A stretch of DNA of 64,000 nucleotides. Origin: a virus (lineage: Duplodnaviria > Heunggongvirae > Uroviricota > Caudoviricetes). The stretch is taken from the IMG/VR virus record IMGVR_UViG_3300009149_000021, one strand, 5' to 3'. A model generated the notes under the pieces. That model made no database searches. It saw only the letters and a list, made by a program, of their open reading frames with translations, and was not told the DNA's origin. Positions 1 to 64,000 of the stretch are shown one piece after another. How positions within the stretch are numbered: position 1 is the stretch's first letter; each line of letters starts with the position of its first letter. A program made the translations under genes and the position numbers.

Positions 1-127
1 AAATTAAATTCTAACTTTATTTCAGGAGGAGGTCTTGACCATATCTACCCATGTTCTGTTTTATAGATCTAGTAAAATGGTTTCATTTTTTACCCCTTTT
101 ATTTTTTGCATCTTTTGATGCTCCGTT

Positions 128-673
128 TTATTCTGTTCTCTTCTTTTTTCTTTTCAATTCTTTCAATCTATCTTCATAATAATCAATCTCAGCTTTATAC
201 CAATTATCCTTTCCTTTATTTTTTTCTTTATAATATTCTATCAATTTGATAATAGTTTTCTCATCAAAAGGAATCATATAATAGCCTTCATCTTTATTCA
301 AAACAAGTTTATACCAATTTGGAATGATTGGATGAGATGAATTAGAATAACATTCACATTCAAGAAGCATGCCCGTTTCTATAAATTTTGGAATATAAAT
401 ATCAATAAATTTTTTCAAAAGTGTGAATGCGTTTTTGCGTGTTTCTTCTTCATATCCGTTGTTCTCTATTACTCTTAAAGCCCAATTTAATTGATGATCA
501 ACATTAAAGAAACTTCCTTCTGGGTGGATATCAGTTTTCAACCATTTAATCACACAATCATATAATTCATTTATAATATTTTTAATCACTTCTATTGTAC
601 TTTCATTATATTCACAGTTGTCATTATATTCAAAATTTTTTAATTCCTTCATTGCCTTCTTTAATTTATTCAT
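128..673 (-). CDS. hypothetical protein, member of a 2-gene tandem paralog pair
   Basis: ORF 181 aa; shares FIETG...Y..K motifs and overall layout with the adjacent 670..1221 product. Confidence 0.5.
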   Translation of the reverse strand: MNKLKKAMKELKNFEYNDNCEYNESTIEVIKNIINELYDCVIKWLKTDIHPEGSFFNVDHQLNWALRVIENNGYEEETRKNAFTLLKKFIDIYIPKFIETGMLLECECYSNSSHPIIPNWYKLVLNKDEGYYMIPFDEKTIIKLIEYYKEKNKGKDNWYKAEIDYYEDRLKELKRKKKRTE

Positions 674-1221
674 TTAAATTCCTTCAATTTTCTCTTATAA
701 AATTTCAAAAATTCATTGTATGTTTCTAGTTTTTCTTCATCTTTTTTTCCACTCAATTCTTTTTCAAGCTTGTTTTCATATGCATCAATAATTTTTATCA
801 CATCTTCTTTAGGATAGCATATCTCATAATTTTTTGTTTTCTTATTTAACCTATATATTCTAAACCGTGTTAAATTTAAAGGATTTTTTCCATCATAATA
901 ATCTTCATATGATAAAAAATCTCCAGTTTCTATGAATCTGTGTAGGTGGCCTATATTATTATCGATAACTCTTTCAATATCATTCAAGTTTCCTAAATCA
1001 TAACAAAAATAATAAGAAAGAGTATTTAACATATGACCTATAAAAGGATACCTATATCCATTGTGGTGACAAAAGTTTGATATTTGTTTTATTGCTTCAC
1101 CAAAAAAAGCTTCAATTAATTTACCATATCCTTTTTTATATCTTCCGCTCTCACGATAAATATGTGTTTTCACCCTATCATGCAATTCACTCAATTTATC
1201 TAAATTAACTTTATCTCTCAT
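670..1221 (-). CDS. hypothetical protein, paralog of 128..673
   Basis: ORF 183 aa; similar length and composition; overlaps neighbour by 4 nt (operon-like). Confidence 0.5.
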   Translation of the reverse strand: MRDKVNLDKLSELHDRVKTHIYRESGRYKKGYGKLIEAFFGEAIKQISNFCHHNGYRYPFIGHMLNTLSYYFCYDLGNLNDIERVIDNNIGHLHRFIETGDFLSYEDYYDGKNPLNLTRFRIYRLNKKTKNYEICYPKEDVIKIIDAYENKLEKELSGKKDEEKLETYNEFLKFYKRKLKEFK

Positions 1222-1845
1222 ATATTTAACTCCCGAAAAAAAGATGGGAAAGGAAAAGAAAGATAGTGTGCTGCTACGCCAAAGGGGACCTCGCCCTTAC
1301 CAATTACGGGGTGGCTCAGTACTTTGTTCCTCGGTCTAACTCGTTCCCCTCATTGAAATAGGATTATGGTCGTTATTGTATCATTTTATGTTAATTTGTA
1401 ATATACAATTCGACTAGCCTTTTTATCCATTGATCAGATGGATTTATTTCAGTTTCCGTTTCTCTCCACATTAAGTATCGGAAACAACTTAATGCTTCAT
1501 CGTTCGGGATACGCATGGGCCCCACTCTTTAAAGGATGGCTGCTTCTAAGCCAACCTCCTATCTCTCTTTTCCTTAATTTCAGTTAAAAGAAAGGGTGGG
1601 TGTTATTTCCCTTTCTTAATAGCGCGTACTAACGAAGTTTTTGGTCATAAACAAAGGAGAGATTTTCTCCTTCCCCATCCATCTAACACCCTTCGATAGA
1701 TTTCTTAGGGAAATCCCAATTCTTGGAATATACCAATTCTTGGTTTCATTTCCCTATTAATTGTTGGCCGAGCTGATGTGGGAAACCACATACCCTATAG
1801 GGGACTGGGGACATCCTATACTGTCATTCCACAGCTCGAAATATT

Positions 1846-1922
1846 TGGTAGGCCACCCCCGACTTGAACGGGGTACCCCATCCTTAAAAGGGATGTGCTC
1901 TAGCCAGATGAGCTAGTGGCCC
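1846..1922 (-). tRNA. tRNA-Lys (anticodon UUU), CCA encoded
   Basis: Minus strand GGGCCAC-TA-GCTC..GAGC-CATCC-CTTTTAA-GGATG..CCCCG-TTCAAGT-CGGGG-GTGGCCT-A-CCA; cloverleaf folds by hand. Confidence 0.75.
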
Positions 1923-2164
1923 AATTTAATTCAAAGGGGATGGGAATACTGCAAACCCATCCCCAGAAGGAGAACACATGCCCAATGAGATCACAAAAAA
2001 CATCTGACATGTGAGTTAAAAAACTAGATCGGACAAATCTAGTTTTCGTTTAATAGAATAGAGGCGGTGCAGCCTCTAAAAACCCAATACACATTCTCAG
2101 AAACATTGAAAAAAAGAACATAAATTCGAATAATTCCTTTAGCACCATCAGAAATTACTCTAAG

Positions 2165-2255
2165 ATAAACACATTGGAGACTCGAACTCCATGGCAGCCG
2201 TCCTGCTGTGTCATCCTCAAATAAAAGGATGGGATGCAAAAATAAAATCCCATCC
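2165..2255 (-). ncRNA. tRNA-like/structured RNA element (T-arm TGGAG-TTCGAGT-CTCCA plus 9-bp hairpin)
   Basis: Minus strand has a canonical T-arm preceded by GCAG-GACGG-CTGC and GGATGGGAT...ATCCCATCC hairpins; no matching acceptor stem found. Confidence 0.25.
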
Positions 2256-3426
2256 AGTCCCAAGAGTATAAATTAACGCCACCACGACCGTCGTGGTGCT
2301 AACGAAATTTGAGAAGGGGGAGAGGCCCGTAACGTTAAGGTGTAGTCTTCTTAACAGGAAGTAACCCTAACATGCCACTGCTCCCCCTAAAAGTGAAGCC
2401 TGAATAATGGGAAGTACGCCACCACTTCCTATGAAACTTTTAACTGCATGAGATGAGAGCATTTCATCCTGCAAACGCCGTCTCATAGCGAAATAATTGT
2501 CAGGTCAAAAATTAGGTGTACATTGGTTTTAATTGTTCATACACCATCAATAATCGCATACAGCTAATCCAAGTGTTCGTCTGCATCCAAAAGATCCACA
2601 AACTTTCGTTTGACACAACCAGCATAATAATTTGCTCTTTTTATTATACGGTGTAATCAGGACAATTAGCACTTGGAAATTACCATAAATGACCTCTACC
2701 CCTGCCATTTCTGGGGAGTATTCATTATTCAGACTAATTATTAATTGGACAGCTTTTGTAACGAAGATTAATCAACTTGCTTGACCGCTGTCCATAATTG
2801 TTGGTGGAGGCGAGGGGACATTGTTGTTAGCTGCATTTTTTTGATAAACATTATATGCAGATCGGACTGTCGCATCATCCCTAATGAGGGAGTCCTCTCG
2901 CTCAGTCTCTCACGGTGAGATAAATGAATCTCTTCCGCCCTGTCGCCTGTGCCCAGGCTTCCAAGTCAATCAGAGAGGATTTAGTGCTCGCATATTACTA
3001 TGCGGCTCAACCCAATACATCGATTGAACCCCTGTCCAGAGCATCTTACTCATAGCCGGATACCACAATCTTCTTCACAGATTTAATCTTAAAACTCTAA
3101 ACTCCCTGTGACCGGATTTTTGAGTCAGCATCAGATTAATTTTCGTCCAGAAATTATCTAAATCATTTCCAGCTTATCTGTGTAGTGTTACGCCCAATCC
3201 AAATCCCACAGTTAATTTGGTTGAACGAGCGGCTTACGCCGCCATTTCTAATTCAGAATAGTCTGCGATTAGTTTTAAAGGTGAGAATTTTTAACGGTGA
3301 TTCCTCAACACCGGATTGCATCCAATTACTTTCTAACCCCTGTCGAAACCATTACGCCCCCACATTTTAACGAAAAATATTCATCTACATTAAATTTATA
3401 TATGTAGTTTTACTCAATTAAAAAAT

Positions 3427-3822
3427 CTACCAGAGATGATCATAAATCATAGTAATCCTAACTTTATCATTATCATACCTGGAAATAAGATTAATCAATT
3501 TATACAATTTCATATTTAAAAATCTTTTACCATTGAATTGAAGTCCATATGCACTGCTGATATGACCATCAAACATTCTTATTATTTGTTGATCAATATT
3601 ATATGCTGGTATATGGTGTCGCCATTTTTCTGTCAAAATTTGTTTAAGAGATTTACTATGATCACATCTCATAAAATCATCCAGTTTCAAAATATTTTCT
3701 GAGACCGCTCCCAACGAAGGTCTCACAGAATAATTACAAAACTGAATTAAAATCTTAATGAATTTTTCTTTTGCTTTATTATTATTTTCAAATTTTATAT
3801 TTATTATTTCCATGCCTGTCAC
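3427..3822 (-). CDS. hypothetical small protein, multigene family (M-E/K-I-x-N-I-E/K-F N-terminus)
   Basis: ORF 131 aa; N-terminal MEIINIKFE and HHIPxYN motifs shared with the next three ORFs. Confidence 0.5.
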   Translation of the reverse strand: MTGMEIINIKFENNNKAKEKFIKILIQFCNYSVRPSLGAVSENILKLDDFMRCDHSKSLKQILTEKWRHHIPAYNIDQQIIRMFDGHISSAYGLQFNGKRFLNMKLYKLINLISRYDNDKVRITMIYDHLW

Positions 3823-4202
3823 CTATTTCTTTTATGTTCATAAATATAATCGACCAATGCGCCCATATAACAAAGAGGTGGTGTCAAATATTGGGATCTT
3901 ATATTATCTGGAATTTCATAGTCATTTTCCAGATCACCAATAAAATCTCCTATATCATTTTCATCATAACATTCATAACCATCATCATCTAAAAAATATC
4001 CAGGAATATAATGATTAATGATATCACCGCGTGCATCTATAAAATCAGTCATCTCATCAATATAATCAAAATTATAATTCATATAACTTAAAAAATCTCT
4101 TAATATTTCATATTTTTCTAGTTGATTTCCCGGTCTTTTAGTTGCTGGTTTATCTCTAAATTCAATATTAATAATTTCTACCATTATATACTCCAATTTC
4201 AA
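3819..4202 (-). CDS. hypothetical small protein, same family
   Basis: ORF 127 aa; VEIINIEF..HYIPGY. Confidence 0.5.
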   Translation of the reverse strand: MKLEYIMVEIINIEFRDKPATKRPGNQLEKYEILRDFLSYMNYNFDYIDEMTDFIDARGDIINHYIPGYFLDDDGYECYDENDIGDFIGDLENDYEIPDNIRSQYLTPPLCYMGALVDYIYEHKRNR

Positions 4203-4557
4203 CTGTTGAATATGTATTTATATATTCAACCAATGTTTCTAGATTACATAAATATTCAGTACTATAATCGTTTCTCACAGATCTTGGTATATGGTATGCA
4301 TTTTCTAAAAAATCAATGACTGTACTACAGGCATGTGTTGATACATTAACACCGCCCAACCAATCTGATACCATTTGTGGTATATGATGATCTATCACAC
4401 CATCGTTATCAACAACTTCAGAATATTCTATATCAATAATAATCGAAAAATGAGTTTTAATTATAGAAATTATATCATGTAAAATAAAATGTCTTCTATG
4501 AGAAAGTTTTACTGATTGTAAGTTAGATTCTTTGAATTCAATATTAATAGTCTCCAT
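4168..4557 (-). CDS. hypothetical small protein, same family
   Basis: ORF 129 aa; METINIEF..HHIPQM. Confidence 0.5.
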   Translation of the reverse strand: METINIEFKESNLQSVKLSHRRHFILHDIISIIKTHFSIIIDIEYSEVVDNDGVIDHHIPQMVSDWLGGVNVSTHACSTVIDFLENAYHIPRSVRNDYSTEYLCNLETLVEYINTYSTVEIGVYNGRNY

Positions 4558-4565
4558 ATATTCTC

Positions 4566-4946
4566 CTAAACATCACGATCACGATGTTCATACGCATCGT
4601 AACATTCATCCTCGGTATATTCATTTTCAATAATAAATTTTGCAAATGTTTTAAAATCATATATTTCATTAAAATCACAATCGTCTATACGTGGAGTTGA
4701 AACTTCATACCATTCCATACAATCAATTATTGAAAGATCTATTATTGTAGATGTTATGCTACAATCACGCAAATACATACATTCTTTGATATTGAAATTT
4801 TTAACTCTATTTGCAGATATTAATTTTTTTATTGAAAACTCAATACCTCTTTTTTTAAATCTACTTTGTAACATCTCCAAAATTTCCATTTCTTTTTGTT
4901 CATGTTCAGTACCCTTATCAAAAAATTTAATTTCCATTATATCCAT
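4566..4946 (-). CDS. hypothetical small protein, same family (more divergent)
   Basis: ORF 126 aa; MEIKFFD start. Confidence 0.45.
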   Translation of the reverse strand: MDIMEIKFFDKGTEHEQKEMEILEMLQSRFKKRGIEFSIKKLISANRVKNFNIKECMYLRDCSITSTIIDLSIIDCMEWYEVSTPRIDDCDFNEIYDFKTFAKFIIENEYTEDECYDAYEHRDRDV

Positions 4947-4957
4947 TATGTTAAATC

Positions 4958-5419
4958 CTATTTAGTAAAAATGAAAAATTTTGAAAAAATATTATAGACA
5001 TATTTTTTAAAATCCGTGTATGCGCCACACATTTCCCCATCTTTATATTTTATCAAAAATTTATTAATTTCTTTTATATATTTTTTAGAAAATGGAATAG
5101 ACGCACAACCTAAAAAATCCTCATCACTGTGATTACTCATTTCGTTAAGCAATTGTCTTAAAAACTTATATAATGTTACATCATCATATATACATTCTTC
5201 ATTCAATACTATGCCATATTTCATGATTAATTTTTCAAATTTCACTGAATCATCGGGATCATAAAAATCATCAAAATAAATGCATTCATTTTCATATTCA
5301 TCTATAATATCATCTATATTAGTGAGTGCATATAAGGTTGATAAAAATGATGATATAAACAAACTATATGGAACTGTTGGCTTTTTATTTTGTATTTTTA
5401 TGAGAATAATATCTTTCAT
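4958..5419 (-). CDS. hypothetical protein
   Basis: ORF 153 aa, minus-strand operon context. Confidence 0.4.
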   Translation of the reverse strand: MKDIILIKIQNKKPTVPYSLFISSFLSTLYALTNIDDIIDEYENECIYFDDFYDPDDSVKFEKLIMKYGIVLNEECIYDDVTLYKFLRQLLNEMSNHSDEDFLGCASIPFSKKYIKEINKFLIKYKDGEMCGAYTDFKKYVYNIFSKFFIFTK

Positions 5420-5764
5420 AAAAAACTCCGTCTATAAAATATTTTTATCTATAAAAAAATTATTATTTTCTAAATCAGAAAAAGGGAGAAAATCTAAATT
5501 AAATAGACTTTCTCCCTCTCAAACATAAACCAGTTTATCTGTTGCTGGTGAAAACTGGACAACACCCAATAAGATAAATGAAAAGAGACTCATTCGTCAG
5601 AGTGATTCAGATAATTATGGGATCTGTAAAACCACCGCTTTAATTTCGAGCCAAAACTGGTAAAAGCCGAATTGTGTGTTTCCTAACACATTATTCATTA
5701 TAGAAGTAACTCTGATCGACCACTACTTTTCAAAAATCCACGTTTCTGTTACTAGTTGCAATTA

Positions 5765-6202
5765 TTAATTACTTGTCATTCTATTTTCTTTAATGGAAAG
5801 AAATCTATGTGCTTCGTAGTATTTGTTTATATCAACTTCGTTCGGTTCATAATTCCCTTCAAGGTAAAGTTTAACTTTCTCTTCGATTTCTTGCTTCAAA
5901 CCATCTTTCCCATCAATTTTATCAAGCATAAATAAATATGCATCTTCGTCAATAAAGATAAGAATAGTATCCTCTGCAATATTTTCAGCTTTCTCATACG
6001 CTAAAACAAAGAAATAAAGAATATCATGTCTTGAAAGATCATAATAATGTTCTTCAAGAAAACCTTCATCCGAACTAACAATTTCAACTGCTTGTTGCTT
6101 TCTCATTTTTAATACATCATCGCCGATTGCAATTCCATGGAATTCATCTGCGAACAAACAAATAAATGAGATAAGCATGATAACTGTGAACAACCTTTTC
6201 AT
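5765..6202 (-). CDS. secreted/exported hypothetical protein
   Basis: ORF 145 aa with N-terminal hydrophobic signal-like segment MKRLFTVIMLISFICLFA. Confidence 0.45.
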   Translation of the reverse strand: MKRLFTVIMLISFICLFADEFHGIAIGDDVLKMRKQQAVEIVSSDEGFLEEHYYDLSRHDILYFFVLAYEKAENIAEDTILIFIDEDAYLFMLDKIDGKDGLKQEIEEKVKLYLEGNYEPNEVDINKYYEAHRFLSIKENRMTSN

Positions 6203-6232
6203 TTTTTTCCTCTTTTGTTAAATAGTGTTATA

Positions 6233-6865
6233 CTACGCTTTCCATTCAATCCACCACATTGTTTCCCCTGTCATGTTTAAACACTTCCACTGGCACCCTT
6301 CATCGAATCCTTTTTTATACATGTGCCAATGACTAAAAAACCATTGCTTTGGTTTATACTGTTGCAATAGATAACTTAATGCTTTCCTCGAAAAATCATA
6401 TCCATAATCATTTTTAATTTCAAACTCTGTAGGACATGTGTGTGAAATCATTACATCTATCTTTAATTTTGTATCTAATTCTTCAATTTCCCCATTACTA
6501 ATAACTTCTTCTGGAAACCAATCGACTCCCATTTTTCTCATATATCTATCAATCGAATGTGCTCCTCCAAAAAACATAAATGTTTTTCCTAGGATTTCCA
6601 TTGTCGAGCCGCGCTTCATATAAAAGACATTGGGATGTATTTCATTGTTATCTAATTTTCCCAGAGACCAGTGATCTTCGTGATTCCCATCACAGAAAAA
6701 GATTTTAGTATCTTTATTTTTCAATCTTCCAATATCATACTGTTTCAATAATGGATAATATCCAAAGTCACCAGTCGATATTAATATGTCTGGTTTTCTT
6801 TTATTTATAAAAATATTTAGATATTCCCACCATGCATGCACATCACCTATTATCAGAATTTTCAT
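6233..6865 (-). CDS. calcineurin-like metallophosphoesterase
   Basis: GDVH ... GDF ... GNHE motifs in order. Confidence 0.7.
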   Translation of the reverse strand: MKILIIGDVHAWWEYLNIFINKRKPDILISTGDFGYYPLLKQYDIGRLKNKDTKIFFCDGNHEDHWSLGKLDNNEIHPNVFYMKRGSTMEILGKTFMFFGGAHSIDRYMRKMGVDWFPEEVISNGEIEELDTKLKIDVMISHTCPTEFEIKNDYGYDFSRKALSYLLQQYKPKQWFFSHWHMYKKGFDEGCQWKCLNMTGETMWWIEWKA

Positions 6866-6990
6866 CTTTCTTTATCTCATTACCATTTTCATCAAACCAA
6901 ATAACTTTCCATCTAGTCCACCAATTGCCATCATCGTTATACCCACAATCCTCCAACCACAACTGAAAATCGAATTCTGGCCATCCACCT

Positions 6991-7770
6991 CTAGAAGTCA
7001 AACACCTGCCCCTTCTTCACAAATCCAAGAAATCCATCTACTTCTGGAGTGAAATTATCTGGAGCTTGATCATCATAATGAACCAACCACATTTTTGATT
7101 TGGTTTCTTCTGGCAATTCTCTTCTCAAGTCATCATAATGTGCATGGACTCTAGACTTAATAAATTTTCCATCTTTACTCACCAACGTTTCACAATCATG
7201 AATTATTATATCAGACATATTATAAAAATCGTGTATCTGTTGTGGTTGATGTTGGGTATCTGCTGTCATGAAAATTGTTTTCCCATTTACAGATACTAGA
7301 CATCCAAAACATGGTACATAAGCATAGCCATCCATAACGTGACACATCTGAACTGGTCTAAATGTCGCCCCTTCCCATTCAAATGTTTCATTAATTTCAA
7401 TTGGTTTGACATCAAAATAATCTCTTAAACTTAGAATCTTCCCTTGGACGGATTTCATTCCCTGTCTAAATGTTGCCCATATATTATCTTCCATATGTGA
7501 CATACAATATAGATTTGGTCTTTCCTGAGTTGGATCGAAATATTTGGCAAATCCCATCCATTCGAGACCAAGCATGTGATCCCCATGATAGTGACTGATA
7601 TAAATATCATCAACATCTTTCGCACTCATGCCTTGCTCATTTAATGCGTAAGCAAAAGATAACCCACAATCGAATAACAATTTTCTCCCAGAATCACTTA
7701 TGAAGAGAAAGTTTGTTTGCCAATTTTTCATTGAAAAGTATGTTCCAACTCCTATTGCCATCAGTTTCAT
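6991..7770 (-). CDS. metallo-beta-lactamase-fold hydrolase (RNase Z/PhnP-like)
   Basis: ISHYHGDHMLGL = HxHxDH MBL motif; sits next to the tRNA cluster. Confidence 0.6.
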   Translation of the reverse strand: MKLMAIGVGTYFSMKNWQTNFLFISDSGRKLLFDCGLSFAYALNEQGMSAKDVDDIYISHYHGDHMLGLEWMGFAKYFDPTQERPNLYCMSHMEDNIWATFRQGMKSVQGKILSLRDYFDVKPIEINETFEWEGATFRPVQMCHVMDGYAYVPCFGCLVSVNGKTIFMTADTQHQPQQIHDFYNMSDIIIHDCETLVSKDGKFIKSRVHAHYDDLRRELPEETKSKMWLVHYDDQAPDNFTPEVDGFLGFVKKGQVFDF

Positions 7771-7802
7771 TTTTTTATTTTCCTCTTATTTGTTTTGATG
7801 AG

Positions 7803-7873
7803 GCCAGATGGATTTTAACCATCGTCTCCGGCATCCTCGCGCGGTATCCTAAACACTAGACGATAGCCTCATA
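7803..7873 (-). ncRNA. non-canonical tRNA-like element X1
   Basis: 7-bp acceptor-like pairing GAGGCTA/TGGCCTC and T-like arm GATGG-TTAAAAT-CCATC; D/anticodon arms do not fold canonically; no CCA. Confidence 0.25.
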
Positions 7874-7877
7874 ATAA

Positions 7878-7952
7878 TGGTAGTCCCAAGCGGAATCGAA
7901 CCGCTATTTCCAGGTTGAAAACCTGACGACCTAAACCGTTAGTCGATGGGAC
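7878..7952 (-). tRNA. tRNA-Glu (anticodon UUC), CCA encoded
   Basis: GGTCCCA..TCAGG-TTTTCAA-CCTGG..AGCGG-TTCGATT-CCGCT-TGGGACT-A-CCA. Confidence 0.75.
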
Positions 7953-7957
7953 CAAAA

Positions 7958-8036
7958 TTAGTATGGTGCCTCCGGGCGTTTCTTACACACCATTCAACCC
8001 GGTTTTTGGGCTGTCCTAGATTTAGACGACAGAGGC
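7958..8036 (-). ncRNA. non-canonical tRNA-like element X2 (acceptor stem + CCA, odd T-loop GTAAGAA)
   Basis: GCCTCTG/CGGAGGC acceptor pairing followed by A-CCA; internal arms atypical (AAAAACC loop). Confidence 0.25.
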
Positions 8037-8041
8037 ATAAT

Positions 8042-8203
8042 TTATTTAAATGTTACACATTTTATTTTTGCATTTTCATATGAACACTTTGGACAATTAA
8101 TTTTATTTCCAGGTTTTAAATGTTCATGGAGTCCTTCCATCTTCTTAACAAGTATTGATCTTTTACCACAACTTTCACAATAAACTCTGATTCTTGTATT
8201 CAT
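8042..8203 (-). CDS. small zinc-ribbon protein
   Basis: CxxC ... CxxC (CESCGK...CPKCS). Internal Met start (MNTRIRVY) chosen because it is preceded by AAAGGAG at 7-nt spacing; the ORF-track start at 8245 overlaps a terminator hairpin. Confidence 0.45.
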   Translation of the reverse strand: MNTRIRVYCESCGKRSILVKKMEGLHEHLKPGNKINCPKCSYENAKIKCVTFK

Positions 8204-8212
8204 TATAGACTC

Positions 8213-8246
8213 CTTTAAAAATATGAGGGGCTTTTGGCCCCTCAAA
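8213..8246 (-). terminator. hairpin GAGGGGC-TTTT-GCCCCTC followed by T-run (minus strand)
   Basis: 8-bp GC stem then ATATTTTTAAAGGAG on the minus strand, just downstream of tRNA-His. Confidence 0.4.
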
Positions 8247-8252
8247 TGATTC

Positions 8253-8328
8253 TGGGGTGACCGGAGGAACTCGAATCCTCGTGACCTGATTCACAGTCAG
8301 GTGCCTGATCCATCTCGGCTACGGCCAC
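8253..8328 (-). tRNA. tRNA-His (anticodon GUG); discriminator C, G-1 not encoded
   Basis: GTGGCCG-TA-GCC..GGC-CCTGA-CTGTGAA-TCAGG-GAGGA-TTCGAGT-TCCTC-CGGTCAC-C-CCA. Confidence 0.7.
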
Positions 8329-8410
8329 AATCTAGCAAGATTTTTTCTTGCTTTAATTAGTTTTTTAGATTAATCTTCCGAAAAATCTTAGCTTTAGAAA
8401 TATAAAAAAC

Positions 8411-8540
8411 AAAGAGACTTATATGAAAAAGTATTTTAATTGGGTGATGTTGGATTTGAACCAACCACTTTTTGTCTATTCAACAAATATTCTACCATCT
8501 GAATTAATCTCCGAAGTAACTCTTTCTACCACTGCTTTGT
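8411..8540 (-). ncRNA. tRNA-like repeat unit A (candidate Y-RNA-like/YrlA-type ncRNA)
   Basis: Minus strand carries the conserved AGCAGTGGTAGAAAGAGTTACTTC (D-arm-like) motif plus T-arm GTTGG-TTCAAAT-CCAAC, but no complementary acceptor stem; ends with CATATAAGTCTCTTT shared with the other units. Confidence 0.4.
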
Positions 8541-8549
8541 TTTAATAGT

Positions 8550-8626
8550 TGGTCGGGATAGCAGGAGTTGAACCTGCGACCTTTCGGACCCAAACCGAAC
8601 GCCCTACCAGACTGAGCTATACCCCG
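8550..8626 (-). tRNA. tRNA-Pro (anticodon UGG), CCA encoded
   Basis: CGGGGTA-TA-GCTC..GGGC-TTCGG-TTTGGGT-CCGAA..GCAGG-TTCAACT-CCTGC-TATCCCG-A-CCA. Confidence 0.8.
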
Positions 8627-8631
8627 ATAAT

Positions 8632-8832
8632 TTATTTAAAAATTTTTATTTTTGTCCATTTAATACTTTTAATGAAAATCAAATACGACCAAATGGCAGG
8701 CCAAAACAGAAATAATATAATAGAAAAAATTAGTGTATCTTGATAACCAGCATTATACGAAAAAATGTCAAAACTCAATACGCTAATAATACTTACTGCT
8801 AAATACAAAACAAACACATATACAGTTACCAT
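8632..8832 (-). CDS. small hydrophobic membrane protein (ORF-track N-terminus overlaps tRNA-Asn; internal Met start used)
   Basis: Hydrophobic stretch VYVFVLYLAVSIISVL and IILFLFWPAIWSYLIF; the first 37 aa of the 8632..8943 ORF translate a tRNA. Confidence 0.3.
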   Translation of the reverse strand: MVTVYVFVLYLAVSIISVLSFDIFSYNAGYQDTLIFSIILFLFWPAIWSYLIFIKSIKWTKIKIFK

Positions 8833-8861
8833 TGTATTTACCAACTCCTTCAAAAATAAAA

Positions 8862-8939
8862 TGGCTGCTGGGGAGGGACTTGAACCCACGACATCCTGAT
8901 TAACAGTCAGGCGCTCTAAACCAACTGAGCTACCCAGCA
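8862..8939 (-). tRNA. tRNA-Asn (anticodon GUU), CCA encoded
   Basis: TGCTGGG-TA-GCTC-AGTTGGTTTA-GAGC-CCTGA-CTGTTAA-TCAGG..GTGGG-TTCAAGT-CCCTC-CCCAGCA-G-CCA. Confidence 0.75.
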
Positions 8940-8986
8940 CCACAAATTATTAATAAATTTTATAACGATTTCTTCTTACTTTTGTT

Positions 8987-10720
8987 TTATTGTGTGTTTC
9001 CAAACGTTTCTGTCTCGATTTGGAAATATATTTTCTTTCTTCTTTTGGTTTTTTCCTGTTTTACAACAGGTTTATTTCTATCAGGATAACTATTACCAGA
9101 AGAAGTATTATTGAAGATATCGTTAACTTTTGCGGCAAATTGAATTATCCCCTCAGACCATCCACCAAGAATAAATGTTCTTTCATAATTCTCAGGAAGA
9201 AGAGAATCTTCATATCCCGCAATCTGACATAGGAATACGTTAACATTTCTATTAACCTTATTCCTATATTCTTTAACTAATTTAGGAACATCAATATAAT
9301 TGGATGTGCTTCTTAGCCATCTATAGTTGTTGTAATCTGATGGATCAAGTCCATACAATCCACCATGACCAGCTTGCATATCAGAATAGACGAATATGTT
9401 GTCCCAGTGTACTTTATTTTTTATAGCATCACTGAACGCCAACCATATTCCATTTTCTGTTGCACCACCAATTTCTGAACCAACTTCTTCAACAGTTTTA
9501 AGTTGATCGAAAATTGAAGATTTTTTCCTTATAGGAATCATCTTCAGTCTATCGCCAAACACACCAACAATACCTTCGTCGGAAACCATCCCAGTTATAA
9601 CACCCATCAAATTTCCAATATGGGAAACTGTGGATGTTCCATAAACGCTTAGATGTCCACTCTGTGCTGATCCAGAATTATCAACCAGGATCAAATTTCT
9701 TCCTTCTATTCTTGGAAGATTTCCCATTGATCGAGTCAGACATTCTTCCAAACCATCGAGAATAACAGAAGAAGCTATGTGTTCCACTATTCTGTATGCT
9801 GAATAATATCTAAAAGGAATTTGTCTCCCATCTGCTGCAGTTCCGACAAGTTTGTCCAACCAATATTTATGGTGGACTTTATTCTCAATGAAATTTCTGA
9901 TGTTTCTCAGAAGAGCCATGTGTCCCATGACATCAATACAATCTTTCCATGGTCTTCCTGCTGATCTCATTGATTCCCATGTTTCTCTTCCATCATCATT
10001 GAGTTTGAGTTTATCATCCAAAAGCTTCAATGTATTATCACCGAATGCACCAGCTAAACGAATAACATCAACAGTCTTGACATCTCTGTTCTCCATCCTA
10101 TATTTCGATAAGGTGTATTCGTTTGCATTTTTCAGAAAGTCAGACCATGATCTTTTCAAACTGTTTGGAATTGGTTTTCCATATGCGGCTAATTGATATG
10201 ATAATCCAGTGGCAGGTTCATCGCCTCTCTTGATTATGTGTTTTGCATATTTCCTTATAAGGCCAGTACCCTTAACCTTTGGATGGTTAGCTGCTCTTAT
10301 CAATATTGCTTGTGGTGTGACCCTCATATTATCAATATTTCTCAGATCACATGCTATCTTAAGAGTTTCCTCAGCATTATATCTCAATGCTTCATCAATG
10401 CATTTTTCGATTGTCTTGACTGGAGTTAAATTTCTCCATTCATAATCATCAATTGCATTGAGGGTATCTCTTAAATATTCTCTAGCTTTATCAGATATCC
10501 CAGATCTCCTAAGACCTACATCAGATCTTTTTCTTTTATCTTTCCTATCTGATTTATAATATTGTGGTTCACCGAAGAAACATGAAGCAGCAACAACACT
10601 CAATCTCAATAATGGATTATTAATATCAAATGAAGTTCCTCCCATGAAATTCTTATGAGCCGAATCATAAATCTTTTTCTCTGCTAAACTTTCATTCCTT
10701 TTCTTGTTTAAATAACTCAT
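8987..10720 (-). CDS. rsr: Ro60/TROVE-domain protein with C-terminal vWA (MIDAS) domain; Rsr-like
   Basis: N-terminal LLRLSVVAASCFFGEPQYY matches the Ro60 signature RFLCFGSEGGTYY; C-terminal LILVDNSGSAQSG is a DxSGS MIDAS motif. Established Ro60 = TROVE + vWA architecture. AAAGGAG RBS upstream of ATG. Confidence 0.7.
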   Translation of the reverse strand: MSYLNKKRNESLAEKKIYDSAHKNFMGGTSFDINNPLLRLSVVAASCFFGEPQYYKSDRKDKRKRSDVGLRRSGISDKAREYLRDTLNAIDDYEWRNLTPVKTIEKCIDEALRYNAEETLKIACDLRNIDNMRVTPQAILIRAANHPKVKGTGLIRKYAKHIIKRGDEPATGLSYQLAAYGKPIPNSLKRSWSDFLKNANEYTLSKYRMENRDVKTVDVIRLAGAFGDNTLKLLDDKLKLNDDGRETWESMRSAGRPWKDCIDVMGHMALLRNIRNFIENKVHHKYWLDKLVGTAADGRQIPFRYYSAYRIVEHIASSVILDGLEECLTRSMGNLPRIEGRNLILVDNSGSAQSGHLSVYGTSTVSHIGNLMGVITGMVSDEGIVGVFGDRLKMIPIRKKSSIFDQLKTVEEVGSEIGGATENGIWLAFSDAIKNKVHWDNIFVYSDMQAGHGGLYGLDPSDYNNYRWLRSTSNYIDVPKLVKEYRNKVNRNVNVFLCQIAGYEDSLLPENYERTFILGGWSEGIIQFAAKVNDIFNNTSSGNSYPDRNKPVVKQEKTKRRKKIYFQIETETFGNTQ

Positions 10721-10750
10721 TTTTCACTCCTTTAAAATGTTTTAAAGAGA

Positions 10751-10791
10751 AACGTAAAAAGAGGCATAGCAATATATAATCACTATGCCTC
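10751..10791 (-). terminator. rho-independent terminator (minus strand) between the Y-RNA-like repeats and rsr
   Basis: GAGGCATAG-(13 nt)-CTATGCCTC 9-bp stem followed by TTTTTACGTTTCTCTTT on the minus strand. Confidence 0.5.
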
Positions 10792-10804
10792 ATGAAAAGT
10801 AATG

Positions 10805-10870
10805 AGGAGACTTATATGCAAGGGTATTTTTTCATAAACCATTGAAGTAACCCATTGCTACCACTGCCCC
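10805..10870 (-). ncRNA. tRNA-like repeat unit B (short form)
   Basis: GGCAGTGGTAGCAATGGGTTACTTCAATGG...ACCCTTGCATATAAGTCTCC; GGGT/ACCC is a compensatory change relative to GAGT/ACTC in unit C1. Confidence 0.4.
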
Positions 10871-10879
10871 ATTAAAAAC

Positions 10880-10948
10880 ATGAGAGAGACTTATATGAAA
10901 GAGTATTTTTTCACCATTGAAGTAACTCTTTCTTCCACTACTCTCATA
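10880..10948 (-). ncRNA. tRNA-like repeat unit C1 (short form)
   Basis: GAGTAGTGGAAGAAAGAGTTACTTCAATGGTGAAAAAATACTCTTTCATATAAGTCTCTC; 7-bp stem AAAGAGT/ACTCTTT. Confidence 0.4.
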
Positions 10949-10957
10949 AAATATACC

Positions 10958-11102
10958 AAGAGACTTAATAAGAAAGGTGTTTTCTTTTGCCATCGCTCTA
11001 ACCATGCTGAGCTACATGACACCTTTGAGGGCGGCATGATGGGATTTGAACCCACGACATATGGTTCCAATAATTGAAGTAACCTTTCTAACCACTGCTC
11101 GG
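10958..11102 (-). ncRNA. tRNA-like repeat unit C2 (long form with T-arm and authentic-looking D-arm)
   Basis: GAGCAGTGGTTAGAAAGGTTACTTCAAT ... GTGGG-TTCAAAT-CCCAT ... GTAGCTCAGCATGGTTAGAGC; no acceptor pairing, so not a canonical tRNA. Confidence 0.4.
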
Positions 11103-11111
11103 TTTTGATAT

Positions 11112-11235
11112 ATAAAGGAAGAGACTAGGCGATAGGGTTTTTTAATTCAGCGGGATTTGAACCCACATTAGTCAATTTACAAGATTGATTTTATACCAGA
11201 TTGAAGTAACCCATATCTATCACTGCTTCCTATTT
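11112..11235 (-). ncRNA. tRNA-like repeat unit C3 (long form with T-arm)
   Basis: GAAGCAGTGATAGATATGGGTTACTTCAAT ... GTGGG-TTCAAAT-CCCGC. Confidence 0.4.
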
Positions 11236-11263
11236 AATTTAACTTTGTTCTCTTTTTCTTAAG

Positions 11264-11455
11264 TTAATCTAAAACTAATATTTTAAAATAGGATTTCTTT
11301 TCAAAAAACCTACAACTCCCGATTATACTTATTGACCCATTCTTCTCACACAGTCCATCATCCCTCCAACCTGAGGTGTTAATTTTTCCGTTGCTTTGCA
11401 CCGAAAATCCTTTAAAATATTTACATTTATCACACCATTTATCTCTTGATGCCAT
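11264..11455 (-). CDS. small Cys-rich (zinc-ribbon-like) protein, paralog 1 of 3
   Basis: 63 aa; CDKCKYF...C..C pattern; tandem with two similar ORFs. Confidence 0.45.
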   Translation of the reverse strand: MASRDKWCDKCKYFKGFSVQSNGKINTSGWRDDGLCEKNGSISIIGSCRFFEKKSYFKILVLD

Positions 11456-11464
11456 ATTCTTTTC

Positions 11465-11650
11465 CTATATACTAGTTATTTTAAAATTACCTTTTTTCTT
11501 AAATTTATTACATCCATAACAAATAATTATTTTACCATTATCACCACGAGTTAGATCTTTGCATTTACCAACTCTGTAACCATTGTCCTCGCATGGCACA
11601 ATATATCCATCGAATTTCTCGCATTCATCACATTTATTAATTATCATCAT
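11465..11650 (-). CDS. small Cys-rich protein, paralog 2
   Basis: 61 aa; CDECEKF...CYGCNKFKKKGNFKI. Confidence 0.45.
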   Translation of the reverse strand: MMIINKCDECEKFDGYIVPCEDNGYRVGKCKDLTRGDNGKIIICYGCNKFKKKGNFKITSI

Positions 11651-11654
11651 AGTT

Positions 11655-11855
11655 TTATTCCAATACTGATATTATAAAAGCTGATTTAGCACGAAAACTA
11701 TCACAACCACCAGCAATATAAATACACATACCATATTTTTTGCAGCTCCCATCAGGTTCAAATGGTTTTTTTGTTATTATCTTGTTACCTTTTAATATGA
11801 ATCTCCCAAAATAATAATATCTACCACACCATTCATCTCTTTTAGTTGTAATCAT
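11655..11855 (-). CDS. small Cys-rich protein, paralog 3 (start moved to internal Met to avoid tRNA-Gln)
   Basis: ORF-track N-terminus (to 11903) overlaps tRNA-Gln; MITTKRDEWCGRYY..GGCDSFRAKSAFI. Confidence 0.4.
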   Translation of the reverse strand: MITTKRDEWCGRYYYFGRFILKGNKIITKKPFEPDGSCKKYGMCIYIAGGCDSFRAKSAFIISVLE

Positions 11856-11873
11856 ATTTATATCCTTATAAGA

Positions 11874-11950
11874 TGGCAGGGGTGGTAGGGCTCGAACCCA
11901 CAAACTTTGAGGACCAAAACCTCACGTGCTACCAATTACACCACACCCCT
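11874..11950 (-). tRNA. tRNA-Gln (anticodon UUG), CCA encoded
   Basis: AGGGGTG..TGAGG-TTTTGGT-CCTCA..GTGGG-TTCGAGC-CCTAC-CACCCCT-G-CCA. Confidence 0.75.
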
Positions 11951-11958
11951 CTGACATA

Positions 11959-12291
11959 TTAAACAATTCTATATTCAATCTCTCCTATTTTTATCTTTTT
12001 AGCAGTCTTAACATTTATTTTCCTAAAGTCCCTTTTCTCTCTATCAAACACTGTAATATGATCCGGATCAAATTTTTCTTTTCTTTTTATTGCTGATTTT
12101 GTTGTCTTTGCTTTTTTCTTCATTTCTTCTATATACTGTTTATCTGGTTCCAATGAAGCAATCATATGTCTGTTGCTTCCATCAGCTTTAACAAAATCTA
12201 TTTCAAATGTTGCTTTTCTAAATTTAATAAGCAGCATAAGTAAATGTTGTCTTTTAAGCAATACGCCTTTTTCTTTTTTTTCTTCACCCAT
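11959..12291 (-). CDS. small basic hypothetical protein
   Basis: ORF 110 aa, Lys-rich; abuts the ligA stop. Confidence 0.4.
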   Translation of the reverse strand: MGEEKKEKGVLLKRQHLLMLLIKFRKATFEIDFVKADGSNRHMIASLEPDKQYIEEMKKKAKTTKSAIKRKEKFDPDHITVFDREKRDFRKINVKTAKKIKIGEIEYRIV

Positions 12292-14253
12292 TTAAGTTCC
12301 TCCTATAATCTCCATTAATTGATCTTCACTTATAATCACAACTCCAAGTGCTTTCGCCTTATCCAACTTGGAACCACAGTTTTCACCAGCCACCAAATAA
12401 TTTATACTTTTTGCCACACTGCCTTTTACTATACCACCATTGTTTTCAATTAAATTAGAAAAAAAGGATCTTGGTTTTGTTAATGTTCCTGTTATAACAA
12501 ATGTCTTATCTATTAATTTATTATTTTCAGTAATAATATATTGGGTGTTTATTCTTTTTATTTTTAGTTTTTCGATCATATCTTTATTTTTTTCATCTCT
12601 GAAAAAATTAAAAATATTTTCTGATATTATTGATCCAACATCTTCTATATTTTTCAATTCATCCAAATCAGCATTTATCAGATTGTCGATAGTTGCGTAT
12701 TTTTTTACAAGTTTCTTTGACAGTGTTCTCCCAACTCCCTCAATACCTAGCCCGCTAATCAATCTCCTCAATTCATTATCTTTACTTTTTTCTATATTTT
12801 CCAAGAGACGCTCAGCACTTCTTTCAGCATATCCATCCATTAATAATAAATCGGCTTCTGTCATATAATAAATATCTGAAATATCTTTGATTATATTTTT
12901 TTCAACTAGCTGATCTATAATAGATTCTCCGAAATGCTCAATATTCATATGGTCTCTACTGACAAAATGTTCAATGGATTTTTTAAGTTTTCCTTTACAA
13001 GAATCACCCTTACATTTTATGAATGGTCCAAATCTTATTGTGTTACTATTACATACGGGACATTTTGTTGGAAACTCAATCTGTTTGGTTTGTGTTCGTT
13101 TATCTAAAGCAACACTTGTTATATGTGGTATAACTTCAGCAGCACGTTCAACATTGACATAATCACCGATTTCCAATTTCAATCTTTCTATTTCATCGAA
13201 ATTGGCCAATGTACATCTCTTTACAACAACTCCACCTATATTCACTGGCTCCAATTCGGCAACAGGAGTTATTATTCCCGTTCTTCCAACTTGAAACAAA
13301 ACATCAATAACTTTAGTTATCTTTTGTGGTGTTTTGAACTTATAAGCTATCGCCCATTTGGGGGATTTGCTGGAACGTCCAGCTATATTTTGTTGTGTAA
13401 AATTGTTCACTTTGATCACTATGCCATCTATTTCGTAATTTAATTTTGTTCTCTCTGTATTCCAGTAATCACAAAACATCATTATTTCTTTAATATCTTT
13501 TGTAACTACTTTATTTGGATTTATTTTAAATCCAAATTCTTCTAACTTATTATACATCTCACTCATTGTTTCCACATCCAACCCATATCCAAATGAATGA
13601 ACGTACATATCCAAATTTCTCTTAGCAACCATTGTTGGATCTAATTGTCGCATAGATCCGGCTGCTGCATTTCTTGTATTTGCAAATGGTTTCTCTCTAT
13701 CCTCATTTAGTTTATTAAATGAAGATAATGGCATGAATACTTCCCCACGAATATTCAATTCTTCTTTATATGGTATTTCCAATGGAATTGATTTTATTCT
13801 TTTTATATTCTCAGTAATATCTTCACCAATCGATCCATCACCTCTAGTTGATCCTCTTATAAATTTTCCATCTTTATATAATAAATCAACCGAAAGACCA
13901 TCAATTTTTAATTCGCAAATATATTCATGGTGATGTGCAGCTAAATCATCTTCCATTTTATTTAAAAAATTCTCCACTTCATCTTGATTATATGTATTAT
14001 CTAATGATAAGAGTGGAATTTTATGTTCAACTTTTTTGAAGCATTCAAGTGGCTCACCACCTACTCGTCTAGACGGGGATGTATCCGAATCTAAATCTGG
14101 ATATAATCCTTCCATAGTAATTAATTTTCTCATAACTGTATCATATTCTAGATCTGATATAGTTGGTTTATCTTTTACGTAATATTCATAATTCCATTTA
14201 TTGATTTTTGCCCTGAGCATTTCAATAATTTCTTTTGGAGTGAATTCGTGCAT
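12292..14253 (-). CDS. ligA: NAD+-dependent DNA ligase (LigA)
   Basis: Adenylation motif ELKIDGLSV (KxDG); Cys4 zinc finger CPVCNS...CKGDSC; C-terminal BRCT-like segment; length 653 aa typical of LigA. Confidence 0.9.
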   Translation of the reverse strand: MHEFTPKEIIEMLRAKINKWNYEYYVKDKPTISDLEYDTVMRKLITMEGLYPDLDSDTSPSRRVGGEPLECFKKVEHKIPLLSLDNTYNQDEVENFLNKMEDDLAAHHHEYICELKIDGLSVDLLYKDGKFIRGSTRGDGSIGEDITENIKRIKSIPLEIPYKEELNIRGEVFMPLSSFNKLNEDREKPFANTRNAAAGSMRQLDPTMVAKRNLDMYVHSFGYGLDVETMSEMYNKLEEFGFKINPNKVVTKDIKEIMMFCDYWNTERTKLNYEIDGIVIKVNNFTQQNIAGRSSKSPKWAIAYKFKTPQKITKVIDVLFQVGRTGIITPVAELEPVNIGGVVVKRCTLANFDEIERLKLEIGDYVNVERAAEVIPHITSVALDKRTQTKQIEFPTKCPVCNSNTIRFGPFIKCKGDSCKGKLKKSIEHFVSRDHMNIEHFGESIIDQLVEKNIIKDISDIYYMTEADLLLMDGYAERSAERLLENIEKSKDNELRRLISGLGIEGVGRTLSKKLVKKYATIDNLINADLDELKNIEDVGSIISENIFNFFRDEKNKDMIEKLKIKRINTQYIITENNKLIDKTFVITGTLTKPRSFFSNLIENNGGIVKGSVAKSINYLVAGENCGSKLDKAKALGVVIISEDQLMEIIGGT

Positions 14254-14267
14254 ATAATTAAACTCCT

Positions 14268-14313
14268 AAAATAAAAAGAGTGGGAGATGTAATTTAAGAA
14301 TTACATCTCCCAA
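14268..14313 (-). terminator. strong rho-independent terminator (minus strand) immediately upstream of the ligA RBS
   Basis: Perfect 14-bp stem TGGGAGATGTAATT/AATTACATCTCCCA followed by CTCTTTTTATTTT on the minus strand. Confidence 0.55.
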
Positions 14314-14329
14314 TATCGTAACTTAATAT

Positions 14330-14349
14330 GGAGGAGCAGGTGCTCCTCC
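14330..14349. terminator. GC-rich hairpin GGAGGAGC-AGGT-GCTCCTCC (possible bidirectional terminator)
   Basis: 8-bp GC stem; T-rich run follows on the plus strand; lies directly after the stop of 14355..14639 on the minus strand. Confidence 0.35.
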
Positions 14350-14354
14350 TAAAA

Positions 14355-14639
14355 TTATTTCATTTTGTTTCCAACGGCTGTTTTGGAGAAACTCACGGTG
14401 CGATAGTTACCGCCGTCGCGTGTTTCCTTTGTGGTGTATACGTTTTTGTTGTCGTATGCCTGAATGTGTGGATAGCAAACACCTTTCTGTGTTCCTTTCC
14501 AACGGAAATTTACATCCAACACAACATCATCATCATCGACTTCGACGGTGTCTCCGTCTGCAGTTGTTACGATAATCTTACGGCATTTGTTGAAATTGAA
14601 ACCGGCATCCTCAAGCATTTCGCGAATTGTCTTTGTCAT
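14355..14639 (-). CDS. hypothetical protein
   Basis: ORF 94 aa; noticeably higher GC than neighbours. Confidence 0.4.
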   Translation of the reverse strand: MTKTIREMLEDAGFNFNKCRKIIVTTADGDTVEVDDDDVVLDVNFRWKGTQKGVCYPHIQAYDNKNVYTTKETRDGGNYRTVSFSKTAVGNKMK

Positions 14640-14672
14640 GGTAATTCCTCCTGTTTGTTAACAAAGAATTTT

Positions 14673-15227
14673 TTACGGTCGGTCGACCGTTTTCTTAACT
14701 CCACTCTCAGTACTAATCAAAACTTTCGTTTTTAATGTTGTTACAGGTGGAGTATGTTTTGGCACATCTATGATTTGGGTTCTGACCTTATCAATAGTGG
14801 CCCCTTCGATAAATTTTTCTACCATTACTGTTTTAGCATCGACTGCACCTTTTACTTCCTGCATTTCCTTATATGTATGATGATTATTATCACTATCATC
14901 AAAATCAAGAACATCAAGATCATTGAATAGTTCCTGATCCATTATTAATGATACCACATCATTATCATCGACATCTAGAGCTGTTATTTTAGCATGAAAA
15001 GCTAATGCCTCTATAAGATCATCCATGGGATTTTCATAATCAGCACTTCTGGCCAAGAGTGATTCTTTAACATTGTCGGCCATCTGGTCAACATCGTCAT
15101 CCCATTCTGGTTCATCTTTGAAGACATACCACTTATCATCATTAAAATATAACAGAGCGTCAGGATTTAATCGCAGTATTTCAGAAAGATCCGTGAATGT
15201 TTTTAAATCTTTTTCTGAGTTTTCCAA
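14673..15227 (-). CDS. acidic hypothetical protein
   Basis: ORF 184 aa, D/E-rich. Confidence 0.4.
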   Translation of the reverse strand: MENSEKDLKTFTDLSEILRLNPDALLYFNDDKWYVFKDEPEWDDDVDQMADNVKESLLARSADYENPMDDLIEALAFHAKITALDVDDNDVVSLIMDQELFNDLDVLDFDDSDNNHHTYKEMQEVKGAVDAKTVMVEKFIEGATIDKVRTQIIDVPKHTPPVTTLKTKVLISTESGVKKTVDRP

Positions 15228-15235
15228 TATTCACC

Positions 15236-16207
15236 TCATCCACCGATTGACATTAGAAGCGGAGACCCAGATGGAAGAATCTTTTCTGGGAGTTTTCCAT
15301 CCCACTTTTTGGCTACTTCCAATTGAGCATCTGCTTTTACTCTCTCGATATCAAGTTTGATTTGGGCAATTGCTGCATCCTGTGCTTCTGCAAATCGCTG
15401 AGCGACATACAACTCTGTGTCTGCTATTTCCTTGTCTTTTTCATTGATTTTTTTCTGTGCCTCTAATAGTTGTGTGGCAACCTTTATTCCATTCTCAGCA
15501 ATAAATGTTTTATTTATTGCTTCTTGAATTTCTTTATCTTCATAAGTCAAGCCACCAACAATTCCGAGATAGTCCACTGTTATTCCTTTCTTTGCAAAGA
15601 ATGCTTTGGTTTCCTCACATACAATACTGGATACTTTATCTTTTTCTTCTTTGCACTTTGTCAAGTCCCGTTTGCCGAACTCCCTGGAAAGGATCTCCTG
15701 TACTCGTCCACGTATATTTGTATTAACCACGCTGGTCAATTCTTTGCCGGCATAATAATATAGAAATGATGCGGCATCATTTTCAAGAACTGAACAAGTG
15801 ATATTTATTCCCACGCTGAATCCAATTGAATCTTTCGATTCAACAGATAATACTTCATTCTTATTACTGGTTCCTGTTGTTCCATCATTCGTCCATTCAC
15901 AAGTCACTGGGGTTCTATCAACTTTAATAACTTTCACTGTCGGAATCCATATAAACTGATAATAAAATCTTCCAGTGTGTCTTGCCCTAAGAGGAATGTT
16001 TATTCTCTTCGCAGCGACTTTTGATTCTTCTAAGAATTCAACAGACATGAATTTTCCCTGATTTGTTTTTGTTGATCCTTCGAGTGGTACTACGAATGCT
16101 GTTTCATTTGCTTCGATTTGTTCGAACTGTTCAAGTTCTGGTGGTCCAACACAACCTGCAAAGAAGACGAATGCTACTGCAAGCAGCATAACCAATAATG
16201 TTTTCAT
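15236..16207 (-). CDS. SPFH/band-7-like lipoprotein
   Basis: N-terminal signal with lipobox-like FFAGC; C-terminal ITVDYLGIVGG..EIQEAINK..AQRFAEAQDAAIAQ resembles the SPFH (stomatin/HflK) core. Confidence 0.45.
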   Translation of the reverse strand: MKTLLVMLLAVAFVFFAGCVGPPELEQFEQIEANETAFVVPLEGSTKTNQGKFMSVEFLEESKVAAKRINIPLRARHTGRFYYQFIWIPTVKVIKVDRTPVTCEWTNDGTTGTSNKNEVLSVESKDSIGFSVGINITCSVLENDAASFLYYYAGKELTSVVNTNIRGRVQEILSREFGKRDLTKCKEEKDKVSSIVCEETKAFFAKKGITVDYLGIVGGLTYEDKEIQEAINKTFIAENGIKVATQLLEAQKKINEKDKEIADTELYVAQRFAEAQDAAIAQIKLDIERVKADAQLEVAKKWDGKLPEKILPSGSPLLMSIGG

Positions 16208-16488
16208 TTTTCCTCCGGAAATTTTGCTGTTAGGTACTTATCATAAACGTTAATCATGGATGGTTTCCACAGAAATGCAAGTGCAATTAATAATAAAATC
16301 TTTATGTACACTACAATCCTGCTCAGAATTCCAAGAATAACTTTTGTTGTTGTATAAGATGTCATTGAATCATCAAGTTGATTTTTGATGAGTGATCCAG
16401 ATATGGATGCGTTATATATTTCAGTAACGTATCCTATGTTGATAAAAATGAACAAAATCAGAACAGTAACCAGAAATTTTGTTTTCAT
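16204..16488 (-). CDS. small membrane protein
   Basis: ORF 94 aa with two hydrophobic segments. Confidence 0.4.
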   Translation of the reverse strand: MKTKFLVTVLILFIFINIGYVTEIYNASISGSLIKNQLDDSMTSYTTTKVILGILSRIVVYIKILLLIALAFLWKPSMINVYDKYLTAKFPEEK

Positions 16489-16512
16489 GCAAATCCTCGT
16501 TTTTTATATTGA

Positions 16513-16588
16513 TGGTACCCGAGGAGGGACTTGAACCCCCAACGCCATGGTCCTAAACCATGCGCCTCTGCCATTGGGCTACTCGGGC
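16513..16588 (-). tRNA. tRNA with anticodon UAG (Leu by anticodon) but short variable arm; CCA encoded
   Basis: GCCCGAG..CATGG-TTTAGGA-CCATG-GCGTT-GGGGG-TTCAAGT-CCCTC-CTCGGGT-A-CCA. Confidence 0.6.
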
Positions 16589-16755
16589 ATCAAAAGAAAA
16601 TTGAATCAATTTCTCTTATTTTTTCTCTTACTTTATTTTTACTTTTATCCTTTGGTTTATCTTTTAGTTTAGTTTTGTCTTTTTTCTTTGGTTTTTTCAT
16701 TTTCTCTTCAGGAGACAATTCTTCATAATCTTCAATACAAATTACCATATACTCC

Positions 16756-17175
16756 TCAAAACTTAATTATACTAAAACAAATACCACTGAAAAATCCATG
16801 GTATCTATAATCTTTATCAAAACTATATGCTGTAAATAATCCAGCCTTTATATCTATGATACTCAAAAGAATTTTATTTGCAGAAAAACCAATTGCTTGT
16901 TCCGCAATTAATAAATCCAACGTATAATCATCTTTTTTATATACCACTGCAGATATATGTGGCTTGACAGTTTTCAATGAAATTAAAAATCCCTGATTCA
17001 ATTTTGGAATCTTATATTGTTTTTTTACTTTTTCAACATCACCTTCGGTTCTTTCCTCAAACAAATCATAGTTCGATTTTGTCATTTTAACTTCTTCTGT
17101 GTTTGTTAATGCGGGTAAATTGGTTGTTAAAAATAATAAAAAAACCAATACTACTATAATCTTTCTAAGACACAA
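16756..17175 (-). CDS. exported hypothetical protein
   Basis: ORF 139 aa; N-terminal hydrophobic signal MCLRKIIVVLVFLLFLTT. Confidence 0.4.
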   Translation of the reverse strand: MCLRKIIVVLVFLLFLTTNLPALTNTEEVKMTKSNYDLFEERTEGDVEKVKKQYKIPKLNQGFLISLKTVKPHISAVVYKKDDYTLDLLIAEQAIGFSANKILLSIIDIKAGLFTAYSFDKDYRYHGFFSGICFSIIKF

Positions 17176-17177
17176 TG

Positions 17178-17918
17178 CTATCCTCCTAGCTGTACAAACT
17201 TCAAGATTTCTTTGAATTTATTTTGTTTAATTGTTTTTTGCCACGGGAGCAAATTAAATTTAATAAATGATTTCAAATCGATTTGTCTTAAAGATGGATA
17301 CTGATTAAATTTTGGTGGCAAAAGTTTATCTTCTGCCGGACTACACCATTTATTTATATCTTTTCTATATCCAATTCTACGCATAGGATTATCTCTAATA
17401 ACAATTAAATCCAATCCTGGAATATTACTTTTCAGATGATCCTTAATAAATTTCTTTATCTCCCCATCATCCATATTTCTAAATTCAACGAAGAAATTAG
17501 AAGTGATGTGGTATCCAGTTCCAGAATATAAAATTTTAAAATGTTTTTTGAAAAAATTCATTTTAAATAATGGTAAGAAAAAAGAATATATTCTATCTGC
17601 TGAAGTCTTCTTTGGATCAATATCTAAAACCAACTGAAAAAAACTCACATCTTTCTCTTTTATAAATGGTGATATCCAAACTTCCATTTTACCATCTTGT
17701 AGGTCTTTAAAGTGCTTAACTTGTAAATCTTTTATAAACTCACTTACTGGCTTTTCCCTTATTGGCATTCTATCCAAGTACTTAAACTTTACAATAGATT
17801 TTTCATTTAACATTTTCACCCCAAAAATAAATTTTATTTTTGTTCTCTGGAATGAAGTTAGGTGGGGGTTAGTGTTGTAAATCAACACCAACCCCCGGTC
17901 ATCCCACCAAAACCCCAA
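17178..17918 (-). CDS. hypothetical protein
   Basis: ORF 246 aa. Confidence 0.4.
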   Translation of the reverse strand: MGFWWDDRGLVLIYNTNPHLTSFQRTKIKFIFGVKMLNEKSIVKFKYLDRMPIREKPVSEFIKDLQVKHFKDLQDGKMEVWISPFIKEKDVSFFQLVLDIDPKKTSADRIYSFFLPLFKMNFFKKHFKILYSGTGYHITSNFFVEFRNMDDGEIKKFIKDHLKSNIPGLDLIVIRDNPMRRIGYRKDINKWCSPAEDKLLPPKFNQYPSLRQIDLKSFIKFNLLPWQKTIKQNKFKEILKFVQLGG

Positions 17919-18169
17919 TTAACATTCCATGGTATGTAGCCGAAGCATACACCAACCAGGAGCGTAAGGGTAACTATTATAGTTTGGTTCAATATGGAAA
18001 GTGCCTTCTTCAGACAATTATCCACACCTCTCCAAACCATATCTATGGATTCCAACCCAGGAAATCCTTGCTGCCTTAGACGAGGCGTTGTGATTATTGC
18101 TAATCACACCGGGTCCGTTAGTTTTAGTTCCTCTAGGAGAAACCTTGGTGGGACCGTAACCCGGTAAAT

Positions 18170-18610
18170 TCAAAGAAACCTTTGCAAGCTTCTAATTTCC
18201 ATATTCGACCAAACAATTGTCTGGTCACAATCTTCACAGTATTGGAAGTTTGCCACTTTTCCGATACGGTGTTTTTGATCTTTTTCTAGCTCACCATCAT
18301 ACAACAAATACGTCTGACCAAATGATATATGATCAATTGATTTTAGAATTGTGCATGTGTGAGGTTTTCTCTTCTTAGTCAAGAAATTAAAACACGGATG
18401 TTTGTTCATGTTATCTTCATCAATTCTTTCTCTATCCAGGACAGAGAATTGAACCTTATCGAAATTCATTTTCTTTCGAGTTAATAAATCGATGGTTTTT
18501 CGTTTTCTATTATATTCAATCCATCGCTTCCCATCTACTCGAATATGATTTTTACCTGATTTCTCAAGGTCGCCAATAGCCACTTCTATTTTGCTTTTTG
18601 ATTTGCTCAT
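18170..18610 (-). CDS. hypothetical protein
   Basis: ORF 146 aa; overlaps the next gene by 4 nt. Confidence 0.4.
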   Translation of the reverse strand: MSKSKSKIEVAIGDLEKSGKNHIRVDGKRWIEYNRKRKTIDLLTRKKMNFDKVQFSVLDRERIDEDNMNKHPCFNFLTKKRKPHTCTILKSIDHISFGQTYLLYDGELEKDQKHRIGKVANFQYCEDCDQTIVWSNMEIRSLQRFL

Positions 18611-20187
18611 GCACGCCCCCCTATTTCTTTTCCACGTTTCACAATTTCAGGATCAGGATCAGATAACATTCCATCGATATTACCATAGGTTTCTAATGCA
18701 GTCATCCTTATCTTAGAGAAAGGATGCTTCATATCCCCTTTAGTAAAACCATGGATCTTCTTTGCTTCAAATGCTATTCTGACACTCGTATCATTTGTGT
18801 GGTGGGGAGTGAACCCCAGTTCTTTGCAGGCATGCAGGCGCATGTTATTATTTGGATCAAACAGATTATCTGACATGAATCCATCCTTCCTACATTTTTC
18901 CAGGCGTTCCTTATATGGAATGCTTAGATTAATTCTAGGATCGATAGATAGTTTAGAAAACACATCAATGTTGCTCTTGACAACATCCGAGCACGTCTCC
19001 CTGTATTTCATGTCCTTGCTAAAACATCCTCTGATCAGATTCAGAGGATTTTTCATGAACTGATAGAACGCAAACTGTTCTATATCTGATTTCTCATATT
19101 CCACATCGAAATCATTATACACGAAACAATAAATATTCTTTATTATTTCTGGTAACTTTTTCCATTCTTCCTTTATAACTCTTGCCACATTCTTATGCTT
19201 TGTATTCATCAACAAAATTATAATGGATTTTGTTGGAGCTATTGACATTGCTTTTTCCATGTTAATGATTTGGATGAGATCATTGCTCTTGATCTCTTTT
19301 GCTTTACTTGAAAGGAACTTGACAACCATTGCCTGTTGTGTTCCTTTGAAATTCCTTATAAAGAATTCCCAGAATAATTTCTTACTCCGGATCTTTTCTC
19401 TGAAAATGTCCAAATATTTGCAGACATCTGCATCAGATTTATTTTTCAGAATTTTCATCATTACTAGATCCGTCTCAGATCTTTTCCGTTTCTTTCTATA
19501 GAACACGGAGAGTCGAGAGAAGATCATTGCAGATATCTTCGTATCTTTTAAAATGTAATCTGCTAATGGATTGATTTTGGTTGAGCTTGATTTCATATTT
19601 GCAAATATTTCATTTATATATTTGCACGAGCTTCTTTTCAGAATCTCATATAACTCATCAGTATTTTCATTTTTCAAATGAAAATCTATCAAAGATTTGA
19701 TCTCGTACGACTGGGGGAGCATTTCGAATCTTTTATAAAATTCATCGTTCCTCAGATCTGAGATCGCAGTCCTGGCGCTGATTGAATTATCATGCGTTAT
19801 TTTGAATTGCATCTTTCCAAGCATGATCTTATCAATGCTCGAATTGACCTGGATGTTTGTTTTGACCTCCAGGCTTTTCCACAACTCTAACAATTCTGAT
19901 GGTATCATATTTCTCAACCCTTCATGCAGAATTATTATATTCTGTTTGAAGATGTCCGGATCATCATTTGGCAGTTTTAATAAATAGAATATTCTTTCGA
20001 CCATTCTAGTAATTGCGTTTTTTTGTCTCTTAGAGAAAAACAATAATGATATATCATCATTATAATTTTTCAAACACCCAGCTAAACTTTTCTCTTCCTT
20101 CTCAATCGCGCTCATTCTCGCGAGATGTGCAATTGAACTTATTTCGGAATTCTTTGTTGTAATTCCTTTGAAAAAATTATCAAGCAT
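18607..20187 (-). CDS. hypothetical protein
   Basis: ORF 526 aa; no recognisable motif. Confidence 0.45.
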   Translation of the reverse strand: MLDNFFKGITTKNSEISSIAHLARMSAIEKEEKSLAGCLKNYNDDISLLFFSKRQKNAITRMVERIFYLLKLPNDDPDIFKQNIIILHEGLRNMIPSELLELWKSLEVKTNIQVNSSIDKIMLGKMQFKITHDNSISARTAISDLRNDEFYKRFEMLPQSYEIKSLIDFHLKNENTDELYEILKRSSCKYINEIFANMKSSSTKINPLADYILKDTKISAMIFSRLSVFYRKKRKRSETDLVMMKILKNKSDADVCKYLDIFREKIRSKKLFWEFFIRNFKGTQQAMVVKFLSSKAKEIKSNDLIQIINMEKAMSIAPTKSIIILLMNTKHKNVARVIKEEWKKLPEIIKNIYCFVYNDFDVEYEKSDIEQFAFYQFMKNPLNLIRGCFSKDMKYRETCSDVVKSNIDVFSKLSIDPRINLSIPYKERLEKCRKDGFMSDNLFDPNNNMRLHACKELGFTPHHTNDTSVRIAFEAKKIHGFTKGDMKHPFSKIRMTALETYGNIDGMLSDPDPEIVKRGKEIGGRA

Positions 20188-20256
20188 TCTTATCTCCTAT
20201 TAAAAATCCATACAATACTTACTGCTCACTAATATATATATTTACTTTGTCAAACT

Positions 20257-22059
20257 TTATAAAATACTTATTTTTTCTGTTTCTTCTTTTACAACGTCTA
20301 CTTTTACTGGTTCCGATTTACTCAAGATACCATAAACCATCATTGTATTTTTTGGAATCTCGATTGGTTTTTTACCATCGTTCCATATTACAATTCTGAG
20401 TTCATCTTCAAAGGATTCTGTCACAACATTTGGTTTTGTCAGAACATGGACATCTTCCAATGTATCCAATGCACTCCTTGGTTCAAAATGCATATGATAT
20501 CCTTTCTCAATGCTACATCTCCACCCAGTCCTTACAAATTTTGTTTCGCCTGGATTTATAATATTTTGTTCAATTGAAAAGAATCCAAATCCCGGAGATT
20601 TTCTTTCTTTGTATGATGGTACTATTAAATCTATCTCAGCAATATCAGGACACGCGATAAAATTTATTGTCGTGTCTGGTGTGTTATTGTAGTTGTATGT
20701 GCTATAACCACGATTGTAGTTGTTTGCCGCATAGTTGTTTGCCGCGTAGTTGTTTGATGCAGCTGATGCATTCGTTCCGCTTGTGGTTGTTGGTTTTGTA
20801 ACAGTTGACTCAGTCGTAGTCGGTTCGGTTTCTGTTGACTCAGTTGTGACTGGTTTGGTTTCTTCTGGTTTTGTGTCAGTCTCTATTGATATCAAAACAA
20901 AATCTTTACCATCAACAACTTTTATTTTATCCGAATCTCGTTTAACTTCTTCATATTTTTCTAATGCATGCCTGCTTTGTTCACTGAGCGGCTCCGCATT
21001 CGCGATATAGATGGTTGCTAAAATTTCATAAAAATTTGATTTAAATAACCACGTTGCAGCATTATTCAATCTTTTTATTACTGGTTTATCATATCCATCA
21101 GCACCCGCATCTATGAACAATCCCTTTCCGAGTTTGCAAAGATATTCTCCTAATTGACGTTCCTCAATTGGTTTTCCATTCTTGGCAAAAATAGAATTGA
21201 TTCTATTTAGATTTACATATTTATCAAAAAGATGACTTAGCAGAACTTCTGCTTTTGCATCTTCAGTTTTTATATCTTCGGTTGTTTCATTTCCCATTGC
21301 TTTCTCCATAAGATTTAATTCTGGCGTATCCACTGTTTTTTGGTTTGTTATTTTTTTAAATATTTCTCTCACAAGTTTAAAAATCATTCTTTCACCCTTA
21401 AATGTTTTATTATGCACAATAGGTCTAAAAACAATTCCTCCAATTAAATTATTTTCTAGTGAAATTTCATGCAACATCAATGATATAGCAGAAATCTTTT
21501 TGTCTGGTGTCAATTTTAATATATCTTCCATTTTTCCGGATCTTATCACTGGTACAGTTTTCATCTCTAGCATTCTTGCCAATTCTTTAACTCTGTCCCA
21601 TCCAACAAAAATTCCATTTATTGATATATCGTGTATCCACCAGTGATTTTGTGGAGAATAAATAACCATAGAATCCATTGGAATTCCAAATTTTGTTGGG
21701 TTGCCGGCTGGGTGTTTAAAATTAAAGAATCCACCAAACAGCACTCCATATATTTGTACCTTTACTTTTTCTGATCTACAAAATTCAATTATTTTTTTAT
21801 AATGAATAGATACAACATCCCCAGCACAACCATAAAAGCTTTCATCTGCAAAACCATATTTTCCACCAATTGCCAAATTGCCATCAGGATCACATAATAT
21901 GGAAACACAACTTCCTCTTATTTTTTCCGTCGCAACCCACTCATGACTATTTCCATTTGAGGCTTCGATGTCTGCTATAACTGTTGGTGATAATTCCTGT
22001 ATTCCATAATATCTTCGAAATACATCTTTTAGTTTTTCTGGTTGTAGAATATAAGTCAT
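20257..22059 (-). CDS. RNA-ligase-like nucleotidyltransferase (Rnl2-type motifs) fused via Thr/Pro-rich linker to a dUTPase-fold domain
   Basis: N-terminus: ATEKIRGS (motif I KxxG), GGIVFRP (motif IV-like), FKLVRE (motif V-like). Linker: TKPEETKPVTTESTETEPTTT then NNYAANNYAANNY. C-terminus: AEIDL, PRSALD and VIWNDG match dUTPase motifs 1, 2 and 3-tail; motif 3 core is TESFE instead of IDSDY. Confidence 0.5.
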   Translation of the reverse strand: MTYILQPEKLKDVFRRYYGIQELSPTVIADIEASNGNSHEWVATEKIRGSCVSILCDPDGNLAIGGKYGFADESFYGCAGDVVSIHYKKIIEFCRSEKVKVQIYGVLFGGFFNFKHPAGNPTKFGIPMDSMVIYSPQNHWWIHDISINGIFVGWDRVKELARMLEMKTVPVIRSGKMEDILKLTPDKKISAISLMLHEISLENNLIGGIVFRPIVHNKTFKGERMIFKLVREIFKKITNQKTVDTPELNLMEKAMGNETTEDIKTEDAKAEVLLSHLFDKYVNLNRINSIFAKNGKPIEERQLGEYLCKLGKGLFIDAGADGYDKPVIKRLNNAATWLFKSNFYEILATIYIANAEPLSEQSRHALEKYEEVKRDSDKIKVVDGKDFVLISIETDTKPEETKPVTTESTETEPTTTESTVTKPTTTSGTNASAASNNYAANNYAANNYNRGYSTYNYNNTPDTTINFIACPDIAEIDLIVPSYKERKSPGFGFFSIEQNIINPGETKFVRTGWRCSIEKGYHMHFEPRSALDTLEDVHVLTKPNVVTESFEDELRIVIWNDGKKPIEIPKNTMMVYGILSKSEPVKVDVVKEETEKISIL

Positions 22060-22631
22060 TCTTTCTCCTCTTTATCAATTAGGTCAAATAAAGAAATATT
22101 AAATTTAATCCATGCAAACGAATTTCCCCATGTGTGTTTTGTTCCTGGACTAGCAGGCATATCTGTTTCTGTCCATGAAAAAGCAAACATAATATCACAA
22201 TTTCCATTTTCAATATTTCTCTTTTTAAAACCACTAAATATTTTTATCTCCGCACCAAGATCAATTGCTTTTTGTATTTCTAATAAAGAATTTATTCCTG
22301 TTATTCTTTGAAAGTTTTTATGATAATAATTGCTTATTGATCCGGGACTTTTAAATCCTTCCTCCACATACTTTCCGTTTTTGAATTCCGATGGTAGACA
22401 CAAGATCAATTTGTATATAGGATTTTCTAAAAATAATTGAACAGCAAGATGATCAGACCATGCCGCACCACCAGAAATTAAAATGAACTCATCATTAGTG
22501 TAAAGTTTTACAATGACATTCATCTTCTTATTTAATAGGCTTTTCATATTCATAAAAAGTTCTGGTGTCAATTTATCATTAATTTTAAAATCTCTCCCCG
22601 CAGTACCTATAATTGCTATCTTCATTACCAA
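22056..22631 (-). CDS. DprA/Smf-like (SLOG superfamily) Rossmann-domain protein
   Basis: IAIIGTAGRD and LISGGAAWSDHLA match the DprA motifs (VAIVGSR ... ISGxAxGxDxxAH). Confidence 0.5.
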   Translation of the reverse strand: MVMKIAIIGTAGRDFKINDKLTPELFMNMKSLLNKKMNVIVKLYTNDEFILISGGAAWSDHLAVQLFLENPIYKLILCLPSEFKNGKYVEEGFKSPGSISNYYHKNFQRITGINSLLEIQKAIDLGAEIKIFSGFKKRNIENGNCDIMFAFSWTETDMPASPGTKHTWGNSFAWIKFNISLFDLIDKEEKE

Positions 22632-23527
22632 TCCTCATCCTCATCTTCATCTTCATAATCATCATCATCATATTCATCATATTCTTCCTCAGGTTCTGCT
22701 TCGGGCACTGCCTCAGATTCCATCCTAATACTAGGGGCACAACAGCTTTCCGAACGAACTGACAAAAATTCACCATCTGATTGACCTTCAGATGTTTCTT
22801 CCAAATCTGGTGGTTGATATTTTAATTCGGATATACGCATCCTAGATTCATGATATTCCTGTGGAAGATTGAAAAGAAAAATAACATTAAATAAACTTAT
22901 ATCATCTAAAAGACACACCAATCTAGGCAATATTACATTTTCCCAGATATTATGTTTATTTGCAAGGCCCGCGCCCACTTTAGATATGAGAAATATTTTA
23001 TCTTGAGATTTTCTAATACGATCAATTAAATTATCGGATTCTTCTTCATATACTTGCATGTATTCTTTTGCTGTATAATATGATGAGTCTGCGTGTGATG
23101 GATATTTTTTTGTTACAAATCCATATGAATTTAATTCATTTCTCAATTTAGCAGCCACACCACAACCTTCTCTCATTGTGTTATCACCAAATACAAAAAT
23201 ACATTCCTGATGATTTCTTAGAAAAATTTTATCTATGAAAACCTCTCTCCTAAGACACTTTTCATTCGAGCTATCACCCGTATTCATTCGACGTATTTTT
23301 CGTTCATATGCAGCATCATCTGGAAAATATTCCCACTCCTTTTCAATAAAAAGATTCTTTTCATCTATTCCTTCATCTAATTCCACATATATTTTTTTTC
23401 TCATCGCCTTGTGTTTATAATAAGAATCATATAAAGGTATAAAAGAGTGATCAATTCTTTTAAACAATTTATATTTCATTATTCTTAAATTATCTTTTTC
23501 GGCTAGTAGCGTATCATATAAATTCAT
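22625..23527 (-). CDS. hypothetical protein with extreme acidic C-terminal tail
   Basis: ORF 300 aa ending EPEEEYDEYDDDDYEDEDEDEDW. Confidence 0.4.
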   Translation of the reverse strand: MNLYDTLLAEKDNLRIMKYKLFKRIDHSFIPLYDSYYKHKAMRKKIYVELDEGIDEKNLFIEKEWEYFPDDAAYERKIRRMNTGDSSNEKCLRREVFIDKIFLRNHQECIFVFGDNTMREGCGVAAKLRNELNSYGFVTKKYPSHADSSYYTAKEYMQVYEEESDNLIDRIRKSQDKIFLISKVGAGLANKHNIWENVILPRLVCLLDDISLFNVIFLFNLPQEYHESRMRISELKYQPPDLEETSEGQSDGEFLSVRSESCCAPSIRMESEAVPEAEPEEEYDEYDDDDYEDEDEDEDW

Positions 23528-23539
23528 TCTTAATCTCGA

Positions 23540-24892
23540 TCATTTTATCATTTCAAGATATTTAAATGCATCGTTTTTATCAACGATTTCACCTTCCAAT
23601 GTTTTTTCAATTAATTCATTCTTTATATTTTTTATCCATGGTCCTGGTTCAAAACAAGAATAGAATTCCATTATTTCATTTCCATCGAGTGGTGATTTTA
23701 TTTCAGATGGTTTTTCTGGAATATACTCACATTCCAATATACTATCAAAAAATTCTGTATTTTTATCCAGTTCTATATCGGATTTTCCCAATAGTATTAG
23801 TGGTTGAAGAATCTCTACATGCTTTCTAATGAATCTTGAAAATAATCTTCTATTGGGTTTATTATCACATGCTTCCTTGAGATGCTTCACATCCATATGG
23901 CTTGCAACGAGTTTAGAAATGAAATTGGTTTCAACTCTTTTCATTTTTAAATCGTCACATATAATTCTGGCCATCGCTCCACCATAATACGCATGGGCTG
24001 TAAATTTATACATTCCTTCTTGTCCACTACGAGTTAGTAATTTTCCAGTATCATGTATAAGAGCGGCGAATCTTATTAAAACATCTGTCGTCAACTTTGA
24101 TACATTTTCCAAAACATCAATAGTATGCTCATATACATCTTTCCTATGCCACGCACTTGATTGAGAAAAATATTTCATGGATTGGACGGGCGGCACAATA
24201 TATTTTAATAACCCCGACCACTCAAGATGATATATAGCATTCCTTATATTTTCACTTGGACATCCAAGAATTTTAAATAATTCATCTCGAATCCTTTCTT
24301 TAGAAATTGACGCTATATTTCTACAATTTTTTGATATAGTCCTTGAGAGACTTTCATCTATATTGAATCCGAGTTGTGCCCTGAATCTCATTGCTCTCAA
24401 CATCCGCAACCAATCCTCTTCCATTCTTTTTTCGGGATCACCAATGGCTCTGATAATCTTTCTTTTAATATCACTCTGTCCATCAAAATAATCAATTATT
24501 TCACCAGTAATTGGATCCAATGCCAGTGCATTCATTGTGAAGTCTCGTCGTTTACAATCTTCTTCCAATGTTCTTGCTACTTCCACATCAGCATGTCTCC
24601 CATCACAATTGTGATCAGTCCTAAATGTTGTTATCTCATACATTTCATTTGGACCACCATCCTTTATTACTATTGTCAGAGTGAGATGTTTCAACCCAGT
24701 ATCTTTAATTGTTATTCGGTCATCATTATATTTTTCAAATATTTCTTTTATTTGATCGGGCATCGCAGATGTCGTAAAGTCATAATCTTTTGGGGTTCTT
24801 CCTAATATATTATCTCTCACACAACCACCAACCAAATAAATCTCATGTCCTGCGTCTTTAATTATCTTCGCAATTGTCTGTATCGAGTTCAC
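23540..24892 (-). CDS. cca: tRNA nucleotidyltransferase (CCA-adding enzyme) with HD domain
   Basis: Head-domain GGCVRD..DYDF; HD motif AALIHDTGK; 450 aa. Confidence 0.8.
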   Translation of the reverse strand: MNSIQTIAKIIKDAGHEIYLVGGCVRDNILGRTPKDYDFTTSAMPDQIKEIFEKYNDDRITIKDTGLKHLTLTIVIKDGGPNEMYEITTFRTDHNCDGRHADVEVARTLEEDCKRRDFTMNALALDPITGEIIDYFDGQSDIKRKIIRAIGDPEKRMEEDWLRMLRAMRFRAQLGFNIDESLSRTISKNCRNIASISKERIRDELFKILGCPSENIRNAIYHLEWSGLLKYIVPPVQSMKYFSQSSAWHRKDVYEHTIDVLENVSKLTTDVLIRFAALIHDTGKLLTRSGQEGMYKFTAHAYYGGAMARIICDDLKMKRVETNFISKLVASHMDVKHLKEACDNKPNRRLFSRFIRKHVEILQPLILLGKSDIELDKNTEFFDSILECEYIPEKPSEIKSPLDGNEIMEFYSCFEPGPWIKNIKNELIEKTLEGEIVDKNDAFKYLEMIK

Positions 24893-25793
24893 TTAATTTA
24901 TCCCCCTTATAAAAATTTATCAATTTATGAACATCAACAATTTTACCTTCTATATTTCTTAATATATCAGCTATATTAGCATTCTTCTCAAGTTTCAAAT
25001 CACCATAAAATTCTTCAATGCATTTTATTAATAACATTTTTATTTTTTCTTCATCAACTTCATATGGTATTGTAGAAGCATCATATAACTTCTCAAGCCT
25101 TGCTTCATTTCTTTCAAAAAAATCTAAGATTCTCTGTATTTCCCACTCGCCTCTGCGAATAGATTTTAAAACTTCATTATGCTTCATAAGATCCATTTCG
25201 CCAGTAGTTAAGAGTTCCTCAACCTCAAGGAGAAGTCTGACTAAATGTGATGCAAATTTTACATCATAACCATATTTCTCAACTATTGCTACACGCTTTC
25301 CTTCCGGAACTTTTTTCTGCATCTTATCTTTCTGGCTCATCGCATATCCTCTGAAGGTGTGCCAACATTGTTTGCTGACAAATATTCTTCTATTTTCCAG
25401 AACCATTTTTCCTATTCGTGTTATGTGAGTGTGTAATTGCTCTCTGGTAAAGAGAGAATCTAACATGTTGGGGTTGTTATTAGCCACCAATCTAAAATAC
25501 CGCACAATTGAAAATATTGTTCCTTCAGCTTCTTTCTTTTTATATATAAATTTCCCTGGTGTTTGAAATTGTTTAAATATGGGAATATTGTTATCGAATC
25601 CATGTATGTATCCAAATAAATTTGGAACTATAAATTGTTTTGGTGGAATTGTAAAACCGCAAATATCATAATCCGATTGGTCGGTTTGACATCCATATGC
25701 TTGTGATCCAACAATAGTTTCATATTGTAGGTTATCTACTATCCACTCATCAAAACAACAACATGCTTGTAAAACGGATTTATTTATAATCAT
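24858..25793 (-). CDS. minimal Pol-beta-superfamily nucleotidyltransferase
   Basis: VGSQAYGCQTDQSDYDI fits the G[SG]-x(9-13)-D-x-D NTase signature. Confidence 0.5.
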   Translation of the reverse strand: MIINKSVLQACCCFDEWIVDNLQYETIVGSQAYGCQTDQSDYDICGFTIPPKQFIVPNLFGYIHGFDNNIPIFKQFQTPGKFIYKKKEAEGTIFSIVRYFRLVANNNPNMLDSLFTREQLHTHITRIGKMVLENRRIFVSKQCWHTFRGYAMSQKDKMQKKVPEGKRVAIVEKYGYDVKFASHLVRLLLEVEELLTTGEMDLMKHNEVLKSIRRGEWEIQRILDFFERNEARLEKLYDASTIPYEVDEEKIKMLLIKCIEEFYGDLKLEKNANIADILRNIEGKIVDVHKLINFYKGDKLSELDTDNCEDN

Positions 25794-25841
25794 TCACACC
25801 TCATTTGAAAAAGAGGGGATTTTCACCCCTCATGTATTCTT

Positions 25842-26042
25842 CTATACTATTTGACTTCCCCTGGCCCAATGACCAGTCTCCAAATCAATCACATATAAAT
25901 TTGGTTTTCCGTGCATTTCTTTCACCGGAGTCCCCGACTTATCCGTTGGCCGTAATAATTTTTCAATATTAACAATTATGGACTCTACAACTTTTCCACC
26001 AATATTAACAGAAACAAAATCACCAATATGATATTTAGGCAC
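25842..26042 (-). CDS. small hypothetical protein
   Basis: ORF 66 aa. Confidence 0.3.
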   Translation of the reverse strand: MPKYHIGDFVSVNIGGKVVESIIVNIEKLLRPTDKSGTPVKEMHGKPNLYVIDLETGHWARGSQIV

Positions 26043-26077
26043 GGAATCCTCCTACTTATTTTTTCCTACTAATTGAA

Positions 26078-26527
26078 CTAACATGGTCGATTCTCCATAA
26101 GATACTTATAAGCCTCATGATACTTTTTAACTAATTTTATATCATTAGATGAAACTTTTTCCAACCTCAATACATTTATATTGTCTTTCAGGTCAGCAAT
26201 TTTTACCTGATATGCTATTGAATTTTCACACACACGTGCAATATATTGCATATATTCTTCTTCATCTCTCTTTGATATTGCGTCGATTGCACAGAGAACA
26301 TCATCACTAAATCCCATCTTCTTCAATGTCTTTATAGATATCGGTGTGTCTTCGATTATATCATGTAGGATTGCTGTTATGACAATATCTTGCTCATTAG
26401 GGACCGAATTCATTACTCTGAGGCAGTGAAGAATATATGGTTGATTTGCTCTGTCCGTGGCCCCATAATGAAAATTCAATGCAACCTTCAATGCCTTTTC
26501 AATTAAATTTTCTTCTCTAATTTTCAT
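26078..26527 (-). CDS. small HD-domain hydrolase, (p)ppGpp-hydrolase (SpoT/Mesh1)-like
   Basis: HCLRV...ILHDIIEDT matches the H...HD..EDT hydrolase signature of RelA/SpoT-type HD domains. Confidence 0.55.
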   Translation of the reverse strand: MKIREENLIEKALKVALNFHYGATDRANQPYILHCLRVMNSVPNEQDIVITAILHDIIEDTPISIKTLKKMGFSDDVLCAIDAISKRDEEEYMQYIARVCENSIAYQVKIADLKDNINVLRLEKVSSNDIKLVKKYHEAYKYLMENRPC

Positions 26528-27165
26528 CCCAGTTCAATCCCCTTTGCTGTATCGCCAACATCTTTTAGAACTCCAACATGACACACGGCAAACTGCTTCT
26601 TATAATTTTCTTTCTCTTTTGATTCGTCCCATCTAGCCATTTCATAGAATGCCCCAAATACAAAATTATTAAGTGTTATGATAGCAGGGAGTGTCGTTGT
26701 GTAATCATTATAATGAAATTCTCCTTTTGATATCGTTATAGAGACATCTAACAGCTCCATCAAAAACTCAGAAATATCAATTCTATATATACCATCATCA
26801 TCGTCACATTTTCCATTTAGTGTTGCAAATGTTTCCATAGCATCAAAATATTTGTCATCATCAACAGATATTTCTTCTGGTCGATATGTCATGAATAACT
26901 CACAATAATCCAATGCTTTTTTATCTGATGGTTTTTTATTTTTTATTTTGGCAAACATATTTGTGAAATATGGACCATAAAAATTGAGTGTCTGTAGCAA
27001 TGGATATTTATGCACAGTCTTGAAAAAACTCCTAAACGTAAACCCTTTTTCCAACGTTATCATGTCATTTATCCTAGACAAAATTAATAATGGGTCCACA
27101 TTATAAAATGTAGACGACTCACTTCTTTTGTATTGGATTTGACCATTACCCTTTATATATAACAT
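26524..27165 (-). CDS. hypothetical protein
   Basis: ORF 213 aa; 4-nt overlap with the HD gene. Confidence 0.4.
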   Translation of the reverse strand: MLYIKGNGQIQYKRSESSTFYNVDPLLILSRINDMITLEKGFTFRSFFKTVHKYPLLQTLNFYGPYFTNMFAKIKNKKPSDKKALDYCELFMTYRPEEISVDDDKYFDAMETFATLNGKCDDDDGIYRIDISEFLMELLDVSITISKGEFHYNDYTTTLPAIITLNNFVFGAFYEMARWDESKEKENYKKQFAVCHVGVLKDVGDTAKGIELG

Positions 27166-27387
27166 CTAACCTCCATCAAAGATCACCTTCCATTGTATGT
27201 CCTTCCATATCCCAAAAATACTCATATAAGCATACATCCAACTGTCCCTCAATGAGTATTCTATCAAAGATTTTCTTTGATTTATATTTTCTACTAGTAG
27301 ACTTTTTACCATTAATCTTTTTCATATTTATACTCTCCTCCTCTCATTTCTAAAGGTAAAAGAAATAATTATATTTCTTTACCGGCA

Positions 27388-28209
27388 TCAGGCCGGGTTT
27401 GCTCCTCTTTCCACTAAATACTCTTTTATCTCTGAATTGCAAGCATTTCTGACTAAATAATTTCTATGAAGATCTACCCTACAATTACATTCTTCCACAA
27501 GATATTTAATCAGAGACATATTTCCTTGTTTACATGCAACCTTTAAACTATAATGTGCACATGCATATGGTGGGCATCCTCTCGATATAAAATACTTTAC
27601 AATATCATTATACCCTTTTTCAGCAGCTCTTCTCATTGGATGACATTGATATTGCATGATGCTGGCACCTTTTTCTTCAACTAAGTATTTTACAATTTCT
27701 ATATTATCACTTTCAACAGCATAGGATATAAACAAATTATAAAAAACTTCTGGATAATTATCTATGAGTATTTTTGCAAAATCATTGTTTTCATACATAA
27801 TAGCATACTCAACAATCTTCTGAGGTTTTGGCAGATTATTTTTCCATTCTAGAAATAAATCTATATTATTTAAACATGCCAGCAATCGATATGCATTTTT
27901 TTGTGGTTCATAACCAGCGGTCCATGCTCTTAGAATATCAATAGAATTTTCACCTCTGTTGAAGATGTTTGCAAGATCTTTTATAAAAATAATATTGACA
28001 TTTTTACAAAGCATTTCCCGTGTTATTTCAAAATTTGTTTCTTTTTCTTTCTCTTTCTTCACTGGTGCATCATAATCTTTGATAAATGCTGCAAAAAAGT
28101 TTCTAATTGCTTCAAAAATCTTCACGTCAATCCTCCCAGATTTCTTTGATAACTTCTCTTTCTTTTTCCGATAAACCAACAATCCTATTAATAATTCTAT
28201 CTTTTTCAA
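27388..28209 (-). CDS. ankyrin-repeat protein
   Basis: Repeating AAEKGYNDIVKYFISRG / ACKQGNMSLIKYLVEE ankyrin-like units. Confidence 0.5.
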   Translation of the reverse strand: MKKIELLIGLLVYRKKKEKLSKKSGRIDVKIFEAIRNFFAAFIKDYDAPVKKEKEKETNFEITREMLCKNVNIIFIKDLANIFNRGENSIDILRAWTAGYEPQKNAYRLLACLNNIDLFLEWKNNLPKPQKIVEYAIMYENNDFAKILIDNYPEVFYNLFISYAVESDNIEIVKYLVEEKGASIMQYQCHPMRRAAEKGYNDIVKYFISRGCPPYACAHYSLKVACKQGNMSLIKYLVEECNCRVDLHRNYLVRNACNSEIKEYLVERGANPA

Positions 28210-29782
28210 ACCCTTTTGGCATTAACCCTTCTGGTTCAAATGGAATGTATGCTGGATCATCATATCTATGAAATTCTCTGACCTCTTCAACATTTGCGAT
28301 TTTCCTAGCCCACACGGACAAATTTGTTGACCCACATTGCATATCACAATTATACGCTCTTTGATTTTCCTCATCCCAATATGGTCTATCGCAAGAAATA
28401 GTATATTTAAAAACATCCAAAAAATTCAGATGTTTGGCCAAAAACCATTGTTCACTTTTCATCAGATCACTCAAACCATAAAAAAATTCTATTCTATTCC
28501 CACAAATTGTGCCTGTTTTAAAAAGCGAATTTAAAGAATCTATAAAGTTTCTCGAATTATCTGGATAAGATCCAGACTCTGTCATATTTGCCCACCCAGC
28601 ACACAAATACACAAAATCATATTCATTTTTTAATATCAACCCTTCAGCATATGCCGCCATGACTGTAGAAAAAACCATGTTTCTTCCAGCAGTCCATGCT
28701 ATTGTTTGCTTCAATCCTTCTTCTGTCCCAGTCTCGATTTTAACATTTTCGTTCATCAACATACTAAAATTATCGATTTTTGAGTATGCATCCTCTAAAC
28801 TAATTATTTCCAAAGGGATGTTCATTTCTCTGCAAATATTTTGTATTGCCCACTCTTCACATTTTTGACCCCTGTGTCCATATTTAAAATGGACGGCGGT
28901 CACATCTTTATCCAATTTTTTCAAAAGTGCCAATGTTGTTGTTGAATCTATTCCTCCGCTTGCCGCTACCAAATGTTTAACTCTTGGTGATTTTATAGAT
29001 TCCAAAATCTGTTTGTCCCACGATGGATGTGCGTAATTTGGTTCAAATGGTATTTTATTTATGAATCCAGAATCAATATCTATTTCTAAAATTCTGTGTG
29101 GTTGTATATTATGATGATACCAATCTTCCCAGACATTCATTCCATCAGTTTTAGATCCAGTTATATCCTCTATCACCTCTCCAATTGTTTCATTTAAACT
29201 ATGGAGCAAATAGCCATAACCTCTTATATAGCCCTGAGATAAAGGATTGTGATTCTTAATTGCGTATAATTTTTTCTTAAAAGAATCATACATTATAGCA
29301 GAAACACCACCACTTATAAATTCCATAGCAGCCTTAATATCATATCCATAATTTAAGTATGCATGGACAATTGCTTCAGAATCTATATCTGTGTGGAACG
29401 AAAATCCCCTTTGTTTCAATTCTGATATACTTTTTGTGGAAATTGCTCCATTGTGAACCAGACATATATTTCGTTCTTCTTCTCCTAGAAAAATTGGCTG
29501 CATTCCGTCTTCTGATGATTTTTCAGTTTCTGGTTGTGCTCGGCATATTCCAATAACTATATCATTTGGTCTTATCCCATCCGAATATAATTTTAAGATA
29601 TCATCTCTACAATCAGAATAACTTTTAGAATATCTTTTTCCAAAACTTGTATTATCATCCACGCCGATTACAACAAACGCACATCCATCATTTCCTCTTT
29701 TCTCCGCCCCTTTAAATAATAAATCTAATCTTTTTATTCCAAGAATAGATTCTCTTCCCCAGTATGCAAATATGCCACACAT
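28127..29782 (-). CDS. asnB: asparagine synthetase (glutamine-hydrolysing)-like
   Basis: N-terminal MCGIFAY (Ntn amidotransferase Cys2); PP-loop SGGIDST. Confidence 0.75.
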   Translation of the reverse strand: MCGIFAYWGRESILGIKRLDLLFKGAEKRGNDGCAFVVIGVDDNTSFGKRYSKSYSDCRDDILKLYSDGIRPNDIVIGICRAQPETEKSSEDGMQPIFLGEEERNICLVHNGAISTKSISELKQRGFSFHTDIDSEAIVHAYLNYGYDIKAAMEFISGGVSAIMYDSFKKKLYAIKNHNPLSQGYIRGYGYLLHSLNETIGEVIEDITGSKTDGMNVWEDWYHHNIQPHRILEIDIDSGFINKIPFEPNYAHPSWDKQILESIKSPRVKHLVAASGGIDSTTTLALLKKLDKDVTAVHFKYGHRGQKCEEWAIQNICREMNIPLEIISLEDAYSKIDNFSMLMNENVKIETGTEEGLKQTIAWTAGRNMVFSTVMAAYAEGLILKNEYDFVYLCAGWANMTESGSYPDNSRNFIDSLNSLFKTGTICGNRIEFFYGLSDLMKSEQWFLAKHLNFLDVFKYTISCDRPYWDEENQRAYNCDMQCGSTNLSVWARKIANVEEVREFHRYDDPAYIPFEPEGLMPKGFEKDRIINRIVGLSEKEREVIKEIWED

Positions 29783-29789
29783 TCTAACC

Positions 29790-30920
29790 TCACTTTAAAA
29801 ATAATTCACCACGAATATAACATTTGTTACCATTTAGTTCCGTTGGAAAAATATCATATTCAGCTTTCAACCTATATGTTTTACTATATAAATTTTTCAT
29901 CTTCTCCAAATATGATTTCATAATACCTTCTGTCCAAACACATTTATTACTCGAAGTTAAATCCCAATCATCAAAACCAAATAAAGCAGAATTACTAATA
30001 TGATGATTGACATTCCCAAAATCGGTTCCTATTTTTTTCATGATTAATTTATAATCAGGAACTATTGATATAAATTCATTCATACATATCTTTGATAGGA
30101 GATTTAATAACTTAACATTCTCATCCATGGTTAAACATTGCATTGCTCGTGAAGATAATATCCTTGTTATATTTTTGCTATTTGTTGGAAATTTTAAAAA
30201 TAGATCTAACAAATCATTAATTTTGGATTTGATCTGAATACAAATTCCCATAATATTCCTACTTCTTTTAAATATAGGATCGACATAAACTAACTTATTC
30301 CCCATTTTCAGTTGACTAAAAGGTGATGGGTTATATCCACAACCGAATTCAATCTGAACAGAGGAATATGGTGGTTCTACTGCACTTATTTTTTCTTTTA
30401 TCGTTCCATCACATTTCAATATATCTTTTGGTATTTTACCTTCCTTACAAAGAAAATCATAATCTTTCTTTGGTCTAAAATCTGGTATATCTAAATTTAT
30501 TTTTGTTTCATATCTATTGTTTGCATTTATAAATGTCACGCATAAACGATTCAGAAGATAAATATAAGAGTATCTGTCGGCCTCGCTGTCATAATTTCCT
30601 ATATTCCCAGAAATATTTAAAATTCTGACAACCTTCGCATCAGAAAGAAATTCTTTCGTAAGATATGTTTCAAAATTATCAATCATAGAAGAAATTAAAT
30701 TTTTATCATAAAAATTAATATAACAATTTCCAGTATTGGTAAATGAAATATGATTGATAACACTCTCTTCTATCGCAACATACTCATCAAAAAAATCACA
30801 AGCATTCAGACCACATCTAACAATATTCATGCTATCATCGAATGCATTAAATATATGAACTTTTAAAACATTATTAAATGTTTTCTTACTATCATAACCA
30901 TTGAAATCGAGCTCTACCAC
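29790..30920 (-). CDS. hypothetical protein
   Basis: ORF 376 aa. Confidence 0.4.
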   Translation of the reverse strand: MVELDFNGYDSKKTFNNVLKVHIFNAFDDSMNIVRCGLNACDFFDEYVAIEESVINHISFTNTGNCYINFYDKNLISSMIDNFETYLTKEFLSDAKVVRILNISGNIGNYDSEADRYSYIYLLNRLCVTFINANNRYETKINLDIPDFRPKKDYDFLCKEGKIPKDILKCDGTIKEKISAVEPPYSSVQIEFGCGYNPSPFSQLKMGNKLVYVDPIFKRSRNIMGICIQIKSKINDLLDLFLKFPTNSKNITRILSSRAMQCLTMDENVKLLNLLSKICMNEFISIVPDYKLIMKKIGTDFGNVNHHISNSALFGFDDWDLTSSNKCVWTEGIMKSYLEKMKNLYSKTYRLKAEYDIFPTELNGNKCYIRGELFLK

Positions 30921-30921
30921 A

Positions 30922-31356
30922 TTAAACCTCCTCTATAAAACAAAGCTTATCAATATTTTTCAAAATATTTTGAATAATTGTATGCTGTCTAGCATTCTCA
31001 ATAAGAACAGAATTATGTAGTCTTATTTTCTTCCCGGCACAAGTTATTCTATTTTGACATGAAATTATCGCATAACATAAGAGAAGACTTGAATCATCCC
31101 AATAAACAAAATTACCCATACCCCCCAACTGTTTTATTGCAGTTTTGAATCTAGAATGAATAAAAAGAAATAATAAATTATTTATTGAAAATATATTGTC
31201 AGACTGTGATGGTAGAAGTTCACCAATCTGTGAAATATTATAATAATTATTTTGATAATTTATTTTTATACTTTCCCTAAAATCCTTACTAGGATGTATA
31301 AATTTTAGTATCATCGAACCTCCCTTTAAAAAATAAAAAGGGAGTGGGATTTCCAC
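30922..31356 (-). CDS. hypothetical protein
   Basis: ORF 144 aa. Confidence 0.4.
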   Translation of the reverse strand: MEIPLPFYFLKGGSMILKFIHPSKDFRESIKINYQNNYYNISQIGELLPSQSDNIFSINNLLFLFIHSRFKTAIKQLGGMGNFVYWDDSSLLLCYAIISCQNRITCAGKKIRLHNSVLIENARQHTIIQNILKNIDKLCFIEEV

Positions 31357-31386
31357 TCCCTTTATTCTAGCAGTGAAGGAGGTGCG

Positions 31387-32172
31387 CTAGAAATGATTCT
31401 TCCAAGTCATATTTGCGATATCAAAAATTCTCCTAAGATAATTTTGATGCCATCCAGCCTTACATTTTTTGCCAACATATGTCAATACATCCTTAACAGT
31501 ACTCAATTTGTTTATTTTGTAATTGACACTTAAATAAACTTTTTCAGCTTCTATCAGAGATTCGTCGGCCATACCAATACTCAAACTCTCGAAAGTATTG
31601 TGGAAATCTATTTTTATATTTCTCACTTTATCGAGACCATCATCATCTTCCCATTTACTAAAATTTGTCAACATTCTGTTTTCAATAGACACAATCTCAC
31701 AGATGAATTTCTTTTTAGATCTGAATCTCACCACAAGGAATCTGTTTTCGTCAATAATGTATTTATAGTAAATTTCCTTTTTCTTTAAATCATGCGAGAC
31801 GTAGCAATTATCAGCGCCCAGACCAACAGCATATGTATTTCTGAAATTATATATCTTTGGTCTTCCATCTGGCCGTTTTTTATCTGTCAAAACCACCCAT
31901 GGAGTATTTGGGATTGTGAAGATTCCACTTCTTTCATCTGTCTTTACATAGTTAAGAAGATTTATTTTTGTAGTTTCAATTCCAATCGAAATTGGAACTG
32001 GTTTTGGTGTTTCAACAACTTCAGTGGATTCTGTTTCAACAACATCATTAACTTCCACTTCTTCTATTGCATCTGAAACTTTCGTTTCTTTTTTTGTTGC
32101 TGCTTTTTTGGCGGCCTTTGTTTTATCCTTAATTTCCTTTTCAGGTTCTAAGTTCAATTTAAATTTTTCCAT
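31387..32172 (-). CDS. hypothetical protein with Lys/Thr-rich N-terminal region
   Basis: ORF 261 aa. Confidence 0.4.
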   Translation of the reverse strand: MEKFKLNLEPEKEIKDKTKAAKKAATKKETKVSDAIEEVEVNDVVETESTEVVETPKPVPISIGIETTKINLLNYVKTDERSGIFTIPNTPWVVLTDKKRPDGRPKIYNFRNTYAVGLGADNCYVSHDLKKKEIYYKYIIDENRFLVVRFRSKKKFICEIVSIENRMLTNFSKWEDDDGLDKVRNIKIDFHNTFESLSIGMADESLIEAEKVYLSVNYKINKLSTVKDVLTYVGKKCKAGWHQNYLRRIFDIANMTWKNHF

Positions 32173-32174
32173 AT

Positions 32175-32909
32175 TTAAAAACTCCCTGTTAAATAGTTAA
32201 CACTCAACCTTTTCAAATAATTTTCCGTAATTGTCTTTCTGGGATACTCAAAATTGTTTAAATTATCAGAATAATATTGTAATATGCTCCGATCATAAAA
32301 CGGACGAAATATCCCTAAATCAAACAAAATAACATTTTTCCTAAAACAAGCTTTACAACTCAGGCACTCGGTCGTGCCTGATGGTTTAAAACAAGAAAAT
32401 GTTAATTTTTGTAAATCATTTTCATCGAGAATAGTGTTTTTTAATGTTTGTTTCACCATTGCTATTTTAGAATACTCACTGAATAAACTTCCTATAGATA
32501 CTCTTTTGGAATATGTGCTCATAAAAAATTCATTGGATTTATCTATAAATATTTTTGAATTATCATGGACTCTATCATCTAAAGTATTACCTATTAAAAT
32601 AGAAAGATCATCCTTGTTGAAGTATTTCAATGTGATTAATATTAACATCAAATTCCGATATGGGATGAACACTTCATCTGCATCTTCCAACAGATCGAAT
32701 AGATCATGATATATTGGCAAAAACTTATCCATTAAATTTGATCCAAATTTCTTCGATAGTTGAGTGAGTGTCTCTTCTATTTTACTTAATTCTGCATGTT
32801 GATAATCAAGACCCATGTGGACATAAACAAAATAATCAGTAATATCGTGGATGTTCGCCAATGTGCACACTGAGTCGAGTCCGCCTGAGAATAATAATAT
32901 TTTTTTCAA
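32175..32909 (-). CDS. QueC-like PP-loop ATPase (7-cyano-7-deazaguanine synthase family)
   Basis: MKKILLFSGGLDS PP-loop; DYQH; IPYRNLMLILITL (QueC PGRN region); C-terminal Cys cluster CFKPSGTTECLSCKAC. Confidence 0.55.
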   Translation of the reverse strand: MKKILLFSGGLDSVCTLANIHDITDYFVYVHMGLDYQHAELSKIEETLTQLSKKFGSNLMDKFLPIYHDLFDLLEDADEVFIPYRNLMLILITLKYFNKDDLSILIGNTLDDRVHDNSKIFIDKSNEFFMSTYSKRVSIGSLFSEYSKIAMVKQTLKNTILDENDLQKLTFSCFKPSGTTECLSCKACFRKNVILFDLGIFRPFYDRSILQYYSDNLNNFEYPRKTITENYLKRLSVNYLTGSF

Positions 32910-32922
32910 AATTCCTCCAGAC

Positions 32923-34662
32923 TTAGAAATTCAATCCTATTGAATTTAAATAGTATCTAAATAGTTGTAGTGTTGCTGGTTCGCTTTTCATTTCAACCGT
33001 TTTCGCATAACCAGTATTAAATAAATTTCTAAGTAAACTAATTTTGCTTCCAAGATCATCGGATTTTATATTTACTTCTTTTAAATTTTCTATTGCATCA
33101 TATGCTATCATTGCCCAAACTTCCATCTCGCCAATTCTCTGTGCTCCCTGGCCAGATGCGGGTTGGATTGTTTTCCTCGTGTAGTTTCCAACTGTTCTTG
33201 CTTTGAGCTTTCCATCTATAGTATGTATAAGTTTCATTAAAAACATATTACCAACCGCAACAGGTCCAATCGTTCTTCCCTGTAGTTTCAGAGGATAATA
33301 TTGTTTTGTCGCAGTATAATCCATGAATAAATCCAGATTATCTTTTGTGAAACTTTCGAATGGTGGTTGTATAAGAACCAAATCTTCAATTAATTTTTTA
33401 TCCATTCCATGTCTTTTAATTAAATTTGCTACTTCCTTGCTATACCATTTGTCTTTAGATGTATCTATATGATTGGTTATACCTGCCAAAGCTTTCATGG
33501 CGTATTTAGGATCTTCATCAAATTTCTTCGATAGTTTTTGTTTTAGGAAATGCATACCAAGTCCAGCGTGCAATTCAAACAGCTGGCCAATATTCATACG
33601 AGAAATTATACTCAGCGATCCTAATATAACTTCCAAAGGTTGTCCCCACGGAGTTACAGGCATTTTTTTATCTGGAACAATAATACTTATAACACCTTTA
33701 TTACCATGACGATTGGAAAATTTGTCCCCAACCCTTGTGTATTTTTTATAGGTGTATTTTATTTTCATTATCATACCATCAATTCTCACACCTTTATCAT
33801 TGATATGACCTTTGAATTTATGAATATCACAATTCATAGCATCAATTGAATTATTCAGATCGCTATCTGAAATTTTATCTTTCAATTTTATCATTTCACC
33901 ATGAATATGTTTTGAATTTTCTAGAACTGATACAATATAATGATTGAACTCACTGTAGTTTTTGCACCAATCATTTATATAGAATTTCACATCTGTTACA
34001 GTAATATCATCTTTCAATGTTATTGGTCTCGGGGAATCACATAAGAATCTTGGGTTGCTTGAAACATATTTTATTAGAAGGACTGGATCATTCTTTTTTA
34101 CAATATCACCAATTTTCGGAATCGGTTTATAATCTTTTCTATCTAATGAAAGCAGAACTTCATTCATATTAAGACTTATAATCAATTCATCTTCAGCAAG
34201 TGATGTGAATTTTTCAGCAGCTGATTCGGAAAAAACTATAGAATCCTCATGACAATAACCAAAGTATTCCATGTACCCGACTAACATATTTCTTCCATAC
34301 TTTATATTTCCATTTTCAGTACTAATATGTTCGTAGATGATATCACCAGTTTTAAATTCTTCATCGGTTTCATAATAACAGTTCAGATACCAATGCATTT
34401 TAGATGTCTCAAAAGTTTCATCCTCATATTGCAAAATCAGTAATTGGTTATTCTTAAACAAAACCTTTCCTGATTTCTCAGCAATCTTAGTATATAAACC
34501 AAGATGTGAAATGTTATCATAACCAGTACATATCAAAGGAATTTCTGGATTTTCCAAAATCAATGACTGCTTCATTTGAGAAGCAGCCATTTGACAACGG
34601 GTAGGGTCATCATTTTGAACAAATGGTATTAGACAAATGGGAAATGTCGTAAAGTCAGACAT
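32923..34662 (-). CDS. multisubunit RNA polymerase beta subunit, C-terminal half
   Basis: LIPFVQNDDPTRCQMAASQMKQ (beta motif IPFLEHDDANRALMGxNMQRQ); GDKFSNRHGNKGVIS (GDKxxxRHGNKGVxS). Own AAGGAG RBS 11 nt after the stop of the N-half gene. Confidence 0.85.
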   Translation of the reverse strand: MSDFTTFPICLIPFVQNDDPTRCQMAASQMKQSLILENPEIPLICTGYDNISHLGLYTKIAEKSGKVLFKNNQLLILQYEDETFETSKMHWYLNCYYETDEEFKTGDIIYEHISTENGNIKYGRNMLVGYMEYFGYCHEDSIVFSESAAEKFTSLAEDELIISLNMNEVLLSLDRKDYKPIPKIGDIVKKNDPVLLIKYVSSNPRFLCDSPRPITLKDDITVTDVKFYINDWCKNYSEFNHYIVSVLENSKHIHGEMIKLKDKISDSDLNNSIDAMNCDIHKFKGHINDKGVRIDGMIMKIKYTYKKYTRVGDKFSNRHGNKGVISIIVPDKKMPVTPWGQPLEVILGSLSIISRMNIGQLFELHAGLGMHFLKQKLSKKFDEDPKYAMKALAGITNHIDTSKDKWYSKEVANLIKRHGMDKKLIEDLVLIQPPFESFTKDNLDLFMDYTATKQYYPLKLQGRTIGPVAVGNMFLMKLIHTIDGKLKARTVGNYTRKTIQPASGQGAQRIGEMEVWAMIAYDAIENLKEVNIKSDDLGSKISLLRNLFNTGYAKTVEMKSEPATLQLFRYYLNSIGLNF

Positions 34663-34673
34663 ATTTTCTCCTT

Positions 34674-35942
34674 TTAATCAATAAGTCCCTCCTCATCTTC
34701 AGTAAACAAAATATTTCGTTTTTCTTCGATAAGCTTCGAGTTGATTGTTAAAAAATTAACAATACCACATGCCTGCCTATCTGCTGTTAATATCGGATCT
34801 AAATTCATATAATAACTCTCATGTATATTTCTCAGATCAGTTGGCATCGATTTTTTACTCAGCCCCTGTGGTCCAGAATATGTTCCTTTCATAGACTCTC
34901 CTATGCTGTGTATAATAGTAACACCGTGATCCGCTAAATGGTGCATTTCTGGCATCTTACCAGAAAGATAATTTGTTATATTTACGGTTTTGTTCTTGTC
35001 AACCTTATATGAACTTCTTGATATCAAAAACGAAAGTATTTCTGAAAATAAAGGTCCGAGAATATATTGAGAAAGTAAAACATCTTTTCTCACTAGGTTT
35101 CCGCGCTCTTGTGTGTGTTCATCTCTATTTAAAAACCTATGAAATAATTCCTGTGGTATTGATGGTTGGGTCAATTTCAATGATATAAAGACATCCGATT
35201 GTTTAACATAATCAAAATACTCTATCAAATTGAACTTTTTATATTTAAACGAATTAGACATCTCCCACCAGAATTCCTTGGAATTGAATTTTACTTTATT
35301 GTTTATTTTCTGATCTAGAAAATTTTCAATGAGCATATCGAACGATTCATTTTCAGGATCAATCTTTTCGATTACTATGCGCTCTGATATTTTCTCTGTT
35401 ACACTTTTAGATATACTAATCAATCTATGGTTACATTTTTCCAAAAACCATTCTAGATCATTATAATAACACATCATATTTCCCATGTGTGTTTTCTTAT
35501 CCGCAATACCAGTCCATCCCTTGTTTGCGTTAAAATGGATTGTAAGAATAGTACCAATCATCCTAAAGATATCTTTTGATACAACAAATGTATCCAATAA
35601 TTGAAATAACGGATGTCGATAAACCCCGTTTATAACGAATTCCAAAGTGTGTTTTTCCGGCACAGGATAAACTATTTCTAAATTATAGTTAAGAACTTTG
35701 GTGTTTGATTGATTATTATATTTTATATTTATTTTTAATGATTTTTCCAAAGTACTTTTTATAGTTTTGACCCTTCTTTTTGATGTGGAACTCTCATCAA
35801 GTTCCACATCAACTATTCCAGGAATCAATTTAATTTTTTCAATAATCAATTTTATTGTTTTTTCTATGTTATCACGAATTTCTTCTCTCTTATATGCAAA
35901 CACTTTATCAACAAATGCAGGATTTCTAAAATTATAAATCAT
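34674..35942 (-). CDS. multisubunit RNA polymerase beta subunit, N-terminal half
   Basis: FVINGVYR (beta GxFxINGxER) and DLRNIHESYY...DPILTADRQACGIVNFL (beta HPTHYGRxCPIETPEGxNxGLI region). Confidence 0.7.
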   Translation of the reverse strand: MIYNFRNPAFVDKVFAYKREEIRDNIEKTIKLIIEKIKLIPGIVDVELDESSTSKRRVKTIKSTLEKSLKINIKYNNQSNTKVLNYNLEIVYPVPEKHTLEFVINGVYRHPLFQLLDTFVVSKDIFRMIGTILTIHFNANKGWTGIADKKTHMGNMMCYYNDLEWFLEKCNHRLISISKSVTEKISERIVIEKIDPENESFDMLIENFLDQKINNKVKFNSKEFWWEMSNSFKYKKFNLIEYFDYVKQSDVFISLKLTQPSIPQELFHRFLNRDEHTQERGNLVRKDVLLSQYILGPLFSEILSFLISRSSYKVDKNKTVNITNYLSGKMPEMHHLADHGVTIIHSIGESMKGTYSGPQGLSKKSMPTDLRNIHESYYMNLDPILTADRQACGIVNFLTINSKLIEEKRNILFTEDEEGLID

Positions 35943-35961
35943 AAAATCACCTCCATATGAC

Positions 35962-38592
35962 CTATAGGCGATTGAACATAAATTTCAATAAAATATTATT
36001 ATAATTTGGATTCTTTAATATTTCGTAGAAATTTGTTCTGCCCGGGCTAAACGCAAATGCAAGCAATGGAGATTGGAATCCTATACAAACTATCTTACTA
36101 TAAGCTTTATATGGTACATCAACACCCATCCTTCTCCATAACACTAATTTACCATCAGAATCTGACCACAATAACTGAGATATAAGTAATTCCACATGGA
36201 CCATTTGTATATTGGAATAAGAACCATACACTTTCATGAGTATCGATAACATTTCCCTATAACTTTCACATTTACCAGACAACACATCACCAACTTTTTT
36301 CATATCAGAAATGATATCTTCCTGAGTATCGGAACCCACTTTCGCAATAGCAGCACCTGATATGTGGAAAGTTCTTAAGACGTGCTGTGTATTTATTTCA
36401 CCGATCGCCTGTGCTGCAATAAAACCAACATAACGGCTTCTGGCAAGTGAACTCAACTCACCATAGCATTTTTTACAAATATTTTTTCCTTTGCATCTGA
36501 TTGGCGATCGCAGCACTAATTTTTTTCCAATATCATCAACAGTTACTTTTCTAGATACACCCAATTCATCAATTACATATCTCCCATATAAATGATTAAT
36601 CATCTTTTCATCTAACTTAATTGGTATTCCTTCTGTTGTTCCACAATCTTCAGAGTCATAGTCCAATTCAATTGATGACATGGCATAAATTAATTGTCTG
36701 GTCATATATCCAGCTTTGGCTGTATTCTCTGCAGTATCGATAAGACCTTTCCTTGTTCCATAACATGATAGAAAATGTTCTCTTGGAGTCAAACCCTCGA
36801 TCAAACTATGTATGATAGGTGTTTTCAAAAAATTTCCCTGGTAATCAGAAACATGTCCCCTTGCCCAGAAAATCTGTTTTGCCTGCAACCAATCACCTCT
36901 AGCAGAAGATCTTATCAATTTATTCAATTTGAATTTCGGTTTTAATCCTTCTATATATCGTTCTTCATTAGCTATATTTACATTTGGATTATCACTATTA
37001 TATATTTCTTTTTCTTTTAATTCATATGTTACTTCTGGTATTACATAATTATCAAGACATACGTTTACTGGATAAAATGTACTATATTCAAATCCAATGT
37101 TTTTTATTTTATCACATACTCCAGCCACGATATCACTACTATATTTGATACTCAACTCATATAATATATTCTTTATAGTTTTTCTATCAATCGTTTCATT
37201 CACAAATGGATAATCTTCAGGAAATATTTTATTAAATTCGACTCTTCCTTTTGTGGTTTTGATTCCTTCGTGTTCAATTTCTTCATTAAAATCATATTCT
37301 TTATCATCCTGTGTCAGAATAAAAATACCATATACCATGGACTGACTAGGTGCAAAATTGAAATTTGTATTAGAAACACTTAGGAGATTTTTAGAAGGGA
37401 GCATTTTATCTATGCATTCAACAGTAGCATCGATGGTCAGTGGTCTATATATTGCCATTTGATCGCCATCGAAGTCAGCATTATATGGTGCACATATTAA
37501 CGGATTTATATGAATTGCTAACGTATCTTTTGTAACTACTTTAAATGCAAACATGCCCATTCTATGCAATGTTGGTTGTCTATTCAAAATTATTATTTTT
37601 CCATCGCATGTTTCTTTTATAATATCGTGCAAATTTATCTGATCGGTTATATGTTTCCCCAATAATTCATTTGCTTCCTGTGATGTAACACACACCTTCT
37701 TCTGCAACATATAATTTATGAGTTCTGGTTTAAATAAAGATACCAACAATTTATCAGACACACCAGCTTCATCCAACCCAAGACAAGGATCTACTACAAT
37801 AGTTGATCTTCCTGAGAAATCAATTCTTTTTCCTAATAAATTGTTTCTTATTAATTTTTGTTTATCGCCATTTATATAATCTTCACAATGCTCATACATT
37901 TTGAAGACATCATACCATATCCCCATCACAAAATCATAATTAAAAAATTTAGTTTTTTCCGGTTCAGTGAATTTATTATATTGTTCAATTTTAATTAAGA
38001 TATGTTGATATATATAATTCAGTGAATCCATGGCAAGCTCTTTATTTGTGACAATTATAGGTCTGAGATCAGGTGGTATAACAACAATATGTTTTGTATA
38101 TATACTATCAAATTTAGTCTTCAGAACTTTATAAATATCTGGAACGAATTTCTTTGCCATTTCCTCAACTAACTCATACAATACCTTTATGTCCATTTCA
38201 TCGTCACTTACTTTTTCTACAAATTTTCCTTGTTCAAGTTCGTAAAACGTATAACCTGTCAGCAATCTTGCCATCATTTTAGAAAAACGATCTGATTTTT
38301 GCTTCATTGCCAAATATATCATTGGATGTAGAACTAGACAAGGCAATTTAATGGTCGCCATGGTTCTTCTTCTCACTATGCTTGATGTGAATCTGACACC
38401 ACATCTCTCACATAATTTACCAACATCAGTTGTATTTTTAATTTTGCATTGACACGTATAGTCTCGAACGGGACCAAAGATTTGTTCAGAAAAAATTCCT
38501 TGCGAATGAAATGTATTTTGCGATTTCATGATTTTACTGGCAGATATTTCCGGAAGTCCTTCTCCGTATTTTTCAACATCCAGTAGTTTCAA
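35962..38592 (-). CDS. multisubunit RNA polymerase beta' subunit, N-terminal part (A'-like)
   Basis: N-terminal Zn motif CQCK...CERCGV; universal catalytic NADFDGDQM motif; 876 aa. Confidence 0.85.
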   Translation of the reverse strand: MKLLDVEKYGEGLPEISASKIMKSQNTFHSQGIFSEQIFGPVRDYTCQCKIKNTTDVGKLCERCGVRFTSSIVRRRTMATIKLPCLVLHPMIYLAMKQKSDRFSKMMARLLTGYTFYELEQGKFVEKVSDDEMDIKVLYELVEEMAKKFVPDIYKVLKTKFDSIYTKHIVVIPPDLRPIIVTNKELAMDSLNYIYQHILIKIEQYNKFTEPEKTKFFNYDFVMGIWYDVFKMYEHCEDYINGDKQKLIRNNLLGKRIDFSGRSTIVVDPCLGLDEAGVSDKLLVSLFKPELINYMLQKKVCVTSQEANELLGKHITDQINLHDIIKETCDGKIIILNRQPTLHRMGMFAFKVVTKDTLAIHINPLICAPYNADFDGDQMAIYRPLTIDATVECIDKMLPSKNLLSVSNTNFNFAPSQSMVYGIFILTQDDKEYDFNEEIEHEGIKTTKGRVEFNKIFPEDYPFVNETIDRKTIKNILYELSIKYSSDIVAGVCDKIKNIGFEYSTFYPVNVCLDNYVIPEVTYELKEKEIYNSDNPNVNIANEERYIEGLKPKFKLNKLIRSSARGDWLQAKQIFWARGHVSDYQGNFLKTPIIHSLIEGLTPREHFLSCYGTRKGLIDTAENTAKAGYMTRQLIYAMSSIELDYDSEDCGTTEGIPIKLDEKMINHLYGRYVIDELGVSRKVTVDDIGKKLVLRSPIRCKGKNICKKCYGELSSLARSRYVGFIAAQAIGEINTQHVLRTFHISGAAIAKVGSDTQEDIISDMKKVGDVLSGKCESYREMLSILMKVYGSYSNIQMVHVELLISQLLWSDSDGKLVLWRRMGVDVPYKAYSKIVCIGFQSPLLAFAFSPGRTNFYEILKNPNYNNILLKFMFNRL

Positions 38593-38602
38593 ATTCTACC
38601 TC

Positions 38603-39016
38603 CTATAAGAAAGTGATTGTTTCACCCTTAGTATAATAAGACATATAATTCCACGACGTCTGCGACCTGTATAATAATAAATCAAACAATATCATTTTTA
38701 CAAGTTTTTCATTGTCATGAGAATATTCCCACAATGCATCGGTCACTGGAACCTCATTTTCAACAGTACTTAATAACGACATCGAAGGGTGACTACCTTT
38801 CTTAATTATAACAACTTTCCTGAGTTTGTCAATGATTATTTTTCTTATGTTATATCTGTTTGCAACATAAAATAATCCGTCTGGCACATTTGCATAATAT
38901 ATGTACCAATCACCATTTACTTCCAATGTATCATAATGAATTTTAGTTTTCCCCATATTAGAAACTATATATTCCATCAACTCTTCGAACTTTTCTTTTT
39001 CTATTGCAAGGTACAT
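38603..39016 (-). CDS. hypothetical protein, possible degenerate JAB/MPN-like fold
   Basis: LEVNGDW resembles the JAB E-x-x-G motif; KKGSHPSMSLLSTVENE resembles JAMM HxHx7Sx2D but lacks the first His. Confidence 0.25.
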   Translation of the reverse strand: MYLAIEKEKFEELMEYIVSNMGKTKIHYDTLEVNGDWYIYYANVPDGLFYVANRYNIRKIIIDKLRKVVIIKKGSHPSMSLLSTVENEVPVTDALWEYSHDNEKLVKMILFDLLLYRSQTSWNYMSYYTKGETITFL

Positions 39017-39480
39017 AATAATTCACCATCTCCAAAAACAAGACAAATATTAGAATTACACAATACATTCGTCACAACATTCAAACAAAGTTCATTTGAA
39101 AGAAATAATTTGTTTATAAAAAAGAAACCATGGATTTTATTATTATTCATCATATCTGATATTGCTTCTTCATTGAGTCCACTTCCGATTTTACACAAAC
39201 CATTAAATATATTCTTTCGAGTATTCCATGTTAAAAACTGATCCTTGCCAATGTGATTTATAAATTTCTTACATGATTTATTTATCAATAAAAAATAATA
39301 ATCACCAATGTCGAGATAACCTCTTTTAAATTCAAGTTGGCCCAATCTTTTTATTTTGTAATCAGTATTTTCAAACGTCGTATATTTATTTTCATCGAAA
39401 TCTAATGTTTTAATTTCCATACTATATACCCCACTACTATGCAGACATATTAAGAATAAAAAGATGATTATTCTTTTCAC
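39001..39480 (-). CDS. exported hypothetical protein
   Basis: ORF 159 aa; signal-like MKRIIIFLFLICLHSSGVYS. Confidence 0.4.
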   Translation of the reverse strand: MKRIIIFLFLICLHSSGVYSMEIKTLDFDENKYTTFENTDYKIKRLGQLEFKRGYLDIGDYYFLLINKSCKKFINHIGKDQFLTWNTRKNIFNGLCKIGSGLNEEAISDMMNNNKIHGFFFINKLFLSNELCLNVVTNVLCNSNICLVFGDGELLCTLQ

Positions 39481-39790
39481 CTACAATATATTTTCCATTA
39501 GTTTTTTCCACAATTAGATTTTTTATTTCATTTTTGGATAGAGAAGAAACAACTTCATCACATTTTATATTGCTCTTTGGTACTCCAAAAATATCATATA
39601 TCTCATCCACCCCAGGTGGAATATGAACAATCGTCTGTGGTTTTTCTTCGAACCCATCATCAACAATCGGAGTAGATTTGGCCTGAGGGAAAGGTATGTG
39701 TATACATTTTGTCGGTTGTTTTTCATCGAAAGCATCATCAATCATCTGATCAATTTCAATCTCGTTGTATTTCGACGATTCTGTTATCAT
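39437..39790 (-). CDS. small acidic hypothetical protein
   Basis: ORF 117 aa. Confidence 0.35.
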   Translation of the reverse strand: MITESSKYNEIEIDQMIDDAFDEKQPTKCIHIPFPQAKSTPIVDDGFEEKPQTIVHIPPGVDEIYDIFGVPKSNIKCDEVVSSLSKNEIKNLIVEKTNGKYIVGEKNNHLFILNMSA

Positions 39791-40373
39791 ACTCCTCCTT
39801 CCATATTAAATTATTTTTTGACATAGATTTAAAATCAACAATAAACGATTTAATATTAGATTTATTTGATTCGAGAACATCAATCAAATAACTACAGAAT
39901 TTCATAGAATTATGAATATCCGGCTTACTATCATATTCTTTTGGGTTATATCTGAATTTAAGATAATCTTCTTCATTTAAAAGGATACCACACTGATTGT
40001 TAATGAAACATTTGAAATAAAAATTTGAATTTAAGTTATTTATAACTTCATTATTATCGCGAAAGTCAAGCGCCAGATCAAACTCTGCCACATTATCATG
40101 TAAATAATCCTCGACTTTCCCGCAACAAAAATCCACAATACTAACATATGGGTTGTGAATTTTATAAATTAATCTGATGCACTCCACGATCTTAGATTTA
40201 TTTACATTAGAATACCATGTATACTTAAGATCGTCATCACTTATATTATCGTAGTCTACCAATGAAATATCCCATGATTGATTTAGATCATTGGTTTTGA
40301 GAAGCGTAAAAAGAAAGTTGGCTCCTAATGTTCCCAATCCTCCCATTAGAACTCTCAATAATCCTCCTTTCAA
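39756..40373 (-). CDS. E1-like/ThiF-MoeB-family adenylyltransferase domain protein (short; no obvious catalytic Cys region)
   Basis: VLMGGLGTLG (GxGxxG), ISLVDYDNISDDDL (ThiF LxLxDxDxVxxSNL region), NPYVSI, DLALDFRDN...IN, CGILL; ordered matches to E. coli ThiF. Confidence 0.65.
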   Translation of the reverse strand: MKGGLLRVLMGGLGTLGANFLFTLLKTNDLNQSWDISLVDYDNISDDDLKYTWYSNVNKSKIVECIRLIYKIHNPYVSIVDFCCGKVEDYLHDNVAEFDLALDFRDNNEVINNLNSNFYFKCFINNQCGILLNEEDYLKFRYNPKEYDSKPDIHNSMKFCSYLIDVLESNKSNIKSFIVDFKSMSKNNLIWKEEYDNRIVEIQRD

Positions 40374-41719
40374 GCTCCAACTATATCAAATCCATTTAAT
40401 AAATAGAATTCTTTTCTTAGTTCCCATTCATCAATTAATCTTTGATGGGATGAATCTAGAAAATCAATAACAACTGGTGGTTGTTTACTTTCATGGATTC
40501 TTAGAATTCTTCCTATAGATTGTTCTAAATATGTTGGGCTTACCATAGAGGAGAGGAATATCAATGTGTCTAAGGAACTTTCATCTATTCCTTTATAACA
40601 CATTGCGTAATTTGATAAAATCACTTGTTTGGATAATGCATCTCTTCCTACACCAGAAATAAATACCGATATATCATCATCCAGAACATCATATTTTTCA
40701 ACAAGTATATTTTTCATCTCTTTTAGAAAATCATTTTTGAGACCAGATAAAATTAATAATTTTCTTTTTTTATCATATGCTTGTTTTATAATAGAACAGA
40801 CCATTTTTAAATAACCAGTTCTTTTAATTATTTGTTTATAATACTTTCTTTTATCAAATCTTCCCCCCCAATAAATATATCTTTTAAAATTATCATCTAG
40901 CTTTGATTCAAACTTCACAACCTTGATGGTTGGTTTTATTTCGTGTACGGCGTGAACATACATTTTATTAGATAGCCATGATTTTATTATAGTTTCCCTA
41001 TTTAAATTTTTATAGGGTGTGGCACTCAAACCTATCAATCGTTTTGAAAAACAATATGCGCATGCGGTTGTAAACGCTTCCGGCCCTATTATACAATGAA
41101 CCTCATCAAAAAATGTTAGACCAAAATTTGCTGCTTTCATGATAGCACCAAAAGATTTCCCATCTTTTCTAATTTTAGCCAACACACTTTGAACAGTCGT
41201 TATAACAATTGGATAATCCAAATTTAATTTTTTATCTAAAATACCTATATCACTTTCTGCACAGGACGAATGTTGCGTAAATCTCTCTATCCATTGTTCT
41301 GCTAATGCTAGTTGATCGACAAAAATTAATGCCTTTTTCCCTATGTCACAAATAGCTTTTATAGCAACGACAGTTTTCCCGAAACCAGGAGCGCATTTTA
41401 TAAATCCACAATAATTATTTATAATAAAATCTACAGCTTCTTTCTGATATTCATTTCTATATTTCACTTTACTTGTCATCGAAATAGATTCACCAACATC
41501 GGAATTATTAATTATTCCTGGCCGCTGAATAATATTCCTCGGCATCAACAGTTCACTTCCTAGCTCTTTATACAATTTTATCTTCTTAATTTTAGAATCA
41601 AAATTGAATTCTTGTATTGTCATGATGTCTTTCAAATATTCTATTTGATCACACGACAATTCTTTTTTATTAATATGTAGCCAGGAATCTATGTACACTA
41701 TCGTTCCTCCTCTATCCAA
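40370..41719 (-). CDS. SF2 DEAD/DEAH-box helicase
   Basis: Walker A APGFGKT; DEVH box FFDEVHCI; helicase C-terminal arginine-finger region. Confidence 0.7.
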   Translation of the reverse strand: MDRGGTIVYIDSWLHINKKELSCDQIEYLKDIMTIQEFNFDSKIKKIKLYKELGSELLMPRNIIQRPGIINNSDVGESISMTSKVKYRNEYQKEAVDFIINNYCGFIKCAPGFGKTVVAIKAICDIGKKALIFVDQLALAEQWIERFTQHSSCAESDIGILDKKLNLDYPIVITTVQSVLAKIRKDGKSFGAIMKAANFGLTFFDEVHCIIGPEAFTTACAYCFSKRLIGLSATPYKNLNRETIIKSWLSNKMYVHAVHEIKPTIKVVKFESKLDDNFKRYIYWGGRFDKRKYYKQIIKRTGYLKMVCSIIKQAYDKKRKLLILSGLKNDFLKEMKNILVEKYDVLDDDISVFISGVGRDALSKQVILSNYAMCYKGIDESSLDTLIFLSSMVSPTYLEQSIGRILRIHESKQPPVVIDFLDSSHQRLIDEWELRKEFYLLNGFDIVGA

Positions 41720-44099
41720 CCTCTATAATTTCATCATAATCTTGGGTTTTCCAAAATGTATTGTGTGTTATAAGATAACATGATTTGGTCTCACTAAGAT
41801 CCTTCATCAGTTTAACTGCAAACGTTCCATTTTCATCATCTAAACTATCAAAGACTTCATCGAAGAATATAACATTGGAAATTATATTAGATCTGGAAAT
41901 AGCTAAATCATAAAGAGAAAACATCATAGCAATATCTATTATACGTTTTTCTCCGCCACTCAATTTTATAAATTTAGTTTCTTTCTTTTTATTTCCTTCT
42001 CTATATATTTTACAACTAAGTTTGTTTCTTTCCTCGCCCTTCTGTGTGAAATCGGTATTTTGCAATTTAATAATGAATTCACAATTCATTTTGGTCAAAT
42101 AATAATGCATTCTTGAATTAAGAAAAGGAATGCTCTTTCCAATTATTAAGTTTTCAATTCCTTGGTTTGAAAATGCCTCCAGCCAAAAACTAATATATTT
42201 TGTATCCTTGTTTATAGATTCTACTTGTTTCTGCAATGTTGCCGTGCATTCATCAATCTTATTTATTTCTCCAATCAGTTCATCTTTAATCTTTAAAATT
42301 TGTGTATTTAATTTTTTAATATTTTCATTTGAATTATTGAACCTATCTGTCGTCTTGATATGATCATTTTTAAGAATAGTATATTCATTTATATTTTTAT
42401 CAATTACCTTAATACCAATCTCAATATCACCTAAAGATTTCTGAATACCTTCACGCATCATTTTAAATTTGGATTCGATTCTGGTCAATCTTTTCTTATA
42501 TAATTCTCTGGCCAGCTGTACTCGTATTTCAAAACTTTGTTTTTTGTTCTCTATTTCTAATTTCTTATCATCAATCAACTTTCTTTCTTCATTATTTATT
42601 TTCTCTTCTAGTTTATCTTTATCACTGATTGTTGATTTATTTTTGGCTTCTAGTTTTTTTATTTCTTTTTGAATATTATCAAATATTTTTCTATATTTGG
42701 GTTCAACCGCTTTTAGCTTTTCTTCAAATTCGGCATCAACTTTTTCTTCTTCTTCTTTGCATTTTTTGATGAGTTTATTGCAATCATCGATCCCATCTTG
42801 TAGTTTTTTAATCTTTATTTTTATCTCTTCTATTAAAGGATTTATACAGTCTTTGGCATTATCATCTAAAATTCTAAAACAGACCGGACAGGGAGATCCT
42901 TCTTTGCTTTTCAACTCTTCATATTTTGTTATTTTATATTCCAGATCTTTAATTTGTCCATTATTAACAGAAATGTATATTGGCGCATCACAACATTTAA
43001 CACCTATTTCATGTTTTTGCTGTCTGAGATCTTCTTCCAATTTATTAATTTCTTGTCTCTTCTTTTCTTCTTCAGAAGAAATCAATTGATCATTTTCCCG
43101 TATTGAATTTTTCACATTCTCTATCTTCTTATTCAATATATCCATCTCAGTATAAAATTTAGTTTGAAGTTCACGTTTTATATTACTACTGAATAACTCG
43201 CATTCAGTTTCATACTTTCTTTTTCTTGTTTCAACCATTCGTTTTATATTGAGCGCTTTGGAATTTAGATTTTTTATTTCTAAATCATTCTCTTTAGAAA
43301 CATTAGAAAGATCATTTTCCAACTTATTCTTTTCTGTGCTTTTCATGGAATGAAGTTCAGTTTCTTTTTTCAGAAGTTTCTCAATATCCGAAAATGATTG
43401 GGATGATTTCAACCATTTAGTACATTCTGCTTTTATCTGTTTATGTTCATCTACATTTTCTTCGTATTGATGTATCAATGCTGTGTATTTTGAATCTGTG
43501 AGTTCTCTTATGATTTTATTTTCTTCTATTTCTTTTTGTGCTGTTTCTTTATCTGAATCATGCTGTTTAACTTTCTCTTTACATTTTTTTGCATTTTCTC
43601 GTATTTGGTCAAAATTTAATATTTTTTCAAATAGATCCTTCTGTTCTTTATCAGTCATATCGAGAAATGTATTTGAGAATTGTTGAGGGAAAAACACAGT
43701 AGAAATAAATATATCAAAATCACCAAAAATTTCACCAAGAAGTTCCTGGGTTTCTTTTATTGTTTTTCTGGTTAAATCTACATTATCTTTAAATACAAAT
43801 AAGGAATTCTTAAACTCTTTGTGTTTAAGAGTTCGTCTCACCAACCAGTCAGATCCAGAATATTCAAAATGTAAATCTACCAGACAATTTCTTCCAACTT
43901 CTTCATTCAAAATATCGGTATTGGTCAGATTATCTCTAACCGTTTTTCCATATATACACCATGCCAATGCTTCCAACCTTGTACTCTTTCCACATCCATT
44001 TGGTCCAACAACCATATATAATCCATTATCGTAAATTTCAAAAGAATACTCCACTATTCCCATAAAATTATATATACATAACTTTAATAATTTAATCAT
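41712..44099 (-). CDS. SbcC/Rad50-like ATPase (T4 gp46-like recombination nuclease subunit)
   Basis: Walker A GPNGCGKST; long coiled coil; zinc-hook CPVC; signature LSGGEKR; Walker B FFDEVFDSLD. Confidence 0.8.
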   Translation of the reverse strand: MIKLLKLCIYNFMGIVEYSFEIYDNGLYMVVGPNGCGKSTRLEALAWCIYGKTVRDNLTNTDILNEEVGRNCLVDLHFEYSGSDWLVRRTLKHKEFKNSLFVFKDNVDLTRKTIKETQELLGEIFGDFDIFISTVFFPQQFSNTFLDMTDKEQKDLFEKILNFDQIRENAKKCKEKVKQHDSDKETAQKEIEENKIIRELTDSKYTALIHQYEENVDEHKQIKAECTKWLKSSQSFSDIEKLLKKETELHSMKSTEKNKLENDLSNVSKENDLEIKNLNSKALNIKRMVETRKRKYETECELFSSNIKRELQTKFYTEMDILNKKIENVKNSIRENDQLISSEEEKKRQEINKLEEDLRQQKHEIGVKCCDAPIYISVNNGQIKDLEYKITKYEELKSKEGSPCPVCFRILDDNAKDCINPLIEEIKIKIKKLQDGIDDCNKLIKKCKEEEEKVDAEFEEKLKAVEPKYRKIFDNIQKEIKKLEAKNKSTISDKDKLEEKINNEERKLIDDKKLEIENKKQSFEIRVQLARELYKKRLTRIESKFKMMREGIQKSLGDIEIGIKVIDKNINEYTILKNDHIKTTDRFNNSNENIKKLNTQILKIKDELIGEINKIDECTATLQKQVESINKDTKYISFWLEAFSNQGIENLIIGKSIPFLNSRMHYYLTKMNCEFIIKLQNTDFTQKGEERNKLSCKIYREGNKKKETKFIKLSGGEKRIIDIAMMFSLYDLAISRSNIISNVIFFDEVFDSLDDENGTFAVKLMKDLSETKSCYLITHNTFWKTQDYDEIIEVG

Positions 44100-45406
44100 T
44101 CATCCTCCGGTCGAAAGAAAGATAAATACTTTTCCAGTGTAACTGCATTAATATTATTAATTTTATACTTTATCATACCCATCTCTTCCTTCAATTTCTC
44201 AACATCAATCGAAACTGTGAAAAGTTTTTCTATCGAATACTTTTTCATCAGATCCCTTAAAACTTTTTCATCCAAATTATCGATATTATTGAGTATATCC
44301 GAAACTATGAATTCAATATCATATATTTTTTGCTTGAGATATTCTCCGATAAATGGTCTCACCTTTTCTATTAACCGAAATTCATATAATTTGTCTTCTA
44401 TCTTTCTATGATCTGTTTCTAATCTATGGTGATACGTTTCCATGTAATTATTCAGCGTGTGAATTAAAAATTCTTTAACACCAATGCATCTCACGGCATT
44501 CTTATCATTTACGAGAATTTTACAATTTATCGGTTTTGTAATTTCATGTATGACATCTTTACATAATTTTGTAAAATCGCATCTTTTATTTTTAATTACA
44601 CTGACTTCTAATTCCACCTTTCCACCTTCAGAATGATCATTGAATGATACAGATCCATCTTTAAAATACCTGTTCTCAAGCATAGACAACAATGAACTAA
44701 ATCCTCCGACTGGCGTTCCATATATTTTTATGTTTCTGTTGTTTTCATTGATTCTATATCTAGTTTGGAATACTATCCTTCCCTCGCCACTATCAAGAAG
44801 CTGCTCAACTTCCGATTCTTTCAAAACTATATTTCCTGGACAATATGGTTTAATCACTATTGGTTTCCTATCAACCACAATACTCTTAGTTAGACTTATT
44901 AAGTCATTCAATTTATATCTTGGTATCACAGTCTTTATACCAAATCCAATTCCGATGTTCACATTATCAAGAAGAAAACATAATGGAACTGGAGTTGGAA
45001 GAAATAGTGGTTCTTCTTCAATTTCTATTTCTTCCCATGGAACATCATGTATAAATTCAAATATCATATTTTTATAAAATGAATTTAGTCTAGCCTCCGT
45101 ATATCGCATAGCAGCTGCAGTCTGGGGCGTGAGCCCTTCTGTCGAGCCCCAATTCCCCTGTTTGTCAAAGTATCCTGCATTGACCAACCTAGCCAACGTA
45201 TCATAGAAGGAAGCATCACCATGCGGATGTAAAACGAGACCAGCAGCAACTATCTTCACCGATTTGACCATTTCCTTTGCTGCTTTATATCCACCAACTA
45301 AAGCTCTTCTCTCTGCTGGTCTCAATCCATCATTTATTCCTGGCAATGCGCGAAACCAATTTACGTGTTTTCCATACTTTCTATACCTATCAAGAATAGA
45401 TAACAC
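44096..45406 (-). CDS. type II DNA topoisomerase, GyrA-like subunit (T4 gp52-like)
   Basis: Active-site motif AAMRYTEARL with catalytic Tyr; 436 aa like T4 gp52. Confidence 0.8.
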   Translation of the reverse strand: MLSILDRYRKYGKHVNWFRALPGINDGLRPAERRALVGGYKAAKEMVKSVKIVAAGLVLHPHGDASFYDTLARLVNAGYFDKQGNWGSTEGLTPQTAAAMRYTEARLNSFYKNMIFEFIHDVPWEEIEIEEEPLFLPTPVPLCFLLDNVNIGIGFGIKTVIPRYKLNDLISLTKSIVVDRKPIVIKPYCPGNIVLKESEVEQLLDSGEGRIVFQTRYRINENNRNIKIYGTPVGGFSSLLSMLENRYFKDGSVSFNDHSEGGKVELEVSVIKNKRCDFTKLCKDVIHEITKPINCKILVNDKNAVRCIGVKEFLIHTLNNYMETYHHRLETDHRKIEDKLYEFRLIEKVRPFIGEYLKQKIYDIEFIVSDILNNIDNLDEKVLRDLMKKYSIEKLFTVSIDVEKLKEEMGMIKYKINNINAVTLEKYLSFFRPEDE

Positions 45407-45417
45407 AAATCACTCCT

Positions 45418-46095
45418 TTAAAATATAACTACATCATTTCCCATATCAATGCCATCAAATCCACCCGGGGTTTCCACTACTGCGGGTGAATCAGGAACCG
45501 TTGGGAATGATGGTCCCGGGGATGCATCTTCTATTTTTGGACCACTAAAATTATCAGTGTCAGACTTATCACTAGAATAATCTTTTTTATTTTTCTTTGA
45601 AAAATTATTCAACCACACATGATAACAACTCAGTGCTGGCAATATTGAAAATGTATTTTTCAAGAAATTTATAATTGTCAATAGATCACCCTTATTATCT
45701 ATAACAATATAATGTTTTTCTTCACCGTCGACCGAAGGATTTTGTGTTGTGATCATTATTGTTGGAAGATTCTTATGATTCATCACATATATCTTTGTTA
45801 CCGTGCTGACATTATCTTTTGACCATTTTCGTTCAGCAATCGGATCGTTGTAATTCACCGTCTGCTTCGTAATGAATGAGCTTAGGAGCTGATCAAATTT
45901 CACACACTCGTCTGCATTCAACTTTATCATCTTTTGGTTTTCATAATTAAAAACCTTCTGTCCCTTTTCATATCTTCCATTATTTTCTTTAGCATCTGGA
46001 TATTTCATAGCTATCGATATGGTTGTTGGATTATTTGTATCAAACCAATAATCCAAATTTAACACACTGTCGTCACCAAATATTCTAGCATACAT
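45418..46095 (-). CDS. hypothetical protein between the topoisomerase subunits
   Basis: ORF 225 aa; 11-nt overlap with the upstream GyrB-like gene. Confidence 0.4.
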   Translation of the reverse strand: MYARIFGDDSVLNLDYWFDTNNPTTISIAMKYPDAKENNGRYEKGQKVFNYENQKMIKLNADECVKFDQLLSSFITKQTVNYNDPIAERKWSKDNVSTVTKIYVMNHKNLPTIMITTQNPSVDGEEKHYIVIDNKGDLLTIINFLKNTFSILPALSCYHVWLNNFSKKNKKDYSSDKSDTDNFSGPKIEDASPGPSFPTVPDSPAVVETPGGFDGIDMGNDVVIF

Positions 46096-47974
46096 CTATT
46101 ATTTCCTCCCTATTAATTCTTTCGATTAAACTATCAAATTCACCCGATAACAACATTCGTTTATAAGATGAATCAACTAATAAATTTATTAATTCTTGTT
46201 TCGTAGGTTCACTGACAGGTTTAACTTTATATAATTTTCTAATATTTTTATCAAATAAACATGGTCCCAATTGATCAGAATTAAATTCACCAAGACCCTT
46301 GAATCTTCTTTTATTTGCACCTGGGTACAATATGCTCTGTTCTTCCAATTCCTCTCTAGACCAACATGGAATAAATTTGGTTTTAGTAACTAAACCATAT
46401 AAAGGGATATCTGCAACATATAGCATTCCTTGCTCTATCACATCGGGAAGCATTATCATAAAGAAATTCAGTAATAAAACAGTTATATGCTCCCCATCGG
46501 GATCTGGGTCTGGACAAAGAACGATCTTCGAATATCTTATATTTCCTATCTTAGTGTTAGTTGTTTTAGATTTAAATCCTATACCAACCGTTTTTATAAT
46601 ATCATATAATTCATTATTTTTCAATATTTTTTCTAATTTTTTATTAGAAGAAATATTCATCACCTTCCCTTTTAAAGGGAGTATTGCATGAATTTTTTTA
46701 TCTCTGGCATCTAAACAAGTTTTCCCAGCTGAATCACCTTCTATTATAACCAATTCGGAATTCTTAAATTGCATACAATCTCTCAATTTAGATTTCTCAT
46801 CCATTATCCCACGCACACCTATATTACCGGAAAGTTGTTTTACTTTAGTTTTGGAATCCAGTTTTGTTCTATACAGTTCAAATTTATCTAATAACACTTG
46901 AAGTAATTTTTTCTTATCCAGTGTTTTTTCAATGAGACATTTTAACTGTTCACCAATAATTGGTATTAGTTTCTTCTTTGGTGTGGTTAGTCTCTCTTTC
47001 GTTTGCGAAGCAAACTTAGTCTCTTCGAGAAAAATGTTAAAATATATTTTTAATCCAACCAAACAATCACGCTTTATAAAATTCCTATTTCCTTTTCTGG
47101 AAAACATAATGTCTATAAATAATTGTTCAACACTAGATATATGAAAACCAAGATTTACTGGAATTAAATTTACCGATGCGCTTGTTTTGCATGGTTCATC
47201 ATTTTTCTCATATGCGAATACGAGATTTATGGACTGATTCCCATCTTTATATTCAATAACAATTGGATCAAATAAAGGGTCATTTATATAACTATTCTTA
47301 AAATGCGTATAAAGATTTTCTTTAATTATTTCTTGATTCCCATCAACATTAAATAATATTTCTTTTCCAGTAAAGATACTACATATTTCCAATCTCTTTT
47401 TTATCTTATCAGCATCTAGTAAAAGAGTTTCAAAATATGTTTTACTGGGTTTAAATGATATTCTTGTGCTATACGGTTTATTGTATTTTCTTGGAAGTTT
47501 CTCAACCTTTTTATCTACGAGCAAGCCATCCTCAAATTTATATTTTAGATGTGCCAATTTGTTACCATACATATTTTTTTGCACTCTATATACCTCTATC
47601 TCAAAATTATCACTGAGTGCATTCACGGCAGACATACCAACACCATGAAGACCTGCACTTATTCTATATGCAGTTTTATTAAACTTACCACCCGAAAATG
47701 GAATAGTTGCTAACAAAATTGGAATATCCTCATTATCTATTTGATCAAGTGGAATTCCTCTCCCATCATCTATAACTGTGTATTCATTATTTATAGTATC
47801 TATATAAATTCCCATCTTATTTCCAAAACCATTTATCAGTTCATCAACAGAATTATCTATTATTTCATACATCAAATGGTTTGGATTATCAGTATCTCCA
47901 ATAAACATATCAGGTCTAACCCGTATTGGCTCAAGCTTCTCAAGTATCCTTATACTTTCTTTATCATATGCCAT
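46085..47974 (-). CDS. type II DNA topoisomerase, GyrB-like ATPase/Toprim subunit (T4 gp39-like)
   Basis: GHKL ATPase N-terminus; Toprim EGDSAG; LPLKGK; DPDPDGEHI (GyrB DxDxDGxHI). Confidence 0.85.
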   Translation of the reverse strand: MAYDKESIRILEKLEPIRVRPDMFIGDTDNPNHLMYEIIDNSVDELINGFGNKMGIYIDTINNEYTVIDDGRGIPLDQIDNEDIPILLATIPFSGGKFNKTAYRISAGLHGVGMSAVNALSDNFEIEVYRVQKNMYGNKLAHLKYKFEDGLLVDKKVEKLPRKYNKPYSTRISFKPSKTYFETLLLDADKIKKRLEICSIFTGKEILFNVDGNQEIIKENLYTHFKNSYINDPLFDPIVIEYKDGNQSINLVFAYEKNDEPCKTSASVNLIPVNLGFHISSVEQLFIDIMFSRKGNRNFIKRDCLVGLKIYFNIFLEETKFASQTKERLTTPKKKLIPIIGEQLKCLIEKTLDKKKLLQVLLDKFELYRTKLDSKTKVKQLSGNIGVRGIMDEKSKLRDCMQFKNSELVIIEGDSAGKTCLDARDKKIHAILPLKGKVMNISSNKKLEKILKNNELYDIIKTVGIGFKSKTTNTKIGNIRYSKIVLCPDPDPDGEHITVLLLNFFMIMLPDVIEQGMLYVADIPLYGLVTKTKFIPCWSREELEEQSILYPGANKRRFKGLGEFNSDQLGPCLFDKNIRKLYKVKPVSEPTKQELINLLVDSSYKRMLLSGEFDSLIERINREEIIDVC

Positions 47975-47983
47975 CGAGCCTCC

Positions 47984-49030
47984 CTACTCAATCATTATCT
48001 CATCTAGTTTTTTCAGATAATATTCGTGCTCACCATCATCTATTTTTTTGTATTTCAAATATTCCAAAAAAATATTACTAGTCAAGTCGATTGTTTTAAT
48101 TTGATCATCGTCCTCTGCCCCGAGGGATTTCTCCAATTGTAGGACACAATACACACCATTGTTATTACAATAATCATACAGCTCCTCTGACATTGTCTGT
48201 ATTCTTATTTGGTCTTCATCCAATCCCTCTTTAACTATTGTTTTCACATCATCAATATTATCTGTGTATCTTGTAATATATCTTGGATATATCGTTGGAA
48301 TGGAATCATATTCACATGAATCACTATCAAATATTATATATCTTTTATCCTCATTGCTCTCGCCCCAATTTTCCTGCACAACACTCCCAACATATATTAA
48401 TTTAGAATTTTCATTCTCAAGTAATTGTGGTTTGTGATAGTGTCCAAGAATGATCATTTTGAAATAAACACTCAAATCTTTAAATGTTATCCTATCCACA
48501 TGAGATAAGCCCGAACTCAGGACAGCTTCATTAACACCAAAATGACTTATCAAAACTTCAATCTCTGGATTAGATTCAATTTTATCTCTCAGTGTATCGA
48601 GAAAATTCTTAGACCAAGGGAGCAATAATATTTTATCTTCCAATATTAATGTTTCCCCTGGTTCCAATATTGTTAAATTCTGATATTTTTTGTGTTTCAT
48701 ATGTGATAATAGGGTGATTGGATTTTCTGTTTTATCACTGACGTCGTGGTTACCAGTAATAATATATTTATTCCAATCTTCAAAATGTGATATAAATTGT
48801 GAAAACAGATCTTCCGAAGAAGCATGTGCATAATTTTTATGATGAAAAATATCACCAGCTATAATAAGATTTTTTTCTTCATCTGGATATTCCACTTTAA
48901 ATCGTTCCAAGGCGTTATACATATTGTTTATAACATAGAATTCTTTCCTTGGATATTTTTTTCCATCAAGGTCTATGAATTCTTTATCTTTGCCTGCAAG
49001 ATGAGGATCGGCAAAAATAACATATTTCAT
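47984..49030 (-). CDS. SbcD/Mre11-like nuclease (T4 gp47-like)
   Basis: Phosphoesterase motifs in order: ADPH, AGDIFHH, TGNHD, ISHFG, LGHYH. Confidence 0.85.
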   Translation of the reverse strand: MKYVIFADPHLAGKDKEFIDLDGKKYPRKEFYVINNMYNALERFKVEYPDEEKNLIIAGDIFHHKNYAHASSEDLFSQFISHFEDWNKYIITGNHDVSDKTENPITLLSHMKHKKYQNLTILEPGETLILEDKILLLPWSKNFLDTLRDKIESNPEIEVLISHFGVNEAVLSSGLSHVDRITFKDLSVYFKMIILGHYHKPQLLENENSKLIYVGSVVQENWGESNEDKRYIIFDSDSCEYDSIPTIYPRYITRYTDNIDDVKTIVKEGLDEDQIRIQTMSEELYDYCNNNGVYCVLQLEKSLGAEDDDQIKTIDLTSNIFLEYLKYKKIDDGEHEYYLKKLDEIMIE

Positions 49031-49042
49031 TAAAATCTCCTA

Positions 49043-49432
49043 TTAAAATTTAAGTATCTTTCCACTTTCCAAACAACCAAGATTCTGAGCAATTTCTATT
49101 CCTGATGAAGTCCCCAGTACCCAACTCACGAATGCGCCAGTTGGTGAAGCTTCCTTTGTAATTGTTTCTCGTCGTACTGATATTGGCCCATCAGTCATAT
49201 TGTTAGTAATAGCAGCCAACATCGCAACGGTTGTTATTTGGTCATTCATATGCTCAACCAGAAAGAATTCGGTATTACCACCCTTCGCAACCTGTTCTTC
49301 ATATGCTTGTCTTGGTATGTTTAATAAGTTTATATATTTGCCATTTCTGATTTCTATATTCCCACCAGTATCAACATAATCTTCATCATTACAGATTAAC
49401 CACCCATCCCCACTTATATATAAAAGTTTCAT
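49043..49432 (-). CDS. hypothetical protein
   Basis: ORF 129 aa. Confidence 0.4.
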   Translation of the reverse strand: MKLLYISGDGWLICNDEDYVDTGGNIEIRNGKYINLLNIPRQAYEEQVAKGGNTEFFLVEHMNDQITTVAMLAAITNNMTDGPISVRRETITKEASPTGAFVSWVLGTSSGIEIAQNLGCLESGKILKF

Positions 49433-49660
49433 AAAACCTCCTAATTAATAGCATTTGTTAAAGGATACATAGTATTAAGTGTCCAAACTTTAATAATATA
49501 TTCCAATCCTTCACAATTTACACCAACCTTTTTTCTACTGCTAATCTCGCTCTTTATAAAATTCAAGTCTTCCGTGCATATGAAGCAGCATGGAAGTTCT
49601 GTTATTATTTCATCTTCATTCTGAAATTCATCTTGATAATCATCTTGTAACATATATACC

Positions 49661-50230
49661 TCAGAATGGGGCCGGAGGTGCACCAGATCCAGATTCGGGA
49701 GAATTATATTTTGTTTCTCTTTCTGGTCGATTGATAAACTCGTGATATAAACCGAGCATGACCACATCTTTAATAATAACATTTAGAAATGATTTAAACA
49801 TCAATAAATCCGCTGGTGTATGTAATAAATAATTTCTAGATTGTTTATCTTCTCTAGAATAGATGTTAATTGTTGTCTTGAGAATTCCTCTATTATCTTT
49901 CCATTTACCAACATTCAAAGTAGTAACATCATTACCTTCCACCTTATCACTCTTACTTCTATCATGATACAAAGGATCTACTTTTTCTTCTGGGTTCCTT
50001 TCTAACACAGCCAAATCGACTAACAATTTAGCTGCTTCAGCTGGGGCAATTGAAAAATATCTAGCATTCTTATAATCATATATGTTGCTACCTTTCGATG
50101 CTGGTCCTTTCATATCTCTATTCTCGTCAATAGCTGGAGCTATTTCTAAGCTTCCGTTTTTCTTAGCGAAATTAACCTTTAAAATCATTACTGATTTTTT
50201 TCCATAAAACCTAAAATAATCTTGGGTCAT
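49661..50230 (-). CDS. hypothetical protein
   Basis: ORF 189 aa directly upstream of the RNR; the 113-aa ORF at 49441..49782 overlaps it in another frame and is probably shorter or spurious. Confidence 0.4.
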   Translation of the reverse strand: MTQDYFRFYGKKSVMILKVNFAKKNGSLEIAPAIDENRDMKGPASKGSNIYDYKNARYFSIAPAEAAKLLVDLAVLERNPEEKVDPLYHDRSKSDKVEGNDVTTLNVGKWKDNRGILKTTINIYSREDKQSRNYLLHTPADLLMFKSFLNVIIKDVVMLGLYHEFINRPERETKYNSPESGSGAPPAPF

Positions 50231-50249
50231 TTATTTATAATCTCCTTTA

Positions 50250-53200
50250 TTATGAACATTTGGAATATCCACAACTGAGACATTCCATGCAACCTTCCTG
50301 GATGGAAAGTGATTTCTCTTTACATTTGGGACAAATCTGCATCCCCTCTGTTGTAACATCATCCGTATCGGTAAACGAATATTTTAACATTTTTGCTATA
50401 GCATCAACCACGGATGTCACTGGAATTGGTTTTTTGGTAAACTTATGCCACATGACATCATTGGATGCAATATTTTCTAATTGATTTATTATCTTTCCAA
50501 GTGGTATATGGTAAGACAAACAGAGCGAAATCAATCTTCCGATTGCTTCAGTATAACATCCCAGCTCACTTCCAGATTTTCCAACATTCAAAAATATCTC
50601 CAATGGTATTCCCTCTTTAGAATTGACAGTTATAAATGCATCGTATTCTGGGAATTTGAATTTTTCAGTGAAACCAAAAAGTTTCTCTGGTCTGGAAACA
50701 TCTTTTAATTCAATTTTTGGTTTCTCTTTTGAAACACCACACAATATTCCTTCTCTTTTACAACCGGAACGATATACAGTTATTCCCTTACAACCGGACT
50801 TCCATGCAAGCATATAAAGTTCTTTCACATTTTCTACTGTGGTATGATTACCAAGATTAACAGTAGAAGAAATACTATTATCTATATATTTCTGAATCAA
50901 ACCTTGCAGTTTAACTCGCTCTTTCCAATTAACTTCATATGCTTGTGGAAAGAAATTTTTTATTTCTTCATCAGATTCAACAATCCTCATTTCCTTGGCA
51001 TATTTTATTGCATTGTGCCAGATTTCGAACGTTTCTTGTTTTCCTGATATATTGGTCTTCCTCGTATATGTCCTCATGAATACTGGTTCTATCCCAGAAC
51101 TACAATTAGAATAAATCATTTTATTATTTTTAATATTATAAATTCCACCACCGATAATTGATAATGAACCAGTTGGTGCAATTGTATTTACAGTGACATT
51201 TGCAATCGGTTTATCTTTCGGAATATTAAATTTTTCAAAAAATGGTGTACTATAATATTTTTCAGTATCAAAATCATTAACAATTATTCCATGCTCGGTA
51301 GCCAAATTTTGTGATGTTATATAAGATGTAGTTCTAAATTCTTCGAGAAGTTCTTTTAGAAATTTTGTTGTATCAGCTCCCATGTTGTATCCAAATCTCA
51401 TCAACCCCAATACATCACCCAATGCAGAAATTCCCAAACCAATTCTTCTATATTTTTCTGCCTTCTCGCGAATTTCTGGAAGCGCAAACATGTCATACTT
51501 CAACTCATAATCTAGAACGGCATTCAAGGCTAAAATTCCAACTCTGATGGTGTTCCTGAAACCTTCAAAGTTGAATGTGTTATCCACATAAAATTTATCA
51601 AGCATTACTGCACCAAGTACGCACTGCTCATATTTTGCCATTGAAATTTCACCACACTGCCTTTGATATATATTATAGTGTGTAACAGCACTTTTTGACT
51701 CTTTTATTTTTCCCAACACCGTTCCAACTATATGATTATCATCAACTGTAATATTATAAACATCCTCATAACCATCAAATTCAACAGAAACAACTTTATG
51801 ATTAACATTTTCAACAACATCTTCTTTGATTGCATTCCAAGAAAATGATCCTTCAGACCATCTATACATACCACTTGGACGATATTCTCGTTTAATACGA
51901 TTAATTAAACCATCATATTTACTATACTTTTCATTGTATGGTATCTTAAAAGCATCTTCAAAATATATTTTCCATTCTTCAAGACTAGGAAATCTATCCA
52001 ATCTAATAGAATAATCTATAAATTCATTATATATTTTGTGAAATTTATCCGTTGAAACTTTATTTGCTTTTAATAAATATTTTTCCGATTGATATAATGC
52101 AGCACATGTACTTGAACAAAATGCCCTTTCACGTTTTGAATATTCGACCCAAAAGTTAGAATTACATTTTTCACAAACTCTCAAACAATAACATTTCCCA
52201 TCAGCCACATCAAACTTAATAACCAAATCCGAATTATCTTTATTTTGAATATACCAACGATATGCAATAATTGAATGATACCTTTGTATCGACCATTCTT
52301 TTTTATAACCAAATATCTCAAAGTTTAATTGATCAATTAAATCATATGTTTTATATAATTTGCTATTTCTACAATAACCTTTTTCACCAGCATGTTTTCT
52401 CCATTCAGATTTTGTTATTGGTCCATTGTATCCATTTAAACATTCTTTAATTTGATCTAGATGCTCATCTTTTGAAACATCGATAGCTTTTCCATTTTTA
52501 AATCCAGATGTACTTTCTGACATTTTTTTACGATATTTTTGTCTATTTTCTTCAGTTGTTTCATTCCACCAATTTTGCATTGGATTATTTTTATTCATGT
52601 GTAATCTGTTATGTTCCGAATGCTTCATCAATCTAAGATTCTCAATTAAATTATTTCTAGGATTTCCATCTATATGGTGAACAACCATTTTATTTTCAGT
52701 ATTGAAAATTTTGTTATCCAAATCATTATAAAATTGATAAACATACCTGTGTTCAATCTTAGAAAATTTAACATTATCTATTTTTGAAATATTCCAATAA
52801 GAAGTTTTTTTATTAAAACTTTTAGTCGAAACAAACAAACTATCTCCAGCAGTTAAATCCTTAGCTTCACACTCAGATAGATTTCTCAAAATAAACTTAT
52901 GATTCTCAGTACATCTAACAACAGAACCATCGTCCAAAGTCACCTTCAATATCTTTTTATTTCTACCAGTCAATCTAGGATTTCTACCTGTTTTAATTTC
53001 AACAAAACCTGTTTCTTTATTTAATGAATACACTGGAACATCTTTTTCTTCATCTACTAATTGTTTAATTGGGACCATACCCCTGCCATCAGCAACAGAA
53101 ATCAACATATCACCAGTTAAACATGGATTTACACCTTCTGGTGTGCTCTCTGGATGGAAACAACCTGGATTATAATTTACCATTCTATCTTTAAATATTA

Positions 53201-53993
53201 TCCCAGGCTCTGCCCAATCCCAAGCATTCGTACAAATTAAATCAAATATTTCTTTAGCCTTTATCATTCTTTTAATTGACGCTTTATCATTCTCAAACTT
53301 CAATTCCCAATCAGAATCATTCTCAACTGCTTTCATAAAATCATCACTAATCATTATACTAATATTGGCACCTTTAATATAATTTTCATCTTGTGTTTTC
53401 GATTTTATAAACTCCACAACATCTGGATGTGTGCAATCGAGAAAAATGATAGATGCTCCACGCCTACCGGCATGCCCTATTGTGTTTGTTATTTCTGAAT
53501 AAAGATTTGCAAATGGAACAACACCCGCAGTTGACTTAGCTGCGTTGTTTACCTTGCACCCATCTGGTCTTAAATTGTTGAGGTGCAGTCCATTGCCATA
53601 ACCATATTTTAAAACATGAGCATGGAGACTCGCAAATTTCATGATAGATTCCATACTATCGTCTGGGCCACCAGTATATAGACAATTGCTGAGTGTGAGA
53701 TTCACACTCTCGCCTCTTTTTCTAGCAAAATGAAGTCTTAAAATTCCATGTAAAATTCTACCACCTAGAATAAATTTAAATCCTTTCATAGAATTATATA
53801 ATTCAGCCTTGGAAACATATTTAGTTTCCAATTCGCCAGACAAAATGTCCCATGCTTCAGGCGGAGAAAGCAAGGTATCTTCATCTATTAATCCATATTT
53901 TGTTGACCATGTTTTTGAAACAAATTCATCCCCATTATAGAAATCCATAATTTTTTTAAAACGCTTGTGTTTTGTAATATCAACAGACATCAA
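50250..53993 (-). CDS. nrdJ: ribonucleotide reductase, class II (adenosylcobalamin-type, NrdJ-like), interrupted by an intein
   Basis: Extein junction restores NP|CGEI (class II NPCGE active site) followed by QCVLGAVML; C-terminal Cys4 zinc-ribbon CPKC...CLSCGYSKCS typical of many class II RNRs. Codon 1 in the ORF track is TTG; ATG follows at 53990. Confidence 0.8.
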   Translation of the reverse strand: MMSVDITKHKRFKKIMDFYNGDEFVSKTWSTKYGLIDEDTLLSPPEAWDILSGELETKYVSKAELYNSMKGFKFILGGRILHGILRLHFARKRGESVNLTLSNCLYTGGPDDSMESIMKFASLHAHVLKYGYGNGLHLNNLRPDGCKVNNAAKSTAGVVPFANLYSEITNTIGHAGRRGASIIFLDCTHPDVVEFIKSKTQDENYIKGANISIMISDDFMKAVENDSDWELKFENDKASIKRMIKAKEIFDLICTNAWDWAEPGIIFKDRMVNYNPGCFHPESTPEGVNPCLTGDMLISVADGRGMVPIKQLVDEEKDVPVYSLNKETGFVEIKTGRNPRLTGRNKKILKVTLDDGSVVRCTENHKFILRNLSECEAKDLTAGDSLFVSTKSFNKKTSYWNISKIDNVKFSKIEHRYVYQFYNDLDNKIFNTENKMVVHHIDGNPRNNLIENLRLMKHSEHNRLHMNKNNPMQNWWNETTEENRQKYRKKMSESTSGFKNGKAIDVSKDEHLDQIKECLNGYNGPITKSEWRKHAGEKGYCRNSKLYKTYDLIDQLNFEIFGYKKEWSIQRYHSIIAYRWYIQNKDNSDLVIKFDVADGKCYCLRVCEKCNSNFWVEYSKRERAFCSSTCAALYQSEKYLLKANKVSTDKFHKIYNEFIDYSIRLDRFPSLEEWKIYFEDAFKIPYNEKYSKYDGLINRIKREYRPSGMYRWSEGSFSWNAIKEDVVENVNHKVVSVEFDGYEDVYNITVDDNHIVGTVLGKIKESKSAVTHYNIYQRQCGEISMAKYEQCVLGAVMLDKFYVDNTFNFEGFRNTIRVGILALNAVLDYELKYDMFALPEIREKAEKYRRIGLGISALGDVLGLMRFGYNMGADTTKFLKELLEEFRTTSYITSQNLATEHGIIVNDFDTEKYYSTPFFEKFNIPKDKPIANVTVNTIAPTGSLSIIGGGIYNIKNNKMIYSNCSSGIEPVFMRTYTRKTNISGKQETFEIWHNAIKYAKEMRIVESDEEIKNFFPQAYEVNWKERVKLQGLIQKYIDNSISSTVNLGNHTTVENVKELYMLAWKSGCKGITVYRSGCKREGILCGVSKEKPKIELKDVSRPEKLFGFTEKFKFPEYDAFITVNSKEGIPLEIFLNVGKSGSELGCYTEAIGRLISLCLSYHIPLGKIINQLENIASNDVMWHKFTKKPIPVTSVVDAIAKMLKYSFTDTDDVTTEGMQICPKCKEKSLSIQEGCMECLSCGYSKCS
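51657..53123 (-). mobile_element. intein with HNH homing-endonuclease domain inside the RNR active-site region
   Basis: Starts CLTGDMLISV right after NP; HNH motif HHIDGNPRNNLIENLRLMKHSEHNRLH; block-G-like VYNITVDDNHIVGT; host protein resumes at CGEI. ~489 aa. Confidence 0.7.
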
Positions 53994-54024
53994 ACCCCCT
54001 GTGAGTTTTATACTTGTTCTCTTA

Positions 54025-54056
54025 TTTTTAAAAGAATGTTTTCTATTGTTCTCTTA
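54025..54056. promoter_or_regulatory. direct repeat TTGTTCTCTTA x2 in the RNR upstream intergenic region
   Basis: Two 11-nt copies spaced 21 nt apart, flanked by AACCCCC / GGGGGGTT inverted runs. Confidence 0.25.
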
Positions 54057-54081
54057 AAAACGGGGGGTTATTTTTTTTCAT

Positions 54082-54771
54082 TTATTCATTGTGAGTTAAT
54101 AAGAATTCCATATTTTTTGTAAATTGAATATTCAAATACTCATTCACTTTTTCAAAATCATCTATCCAAGTTGTCTTTCTATATAACTGAAGAAAATATA
54201 ATTTTGCAATTATATATGAATCCATCAACATGAGTCGTCTCAGATATGATATATCGATATTGATGAATGCTTTGTCCATATCCATATCATAATATTTACA
54301 CAAACCAACGGAATACGCATATTCCCTAAACGGAGCTTTTAATTTTAGTTCATAACTATAATTTAAATTAGCGCCACTCAACTCTGTTGATTTTATTCTA
54401 TTTCTCTCCAATGCAATATTTATCATCGGAAATAAATAATTAAATCCATTGACCGTTATCTTATTAGATGATTTTAAATCTATCGATCTATTTTTTATTT
54501 TTTCCAATAGCTTTTCCATTAGATCCAATTCACTTTCACCCTCGGCTCTTGTCAAAAGATATGAGAAAGTTTTCATTGCATCCGTGACTTTTAAAACTGT
54601 TATTGCTGATATTTCTTGAAATGTTATCGGGAGAAATGTATCTTTTTTCATTTCTAAAATTTTATTTATCAAATCACCAATACTAGTTTGTTCATCATTG
54701 AAATAATTCCGAATCAAATTCTCGGATGGTATAGTGTAAACGTGCATAAATAATGTATTATTATTTCCCAC
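54082..54771 (-). CDS. hypothetical protein
   Basis: ORF 229 aa. Confidence 0.4.
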   Translation of the reverse strand: MGNNNTLFMHVYTIPSENLIRNYFNDEQTSIGDLINKILEMKKDTFLPITFQEISAITVLKVTDAMKTFSYLLTRAEGESELDLMEKLLEKIKNRSIDLKSSNKITVNGFNYLFPMINIALERNRIKSTELSGANLNYSYELKLKAPFREYAYSVGLCKYYDMDMDKAFINIDISYLRRLMLMDSYIIAKLYFLQLYRKTTWIDDFEKVNEYLNIQFTKNMEFLLTHNE

Positions 54772-55791
54772 TTACATCCCCTCCTTAGTTTCCATATAAT
54801 GTATTTTATCTTCGTGACTGTGCTTTTTCATTCTCAAACATTTGGACATATAAATTCCAGACCAATTTATTCCTCTGTCGTAAGTTTCTCTGTCCATCTC
54901 ATAAAAATTAGTCACCAACAATTTCATCGCCTTATCATTCTTCATAGATAACAAATGTCTATATGATACATTACGAGGAACGTCTACCCCTTTAATTCTT
55001 AGAGAATATCTAACAGATCCATCAGAATCAATTGATATATATCGAATCAAATCTGCCAATTCCGGAACAGAATATGGTAAATCCTCATAAAGATAATCCA
55101 ATAACATAGGCATGTGTACATGTTTTATAGTTTTGGCATAATCAAAAATTGATCTTGTTAGAGCATCTTTTTGAACAAATATGTCTTCATCATAAGGCAC
55201 ATCACTAAAATCATAATATTCAGATAATTTCGGATCAATCACAGACACAGAAATAAATATTTCTTTAGAGTCGAGAAAATCTAAGAGTTTTGGAAGATGC
55301 CTCATATTATATCTGTTCAGTGTGCATTCTGCACAGCAATCAATTTTATCACCAAATTTATCTTTCAATTTTAATAAGGCTTCCAGACCTATATCAGATT
55401 TTACAGTTCTAAAAATGTCTGGTTCATCATCTTTAACATCTATTGATGCTGTAAATCCTCTAACATATGAAACCTTATCAAAAAACTTTTTAACCAATCC
55501 ACGTGAACAATTGCTGATAATAGTATAAAGTACTCCCAACTCATTCAGATATTCTACCAACTCTGGAAGCCAATCCACTAACAATGGTTCACCACCCATA
55601 ATAGAAAAGAAGGTTTCTGGATATACTTCATACCATTCAGAAAAAAATCCTTTCCACCATTCCAGGGTCCTTTCATTTTTCATATAATAATCAATAGGTG
55701 GATAAACTTTAGTGGATTTCCACACATTACAGTGTCCACATTTAAGATTACAACCTCTGGTTAAATATACATTTGCAAATGGTATATTCAT
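54772..55791 (-). CDS. radical SAM enzyme
   Basis: N-terminal TRGCNLKCGHCNVW = CxxxCxxC radical-SAM cluster motif. Confidence 0.65.
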   Translation of the reverse strand: MNIPFANVYLTRGCNLKCGHCNVWKSTKVYPPIDYYMKNERTLEWWKGFFSEWYEVYPETFFSIMGGEPLLVDWLPELVEYLNELGVLYTIISNCSRGLVKKFFDKVSYVRGFTASIDVKDDEPDIFRTVKSDIGLEALLKLKDKFGDKIDCCAECTLNRYNMRHLPKLLDFLDSKEIFISVSVIDPKLSEYYDFSDVPYDEDIFVQKDALTRSIFDYAKTIKHVHMPMLLDYLYEDLPYSVPELADLIRYISIDSDGSVRYSLRIKGVDVPRNVSYRHLLSMKNDKAMKLLVTNFYEMDRETYDRGINWSGIYMSKCLRMKKHSHEDKIHYMETKEGM

Positions 55792-56330
55792 GCATTCTCC
55801 TTGTGTATCAAATTAAATACAAATCTATCATGAATTAATCTACATTGCTCTATAACTCCATTTCTAACTTCATCATCATTATCTACATAAAGATGATCAA
55901 ACACTTTCACATCCACTATCGATCTTGATAGCCTACAAAGATCTATAAAATGATTGAAAATTATTTCGGCTTTCCTTTTATATATAAGTTCTTTATCAGT
56001 TGTATATTCATATCTGGATATACATACAACATCTTTACAATTCTTAATTGGAAGTCTATGAACGAGCAAATAAAAATAAATGAAAAATTTTTCTATATTC
56101 ATTGAATTAGTTAATATCACATATGGGTATTTTTTCATCAATTTCACAATAGTTTTATTTGGTTTGGTCAATAATCTTTTTATTTGAAATAAAATAAAAT
56201 TCGTATATACACTATCCTTGCTAGTTATCGTTCCATCAAAGTCTATAAATTTCATCGATCCCCCAACATATTTTATGATAACAAAAAATAAAAGGGAAGG
56301 CAAGTATGCCCTCCCTTTTTGTTTTCCCAA
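55788..56330 (-). CDS. HAD-superfamily hydrolase-like protein
   Basis: N-terminal IDFDGTIT = HAD motif I DxDGT. Confidence 0.4.
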   Translation of the reverse strand: MGKQKGRAYLPSLLFFVIIKYVGGSMKFIDFDGTITSKDSVYTNFILFQIKRLLTKPNKTIVKLMKKYPYVILTNSMNIEKFFIYFYLLVHRLPIKNCKDVVCISRYEYTTDKELIYKRKAEIIFNHFIDLCRLSRSIVDVKVFDHLYVDNDDEVRNGVIEQCRLIHDRFVFNLIHKENA

Positions 56331-56336
56331 TTTTAT

Positions 56337-56891
56337 TTATAATAGTGTAAATTCTGACAGTGGAACTGCCTTTTGTGGTTTGTCATTATTTTTTTCATCA
56401 GGAATAGATGTTTCGCTCTCGGGTTCAGTTTCTTCAGATTTGCTCCCAGGAACGGGTATTGGAATTGTGGGTTCAGATGGTTTAACACCCGGCTCAACAG
56501 GAATTACTGGTTGCCGTTGGGTGTCCGGTCTCACTGGAGTCGATCTTTCAGGAAACTCAGTCGGTGTCTCCATTGGAATTTCAACACTAGTTCCAGCTTC
56601 CTCTTTCAATGTTGTGCCAATATCCAACACAATATTATCTTTTTCAGTTTTTGAATCAAGAAAAACGACCGAACTTGATGCATCCTTCAACAGTCTGGAA
56701 CCTCTCTTAGTTTTTCTGAGTGATTTCCCATACTCGGTCACATAAGCTCGCATTCTTGCCATAAATTTTTGAACTTTTGTTATAGTGTCCTTACAGTCTT
56801 CAACCATTTCCTTTTCGCCAGTCGTTTTAACCTGACCATATTTCTCTTCAAATTCCTTACATAATGTCCTTAGTTCATTTACATTTTCCAT
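56337..56891 (-). CDS. hypothetical protein with Pro/Thr/Glu-rich C-terminus
   Basis: ORF 184 aa; the plus-strand ORF 56218..56745 overlapping it is judged spurious. Confidence 0.4.
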   Translation of the reverse strand: MENVNELRTLCKEFEEKYGQVKTTGEKEMVEDCKDTITKVQKFMARMRAYVTEYGKSLRKTKRGSRLLKDASSSVVFLDSKTEKDNIVLDIGTTLKEEAGTSVEIPMETPTEFPERSTPVRPDTQRQPVIPVEPGVKPSEPTIPIPVPGSKSEETEPESETSIPDEKNNDKPQKAVPLSEFTLL

Positions 56892-56905
56892 TTACACCCC
56901 CCTCA

Positions 56906-57289
56906 TTATTGCTGCTGGGAGGAAATGATTTTCACTCTTTCAACAAGCATCCTTATTCCAGTTTTTTCAACTGAGTCGAGCAGAACCCTGGTGAATGACG
57001 GCCTAACAACAACATAATAACCACTCGATTCAATAAAACTATCAGACACTGCTACGCCCTTAATGGCCTGATTAACTGCACCAGCACCGATTGCGAGGAG
57101 ACGACAGCTTGGATATCTGCCGAGAAGAGAAGCGATGGAACTCCCTAACTTCTTTGTGTCTGTTGTTGCTGCCACCTTCAATTCAATATCACTCTCATCC
57201 TTTACATCGACAACCTCATCTGTTTTTGTTGTGACATCGACAGTAGTTATCTCGTCTACGATTTCGGTAACCATTTCGATTTCGGTCAT
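56906..57289 (-). CDS. SpoVS-like (stage V sporulation protein S family) domain protein with acidic N-terminal extension
   Basis: LLAIGAGAVNQAIKGVAV...SSG...VRPSFT aligns with the SpoVS core QAIGAGALNQAIKAVAIARGF...SG...IPAFT. Confidence 0.55.
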   Translation of the reverse strand: MTEIEMVTEIVDEITTVDVTTKTDEVVDVKDESDIELKVAATTDTKKLGSSIASLLGRYPSCRLLAIGAGAVNQAIKGVAVSDSFIESSGYYVVVRPSFTRVLLDSVEKTGIRMLVERVKIISSQQQ

Positions 57290-57493
57290 AGCTTCCTCCT
57301 ACTTAATTGTTTTTTGGTGAAAAAAAGCTGTAGTAGACGTCTTAATTTAATTCTATTTAAAAGAACACCAACAACTTCTTCTTCACTAATAAATATATGT
57401 AGTTGTCCAACAATTAAAAAAGATAATATAATAACACAAAACAAGGGACAGAAATTAATCTGCCCCGAAATTTTATATTTTGAAAAAATGCTA

Positions 57494-59533
57494 TTAAACG
57501 ACTGAAACTAAAATGCCTGCACACCAACAAAATGTTTTTCCATTAATGCTTTCTGAATGATCGAGACCAGCAGAGCCAGAAGCATTGAAGCCGGTTGCAC
57601 CAACTGTACCGTTAACTTCAAGTTCATATGCTGGTGTTGTTGTTTCAATACCAACATAACCACCCATAATTGCCATCGTACATGCTTGACTGATTGTGTC
57701 TGTTACTTGGTCGAGACCTATTCCAAATGAATAATCAGCACCTGAACAAACTTCTATATTTGTTCCTAATGCAACGGAATTATAACCACATGCTTTTACC
57801 TGTGTCCCAATTGCTACAGAATTATCTTCTTCTGCAAGGGCTAATGTTCCGGCAGCGAAAGATCCTGTACCACTTGCCTCTGAAAAACTACCAAGAGCAA
57901 CAGATGCAGTATTATAGGCTTTAGTACCTTCCCCGAGTGATATGGCACCCAATCCCGCTGCTTCAGTATTCCTTCCCATAGAAATCGATTGGGCCCCTCT
58001 AGCTTCAGATTGCCACCCAGCTGAAAAACTACCAAGAGAGCATGCTTTTGTATTTTTTCCAAATGCTGCTGAATATGAACCAACATGAATATCATCCCAG
58101 TTACCTATGCCATCATAACCGGCACGAAACGCTCCTTTATCTCTATTAAAGAAAAATCTCGATGCGTGTGTAAAATCATAATCCAATGTAGGAGATGCAA
58201 AAACAAAATCATTATTGTACGATAGATCAGTCTCTTGAACAACGTCTGCGATTTCCTGGAATGCTCCGCCTCCGCCTCCGCCTCCGCCCGAGACCGTTCC
58301 CGGAATCCAACATGTTCCATTAAAACAAAGCACGCAACCAGAAACAGCACCACTCGTATTAACATCACCCATTATGCTAACAACTGGTGTCATATTATTC
58401 CATTGACCACTTGGTTCATAAACCAAAAATTGACTTGTCACTGGTCCTGCTACAGTAACATCTGTTAAATCATTTAATTGTGTAGCTCCGCCTCCGCCCG
58501 AGACTGTTGCAGGAATCCATTGATTGGTTGTTCCATTATAACACAAAACACATCCACCAGCAACACCGGTCGTATCGACATCACACATCATATCAAGTAA
58601 TGGATTCATATTTGTCCAATCACCACTCGGCGACTTTACTATAAATTGCCCACCAGTTGGAGCTATTACAGTCACGTCACACAAATCATCTAAATAACCT
58701 GCGCCACCAGAAGGTGCACTGACAAATTCTAATGCATCACCACCACTATTAACTTTCAACCAGCAATCAGCAGAATAACTAGTTGGTGTATCTGTCAACT
58801 GAATAAATTGTGTTGCGCCACCAGCGCAACCTATGCAAGTGTTAAGTGTTTGAAGATTTACAGCATCTCCCCCACTTGTTGGGTTTGCCAAATCTGTTAT
58901 TCTATTATCATCCCAACTAATATCACAGCATGGTGTTATACTACCATCAATGGCAATATAAGTTCCCGAAACATACCAGCAGCAAGCATGAACATTTTGC
59001 CAATCGCAATACTCTAAATGGTAGTATTCGCAGAGAGATGGGTTTCCACCCTGAAGTCCAGGAAGAGTATTATGACTTCCAAAACCTATTGATGGTCTTT
59101 CTGGAGGACTAGTATCTATGGATATAAAATTACCACTTCCATCAATAGTCACTCTCGCCAATATAAGATGCCATTCTGGATCATAGTCTGCTATAGGAAT
59201 AACATCCATTCTGGCTATACGATAATTTTCTATTTTAGTTTCGATAAATTTATAAACCATTACGACCCAATTATCACCAACAACCCACGTACCAGTCGAT
59301 TCTGATAAAGGCATTAAAAATGTTGGGTCCCATCTAAGAACTACATTATCCTTCAGTGCAACACCATTTGTAAACTGCAGTGTTGTCGGATCATCAATGG
59401 ATACGGCCAACCCAGATGCAACACCCCTACCATCAAAAGATAGAGCATATGTCAATCTATTTGTGTGTGATGATTTGTAACTGAAATATGGATCGACCCC
59501 TCTAAGTTGTAAATCATTCCAATTCATAGCCAT
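57494..59533 (-). CDS. tail fibre / receptor-binding protein with Gly run and internal tandem repeats
   Basis: GGGGGGGG run; ~55-aa modules (CVLCYNGT..IP.TVSGGGG) repeated; C-terminal A/G/S-rich repeats resembling YadA-head/fibre repeats; followed by cell-wall amidase and structural ORFs. Confidence 0.55.
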   Translation of the reverse strand: MAMNWNDLQLRGVDPYFSYKSSHTNRLTYALSFDGRGVASGLAVSIDDPTTLQFTNGVALKDNVVLRWDPTFLMPLSESTGTWVVGDNWVVMVYKFIETKIENYRIARMDVIPIADYDPEWHLILARVTIDGSGNFISIDTSPPERPSIGFGSHNTLPGLQGGNPSLCEYYHLEYCDWQNVHACCWYVSGTYIAIDGSITPCCDISWDDNRITDLANPTSGGDAVNLQTLNTCIGCAGGATQFIQLTDTPTSYSADCWLKVNSGGDALEFVSAPSGGAGYLDDLCDVTVIAPTGGQFIVKSPSGDWTNMNPLLDMMCDVDTTGVAGGCVLCYNGTTNQWIPATVSGGGGATQLNDLTDVTVAGPVTSQFLVYEPSGQWNNMTPVVSIMGDVNTSGAVSGCVLCFNGTCWIPGTVSGGGGGGGGAFQEIADVVQETDLSYNNDFVFASPTLDYDFTHASRFFFNRDKGAFRAGYDGIGNWDDIHVGSYSAAFGKNTKACSLGSFSAGWQSEARGAQSISMGRNTEAAGLGAISLGEGTKAYNTASVALGSFSEASGTGSFAAGTLALAEEDNSVAIGTQVKACGYNSVALGTNIEVCSGADYSFGIGLDQVTDTISQACTMAIMGGYVGIETTTPAYELEVNGTVGATGFNASGSAGLDHSESINGKTFCWCAGILVSVV
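58262..58290. repeat. hexanucleotide repeat (GCCTCC)n encoding the Gly run
   Basis: ctccgcctccgcctccgcctccgcc inside the tail-fibre gene. Confidence 0.5.
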
Positions 59534-59545
59534 TATTTTCCTCCA

Positions 59546-60070
59546 TTATTTTCTCAATAGATATTTATTGAGTTTACTATATAATATATCTTTAAAAAAC
59601 ATTTCACCAGGACAATCTTTATGTGCTTTATCAACTTCCGAGTGTAACATTATATGAGATTGTGGTATTCTAAACCAATACATAATCGGAGCTAGAACCC
59701 TATATGATAATATTTCATACAATCTTGGCTTTGCCATATCCACATTAAAATTTCCAAACATACATACATGAATAGATCTTTCATTATTATTAACTTTAGA
59801 AAAATAGTCAATTGGACTGCTAAGTGGATACATCATCATTGGTTCATAATCTGGGCCAATATGTTCTATTACAAAGTGAAATGGAACATCTATTTGACCC
59901 TCCATTGTTATTGTATCTTTCTTTAAATACGGAAGCTGAAATTTATTTTTCATATCTTGTTTCAATATTTGATCATCTTTTCCTATGCACCCAGTTCCAT
60001 GTAGCACAATATATTTTGGAAATGACTTGAATGGTTTTGTTTTTCTAAAAATTAGAGGTAAAACATTCAT
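59546..60070 (-). CDS. N-acetylmuramoyl-L-alanine amidase (T7-lysozyme/PGRP, Amidase_2 family)
   Basis: KYIVLHGTG ... HSEVDKAHKDCPG matches the T7 lysozyme AHHEVAPKACPS zinc-ligand region. Confidence 0.7.
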   Translation of the reverse strand: MNVLPLIFRKTKPFKSFPKYIVLHGTGCIGKDDQILKQDMKNKFQLPYLKKDTITMEGQIDVPFHFVIEHIGPDYEPMMMYPLSSPIDYFSKVNNNERSIHVCMFGNFNVDMAKPRLYEILSYRVLAPIMYWFRIPQSHIMLHSEVDKAHKDCPGEMFFKDILYSKLNKYLLRK

Positions 60071-60075
60071 AATAA

Positions 60076-60783
60076 TTATCCGTAGACTATAGTAAGGTTA
60101 GGAACTTTAGTATCTAAAATTTCGATCACTTCTCTTTTTTCTGCAATGCCTTCATCTTTTATTCCGGCATTGATTGGTATTTCTCCATACGGTGTAGTCA
60201 GATTTTGAAATTTAGTTCTGATGTTTCCAAGTAATATTTTTATATCTGCTAAACAAAATTTAAGAAAAAACTTTTCCATATGTCCATCAATTGTATATAA
60301 ATCTGATGGATGCACTCTGTCATATGCAACTGCAGCAGCACCAGGACTGGCACCTGAAATACGAATGACATTCGGAAATATAAACTCGAATGAGAATGTG
60401 TAATACCCAAATCTATAAACTAGTCCAGACTCTTCTATGCTTGTCACATATGGGACTGAGCTTTCATAATTTAATATTCCTATAAATGGATGTTTCTGCA
60501 TAACAACATCAGAAGCCGATATTATTTCCAGCACTCCAAGAATATTACATCCTTCTGGATCATTGAAGAAAAATTGATTTGGCACCCCTGTTGAATTTGC
60601 TGTATTGGAAAAATTATAACCAACCATCCTTTTATCTGGCCAATATGAACTGAATTCTGGAATTGTAAAATCATCTAGGTACTGCCACATTTTCTCATCT
60701 GTCAATTCTAGTTTATTAAATGGTAACGCAAGTGTATCCTTTATATATCTCAGAACTTTTTGTTTTGAAAGCATTGCAATCAC
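60076..60783 (-). CDS. hypothetical structural (baseplate/tail-associated?) protein
   Basis: ORF 235 aa in the structural block. Confidence 0.4.
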   Translation of the reverse strand: MIAMLSKQKVLRYIKDTLALPFNKLELTDEKMWQYLDDFTIPEFSSYWPDKRMVGYNFSNTANSTGVPNQFFFNDPEGCNILGVLEIISASDVVMQKHPFIGILNYESSVPYVTSIEESGLVYRFGYYTFSFEFIFPNVIRISGASPGAAAVAYDRVHPSDLYTIDGHMEKFFLKFCLADIKILLGNIRTKFQNLTTPYGEIPINAGIKDEGIAEKREVIEILDTKVPNLTIVYG

Positions 60784-61979
60784 CTCTTACATAAATTTAT
60801 ACATATTTCTTCCAACCCTTCGGTTAAATGATATGTTGTCATTATTTCATTCAATTCATCATTATCAATAATATTATCATTAATAAATATATTTCTAACT
60901 TTATCTATTGTATTCCTTCTAAATTCCCAAGTTATGCCAGCATTTCTATTATCTATTTTTTCTGTAAAATAATCATGCATGACATTGTAATCCATCATAA
61001 ATAAATTTTGTCTCCAGCGTTCCTGAACGTGAGACGTTGGATCATTAAAATCGGATATCTTTTTCATCACAGTTGTGTTTTTTATATCTTTAATATCTAT
61101 TTGTGTTTGTTCTCCCAAAATTATTTTATTGACATGGTCCTCAAAGGAAATTCCGCATTTATGTAATGTAATTAAATAATTGTATGCCGTCTTCCATCCA
61201 ACCCGGGGCCAGATCCCAGGAATATCATCTCCTGGGCATCCACCCATTGTGAAAACTAGATCATACCAACTATTATGAAAACTTTCCGATATTTCTTTTT
61301 TTATTAATTTACTCAATATTGTCTTATTGGATATAAACAATGTATCTTTACTTGTCTTATAATATTGGAACACATTATTTCCTAATTTGGTTGTTTGAAA
61401 TAAATCATGATCAGATGAAAATAATAGATTTATTATTCCACTATCTGATGTTAGATTTGGATTTTCTTTTAATATAAAATGTGGGATGAAATCTGTATCT
61501 ATATTTTTTAACATAACAGATGCAACATCATTCATATTCCCAGCTATCTCATTTAATATTCGCTTTTGGAATTTTAAAACCGACACACCGGACTTAAACA
61601 TCAATTCAGGAAGGCTTGTTTTTAGAATCTTCCTCCTACATTTATAACCTTTATCTAGATGCGAATGGTATAACGATGATCCTTCATCCCAATACAAAAC
61701 AAAGTACGTTTTTATTCCTTTCGTTTCAAACCATTCTCTAGTCCTTGCCATAAACATAATGGTGTCATAGACAACTGGAATGGACTTTTCTTTATATTTT
61801 GCGGATTGGTGCATGCTTAGTATCACATCATCGTAAAATTGTGTCTTTAGACAATTCTGAAGGTCAACATAAATATAAACGCTATGCACCTTAGTCCCAA
61901 AATAATTTTCATAATCGGTCAAAAATTGTTCTGTTTGATTATATTTTAAATAATAAGAAAAGAAATTATATCTGTTCAA
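60780..61979 (-). CDS. hypothetical structural protein
   Basis: ORF 399 aa, 4-nt overlap. Confidence 0.4.
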   Translation of the reverse strand: MNRYNFFSYYLKYNQTEQFLTDYENYFGTKVHSVYIYVDLQNCLKTQFYDDVILSMHQSAKYKEKSIPVVYDTIMFMARTREWFETKGIKTYFVLYWDEGSSLYHSHLDKGYKCRRKILKTSLPELMFKSGVSVLKFQKRILNEIAGNMNDVASVMLKNIDTDFIPHFILKENPNLTSDSGIINLLFSSDHDLFQTTKLGNNVFQYYKTSKDTLFISNKTILSKLIKKEISESFHNSWYDLVFTMGGCPGDDIPGIWPRVGWKTAYNYLITLHKCGISFEDHVNKIILGEQTQIDIKDIKNTTVMKKISDFNDPTSHVQERWRQNLFMMDYNVMHDYFTEKIDNRNAGITWEFRRNTIDKVRNIFINDNIIDNDELNEIMTTYHLTEGLEEICINLCKR

Positions 61980-62723
61980 TTAAATCACTGTTCCTTTAAC
62001 ATAGAATATGGAATTAATACCTTTAAGATTTGTAGATAATTTTACAGCTGAAATTGCTTTTCCTGCAATTTCTTTATAAAACATATCTAACATAACCGAA
62101 CCACTAAATTTTGTCTGAAAGGGGATAACACTAAATGTTATCTGTGTTTTCTTTTTAAACTTGGTCGCACAGGGCAGATTGTCAATTAATGTTGATCTAT
62201 CAGTCTTCTCACTAGAAATCAGGTTAACACTCGCCTTATCTTTTTCCAAATTGAAATCTAAATTCATCGAATTGAAATGATGAGATATTGTTGAGATTCT
62301 ATCCAATAAAATTGGGGACAACTCAAAGCTCAGAATTTTATCTTCATCTTCATCGATCGCAAGTTTTCTTTTTATATCAACAGGCTCAAGATAAGAATTA
62401 TTAATAAATTCTGGTGATGCTTGTCTTAAAATAATTTCACTATAATCATCACGGATTTTAACATCATTATCTAAACATTCTATATCAACACCATTCTCTG
62501 ATTTATCAAATAACTTTAATAGAGGAATCTTATTTTTAATAAAAACCAAGCTCAGATTCAATTCCTCTGGAAATAATGGTGACAGATCACCACATAATAT
62601 AGTAGATTTATTGCTTGATCTCTGTGATAGCCGGCTTCCTTTAATATCAACATCTGTGAACAAATTTGTTATAGAATCAACATACCCCAAAAATGTTTTA
62701 AAATGTTCTTTTGCAACTCTCAT
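61980..62723 (-). CDS. hypothetical structural protein
   Basis: ORF 247 aa. Confidence 0.4.
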   Translation of the reverse strand: MRVAKEHFKTFLGYVDSITNLFTDVDIKGSRLSQRSSNKSTILCGDLSPLFPEELNLSLVFIKNKIPLLKLFDKSENGVDIECLDNDVKIRDDYSEIILRQASPEFINNSYLEPVDIKRKLAIDEDEDKILSFELSPILLDRISTISHHFNSMNLDFNLEKDKASVNLISSEKTDRSTLIDNLPCATKFKKKTQITFSVIPFQTKFSGSVMLDMFYKEIAGKAISAVKLSTNLKGINSIFYVKGTVI

Positions 62724-63175
62724 TTTTTCCTCCTACGTTTCTTCTTTTTTGGAATAATATTATCATAAATTTTTTCAATCATGTTGTCGGAATAAACATC
62801 CACATCCATGTCTTTATAAAATATTATTTGTCTTTTAACTTTTCCGATACTCATAACAACCACACTGCCCCATGAACTGAAATGGGTTAGTTGTATTCTC
62901 TGATAATTAATAACAGATACCAAAGTTGTCAATGTCTTAAAACAACTTATTCCATTAATAATCATATACATTTTTCTTCCAATATGAGCAAAATAAATTG
63001 TATTATTCTCTAGGAGATTGTTATCTAAATACTCTTTCAGATCTAACAATACCTTGAATTTATCAATATACAATTCATGATTTTTACTTTTTTTACTAGA
63101 AAAAAAAGAATTAAGTTGTTTAACTAATTTTTCTTCTGGTAAATAAAAAGATACAGATTCGCCTCTCATATACAC
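62720..63175 (-). CDS. hypothetical protein
   Basis: ORF 151 aa, basic C-terminus. Confidence 0.4.
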   Translation of the reverse strand: MYMRGESVSFYLPEEKLVKQLNSFFSSKKSKNHELYIDKFKVLLDLKEYLDNNLLENNTIYFAHIGRKMYMIINGISCFKTLTTLVSVINYQRIQLTHFSSWGSVVVMSIGKVKRQIIFYKDMDVDVYSDNMIEKIYDNIIPKKKKRRRKK

Positions 63176-63184
63176 ACCACCTTT

Positions 63185-63943
63185 CTATTTCATTTTTAAA
63201 ATAATCTTGTCAACCTTCGTTTTTTGTCCAAAATCTTTTCCATTTTTATTATACCAAATTTGAATAGATTTGCACACATTCTTGTATTTATTTAAATTCT
63301 TTTTATAAAAATTTAAATGCACGTCGTCATCAGACAATATTATAATTTTGTCAAAATACGTGACGCATTTTTCTATCATAGTAAATTTAATTGCTCTATT
63401 AAATAATTTGCCAGCAGCAACTGTATATAATTCGTAAGGATCCTCGAAGTGCATGATATTAAATATATCAAATAATCCTTCTGAGACAATTAAAGTTACT
63501 TTTTCTTTTTCTTCTACTAAATTATCGTAAACAAAAAAATCGTTTACTACATCTCCCAACTTCCAAATATAATATCTGAAATCAGATTCCTGGTCAATAT
63601 TTCTCAGTATCACCAAACTTTTATTATAAGATAGAAATCCAACAAATTTATCCTGAAAGAAATTAAATAACTTTCGTTTATGTATTTTTATAAAATTCCT
63701 TTCGGCAAAATCCTTAATATCATATATTATTCTGTCTTTCAACATATCAAACATTTTTACTGTTGGAAATCTATCCATTAAATAATTATATTTATTTTCA
63801 AATTTTTCTGGATGTTGTTCTGGAATAATCACACTCTTCTTGAAATTTCTATTTATTGTAAAATCTTCGAGCTGCTGTATTGAAAGAGTTTTCAACGCAT
63901 CCTTTTTAATAATAGTAGTTATTCTTTTCTTCACTCCAACCAA
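63185..63943 (-). CDS. hypothetical protein
   Basis: ORF 252 aa. Confidence 0.4.
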   Translation of the reverse strand: MVGVKKRITTIIKKDALKTLSIQQLEDFTINRNFKKSVIIPEQHPEKFENKYNYLMDRFPTVKMFDMLKDRIIYDIKDFAERNFIKIHKRKLFNFFQDKFVGFLSYNKSLVILRNIDQESDFRYYIWKLGDVVNDFFVYDNLVEEKEKVTLIVSEGLFDIFNIMHFEDPYELYTVAAGKLFNRAIKFTMIEKCVTYFDKIIILSDDDVHLNFYKKNLNKYKNVCKSIQIWYNKNGKDFGQKTKVDKIILKMK

Positions 63944-64000
63944 ATCAAATATTAATTTTTCTATTCTCCCTGCTTCTTCACATCTGACACATCTGTAAAC

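Follow-up and report, generated by a model that had tools for sequence, protein, structure and literature searches.

The window, the whole 64,000-nt stretch of viral DNA that was analysed (Caudoviricetes, IMG/VR record IMGVR_UViG_3300009149_000021), belongs to an AT-rich large phage; the window has 26 ORFs of 250 aa or longer, and every one is on the minus strand. Between positions 1230 and 3420 it contains an island in which the longest ORF reaches 74 aa (with a TTG start) and none of the ten longest short ORFs gave a Pfam match at E≤0.1. The G+C content is 0.36-0.46 within the island versus 0.22-0.29 in its flanks. These data agree with the initial annotation, made from the sequence alone, which had described an ORF-free and GC-elevated block among minus-strand genes. 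The features that it listed were all found in 1230-3420, at positions off by some bases, and its interpretation was partly supported overall. The island is a co-oriented minus-strand cluster of stable-RNA genes, comprising an intron-containing tmRNA, a tRNA-Lys(UUU), tRNA-like and hairpin modules and a 322-nt RNA that copies the GTPase-associated centre (GAC) of 23S rRNA, hereafter GAC-mimic RNA. The earlier suggestion of a large phage ncRNA was right in spirit, the block being a string of RNA genes. The flanking ORF 670-1221 encodes a 183-aa protein devoid of Pfam domains, which is an ORFan among 5.8 billion clusters; the only contigs carrying it were 100% identical across the island, and searches of IMG/VR with the proteins of both flanks returned no related loci.

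The tmRNA gene occupies positions 2802-3361 on the minus strand (560 nt, or 356 nt once spliced) and was identified with Rfam and ARAGORN. The RF00023 match scored 74.5 bits against a gathering score of 47 and left the acceptor stem and the 3' half of the T-arm outside. When positions 3022-2819 were removed in silico, ARAGORN called a complete tmRNA that has the two tRNA-like domains and terminates in CCA, the reported 3' end being ...CCUCCACCA. Since this call was obtained only after intron removal, standard tmRNA finders miss the intron form of the gene. The acceptor pairing, read from the sequence, is GGGGGCG/CGCCUCC with a G3.U70 wobble. The tag reading frame (GCA...UAA, 3234-3266 on the minus strand, positions 96-128 of the spliced sequence in ARAGORN) encodes ADYSELEMAA and includes both the resume codon and the stop codon; ARAGORN reported the tag as not identified among known tags.

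The removed segment (2819-3022, minus strand) corresponds to a group I-type intron of 204 nt, located in the T-loop of the tmRNA between loop nucleotides 6 and 7. Its excision in silico restores the T-loop UUCAAUU. The boundaries read UUCAAU/CGAU...CAAUG/U, so that the 5' exon ends with U and the intron with G, and the predicted spliced junction joins ..GGGGUUCAAU to UCCCCUCGCC.. P1 can form through pairing of the exon-terminal U with a G in the intron segment GGUUGAGC. Among the introns found in the T-psi-C loop of tmRNA genes, subsite 7 is the main known position, and the group I boundary rules call for a U at position -1 paired with a G in P1 and for a 3'-terminal G (PMC11915505); read from the sequence, the present intron conforms to these rules. 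Intron-form tmRNA genes, compiled in the Williams laboratory database (PMC11915505), are an already known gene form, and those published share with ours the main subsite 7, the U/G pair of P1, the terminal G and the restoration of the T-loop upon splicing. They are, however, bacterial, whereas the present one is phage-encoded, and their introns have a mean length of 293 nt (PMC11915505), longer than the one found here. In addition, the nearest relative that we found splits a phage coat gene: the intron core is homologous (nhmmer, E=3.8e-11) to a ~217-nt insert interrupting the P22-like coat gene of MW202674.1. The Rfam model Intron_gpI (RF00028) is blind to this intron and gave no match even at E≤10, whether the island or the intron alone was searched; P2, P3, P5, P7, P8, P9 and R/S-like elements could be traced by eye. 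The 9-mer CGAGAGGAC within the intron was considered as an rRNA similarity and rejected as being at chance level in shuffle controls. An intron had been envisaged in the initial annotation; it does exist, but inside a tmRNA gene that had escaped notice and not beside the 23S-like segment. This phage-borne tmRNA extends the intron form of the gene to viruses.

The tRNA-Lys with anticodon UUU, also announced earlier, was located at 1846-1922 on the minus strand by ARAGORN and by Rfam (55 bits). With introns allowed, ARAGORN called this tRNA only and found no intron-split tRNA in the island. Several other structured modules share the same strand. A candidate structured RNA (X, 2397-2735) is delimited by a 13-bp closing helix formed by the inverted repeat I4 (2723-2735 with 2397-2409); its minimum free energy structure uses this helix (z=-3.3) and none of 100 shuffled sequences folded equally well. 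X showed no homologue and no rRNA similarity, and modules X, Y, V and Z of the island had no homologues in GenBank phages (blastn) or in 1.26 Mb of phage tRNA-array loci (nhmmer). Two further modules, recognised by neither ARAGORN nor Rfam, recall parts of tRNAs in single-sequence folds. The one at 2315-2388 is tRNA-sized (z=-2.35), with an 8-bp acceptor-like helix and one long arm capped by the 7-nt loop CUGUUAA, and lacks a T-arm. The other, at 2162-2217, resembles a tRNA top half, with a long acceptor-like helix, a small hairpin and a canonical T-arm at 2191-2175 (UGGAG-UUCGAGU-CUCCA), which accounts for the T-arm-containing element previously noted at 2165-2255; it lies within a larger region bounded by the inverted repeat I2 (2294-2309 with 2132-2147). 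This T-arm was also considered as the 3' half of an intron-split tRNA, a reading dropped because no matching 5' acceptor strand was seen upstream by eye. The perfect 10-bp hairpin reported at 2021-2047 maps to 2020-2046 (minus strand; A/U-rich arms 2020-2029/2037-2046, repeat I6) and is followed by U residues; it is possibly a terminator or a processing hairpin. Finally, two small multi-hairpin modules were found at 1839-1768 and 1756-1706 (z=-2.3 and -2.8, respectively), the latter holding two CCAAGAAUUGG hairpins (repeat D2). The direct repeat described there is indeed present, CCAATTCTTGG occurring twice, but at 1716-1726 and 1733-1743, that is ~10-15 nt away from the ~1726-1758 initially given.

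The GAC-mimic RNA spans positions 1573-1252 of the minus strand. In E. coli 23S rRNA, the GAC corresponds to nucleotides 1051-1108 and is the binding domain of uL11 and thiostrepton. From 5' to 3', the phage element consists of the 5' strand of a 15-bp closing helix (GGAAAAGAGAGAUAG, 1559-1573), equivalent to H42 and paired with 1266-1252 (inverted repeat I1); of H43 with the 1067 loop and UUUAAAGAGU (1524-1558, E. coli 1056-1090); of an inserted domain in the 5' strand of H44 (1284-1523, 240 nt including its GGGG/CCCC basal stem and 232 nt without it); and of a 3' conserved half (1252-1283) in which UUUGGCGUAGCAGCACA, corresponding to the H44 tip with the 1095 loop (E. coli 1091-1103), precedes the 3' strand of the closing helix. 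Both conserved halves, the closing helix and the insert stem are thus present; the last two reappear, with H43 and the H44 tip, in the minimum free energy fold of 1573-1252 (z=-3.3). The H43 segment is the 23S-like 40-mer of the initial annotation; the resemblance proved real, with 35 of 36 bases matching bacterial 23S rRNA (E=6e-13), although the 23S-like string is a 38-mer at 1560-1523 (minus strand) and does not lie at 1527-1566. The Rfam LSU_rRNA_bacteria model matched over its positions 1097-1144 (24 bits, E=1.4e-5), the alignment running from H43 through the 1082:1086 pair into the beginning of H44. No other rRNA similarity was detected in the island by blastn-short and Smith-Waterman comparison with full 16S and 23S rRNAs and shuffle controls, and a likeness of 2480-2445 to the peptidyl-transferase region was at chance level versus shuffles. 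In the window, the tRNA nearest to the element is 275 nt away and the start codon of ORF 670-1221 lies 30 nt downstream.

This two-part design, with a 5' and a 3' half, was recovered in about 100 distinct phage and metagenome loci. Among 47 distinct loci found via the 5' half, 40 carried the 3' half CCCUUUGGCGUAAUAGCACAC 53-296 nt downstream, whereas a chance match of the 3'-half regular expression is expected in ~0.002 of loci (our own estimate, from its information content). In the reverse test, an H43-like 5' half was found upstream in 96 of the 103 loci retrieved via the 3' half. Every member has an insertion of 21-619 nt between U1090 and G1091, so a continuous H44 is not kept, and some inserts measure only 21-57 nt. 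In one subfamily the insert holds a conserved segment, (A)GUR..GAGGCACCCC followed by a GNRA-type hairpin that covaries and by GGUAAGGC.GAAU. The 3' part of the window insert (~1326-1289) belongs to this subfamily, being similar to loci L001, L004, L010, L036, L058 and others. A sarcin-ricin-loop or kink-turn reading of the segment, made by eye, was dropped as unsupported.

Covariation within the family was strong. In a first alignment of 40 sequences (A2), 89.8% of the cells were paired, versus 74.2% after shuffling (reached in 0 of 500 shuffles) and 40-55% with slid partners. An independent alignment of 57 sequences (A4) gave 88.3% versus 66.7% (0 of 500). Two-sided changes affected 12 of 12 pairs of the closing helix in A2 and 11 of 12 in A4, and the basal stem of the insert covaried in both. 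In A4 the pair 1058:1080 was UA in 24 sequences, AU in 20, GC in 11 and CG in 1, and the lone pair 1082:1086 was UA in 28, CG in 16 and AU in 8. The search patterns by which the loci were retrieved account for part of the conservation in both alignments. The 5' half of A4 was limited only by an nhmmer profile built from A2 and by the filter [GA]A[GA]TG imposed at 1087-1091, so that invariance there, A1088 included, is ascertained and not observed. Outside this filter, G1059, U1060, G1063, G1071, C1072, A1077, C1079, A1084 and A1085 were invariant. As to the 3' half, A1103 was invariant and A1101, C1102 and C1104 were at least 90% conserved in A2, while in A4 positions A1101-C1104 fall inside the search pattern. 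These are the nucleotides that, in the L11-RNA crystal structures, build the tertiary core of the GAC. The factor-contacting loop tips (1067-1070 and 1096-1097) are more variable than in rRNA, which argues against a strict mimicry of the factor-binding face. Taken together, these results show that the GAC-mimic retains the H43 hairpin and its 1067 loop, the lone pair 1082:1086, the tip of H44 and its 1095 loop, the G1055-C1104 junction pair and the invariant core nucleotides. H42 is replaced by a long closing helix that covaries and whose sequence is arbitrary, and a variable domain occupies the 5' strand of H44.

The family is large and phage-specific, occurring in well over a hundred phages; its members share the strand of the tRNAs and lie within tRNA arrays, the usual situation, or next to them. 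A single match was found among 185,579 bacterial and archaeal genomes, as compared with 12 + 109 loci in IMG/VR. The tRNAs near the element were on the same strand in 100% of cases, and in 289 of 289 in a second set; the element lay at most 25 nt from a tRNA in 26 of 78 loci, and inside the annotated tRNA clusters of pf16 and UNO-G1W1. It is followed by its own terminator in XacN1, and by a tRNA or its own terminator in other phages. The cultured phages that carry it infect Pseudomonas, Xanthomonas, Aeromonas, Cronobacter, Pectobacterium, Serratia and Erwinia. In current annotations these elements are either missing or covered by spurious 'hypothetical protein' calls. An all-against-all blastp comparison of ORFs within 4 kb revealed no protein family common to the loci beyond close phage relatives, hence the GAC-mimic is an autonomous module. 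It corresponds to no Rfam family, and searches at E≤10 of the island, the intron alone and the element alone yielded no RNase P, 6S, SRP, Y RNA, ROOL, GOLLD or riboswitch. Since full-text literature searches returned no description of such an RNA, this RNA type has apparently never been described before.

The element would be co-transcribed with the tRNAs and freed by tRNA-processing enzymes as a stable small RNA, which would fold like the ribosomal GAC and act in trans as a decoy, competing with ribosomes for a GAC-binding ligand. The likeliest ligand would be the ribosomal protein uL11, possibly with the uL10/bL12 stalk base, and the expected effect during infection would bear on factor-dependent or RelA-dependent ribosome signalling. 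A stable-RNA cluster including a trans-acting GAC decoy, most likely of uL11, is in our opinion the best explanation, and its chances of being correct are evenly balanced. The broader proposal of a phage tRNA-array cargo that includes a trans-acting GAC decoy, directed at uL11 and the stalk or at a GAC-directed immune effector, is slightly favoured. As H44 is interrupted by the insert, the GAC-like three-dimensional fold and the affinity for uL11 remain predictions, and the titration of an abundant ribosomal protein, which would need a very abundant RNA, speaks against the decoy.

Several other readings have to be weighed against a trans-acting decoy. The identity of 35 out of 36 bases over H43 and the position of the insert within an rRNA-like helix could evoke a piece of host 23S rRNA that was captured or is decaying, or a functionless mobile intron or intervening sequence with rRNA exon flanks. 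But the similarity breaks off sharply on both sides (36-43 nt matched), and because the blastn and Rfam match to 23S stops after 36 nt, the captured or degraded rRNA put forward in the initial annotation is rejected. The flanking helix differs in sequence from phage to phage yet stays complementary, the elements share features absent from 23S (A1101 and a GUG-stem...stem-CUUUGGCG arrangement), and they are essentially absent from prokaryotic genomes. Moreover, Pseudomonas-phage elements carry G1058:C1080, where the host-type pair is U:A. This reading is thus already refuted by covariation and distribution and retains hardly any probability. The fallback of decayed filler DNA fails as well, the segment being half of a discrete RNA whose covarying closing helix is conserved across about 100 unrelated loci of phages. 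An origin of replication or packaging, also envisaged at the outset for a non-coding block rich in hairpins and short repeats, has next to no probability, since the cumulative GC skew falls steadily without inflection, iteron-like multi-copy repeats are lacking (the direct repeats are short two-copy families) and RNA genes on one strand largely account for the block. A cis-regulatory, rRNA-mimicking leader controlling the 183-aa ORF would fit the end of the window element 30 nt upstream of the start codon, and this copy, given also its distance from the tRNA, may have a cis role. As a general explanation it is very improbable: elsewhere a tRNA or a terminator follows the element, as in XacN1, no downstream protein family is common to the loci, the 183-aa protein is itself an ORFan without Pfam domain, and the sole Rfam leader match (S10-Clostridia, 1434-1508) reached 14.5 bits against a gathering score of 35.1. 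The neighbours of the element are tRNAs, terminators and unrelated ORFans, and it is not the 5' UTR of a ribosomal-protein gene.

The GAC-like part might otherwise be a folding scaffold or processing handle for a functional insert (a guide, an aptamer or a protein-binding platform), as could be suggested by the range of insert lengths and by the subfamily with its conserved segment and covarying hairpin. We consider this improbable, because conservation in the family as a whole affects the GAC part and not the insert, because inserts can be as short as 21-57 nt, and because a mere scaffold needs no invariant single-stranded nucleotides of rRNA tertiary contacts. A decoy substrate for a GAC-directed toxin or anti-phage effector, which would cleave or modify the ribosomal GAC, is a tentative and rather unlikely alternative, albeit one with several points in its favour. 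Phage tRNAs are known to substitute for, or protect, host tRNAs that anticodon nucleases attack, and tRNA-Lys(UUU), present in the same island, is a classic target of these enzymes. The GAC-mimic is phage-specific and spread over unrelated phages, and its tertiary core is kept while its helices drift, which fits shape recognition. It also resides in tRNA arrays, which are seen as anti-defence cargo in published work (e.g. PMC12803027). On the other hand, such enzymes would act at the loop tips, which are the less conserved positions. We know of no anti-phage system that targets H43/H44, and the sole GAC-modifying toxin known to us, the ADP-ribosyltransferase Tre23, is an interbacterial toxin.

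If the trans-acting GAC decoy is correct, it would represent a new class of viral host-takeover or anti-defence RNA operating through rRNA mimicry, and, should uL11 or the stalk be its ligand, it could rewire factor- or RelA-dependent signalling. Among translation RNAs, tRNA is the one for which viral mimicry is known, and to our knowledge the only RNAs that imitate binding sites of ribosomal proteins are cis-acting leaders of cellular mRNAs; a third case would be a conserved, autonomous copy of an rRNA functional centre that is specific to phages. It would point to the uL11/stalk/GTPase centre as something that numerous unrelated large phages evidently have to manipulate or protect. The occurrence of the element in cultured phages of seven host genera makes the hypothesis directly testable. 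Such elements can also pass for rRNA contamination.

Compared with the 23S GAC (E. coli 1051-1108, H42-H44), the GAC-mimic is near-identical in H43 and the junction nucleotides, its 1082:1086 lone pair covaries as annotated in the Rfam LSU model, and it retains both the H44 tip GCGUAAUAGC and the closing pair G1055-C1104. Unlike its ribosomal counterpart, it is a stand-alone phage RNA of 108-706 nt, in which H42 is replaced by an arbitrary helix of 9-15 bp, a domain is inserted into the 5' strand of H44 (GUG-stem...stem-CUUUG), an A at position 1101 pairs with U1090 and the loop tips are more variable. ROOL and GOLLD are likewise structured, phage-associated ncRNAs often found beside tRNAs, but neither gave an Rfam match here, and the conserved core of the GAC-mimic, a copy of the rRNA GAC, is unrelated to them. 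The L10, L1 and L20 leaders are, as is predicted for the GAC-mimic, RNAs that mimic outside the ribosome the rRNA site of a ribosomal protein. They act in cis, however, as 5' UTRs of ribosomal-protein mRNAs encoded by cellular genomes, and their likeness to rRNA is loose, whereas the GAC-mimic is a discrete gene of phage tRNA arrays with no ribosomal-protein gene attached. With these arrays and their tRNA-like decoys it shares both niche and strand, and the spacing suggests a shared processing. In contrast to tRNA decoys, it mimics an rRNA domain and has no anticodon, acceptor-CCA or T-arm; phage tRNAs and the GAC-mimic are both phage-carried copies of host translation RNA.

The gene-free block between positions 1230 and 3420 is flanked by two ORFs (670-1221 and 3427-3822) on the minus strand, which also carries every one of the window's 26 long ORFs. 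As stated in the initial annotation, the block is devoid of sizeable ORFs, the longest being of 74 aa with a TTG start, and its G+C content is raised (0.36-0.46 vs 0.22-0.29 on both sides); the ten longest of the short ORFs within 1230-3420 gave no Pfam match. The tRNA-Lys(UUU) (1846-1922) and the 23S-like string (1560-1523 on the minus strand, with a small coordinate offset) were likewise recovered. The original observation is real and more interesting than was then proposed: the island is a cluster of RNA genes, the form in which the suggestion of a large phage RNA stands, while the readings as decayed rRNA, as an intron with exon flanks and as a replication or packaging origin were rejected. 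Its tmRNA and tRNA are of known kinds, the phage-borne intron form of the tmRNA being unusual.

The 23S-like segment is identical to bacterial 23S rRNA at 35 of 36 positions and aligns to positions 1097-1144 of Rfam LSU_rRNA_bacteria, which comprise H43, the lone pair 1082:1086 and the start of H44. In our own numbering it corresponds to E. coli 1054-1089, inside the 58-nt GTPase-associated centre (GAC, 1051-1108) bound by uL11 and thiostrepton. Since the similarity ends on either side of the segment and the rest of the island is no more rRNA-like than shuffled controls, a remnant of an rRNA gene was rejected. The segment is instead one half of a discrete RNA recurring in phages, hereafter the GAC-mimic (322 nt, 1573-1252, minus strand). 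A pattern search with this 5' half returned 12 IMG/VR and 35 metagenome loci, whose alignment revealed a further block of conservation, CCCUUUGGCGUAAUAGCACAC, located 53-296 nt downstream at 40 of the 47 distinct loci; by our estimate from the information content of the regular expression, about 0.002 chance matches per locus are expected. This block corresponds to the tip of H44, including the 1095 loop, together with C1102-A1103-C1104. The flanks outside both blocks form a helix whose sequence differs at every locus with complementarity kept. In the window, GGAAAAGAGAGAUAG (1573-1559) pairs with CUAUCUUUCUUUUCC (1266-1252), a helix independently detected by an inverted-repeat search and recovered in the MFE fold (z=-3.3). 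From 5' to 3', the element consists of the closing helix, which takes the place of H42, then G1056, H43, UUUAAAGAGU and an insert bounded by a stem (232 nt in the window, or 240 nt if the basal stem is counted); UUUG, the H44 tip, ACA and the return strand of the closing helix follow. Twelve variant elements (L064, L089, L101, L103, L116, L120, L123, L127, L130, L133, L140 and L154) carry an extra hairpin in the 3' strand of H43, immediately downstream of GCAGCCA, which looks like a second insertion site of the family.

In a gapless alignment of 40 distinct elements found via the 5' half, standard pairs occupied 89.8% of cells, against 74.2% in column shuffles (0 of 500 reached the observed value) and 40-55% with slid partners. 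At all 12 pairs of the closing helix both partners had changed, and each pair occurred in four to six types. Because this alignment is partly fixed by the search pattern, the reverse search was run from the 3' half alone, giving 109 IMG/VR loci; nhmmer placed an H43-like 5' half 21-619 nt upstream in 96 of 103 loci found in this way. Among the resulting 57 distinct elements, 88.3% of cells were paired (shuffles 66.7%, 0 of 500; slid partners 35-53%), and covariation was observed at 1058:1080 (UA 24, AU 20, GC 11, CG 1), 1057:1081 (AU 50, CG 5, GC 1), the lone pair 1082:1086 (UA 28, CG 16, AU 8), three of the four insert-stem pairs and 11 of the 12 closing-helix pairs. The insert stem covaries also in phages XacN1 and GAP32 (UGC/GCA, GUC/GAC), and the XacN1 element has its own terminator. 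The 5' halves of this second alignment were detected with a profile built from the first and filtered for [GA]A[GA]TG at 1087-1091, so that the invariance of these positions, A1088 included, is by construction. Beyond the filter, G1059, U1060, G1063, G1071, C1072, A1077, C1079, A1084 and A1085 were invariant, and in the first alignment A1103 was invariant and A1101, C1102 and C1104 were at least 90% conserved. In the L11-RNA crystal structures, the tertiary core of the GAC is built from these nucleotides. More variation than in rRNA is seen in GAC-mimics at the loop tips, 1067-1070 and 1096-1097.

By blastn, unrelated cultured phages (Pseudomonas pf16, UNO-G1W1, Astolliot and Milchi, Xanthomonas XacN1, Aeromonas 4_4572) were found to carry the same ~40-mer in DNA that has no annotation, with more diverged copies in the Rak2-like jumbo phages GAP32, CBB and BF and in Erwinia pEa_SNUABM phages; the cultured-phage copies lie within or beside tRNA clusters. 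In the first locus set, tRNAs were present at 26 of 40 loci, all on the strand of the element, and about 17 elements lay 0-25 nt from one. The second set had tRNAs within 5 kb at 51 of 78 loci, with 26 elements at 25 nt or less and 289 of 289 tRNAs co-oriented. No neighbour protein family was shared across loci beyond close relatives, and the contigs bearing the element were often of 60-500 kb. Small opposite-strand CDS annotated as hypothetical protein across the element, in Milchi (2528-2659) and other GenBank records, are probably gene-calling artefacts on an RNA gene. Among 185,579 species-representative prokaryotic genomes the 5' pattern matched once, in a DPANN archaeal MAG, probably a genuine rRNA. 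Six loci (L033, L039, L053, L054, L056 and L059), in which the 5' pattern continues as GUGGGUAAUACCUCACCC without the phage-type 3' half, were left out of the family; they look like genuine rRNAs reading GAGUGGG at H44 by coincidence, possibly from DPANN archaea or similar organisms. This near-absence from prokaryotic genomes and the covariation led us to reject decayed rRNA and an intron with exon flanks as readings of the GAC-mimic. Rfam 15 has no family for it, giving weak LSU matches alone, and full-text searches of the openly accessible literature found no description of it. GAC-mimics are thus a widespread, apparently undescribed phage RNA family: discrete, structurally constrained, phage-specific copies of the ribosomal GAC that reside in tRNA arrays.

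The spacing of 0-9 nt to tRNAs on either side suggests that the GAC-mimic would be co-transcribed with them and then freed by RNase P and 3' processing. It would fold as the GAC and act in trans by binding a normal ligand of the ribosomal centre. We favour uL11, possibly with the stalk base, because the conserved nucleotides are those of the protein-binding tertiary core and not the factor-contacting loop tips, and because covariation is unconstrained in the helices whose minor groove uL11 reads. Speculatively, uL11-poor ribosomes or blunted RelA signalling could follow from such binding. In the main rival reading, the RNA may serve as a decoy to a toxin or defence effector that targets the GAC, analogous to the anti-defence function suggested for tRNA arrays. 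Less weight is given to a scaffold for the variable insert and to a cis-regulator of the downstream ORF, the latter being contradicted by the other GAC-mimic loci.

Further G+C-rich modules with long-range helices, read from single-sequence folds of the minus strand, lie between the tmRNA and the GAC-mimic: a candidate structured RNA (2735-2397; 13-bp closing helix, z=-3.3), a tRNA-sized module (2388-2315) in which an acceptor-like helix of 8 bp is joined by a single long arm with the terminal loop CUGUUAA, an acceptor-like helix with a canonical T-arm (2217-2162), a 10-bp hairpin (2046-2020) and a pair of small modules with several hairpins each (1839-1706). No homologue or Rfam match was detected for any of them. 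The T-arm-like hairpin (2191-2175), the perfect hairpin (2020-2046) and the direct repeat CCAATTCTTGG (1716-1726 and 1733-1743) had been pointed out earlier and are present, with slight shifts in position. By reading, the motif UUCGUUA(G) occurs three times at 5' edges of structured modules (2305-2298, 1637-1630 and 2766-2760, minus strand) and might act in this phage as a signal for processing or near promoters. The inverted-repeat search also indicated that the tRNA-Lys anticodon arm (CCAUCCUUAAAAG, plus strand, 1878-1890) is 92% complementary over 13 nt to CUUUAAAGGAUGG of the GAC-mimic (1527-1539), probably by chance though the RNAs are neighbours.

The source genome is that of a large phage, encoding an RNA polymerase beta'-like subunit, an NAD-dependent ligase, an SbcC-like protein and at least seven tRNA genes. 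The island occurs with 100% identity in contigs from JGI 3300024262 and ENA ERZ27249621 (the latter 116.8 kb). A second tRNA cluster at 7.8-8.9 kb includes Rfam-only tRNAs at 7799-7870 and 8441-8513 on the minus strand (43.0 and 43.8 bits, no ARAGORN call). A 259-aa metallo-beta-lactamase-fold protein (6991-7770, minus strand; precomputed Pfam match Anti-Pycsar_Apyc1, PF23023) and the adjoining Metallophos phosphoesterase (~6233-6865) are possible anti-defence genes beside this cluster. An intein that bears an HNH endonuclease domain interrupts the ribonucleotide reductase large subunit (50250-53993, minus strand); it is the second self-splicing mobile element of the window, in addition to the putative tmRNA intron.

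Rfam detects the tmRNA at 3353-3021 on the minus strand (74.5 bits, gathering score 47), but the match includes neither strand of the acceptor stem nor the T-arm's 3' half, and ARAGORN made no call on the unspliced gene. The missing pieces are readable as GGGGGCG from 3361 and CCCCUCGCCUCCACCA to 2802, and once 3022-2819 (204 nt) is removed in silico, ARAGORN calls a tmRNA that is complete, 356 nt long and encodes the tag ADYSELEMAA. This insertion, a putative intron with no match to the Rfam group I model, has features of group I introns: it separates nucleotides 6 and 7 of the T-loop (UUCAAU|...G|U), the final 5'-exon base U can pair with a G of GGUUGAGC to form P1, and its 3'-terminal base is G. 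The core of the insertion shows homology (nhmmer, E=3.8e-11) to an unannotated insert of ~217 nt (~1995-2211) in podovirus MW202674.1, where it divides the gene of a P22-like coat protein into two CDS, as would be expected of a mobile self-splicing intron; the coat-gene gap is probably such an intron, unannotated, in a capsid gene. A spurious 39-aa hypothetical protein is annotated between these CDS. Elsewhere, another phage contig that also carries a GAC-mimic (L032/L051; ~5424-5618, 2842-3036) matches the 5' part of the tmRNA weakly (nhmmer, E=0.11) and may encode another phage tmRNA. On the basis of the T-loop site, the P1 pairing, the terminal G and the MW202674.1 homology, the split tmRNA is treated as a newly found, phage-borne member of a known gene form. 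The known intron-form tmRNA genes number 883, mostly from Bacillota, and the putative intron described here shares their boundary rules and their principal subsite, position 7 (PMC11915505).

Follow-up and report, generated by a model that had tools for sequence, protein, structure and literature searches.

Y RNAs are thought to be modular, with one part docking on Ro60 and another recruiting a partner; the Y RNA serves as a tether between Ro60 and PNPase in known systems, and the head of the Y RNA YrlA is a tRNA mimic. In general, Y RNAs are about 80-130 nt long, have a Ro-binding site in the stem formed by their paired ends, and are bound and stabilized by Ro60, which holds Y RNA on the outside of its ring and misfolded RNA in the central cavity. 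To our knowledge, no more than one or two Y RNAs have been studied in any bacterial species, and in many genomes that encode Ro60 none could be detected. Those that have been characterized have their genes immediately upstream of rsr, in the same orientation, and accumulate as stable RNAs, YrlA and YrlB of Mycobacterium smegmatis being cut from one precursor, and few YrlA RNAs were found in the delta-proteobacteria (Chen et al. 2014, PMC4201824). Features of YrlA include the Rsr-binding motif GNCGAAN0-1G and a YUAY sequence after the second stem (PMC4201824). In phages, the Ro60 of phage phiLo was shown in vitro to bind Y-like RNAs of the phage and the PNPase of the host (PMC12135203), and a TROVE protein and a Y-like RNA of Bacillus phage G are credited to Chen 2014 as cited in PMC12135203. 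The initial annotation of the DNA analyzed here overstated the novelty of a phage Ro60 with Y-like RNAs, a combination that had already been published (Chen 2014, PMC4201824; phiLo 2025, PMC12135203).

This DNA is a 64-kb stretch (hereafter, the window) from a jumbo phage that has its own multisubunit RNA polymerase. It contains one Ro60/Rsr-type gene, on the minus strand, and seven Y-like RNA units that are all on the same strand as the gene; four of these lie 83-510 nt upstream of it, one lies 0.45 kb downstream, and two lie 3.3 and 6.6 kb downstream. The neighbors of the Ro60 locus are tRNAs, a tmRNA, a CCA-adding enzyme, an RNA ligase, a phosphoesterase and an MBL hydrolase, a setting that would put Ro60 RNPs within the translation/RNA-repair islands of jumbo phages. 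Our main reading, to which we assign a probability of roughly 0.8, is that the phage encodes a ring protein of the Ro60/Rsr type together with seven cognate Y RNAs, whose binding, expression, processing, partners and role we infer.

The 577-aa ORF on the minus strand (8987-10720) encodes a divergent protein of the Ro60/Rsr type, in which the N-terminal TROVE ring of HEAT repeats and a C-terminal vWA domain with the DxSxS signature (here the MIDAS motif DNSGS, residues 347-351) are both present. The initial annotation had reached this identification from TROVE and vWA signatures, and it is supported both by a profile match to the phiLo Ro60 and by the fold. In particular, the single sequence is sub-threshold against Pfam TROVE (14.2 bits vs 23, E=0.026), but the match to the phiLo Ro60 in the PDB, which is 6.6e-9 with the single sequence, reaches 1.2e-26 with a family profile. 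The protein also matches PHROG_850, 'RNA-binding protein' (6.6e-34), and weakly Deinococcus radiodurans Rsr (E 0.22); it has 2593 homologues, with PF05731 in most of the best 120. The two motifs picked out earlier, SCFFGEPQYY and DNSGS, occur in the protein and are invariant in 26 homologues (as SCFFGEP.YY and DNSGSA, together with SDMQAGHGGLYG). When the AlphaFold model of the protein (pLDDT 77, pTM 0.77) was compared with the PDB using Foldseek, the best 13 matches were all Ro60/Rsr (~500-550 alignment columns, E 8e-16 to 5e-10), with structures containing only a vWA domain ranking next.

The seven units share a module that reads, 5' to 3', stem 1, G-Y-AGUGG loop, stem 2, UACUUC, variable head, stem 2', AAGUCU loop and stem 1'. 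The internal loop is asymmetric (5' G-(C/U)-A-G-U-G-G, 3' A-A-G-U-C-U), and the UACUUC junction after stem 2 is near-invariant, an invariance that is partly one of ascertainment since the seed units were collected via a TACTTC anchor. As in Y RNAs generally, the 5' and 3' ends pair, an internal loop is present, and the units measure 64-150 nt. All seven contain UUAC (inside G-UUAC-UUC), which corresponds to the conserved YUAY of YrlA. At the position of the GNCGAAN0-1G motif the window units read (A/G)G-(C/U)AGUGG; they have GCAG or GUAG where the published motif has a literal CGAA, and CGAAG is found at this position in 16 of 121 covariance-model matches, the 121 including six window units. 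The position is homologous to that of the published motif, with diverged sequence. The 'D-arm-like box' of the initial annotation does not belong to a D arm but forms the 5' strand of this two-helix terminal module, presumed to be the Ro-binding module. No Rfam 15 family was matched by the module in the window or in the 16 relatives scanned.

Units 1-4 form an array upstream of the gene. Unit 1 (11117-11230, minus strand; 32.5 bits, E 5.4e-6 with model R2, described below) reads GGAAG / CAGUGAUA / stem 2 / UACUUC ... GCCUAGUCU / CUUCC and carries an unpermuted mini-tRNA head, with a 4-bp UUCA/UGAA stem in place of a 7-bp acceptor-side stem, an anticodon-like arm with the loop CUUGUAA, a T arm GUGGGUUCAAAUCCCGC and no CCA; it scores 28.6 bits against Rfam tRNA, slightly below the gathering score of 29. 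Unit 2 (10956-11102, minus strand; 39.1 bits, E 1e-7) joins the module to a tRNA mimic that is circularly permuted, its T arm being followed by an acceptor-like hairpin CAUGCCGCC/GGUGUCAUG and then by a D arm GCUCAGCAUGGUUAGAGC. It is the only window unit to match Rfam YrlA (RF02553), aligning to the full model, 1-114, as GUGGGUUCAAAUCCCAU, then CAUGCC..GUCAUG, then UAGCUCAGCAUGGUUAGAGC, at 29.7 bits (E 0.0016) against a gathering score of 69; unit 2 has the arm order of YrlA, and the Rfam threshold is not reached. The remaining two units are minimal: unit 3 (10882-10945, minus strand; 60.5 bits, E 2.4e-13) consists of the module and a UUCA-AUGG-UGAA hairpin and shows both stems and the internal loop in its minimum free energy fold (z = -2.4), and unit 4 (10803-10871, minus strand; 45.4 bits, E 2.1e-9) has GGGU/ACCC in stem 2 where unit 3 has GAGU/ACUC, a compensatory change that had been correctly noted. 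Also as noted earlier, an intrinsic-terminator-like hairpin (13 bp followed by UUUUU; 10761-10791, minus strand) lies between the array and the Ro60 gene. Because they are merely 7-15 nt apart and this single terminator closes the array, units 1-4 are probably cut from one precursor, which would parallel YrlA and YrlB of M. smegmatis (PMC4201824).

Downstream of the gene, unit 5 (8410-8539, minus strand; 43.0 bits, E 9e-9), which begins 6 nt past a tRNA-Pro, joins the module to an unpermuted cloverleaf with D, anticodon-like and T arms, G33, five of seven acceptor pairs and no CCA, and scores 43.8 bits against Rfam tRNA at 8441-8513, above the threshold of 29. Unit 6 (5581-5730, minus strand; 39.9 bits, E 6e-8) reads GAAAAG / UAGUGGUC ... 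GAAUGAGUCU / CUUUUC around an unclassified 105-nt head that had no match in an Rfam search, and unit 7 (2318-2385, minus strand; 34.4 bits, E 1.6e-6; fold z = -2.2) is GC-rich and minimal, reading GGGGGAG / CAGUGGCA / stem 2 / UACUUC-CUGUUAA-GAAG ... CUCCCCC. The heads are thus a permuted tRNA mimic (unit 2), unpermuted tRNA-like bodies (1 and 5), minimal hairpins (3, 4 and 7) and a 105-nt domain (6); the unpermuted tRNA-like head was found again in another locus, L029. The five units recognized at the outset (1-5) lie where they had been placed, on the minus strand, and the three said to contain T-loops all have GGTTCAAATCC; the total of five was wrong, units 6 and 7 bringing it to seven, and the statement that all lack a pairable acceptor stem is incorrect for unit 2, whose loop-closed acceptor-like stem has 7-9 bp, and partly right for unit 5.

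A search of the window for AGYGR followed 7-14 nt later by TACTTC returned seven sites, none of them on the plus strand, whereas shuffled sequences gave 1.1 on average. A covariance model, R1, recovered all seven units on the minus strand only. A second model, R2, for which 101 sequences from other genomes and none from the window were used, matched exactly the seven units in the 64-kb window (E 2.4e-13 to 5.4e-6), with no further match there at E<=10. Across 1.18 Mb comprising the phage loci and the window, there were 121 matches at E<=0.01, all on the strand of the TROVE gene, and 61 of 72 phage loci had at least one. In the bacterial loci, 54 of 80 had matches (66 in total), all on the gene strand and nearly all directly upstream; the loci with matches include those of Sorangium, Polyangium and Deinococcus xinjiangensis. 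(Sorangium and Polyangium, both with model matches, were at the time of the YrlA survey assigned to the delta-proteobacteria. The Sorangium form is a CCA-ended tRNA shape in which the RNA module replaces the anticodon arm, and one Sorangium unit has UCCUUC in place of UACUUC.) Taken together, strand agreement with the TROVE gene was seen for 187 of 187 matches (152 loci plus the window), and 115 of the 152 loci, phage and bacterial, have candidate Y RNAs adjoining the gene of this Ro60 clade.

The stems of the module covary. In two alignments, both of them fitted to the model and so biased towards the structure, 87-89% of paired cells were complementary compared with 54-55% in shuffles, the covariation score was 0.80-0.85 compared with 0.20-0.21 in shuffles (reached in 0 of 500) and at most 0.21 in slid controls, and double-sided changes occurred at all 14 base pairs of stems 1 and 2; the analysis covers the stem pairs, the internal-loop nucleotides being too invariant for a pairing test. 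The units belong to an RNA family with covarying helices and tRNA-like heads that is linked in position and strand to TROVE genes. The Y-RNA reading proposed at the outset is supported by the paired ends, conserved internal loop, variable head and covariation, and by the ties to TROVE genes, in position and strand, seen in over 110 loci.

Where the matches lie bears on whether the units could be cis-acting leader elements of the TROVE mRNA, for instance attenuators or sites where a protein binds for autoregulation, as opposed to stable RNAs that act in trans. Such leaders would fit the 87 of 115 phage-locus matches located less than 1 kb upstream on the gene strand, the bacterial matches mostly ~60-250 nt upstream and usually in single copy, and the attenuator-like terminator after the array; however, characterized Y RNAs occupy the same position and strand relative to rsr and are nonetheless stable RNAs (PMC4201824), 22 of the 115 phage-locus matches and three of the seven window units (0.4-6.6 kb away, among tRNAs and near the tmRNA) are downstream of the gene, and the multi-unit arrays bear elaborate tRNA-mimic heads. 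We consider this explanation unlikely.

The tRNA-like heads raise another explanation, which we judge very improbable, namely that each unit is a tRNA gene, ordinary or in decay, and that the repeated flanks are shared processing signals, promoters or terminators. Although units 1 and 5 score as given above against Rfam tRNA and the units are located in a tRNA cluster, three units have no tRNA-like part and unit 2 is permuted; ARAGORN calls no tRNA in units 1 and 5 or in any other unit, and the tRNA-like heads are without CCA, whereas the seven tRNA genes that it does call in the window all encode CCA. In unit 5, position 33 is a G and two acceptor positions are mismatched, and the flanks are two covarying helices that are tied, in more than 110 loci, to TROVE genes rather than to tRNAs. 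Least probable of all in our view is that the repeats are RNA of another system, such as antitoxin repeats of a type III toxin-antitoxin-like locus, or a mobile element, with the TROVE adjacency being coincidental. An array of repeats followed by a terminator and a protein gene does resemble ToxIN-type loci, but the units here differ from one another, unlike identical copies in tandem, the protein to which they are linked resembles Ro60 and no nuclease toxin, features of a transposase or a target site are absent, and the linkage to TROVE recurs in the 61 phage and 54 bacterial loci with fully concordant strands.

[quoted passage not shown] Units 1 and 5 would be tRNA bodies fused via the acceptor end. 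The phage may make several Ro60 RNPs with differing partners or targets, whose likely role would be to degrade, chaperone or pass on for repair structured RNAs, e.g. tRNAs, during infection. (The conserved module could also be recognized by a protein other than Ro60.) A broader and more doubtful proposal is that the locus is a modular 'adaptor library', in which one Ro60 ring would be served by seven RNAs that share a single docking module and have swapped heads, some of them tRNA bodies joined via the acceptor end and not at the anticodon position; taken with the Sorangium form, the module might then be a portable cassette repeatedly grafted onto tRNA scaffolds in every circular permutation. 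If so, the heads would steer Ro60 to distinct partners, or be decoys or sensors for host defense nucleases that target tRNAs, and would feed the RNA repair/turnover island of the phage (CCA-adding enzyme, RNA ligase, phosphoesterase, tmRNA). The locus and its relatives offer a natural series, in which a single genome combines one presumed docking module with four or more kinds of head. With one protein and seven RNAs whose heads can be swapped, the idea of modular adaptors becomes open to direct testing. The new covariance model also yields candidate Y RNAs by the Ro60 genes of Sorangium and Polyangium.

Comparison with YrlA and YrlB (Salmonella Typhimurium, M. smegmatis; RF02553; PMC4201824) shows that, like the units here, these RNAs adjoin rsr on the same strand, have 5' and 3' ends that pair, and contain a conserved 5' motif at the stem/loop boundary and a YUAY beyond stem 2. 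In the head of YrlA, the T arm, acceptor-like hairpin and D arm follow exactly the order of unit 2, and YrlB is a simpler companion, as are units 3, 4 and 7. The window differs in having seven RNAs and not two, G-Y-AGUGG and not GNCGAA, both strands of the module conserved (UACUUC and AAGUCU/UUCU), and, unlike YrlA, two units (1 and 5) with unpermuted tRNA bodies. D. radiodurans Yrn1 has D-like, anticodon-like and T arms in normal order, as do units 1 and 5, and both strands of its Ro-binding helix are recognizable (PMC4201824); compared by description, however, it lacks a full D arm and its 'anticodon' loop is 6 nt long, whereas unit 5 is a complete cloverleaf.

Among phages, phiLo (phiRo60, Yrl1, Yrl2; PDB 9KOP, 9L5Y; PMC12135203) encodes a Ro60 ring with two Y-like RNAs just upstream, and its Ro60 is the best match in sequence and fold among solved structures, at ~20% identity; its RNAs, again compared by description, were chosen by a CGAA motif, with no tRNA-like heads described. 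The closest annotated relative of the 577-aa protein is gp540 of Bacillus phage G (40.5% identity over 90% of the protein), which lies in a similar neighborhood of tRNA cluster and tmRNA and has the same module, borne by a single YrlA-type unit and by short units arrayed upstream of the gene. Arrays near tRNA clusters, called unusual in the initial annotation, are in fact common in the clade, phage G having six or seven units; the literature that we found on phage G mentions only a Y-like RNA and not an array, and the phage G record annotates none. Its YrlA-type unit, at 36.2 bits, is also under the Rfam YrlA threshold of 69. Unlike in the window, the phage G loop is of the GA-AGCGG / AAUAAUC-UC subtype, and the YrlA-type head has a perfect 7-bp acceptor stem and an encoded ACCA. 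The system in the window is thus of a known sort, Ro60 accompanied by Y RNAs, and is an unusually rich example of it.

The 577-aa ORF at 10720–8987 on the minus strand, which is preceded by a ribosome-binding site, had been proposed in the initial annotation to encode a Ro60 homologue, and our analyses bear this out. In particular, the protein matches PHROG_850 (‘RNA-binding protein’; 6.6e-34), and the Ro60 protein of Thermus phage phiLo (9KOP, 9L5Y) is matched both by phmmer against the PDB (6.6e-9) and by a profile of 26 homologues (1.2e-26). There are 2593 database proteins that match at E<=1e-20, with precomputed PF05731 (TROVE) in most of the best 120, and the segments SCFFGEP.YY, DNSGSA (the MIDAS motif) and SDMQAGHGGLYG are invariant in the homologues. 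The AlphaFold model (pLDDT 77, pTM 0.77) has as its best 13 PDB fold matches Ro60/Rsr proteins (phiLo, Xenopus, human and Deinococcus; ~500–550 columns aligned), followed by isolated vWA domains. A search against TROVE and vWA profiles, which had been suggested along with the assignment, gave a mixed outcome: the single 577-aa sequence yielded nothing in Pfam at E<0.01 and only a weak, partial TROVE match (14 bits, E = 0.026), but the family profile, PF05731 in the homologues and the predicted fold all point to Ro60. A single-protein query for related loci found none; an alignment query succeeded. The PHROG, phiLo, homologue, motif and fold evidence thus establishes that the ORF encodes a divergent member of the Ro60/Rsr family. 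(Three other assemblies encode an identical protein but add no informative variation; the one compared had 2 mismatches in 3.7 kb and is essentially the same sequence.)

Throughout the window's first 25 kb, every gene lies on the minus strand. Reading along that strand, a tightly packed array of Y-like RNA copies, units 1–4, runs from 11230 down to 10803 with spacers of only 7–15 nt, and is followed by a strong terminator-like hairpin (10791–10761; 13-bp stem plus UUUUU), the 577-aa ORF, tRNA-Asn, a small ORF, tRNA-Pro and then unit 5 (8539–8410), which begins 6 nt past tRNA-Pro. All five of the structured units recognized initially are present; the count, however, is seven, as a search for boxes common to the units uncovered the overlooked unit 6 (5730–5581, minus strand) and unit 7 (2385–2318, minus strand). 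In all seven, the RNA ends pair in a stem 1 of 5–7 bp whose sequence is unit-specific but whose complementarity is kept (GGAAG/CUUCC, CGAG/CUUG, GAGAG/CUCUC, UGGGG/CCUCA, CAAAG/CUUUG, GAAAAG/CUUUUC and GGGGGAG/CUCCCCC). Next come a 5' loop strand, (C/U)AGUGG, and a stem 2 of 8–10 bp, the 5' strand of which ends in GU and the 3' strand of which begins with AC; an invariant UACUUC and a variable head follow the 5' strand of stem 2, and the 3' loop strand ends in AAGUCU, or in UAGUCU (unit 1), GAGUCU (unit 6) or GGGCCU (unit 7). Minimum-free-energy folds of six of the seven units contain this two-helix arrangement; the fold of unit 6 displays stem 2 only, because the folded segment did not reach as far as the stem 1 3' strand. 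The non-coding stretches that flank unit 7 (1925–2315 and 2390–2790, minus strand) contain several GC-rich hairpins, such as GGGAUGGG...CCCAUCCCC, in an otherwise AT-rich genome; these hairpins have no Rfam match and may be further structured RNAs.

Even a pairing-free regular expression (AGYGR, 7–14 nt, TACTTC) finds seven sites on the minus strand of the 64-kb window and 0 on the plus strand (shuffle mean 1.1). We built a covariance model of the module, R1, on a set of 28 short units, of which three came from the window, one came from phage G and the remainder came from IMG/VR loci, with stem 1 trimmed in the seed alignment to about 5–6 bp; later alignments were model-based. The seed units were collected by TACTTC anchoring, so that the invariance of the hexamer is partly a matter of ascertainment. 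R1 recovered all seven units in the window, with no other match below E = 1. To avoid circularity, a second model, R2, was rebuilt from 101 matches in other genomes only, and this model returned exactly the seven units (60.5, 45.4, 43.0, 39.9, 39.1, 34.4 and 32.5 bits; E from 2.4e-13 to 5.4e-6), with nothing further at E<=10 in the 64 kb on either strand. In the window-free alignment, 89.2% of cells are paired, as compared with 54.3% in shuffles, and changes on both sides occur at 14 of 14 pairs; the covariation score, computed on alignments fitted to the covariance model, is 0.845 against 0.203 in shuffles (0 of 500 shuffles reached it) and at most 0.21 when the registers are slid by 1–3 columns. 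Another alignment of the units gave comparable values. Pairing of a bulged helix inside the internal loop (G:C, bulge, A:U, G:C) is compatible with 80–99% of sequences, at positions too invariant for covariation. The common module had no match to any Rfam 15 family, whether in the window or in the 16 relatives that were scanned.

The module is also linked to TROVE genes elsewhere. Across 72 IMG/VR and phage loci of the TROVE clade plus the window (1.18 Mb), R1 gave 121 matches at E<=0.01, every one of them on the strand of the TROVE gene; at least one match was present in 61 of the 72 loci, and 87 of 115 matches lay <1 kb upstream of the gene. Arrays of 2–4 units are common, the largest being those of the window (seven) and Bacillus phage G (6–7). 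A further 66 matches came from 54 of 80 bacterial loci of the same clade, including those of complete genomes of Sorangium and Polyangium as well as of Deinococcus xinjiangensis, Chloroflexota and other taxa; 100% were on the gene strand and nearly all were directly 5' of the TROVE gene. Some relatives lack detectable units: the locus of Desulfovibrio phage 7757 (38.7% identity) has no R1 match at E<=0.01 anywhere, its flank 5' of the gene reads as coding by eye, and there is no upstream TACTTC cluster. We also considered, as expression support for the window units, the three highly transcribed RNAs found 5' of the Rsr-like gene of CKA15, a relative of Listeria phage P100 (PMC12282133). R2 had no match in the 47-kb P100 region containing the tRNAs and gp165, and gp165 (L167, 37571–39091), an Rsr-like virion protein, aligns to the TROVE clade over its vWA part only (hhalign probability 37%). 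The CKA15 transcriptomic evidence is therefore not transferable, and the abundant upstream RNAs of P100-like phages, if they are Y RNAs, are a separate family.

Bacterial Y RNAs are encoded beside rsr, and carry GNCGAAN0-1G near the 5' end (a proposed Rsr contact) and a conserved YUAY after the second stem (Chen et al. 2014, PMC4201824). At the former position, the boundary of stem 1 and the loop, the present family has G-N-A-G-Y-G-R; the window units have G-(C/U)-A-G, and the published form CGAAG appears in 16 of the 121 R1 matches (which include six window units). The UUAC within G-UUAC-UUC of the window units corresponds to YUAY. As judged by architecture and motif homology, then, the units are Y RNAs. 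Unit 2 has a permuted-tRNA head and aligns over the entire Rfam YrlA model with the diagnostic order of T arm, acceptor-like hairpin and D arm (Chen et al. 2014, PMC4201824), but its 29.7 bits fall short of the gathering score of 69, which places it outside YrlA by the Rfam threshold. The remaining heads differ: that of unit 5 is a full cloverleaf in unpermuted order (43.8 bits against Rfam tRNA) in which the acceptor has two mismatches, position 33 is G and CCA is lacking, and which ARAGORN did not call in the window (all seven tRNAs it called there encode CCA); that of unit 1 is a reduced cloverleaf (tRNA, 28.6 bits) with a 4-bp UUCA/UGAA stem, a T arm and an anticodon loop of canonical appearance, but no D stem; those of units 3, 4 and 7 are a UUC(A)/(U)GAA hairpin only; and that of unit 6 (105 nt) has no Rfam match. 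Permuted heads are found in at least five other loci, and an unpermuted head is found in another phage (L029, 7780–7896), with D, anticodon and T arms set directly on stem 2 without an acceptor stem.

At L116 (Sorangium cellulosum So ce56; 3640–3790), and likewise at L110 (3671–3803) and L101 (3666–3798), a short unit and the TROVE gene are closely preceded by a tRNA-shaped RNA. It has D and T arms and ACCA, an acceptor stem of GCCAGAG/CUCUGGC, and in place of the anticodon arm a circularly permuted Ro module (3' strand of stem 2, UUCU loop, 3' strand of stem 1, loop, 5' strand of stem 1, CAGUGA, 5' strand of stem 2, UACUUC); it scores in Rfam as a 133-nt ‘tRNA’ (48 bits). The same object here takes a third topology, with the ends of the RNA at the acceptor and not at stem 1.

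The window belongs to a jumbo-type phage; among the proteins it encodes are split multisubunit RNA polymerase β/β' homologues, a ribonucleotide reductase, a helicase, SbcC and topoisomerase II. The split polymerase genes, a hallmark of jumbo phages, and the 1247-aa reductase, with an internal HNH-endonuclease-like segment that may be an intein or homing element, lie within 32923–38592 and 50250–53993 (minus strand). The neighbourhood of the Ro60 gene contains a tmRNA and seven tRNAs, together with five genes for the healing and sealing of RNA and DNA ends, which encode an NAD-dependent DNA ligase, an MBL-fold hydrolase (Apyc1-like, with an RNase Z-like fold), a calcineurin-like phosphoesterase, an RNA ligase with a fused dUTPase-like domain (20257–22059) and a CCA-adding enzyme (23540–24892); the five genes occupy 6233–7770, 12292–14253, 20257–22059 and 23540–24892 (minus strand). 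The tmRNA (2795–3353, minus strand; Rfam, 74.5 bits) has a match that ends within the T loop at 3021, and its 3' T-stem half and CCA acceptor (UCCCCUCGCCUCCACCA) are found ~215 nt further on, near 2795–2812, which suggests that the T loop holds an insertion or intron; no Rfam family, intron families included, matched the insertion. A tRNA-like gene at 7799–7870 (minus strand; Rfam, 43 bits) was not called by ARAGORN; its T loop is UUAAAAU, it carries no Y module and, unlike the seven ARAGORN tRNAs, it encodes no CCA.

The outside of the Ro60 ring is the binding place of the Y RNA stem, and in Deinococcus and Salmonella Rsr is tethered to PNPase through a Y RNA. For phiLo, Ro60 has been described as forming a ternary complex in vitro with its RNAs and the PNPase of the host (PMC12135203). 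By analogy with these systems, it is most likely that the phage makes several Ro60 RNPs in which the common module would dock on the ring and the variable heads would select partners or shield the RNA; through these RNPs, structured RNAs would be turned over, quality-controlled or repaired in infection. Units 1–4 are too tightly spaced to have promoters of their own and share one terminator, making it likely that they are cut from a single precursor, much as YrlA and YrlB of M. smegmatis are processed from one precursor (PMC4201824).

The closest annotated relative of the 577-aa protein is gp540 of Bacillus phage G (40.5% identity), the locus of which, like the window, has a tRNA cluster and a tmRNA nearby. 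An unannotated 1-kb gap 5' of gp540 contains an array of the same architecture as the window units (GA-AGCGG, a stem 2 that ends in CAGU, then UACUUC, and AAUAAUC-UC). Located 2 kb upstream is a sixth unit (L001, 5781–5935; Rfam YrlA, 36.2 bits) of YrlA type, whose head is a permuted tRNA; its acceptor stem (CGCGGGA/UCCCGCG) pairs perfectly over 7 bp and is followed by an encoded ACCA and a loop of 20 nt. Cleavage by RNase P would give a tRNA mimic in two pieces with a CCA end, which is what has been reported for YrlA of M. smegmatis. Phage Ro60 homologues accompanied by Y-like RNAs have been described before, for phage G among others (PMC4201824; PMC12135203), and a review of jumbo phages mentions a tRNA-like partner of TROVE proteins (PMC7824862), so that the basic interpretation falls within what is already known. 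The literature searched and Rfam 15 contained no description of the UACUUC-bearing two-strand module as a distinct family, of its breadth across jumbo phages and Myxococcota, of its arrays of up to seven units, or of a single genome in which one module carries permuted and unpermuted heads and also occurs headless.

Follow-up and report, generated by a model that had tools for sequence, protein, structure and literature searches.

Do the eight adjacent genes at positions 20257-27165 of this phage DNA form a system that heals or re-matures tRNAs, as a sequence-only reading had proposed, or are they independent genes that happen to be neighbors? We analyzed the whole 64-kb stretch in which they lie (the window). 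The ORF listing bears out eight consecutive minus-strand ORFs (g1-g8) with outer limits at exactly 20257 and 27165 (Table 1), packed with overlaps of 4-35 nt and gaps of at most 48 nt. Their co-orientation is uninformative because all genes of the window share one strand. Profile searches upheld most of the domain calls in that reading. Three seemingly catalytically intact enzymes (g4, g5, and g7) are packed in 2.7 kb, and RNA or adenosine 3′ ends are the substrate theme common to all of them. The island is a real gene cluster, enriched in RNA-end enzymes. With about even confidence, we regard it as a lineage-specific jumbo-phage counter-defence cluster whose conserved core would maintain chargeable tRNA 3′ (acceptor) ends during infection. 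The basis consists of family assignments, residue conservation, and synteny, from which we infer the substrates, the targets, and the co-operation among the island genes.

Table 1. Features of the island and of the rest of the window
Feature	Position	Strand	Size	Assignment or basis
MBL gene	6991-7770	-		Above the Pfam cutoff for Anti-Pycsar Apyc1
TROVE/Rsr-like gene	8987-10720	-		
g1	20257-22059	-		ORF listing
g1, residues 463-600	20257..20673	-		dUTPase-fold domain without dUTPase catalytic motifs
g1, residues 351-462	20674..21009	-		Poorly conserved low-complexity linker, T/E/P- and N/Y-rich
g1, residues 1-350	21010..22059	-		Divergent Rnl2-family nucleotidyltransferase domain and degenerate Rnl2 C-domain
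g2	22056..22631	-	191 aa	YpsA/DprA-like SLOG domain protein
g3	22625..23527	-	300 aa	N-terminal region, DUF7831 core (~residues 96-190), long acidic C-terminal tail
g4	23540..24892	-	450 aa	Class II CCA-adding tRNA nucleotidyltransferase with C-terminal HD phosphohydrolase domain
g5	24858..25793	-	311 aa	RlaP-family Pol-beta nucleotidyltransferase
Hairpin and T-run	25813..25831	-		Terminator-like, between g6 and g5 (GAGGGGTGAAAATCCCCTC TTTTTC)
g6	25842..26042	-	66 aa	ORF listing
g7	26078..26527	-	149 aa	Aph1-family HD hydrolase (adenosine 3′-pyrophosphohydrolase)
g8	26524..27165	-	213 aa	ORF listing; start uncertain, 179 aa in the source contig's call

Enzymes of RNA and adenosine 3′ ends

The call of g4 as a CCA-adding enzyme with an HD domain is confirmed by concordant Pfam (PolyA_pol, 121.9 bits; PolyA_pol_RNAbd, 42.8 bits; HD, 32.1 bits), NCBIfam, and PDB matches. 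Its score against the NCBIfam CCA tRNA nucleotidyltransferase model (239.6 bits) lies under the equivalog cutoff of 290; it matches PHROG 2244 with 246.8 bits, and its closest PDB matches are the CCA-adding enzymes 6ibp and 1miv. The motifs GGCVRD...DYD, RRDFTMNA, EDWLR, and H...HD are readable in the sequence. The window holds nine tRNA matches and a tmRNA, in agreement with the phage tRNA set noted earlier, and CCA is encoded in all of the ARAGORN tRNA genes (7/7). Therefore, of the proposed healing or re-maturation of tRNAs, a repair role is favored for g4 and maturation is not. CCA-end toxins are a sensible target of the island.

The product of g5 is a Pol-beta nucleotidyltransferase as proposed, but it is not a "minimal" one; it belongs to the RlaP family (PF10127, 66.8 bits against a cutoff of 23; PHROG 388, 161 bits) and carries VGSQAYGCQTDQSDYDI, in line with hG[GS]...DxD. 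The CCA enzyme is its neighbor, and the Rnl2 homologue g1 is three genes away. The RlaP family puts one or two NMPs onto damaged RNA 3′-OH ends, and over-damaged tRNA regains aminoacylation through RlaP (PMC12776372).

The presumed SpoT/Mesh1-like hydrolase, g7, is of the SpoT HD type and more precisely a member of the Aph1 family. Almost the entire protein (residues 7-146) aligns with the "(p)ppApp hydrolase" 7SMG (E 3.7e-28, 101.6 bits); it also matches PHROG 990 with 155 bits, and its HD motif is H55 D56. When the 7SMG alignment was mapped onto the residues given in PMC10083569, five of the six Aph1 signature residues were present (D25, R98, R121, K135, and Y136), and Aph1 D116 was replaced by N118. 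Free (p)ppApp was the sole substrate tested in the Aph1 assays, not tRNA, and Iyer et al. put phage HD-alarmone hydrolases among anti-signal enzymes, not RNA repair. SAH-type HD hydrolases undo the pyrophosphorylation of tRNA CCA, upon which aminoacylation returns (bioRxiv 10.1101/2021.04.30.441581). CapRel is a tRNA pyrophosphorylase acting against phage, and toxSAS toxins are neutralised by a phage SAH (PMC9712102).

The fusion protein g1 and the conserved core

Judged by its sequence, the ligase-like part of g1 is an Rnl2 homologue, neither a DNA ligase nor a capping enzyme, so the Rnl2-type assignment stands; however, it is non-canonical. It passes the Pfam RNA_ligase cutoff (PF09414, 37.4 bits against 27), and its top NCBIfam match is Rnl2 (TIGR02307), at 71.8 bits far under the equivalog cutoff of 197. 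Residues 13-340 share 21-25% identity with T4-type Rnl2 (gp24.1). Pfam T4_Rnl2_C gave no match in g1, though it is detected in other homologues; the Rnl2-like domain has 510 homologues. Equivalents of T4 E99, E204, K227, and D292, each conserved in at least 95% of 135 relatives, are missing, and the position of R55 is occupied by K. The nucleophilic Lys K46, D144, K228, and R286 are retained. In T4 Rnl2, R55K and K227Q each abolish enzyme adenylylation (PMC3149579). Because family-invariant residues required for this step are missing, g1 is probably unable to self-adenylylate in the manner of T4 Rnl2.

A C-terminal dUTPase domain can be added to the earlier domain list. It matches PF00692 (31.7 bits) and the PDB dUTPases 8hrv (E 4e-9) and 8y1q, and scores 50.6 bits against NCBIfam dut, under the cutoff of 102.6. 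Compared with 8hrv and 8y1q, the motif I Asp is changed to Gly and the motif III Asp to Thr, the motif IV Arg/Gln is lost, and motif V is absent. A protein of the same architecture (P0002) is 41% identical to g1 overall; the dUTPase-fold part is the most conserved (62.5%), and the linker shares 28%. The low complexity of the linker swamped the word-index search. A single architecture-mate emerged from the 1.84 billion representatives covered.

In a distantly related phage contig (L010/L007), the Aph1, RlaP, CCA, DUF7831, and Rnl2/dUTPase genes are directly contiguous, with 37-62% protein identity to the island genes, and this contiguity supports more than a chance neighborhood. The g5 homologue is 62% identical; that of g7 (48%) adjoins RlaP, and that of g3 (40%) keeps its position. 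The g3 protein scores 62.2 bits against Pfam DUF7831 (cutoff 27), a domain with stand-alone homologues of ~134 aa in many phages, and g3 is a conserved member of the core cluster. Homologues of g8, g6, and g2 are absent from L010, as are several flanking genes. Elsewhere among phages, the closest RlaP and Aph1-like genes stand without any other island gene within 4-7 kb.

The DprA/SLOG call for g2 holds as a YpsA/DprA-like SLOG protein, but its membership in a repair system is not supported, as it is missing from L010 and no link to RNA repair was seen for its homologues. Phages and giant viruses carry these homologues, and their surroundings are unrelated, among them giant-virus-like contigs; g2 probably acts independently, as a counter-signalling gene that was inserted into the cluster. 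No model in Pfam, PHROG, NCBIfam, or PADLOC matched its subfamily. The ORF g6 has no Pfam, PHROG, or NCBIfam match, is missing from the listed gene calls of the source contig, and may not be a real gene. For g8, there was no match in Pfam, PHROG, NCBIfam, or PADLOC, nor by tblastn in phages. The three are best explained as window-specific insertions outside the repair chemistry.

The hairpin between g6 and g5 has an MFE of −11.8 kcal/mol with a z of only −0.96, and other intergenic gaps carry similar hairpin/T-run sites. It is a possible transcript boundary, splitting g8-g6 from g5-g1. L010 has no such site between Aph1 and RlaP, because this gap is 15 nt.

Elsewhere in the window there are a TROVE/Rsr-like gene, as the earlier reading had it, a weak YrlA match, and genes for Band_7 and calcineurin-like phosphoesterase proteins. 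TROVE/Rsr, Band_7, the phosphoesterase, the tRNAs, and the tmRNA belong as well to the known RNA-repair "syntax". The MBL gene, formerly taken as RNase Z-like, instead resembles Apyc1.

Proposed function and alternatives

The island is best read as a tRNA 3′-end repair module into which unrelated counter-defence genes were inserted. In the proposed pathway, g7 would remove 3′-pyrophosphate groups; (p)ppApp is the substrate class demonstrated for Aph1, and the tRNA A76 3′-pyrophosphate, the mark of toxSAS effectors (CapRel and FaRel2), is a putative one. The HD domain of g4 may then take off 2′,3′-cyclic or 3′-phosphates, by extrapolation from E. coli Cca, and its nucleotidyltransferase head would restore the missing C-C-A. 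RlaP would extend other damaged RNA 3′-OH ends by one or two nucleotides. The conserved partners of this core would be g1 and g3; if g1 acts on RNA at all, it may be an end- or nick-binding factor or a step-3-only sealing factor.

A somewhat unlikely alternative is that the genes are independent auxiliaries, each working alone. Aph1 would degrade free (p)ppApp from toxSAS/Tas1-type toxins and spare ATP pools, the SLOG protein would bind or degrade cADPR-type immune signals, the CCA enzyme and RlaP would serve general RNA upkeep, and g1 and g3 would be unrelated. This agrees with (p)ppApp being the only substrate demonstrated for Aph1, with the interpretation of phage HD-alarmone hydrolases and viral YpsA-like SLOGs as anti-signal enzymes, with Aph1-like and RlaP genes standing alone in other phages, with the unrelated contexts of g2 homologues, and with the terminator-like site. 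Moreover, the two relatives are collinear over the whole region. Since Aph1 next to RlaP/CCA is known only from two collinear relatives, shared ancestry rather than function could underlie the adjacency. However, L010 keeps the five genes contiguous while at least six neighboring or interspersed genes differ, RlaP is ligase-associated by definition and here lies near an Rnl2 homologue and adjoins the CCA enzyme, and all of the intact enzymes share 3′-end chemistry.

T4-style heal-and-seal of anticodon-loop breaks by PrrC, RloC, or colicin-like nucleases is improbable. Here, the HD and calcineurin-like phosphoesterases of the window would heal the 3′ end, RlaP would refill the excised nucleotide, as proposed for RloC damage before 5′-phosphate ligases seal, and the Rnl2-type ligase would reseal the nick. 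The phage-encoded tRNAs, the Rnl2 homology of g1, and the four residues retained in it (K46, D144, K228, and R286) fit this scheme. However, SbcC is the only Walker-A kinase match in 64 kb, so there is no 5′-OH kinase to create a ligatable end, and the earlier analogy with T4 Rnl1/Pnk versus PrrC is unsupported, as the 64 kb hold no P-loop polynucleotide kinase. The residues lost from g1, its R55-to-K change, its score far under the Rnl2 equivalog cutoff, and the undetected T4_Rnl2_C also weigh against resealing. Erosion of both active sites of g1, with its architecture conserved at 41% identity, its dUTPase fold the most conserved part, and a single architecture-mate, would fit a pseudoenzyme whose structural, scaffolding, or decoy role defines the true function of the cluster. 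A trimeric dUTPase-fold hub would present three dead ligase domains to RNA ends or a host factor. As a precedent, T4 Rnl1 (gp63) has an additional non-catalytic role in tail-fibre attachment. This is highly improbable: the trimer and the binding partner are both hypothetical, and some nucleotide chemistry may persist because g1 retains the motif I Lys, motif IIIa Asp, and motif V Lys.

Comparison with known systems

The RNA-repair "syntax" of Burroughs and Aravind from 2016 is said to underlie the account that Iyer et al. gave in 2021. Ligase, RlaP, CCA enzyme, TROVE, and tRNAs have already been described together in jumbo phages and interpreted as a response to tRNA-targeting attack by the host (Iyer, Anantharaman, Krishnan, Burroughs, Aravind 2021, Viruses; PMC7824862), so the claim of an undescribed combination is only partly correct. 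The island shares with that complement tRNAs, an Rnl2-family ligase homologue, RlaP, the CCA-adding enzyme, HD/calcineurin phosphoesterases, and a TROVE/Ro protein. In contrast, its genes are contiguous, with a hydrolase of the Aph1 type and a DUF7831 protein among them; its ligase homologue, which is missing conserved catalytic residues, is joined to a dUTPase fold (the paper mentions HNH fusions only), and no polynucleotide kinase is nearby. For the exact juxtaposition with Aph1 and for the Rnl2/dUTPase-like fusion, no prior description was found in the literature.

Aph1 of a Bacteroides caccae prophage (PDB 7SMG, 149 aa) and g7 are both phage-encoded and share the HD motif along with five of the six residues that set specificity; SAH antitoxins and a phage SAH (PaSpo) against toxSAS were also compared. 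Aph1 is an immunity gene beside a MuF-fused (p)ppApp synthetase toxin, whereas g7 has Asn for D116 and, with no synthetase neighbor, lies alongside RlaP and the CCA enzyme. The g4 protein resembles the E. coli-type CCA-adding/repair enzyme in its head, neck, and RNA-binding domains and an HD domain with intact H...HD, but it is phage-encoded and under the NCBIfam equivalog cutoffs, and its HD phosphatase activity is only predicted. Bacterial RtcB-RlaP-RtcA operons and RlaP with 5′-phosphate ligases (PMC12776372) likewise place RlaP near an RNA ligase homologue; here, RtcB, RtcA, and RtcR are absent, the partner is a degenerate Rnl2, and the immediate neighbor is the CCA enzyme. Viral YpsA-like SLOG proteins, present in 31% of jumbo phages and in NCLDVs (Iyer et al. 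2022, PMC9503650), match g2 in fold and in phage/giant-virus distribution, although its subfamily escapes the database models. Like T4 Pnk and Rnl1/Rnl2 acting against PrrC, the island would give the phage its own means of repairing tRNA damaged by the host; g1 is a homologue of T4 Rnl2, and T4 also has an RlaP, NrdC.11. Unlike T4, the island has no kinase-phosphatase, its ligase domain lacks the four T4 residues, and the emphasis is on 3′-terminal enzymes (CCA and Aph1) rather than on anticodon-loop sealing.

The island and its surroundings

Positions 20257–27165 are filled exactly by eight consecutive minus-strand ORFs (g1–g8), and the contiguous eight-gene island proposed from the sequence alone was thus confirmed. 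All of the coding-looking ORFs of at least 100 aa in the window lie on this strand, and the GC content is approximately 32%. The window encodes split multisubunit RNA polymerase β and β′, topoisomerase II subunits, SbcC/D, an intein-bearing ribonucleotide reductase, an NAD-dependent DNA ligase, an amidase, and a YadA-head protein. Its RNA genes comprise seven ARAGORN tRNAs, two further Rfam tRNA matches, and a tmRNA. It is a jumbo-phage-type genome. When the island was compared by blastn with 50,697 phage records, no match was obtained, and a PADLOC search found nothing relevant. The identical contig is present in a Logan assembly of SRR5210834, and the longest recorded contig with g1 has 116,852 bp.

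Features of the island and of the window, with their best matches
Feature	Positions	Strand	Size	Matches and remarks
tmRNA	3021–3353	minus		Rfam RF00023, 74.5 bits, E 4e-27; unreported by ARAGORN
Further site (see TROVE-upstream region)	5697–5710	minus		
Calcineurin-like phosphoesterase	6233–6865			adjoins the MBL gene
MBL-fold protein	6991–7770	minus		Pfam Anti-Pycsar Apyc1, 61.3 (gathering score 50); adjoins the tRNA cluster
Rfam tRNA match	7799–7870	minus		43 bits; uncalled by ARAGORN
Rfam tRNA match	8441–8513	minus		43.8 bits; uncalled by ARAGORN
TROVE/Rsr-like gene	8987–10720	minus	577 aa	PDB TROVE, E 6.6e-9; PHROG 850, 118.6 bits
TROVE-upstream region	10721–11263	minus		
YrlA match	10968–11089	minus		weak, 29.7 bits (gathering score 69)
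tRNA-like match	11142–11213	minus		weak
SPFH/Band_7 protein	15236–16207	minus		directly downstream of tRNA-Leu(tag)
tRNA-Leu(tag)	16513–16588	minus		
Two ORFs	18170–20187	minus	526 aa, 146 aa	directly downstream of g1
g1	20257–22059	minus	600 aa	Pfam RNA_ligase and dUTPase
g2	22056–22631	minus	191 aa	no sequence-family match (Pfam, PHROG, NCBIfam)
g3	22625–23527	minus	300 aa	DUF7831
Acidic tail of g3	22625–22700	minus		...EDEDEDEDW
g4	23540–24892	minus	450 aa	PolyA_pol head, RNA-binding domain, HD
g5	24858–25793	minus	311 aa	RlaP
Hairpin and T-run	25813–25831			between g6 and g5
g6	25842–26042	minus	66 aa	no match (Pfam, PHROG, NCBIfam)
g7	26078–26527	minus	149 aa	SpoT-type HD; HD_4 under cutoff; PHROG 990, 155 bits
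g8	26524–27165	minus	213 aa	no match (Pfam, PHROG, NCBIfam)
Glutamine amidotransferase-QueC fusion	28127–29782	minus		
Second QueC-like protein	32175–32909	minus		
Ribonucleotide reductase large subunit	50250–53993	minus		interrupted by an intein with HNH endonuclease
Radical SAM protein	54772–55791	minus		

Five of the island genes are carried by one distantly related phage, represented by NCBI contig JALOBK010000007.1, which encodes the g1 counterpart P0002, and the overlapping JGI contig Ga0265297_10003606 (L010). In the blastp synteny map, the order in L010 is RNA polymerase β (69%), three conserved ORFs, ankyrin, Aph1-like (48%), RlaP (62%), CCA enzyme (52%), DUF7831 (40%), the Rnl2/dUTPase-like gene (37%), two conserved uncharacterised ORFs and, further on, WYL_2 (60%) and TROVE (65%). 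The map contains no counterpart of g8, g6, or g2, nor of the Gat-QueC, Band_7, and DNA ligase genes. Because g8, g6, and g2 are missing from the relative, the conserved core consists of five contiguous genes. Sites similar to the terminator-like hairpin between g6 and g5 also lie in other intergenic gaps. This hairpin has an unexceptional folding energy, and the Aph1-like and RlaP genes are only 15 nt apart in the relative; therefore, co-transcription of the whole island is plausible. The two ORFs downstream of g1 occupy the same position in the relative (36–37% identity). Pfam, PHROG, and NCBIfam gave no match for either, nor did tblastn against phages for the 526-aa ORF. They may be part of the same unit as the island.

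g2, g6, and g8 look like unrelated insertions, and a tblastn search with g8 against phages gave no match. As the DprA/SLOG assignment had suggested, g2 belongs to the SLOG superfamily, with a Rossmann-like fold nearest to YpsA/DprA; PDB sequence searches with it, as a single sequence and as a profile, found nothing. No RNA-repair genes surround the g2 homologues in giant-virus-like contigs, phage early regions, and N4-like phages. A proposed role of viral YpsA-like SLOGs is to counter signals of the cADPR type (PMC9503650). Homologues 43–47% identical to g2 are found in two giant-virus-like contigs (L016, ENA contig_20762, 1.14 Mb; and L014) rich in ankyrin, BTB, F-box, LRR, and Ras genes, which suggests that phages and eukaryotic giant viruses have exchanged the g2-type gene.

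Many phages encode the DUF7831 core of g3 by itself, in a protein of approximately 134 aa. PDB sequence searches with g3 (single sequence and profile) found nothing, and its single-sequence structure model had a pLDDT of 35.7, which is not usable for fold assignment. A relationship of DUF7831 to the g2 family was rejected by hhalign. The C-terminus of g3 is a long acidic stretch whose last residue is aromatic, and its homologue in the relative (L010 9098–9976; ...DEDEGDPSF) has the same type of tail. Such tails recall SSB-type interaction tails or nucleic-acid mimics.

An Rsr gene had been noted elsewhere in the window, and the TROVE-like ORF corresponds to it; the WYL_2 and TROVE gene pair is kept in L010. 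The weak YrlA and tRNA-like matches lie upstream of this ORF on the same strand, as do repeated units approximately 79 nt apart that share GTTACTTCAATGGT (four matches against 0.29 expected). Together, these elements may represent a Y-RNA-like gene array. The 3′ ends of the two Rfam-only tRNAs are CTCA and CCCA, instead of a clean discriminator-CCA. The MBL-fold protein had been read as RNase Z-like. It passes the Apyc1 cutoff, so it is not obviously an RNase Z; that candidate was rejected, and its profile makes a cyclic-nucleotide phosphodiesterase more likely. SPFH modules paired with tRNA-like RNA were reportedly proposed by Burroughs and Aravind in 2016 to be RNA-repair scaffolds. The QueC fusion, QueC-like, and radical SAM proteins are parts of a 7-deazaguanine pathway, as in phage DNA modification.

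Predicted enzymes of RNA 3′ ends

Residues 7–146 of the 149 residues of g7 align with residues 6–144 of 7SMG (E 3.7e-28, 101.6 bits), and the aligned stretch takes in the Aph1 C-terminal 53-residue region. The 7SMG record, named "(p)ppApp hydrolase", is Aph1 from a Bacteroides caccae prophage, whose specificity signature consists of D24, R96, D116, R119, K133, and Y134 (PMC10083569). In the alignment these map to D25, R98, N118, R121, K135, and Y136 of g7; five of the six are kept, and D116 is replaced by N118. The HD dyad is H55 D56. The SpoT/Mesh1-like HD hydrolase recognised earlier can thus be placed more precisely, as a predicted Aph1-family enzyme. Aph1-like genes are common among phages (238 records). 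Aph1 strips the 3′-pyrophosphate from adenosine nucleotides (PMC10083569). The SAH hydrolases MESH1 and ATfaRel remove the 3′-pyrophosphate placed by toxSAS on tRNA A76 and thereby restore aminoacylation (bioRxiv 10.1101/2021.04.30.441581). The toxSAS group includes the anti-phage CapRel, and a phage SAH is able to neutralise such toxins (PMC9712102).

For g4, Pfam gave 121.9 bits for the PolyA_pol head, 42.8 bits for the RNA-binding domain, and 32.1 bits for HD (cutoff 22), with the H...HD motif intact in YEHTIDV...ALIHDTGK. Its best PDB matches are the CCA-adding enzymes 6ibp and 1miv (163.7 and 154 bits), with poly(A) polymerases behind at about 105–110. The top NCBIfam match is CCA tRNA nucleotidyltransferase (239.6 bits, under the equivalog cutoff of 290). 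The domains, the nearest relatives, and the HD motif uphold the earlier assignment of g4, which from its sequence is a class II CCA-adding enzyme with an HD domain. Since CCA is already encoded at the end of all seven ARAGORN tRNA genes, g4 is predicted to be a repair enzyme in this phage; a requirement for it in tRNA maturation was rejected.

g5 scored 66.8 bits with Pfam RlaP (PF10127, cutoff 23) and 161 bits with PHROG 388; a PDB sequence search with it found nothing. The Pol-β active site (hG[GS]...DxD) is present as GS...DYD. The earlier description as a minimal Pol-β NTase needs correcting, as the profiles clearly predict an RlaP. An Rnl2 homologue lies three genes downstream of RlaP in the island and two genes downstream in L010. 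RlaP puts one or two NMPs on damaged RNA 3′-OH ends, and it is needed in vitro to restore aminoacylation of over-damaged, repaired tRNA (PMC12776372).

The Rnl2-like and dUTPase-like fusion

g1 is composed of an Rnl2-like part, a low-complexity linker, and a dUTPase-fold domain, in this order; the sequence-only reading recognised the ligase-like domain and overlooked the second. Over its first 350 residues, g1 shows homology to T4-type Rnl2 (Pfam RNA_ligase PF09414, 37.4 bits; cutoff 27). A tblastn search matched gp24.1 orthologues adjoining gene 24, one of which scores 272 bits against the T4 Rnl2 structure 2hvq, and an exhaustive phmmer search found 510 homologues, mostly of approximately 330 aa. 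Because of this homology, g1 is neither a DNA ligase nor a capping enzyme, either of which had been regarded as fatal to an RNA-repair island; its relatives are Rnl2. In a word-index protein search, neither full-length g1 nor its residues 1–400 recovered anything but g1 itself, and the IMG/VR related-locus search with g1 or RlaP found only distant, non-syntenic loci. The genome-contig scan gave a single, unrelated actinobacterial Rnl2 homologue.

The family homology therefore stands, but the Rnl2 equivalog score is missed by far (TIGR02307, 71.8 bits; cutoff 197.15), as are several key residues. These were audited in an alignment with 135 homologues, considering columns at least 90% conserved. 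T4 Rnl2 K35 (the motif I nucleophile; column 96% Lys) is kept as K46 in EKIRG, and D120, K225, and R266 are kept as D144, K228, and R286. In contrast, R55 (motif Ia) is changed to K67, and E99 (motif III), E204 (motif IV), K227 (the second motif V Lys), and D292 are lost, being V106, G207, V230, and G313. At K67, V106, G207, and V230, the homologues carry Arg, Glu, Glu, and Lys at 95–96%. In T4 Rnl2, E99 and R55 hold the AMP ribose and K227 the phosphate, and the R55K and K227Q mutations abolish enzyme adenylylation but spare phosphodiester formation on pre-adenylylated ends (PMC3149579). P0002 has Lys, Val, Glu, and Ile at the R55, E99, E204, and K227 columns; thus, unlike g1, it keeps the motif IV Glu. 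Pfam T4_Rnl2_C (PF18043), the C-terminal domain to which T4 R266 and D292 belong, was detected in other homologues but not in g1 and P0002. Nevertheless, the g1-Rnl2 alignments still reach residues 324–347.

Catalysis by trimeric dUTPases relies on five motifs, most of all on the Asp of motif III and on motif V at the C-terminus. The second domain of g1 passes the Pfam cutoff (PF00692, 31.7 bits against 22) and matches PDB dUTPases down to E 4e-9, while NCBIfam dut scores 50.6 bits, under its cutoff of 102.55. Compared with 8hrv and 8y1q, the motif I Asp is replaced by Gly, the motif III Asp by Thr, and the motif IV Arg/Gln is lost; g1 ends before motif V. The catalytic-motif losses in P0002 are the same. 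Among the best 150 representatives (1.84 billion scanned), only P0002 (558 aa) has the architecture of g1. The two proteins are 41% identical overall, and the dUTPase-fold domain is the best-conserved part (62.5%, versus 39% for the NTase). g1 is a selected, non-canonical protein, not a decaying gene.

Possible roles of the island and known systems

The three enzymes with intact active sites, g7, g4, and g5, all act on 3′ termini. For this reason we favor the reading that the island is a tRNA 3′-end repair module aimed at acceptor-end toxins, although we regard it as no better than evenly balanced. In such a module, the Aph1-like g7 would remove 3′-pyrophosphates, g4 would remove 3′- or 2′,3′-cyclic phosphates and rebuild CCA, and g5 would add nucleotides to damaged 3′-OH ends. 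A ligation arm is doubtful.

The main rival, which is possible but rather unlikely, holds that the genes serve counter-defence independently of one another and that their adjacency is inherited. The five-gene core is kept in the distant relative, and the juxtaposition of the island genes is lineage-specific: within 4–7 kb of the nearest annotated RlaPs of phages (Caulobacter CcrBL9, Xanthomonas Xoo-sp13) there is no other island gene, RNA ligase included, and the same holds for the nearest annotated Aph1-like genes (4MG, ABPH49, Atu_ph07). The T4-like heal-and-seal pathway, proposed earlier by analogy with Rnl1/Pnk, draws on the Rnl2 homology of g1, and we now find it quite improbable. Among minus-strand ORFs of at least 90 aa in the 64-kb window, Walker-A motifs occur in SbcC alone, which leaves the window with no Pnk-like 5′-OH polynucleotide kinase/3′-phosphatase; the pathway is weakened because this kinase is missing from the window and the ligase residues of g1 are eroded.

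It is also improbable that the fusion is a new kind of RNA-end enzyme or a pseudoenzyme, forming part of a dedicated tRNA acceptor-end machine. As an enzyme, g1 may be a ligase with a natural defect in adenylylation, its own substitutions being equivalent to R55K and K227Q, which were engineered in T4 Rnl2; it may seal only pre-activated ends or use another nucleotide donor, and a trimeric dUTPase-fold hub may organise it. The machine may unite g1 with g3, the acidic-tailed DUF7831 protein, and with the three enzymes g4, g5, and g7, and may reverse pyrophosphorylation, trimming, and aberrant tailing at the acceptor end. With an RNA-ligase fold and a dUTPase fold that both lack canonical catalytic residues, the conserved g1 may have a new chemistry or act as a decoy.

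Anti-phage immunity has recently been recognised to include attack on the tRNA acceptor end, for example by toxSAS/CapRel pyrophosphorylation or MenT-type tailing, and phage countermeasures to such attack are barely charted. The island sets a predicted adenosine 3′-pyrophosphohydrolase beside two enzymes predicted to rebuild RNA 3′ ends, and this placement raises the hypothesis that phage Aph1/SAH enzymes work on tRNA, not on free alarmones alone. If neither this nor a new role of g1 is true, the locus is one more example of the known jumbo-phage RNA-repair toolkit. Iyer et al. 2021 described jumbo-phage sets of ligases, RlaP, CCA enzymes, TROVE proteins, phosphoesterases, and tRNAs, and listed HD-alarmone hydrolases apart, as anti-signal enzymes (PMC7824862). 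The gene combination, earlier taken to be undescribed, is therefore known in so far as such RNA-repair sets are. Compared with those sets, however, it is new that the genes form a physical cluster which includes Aph1, that a DUF7831 protein is a conserved partner, and that an Rnl2-like domain with a degraded active site is fused to a dUTPase-like domain that is degraded likewise.
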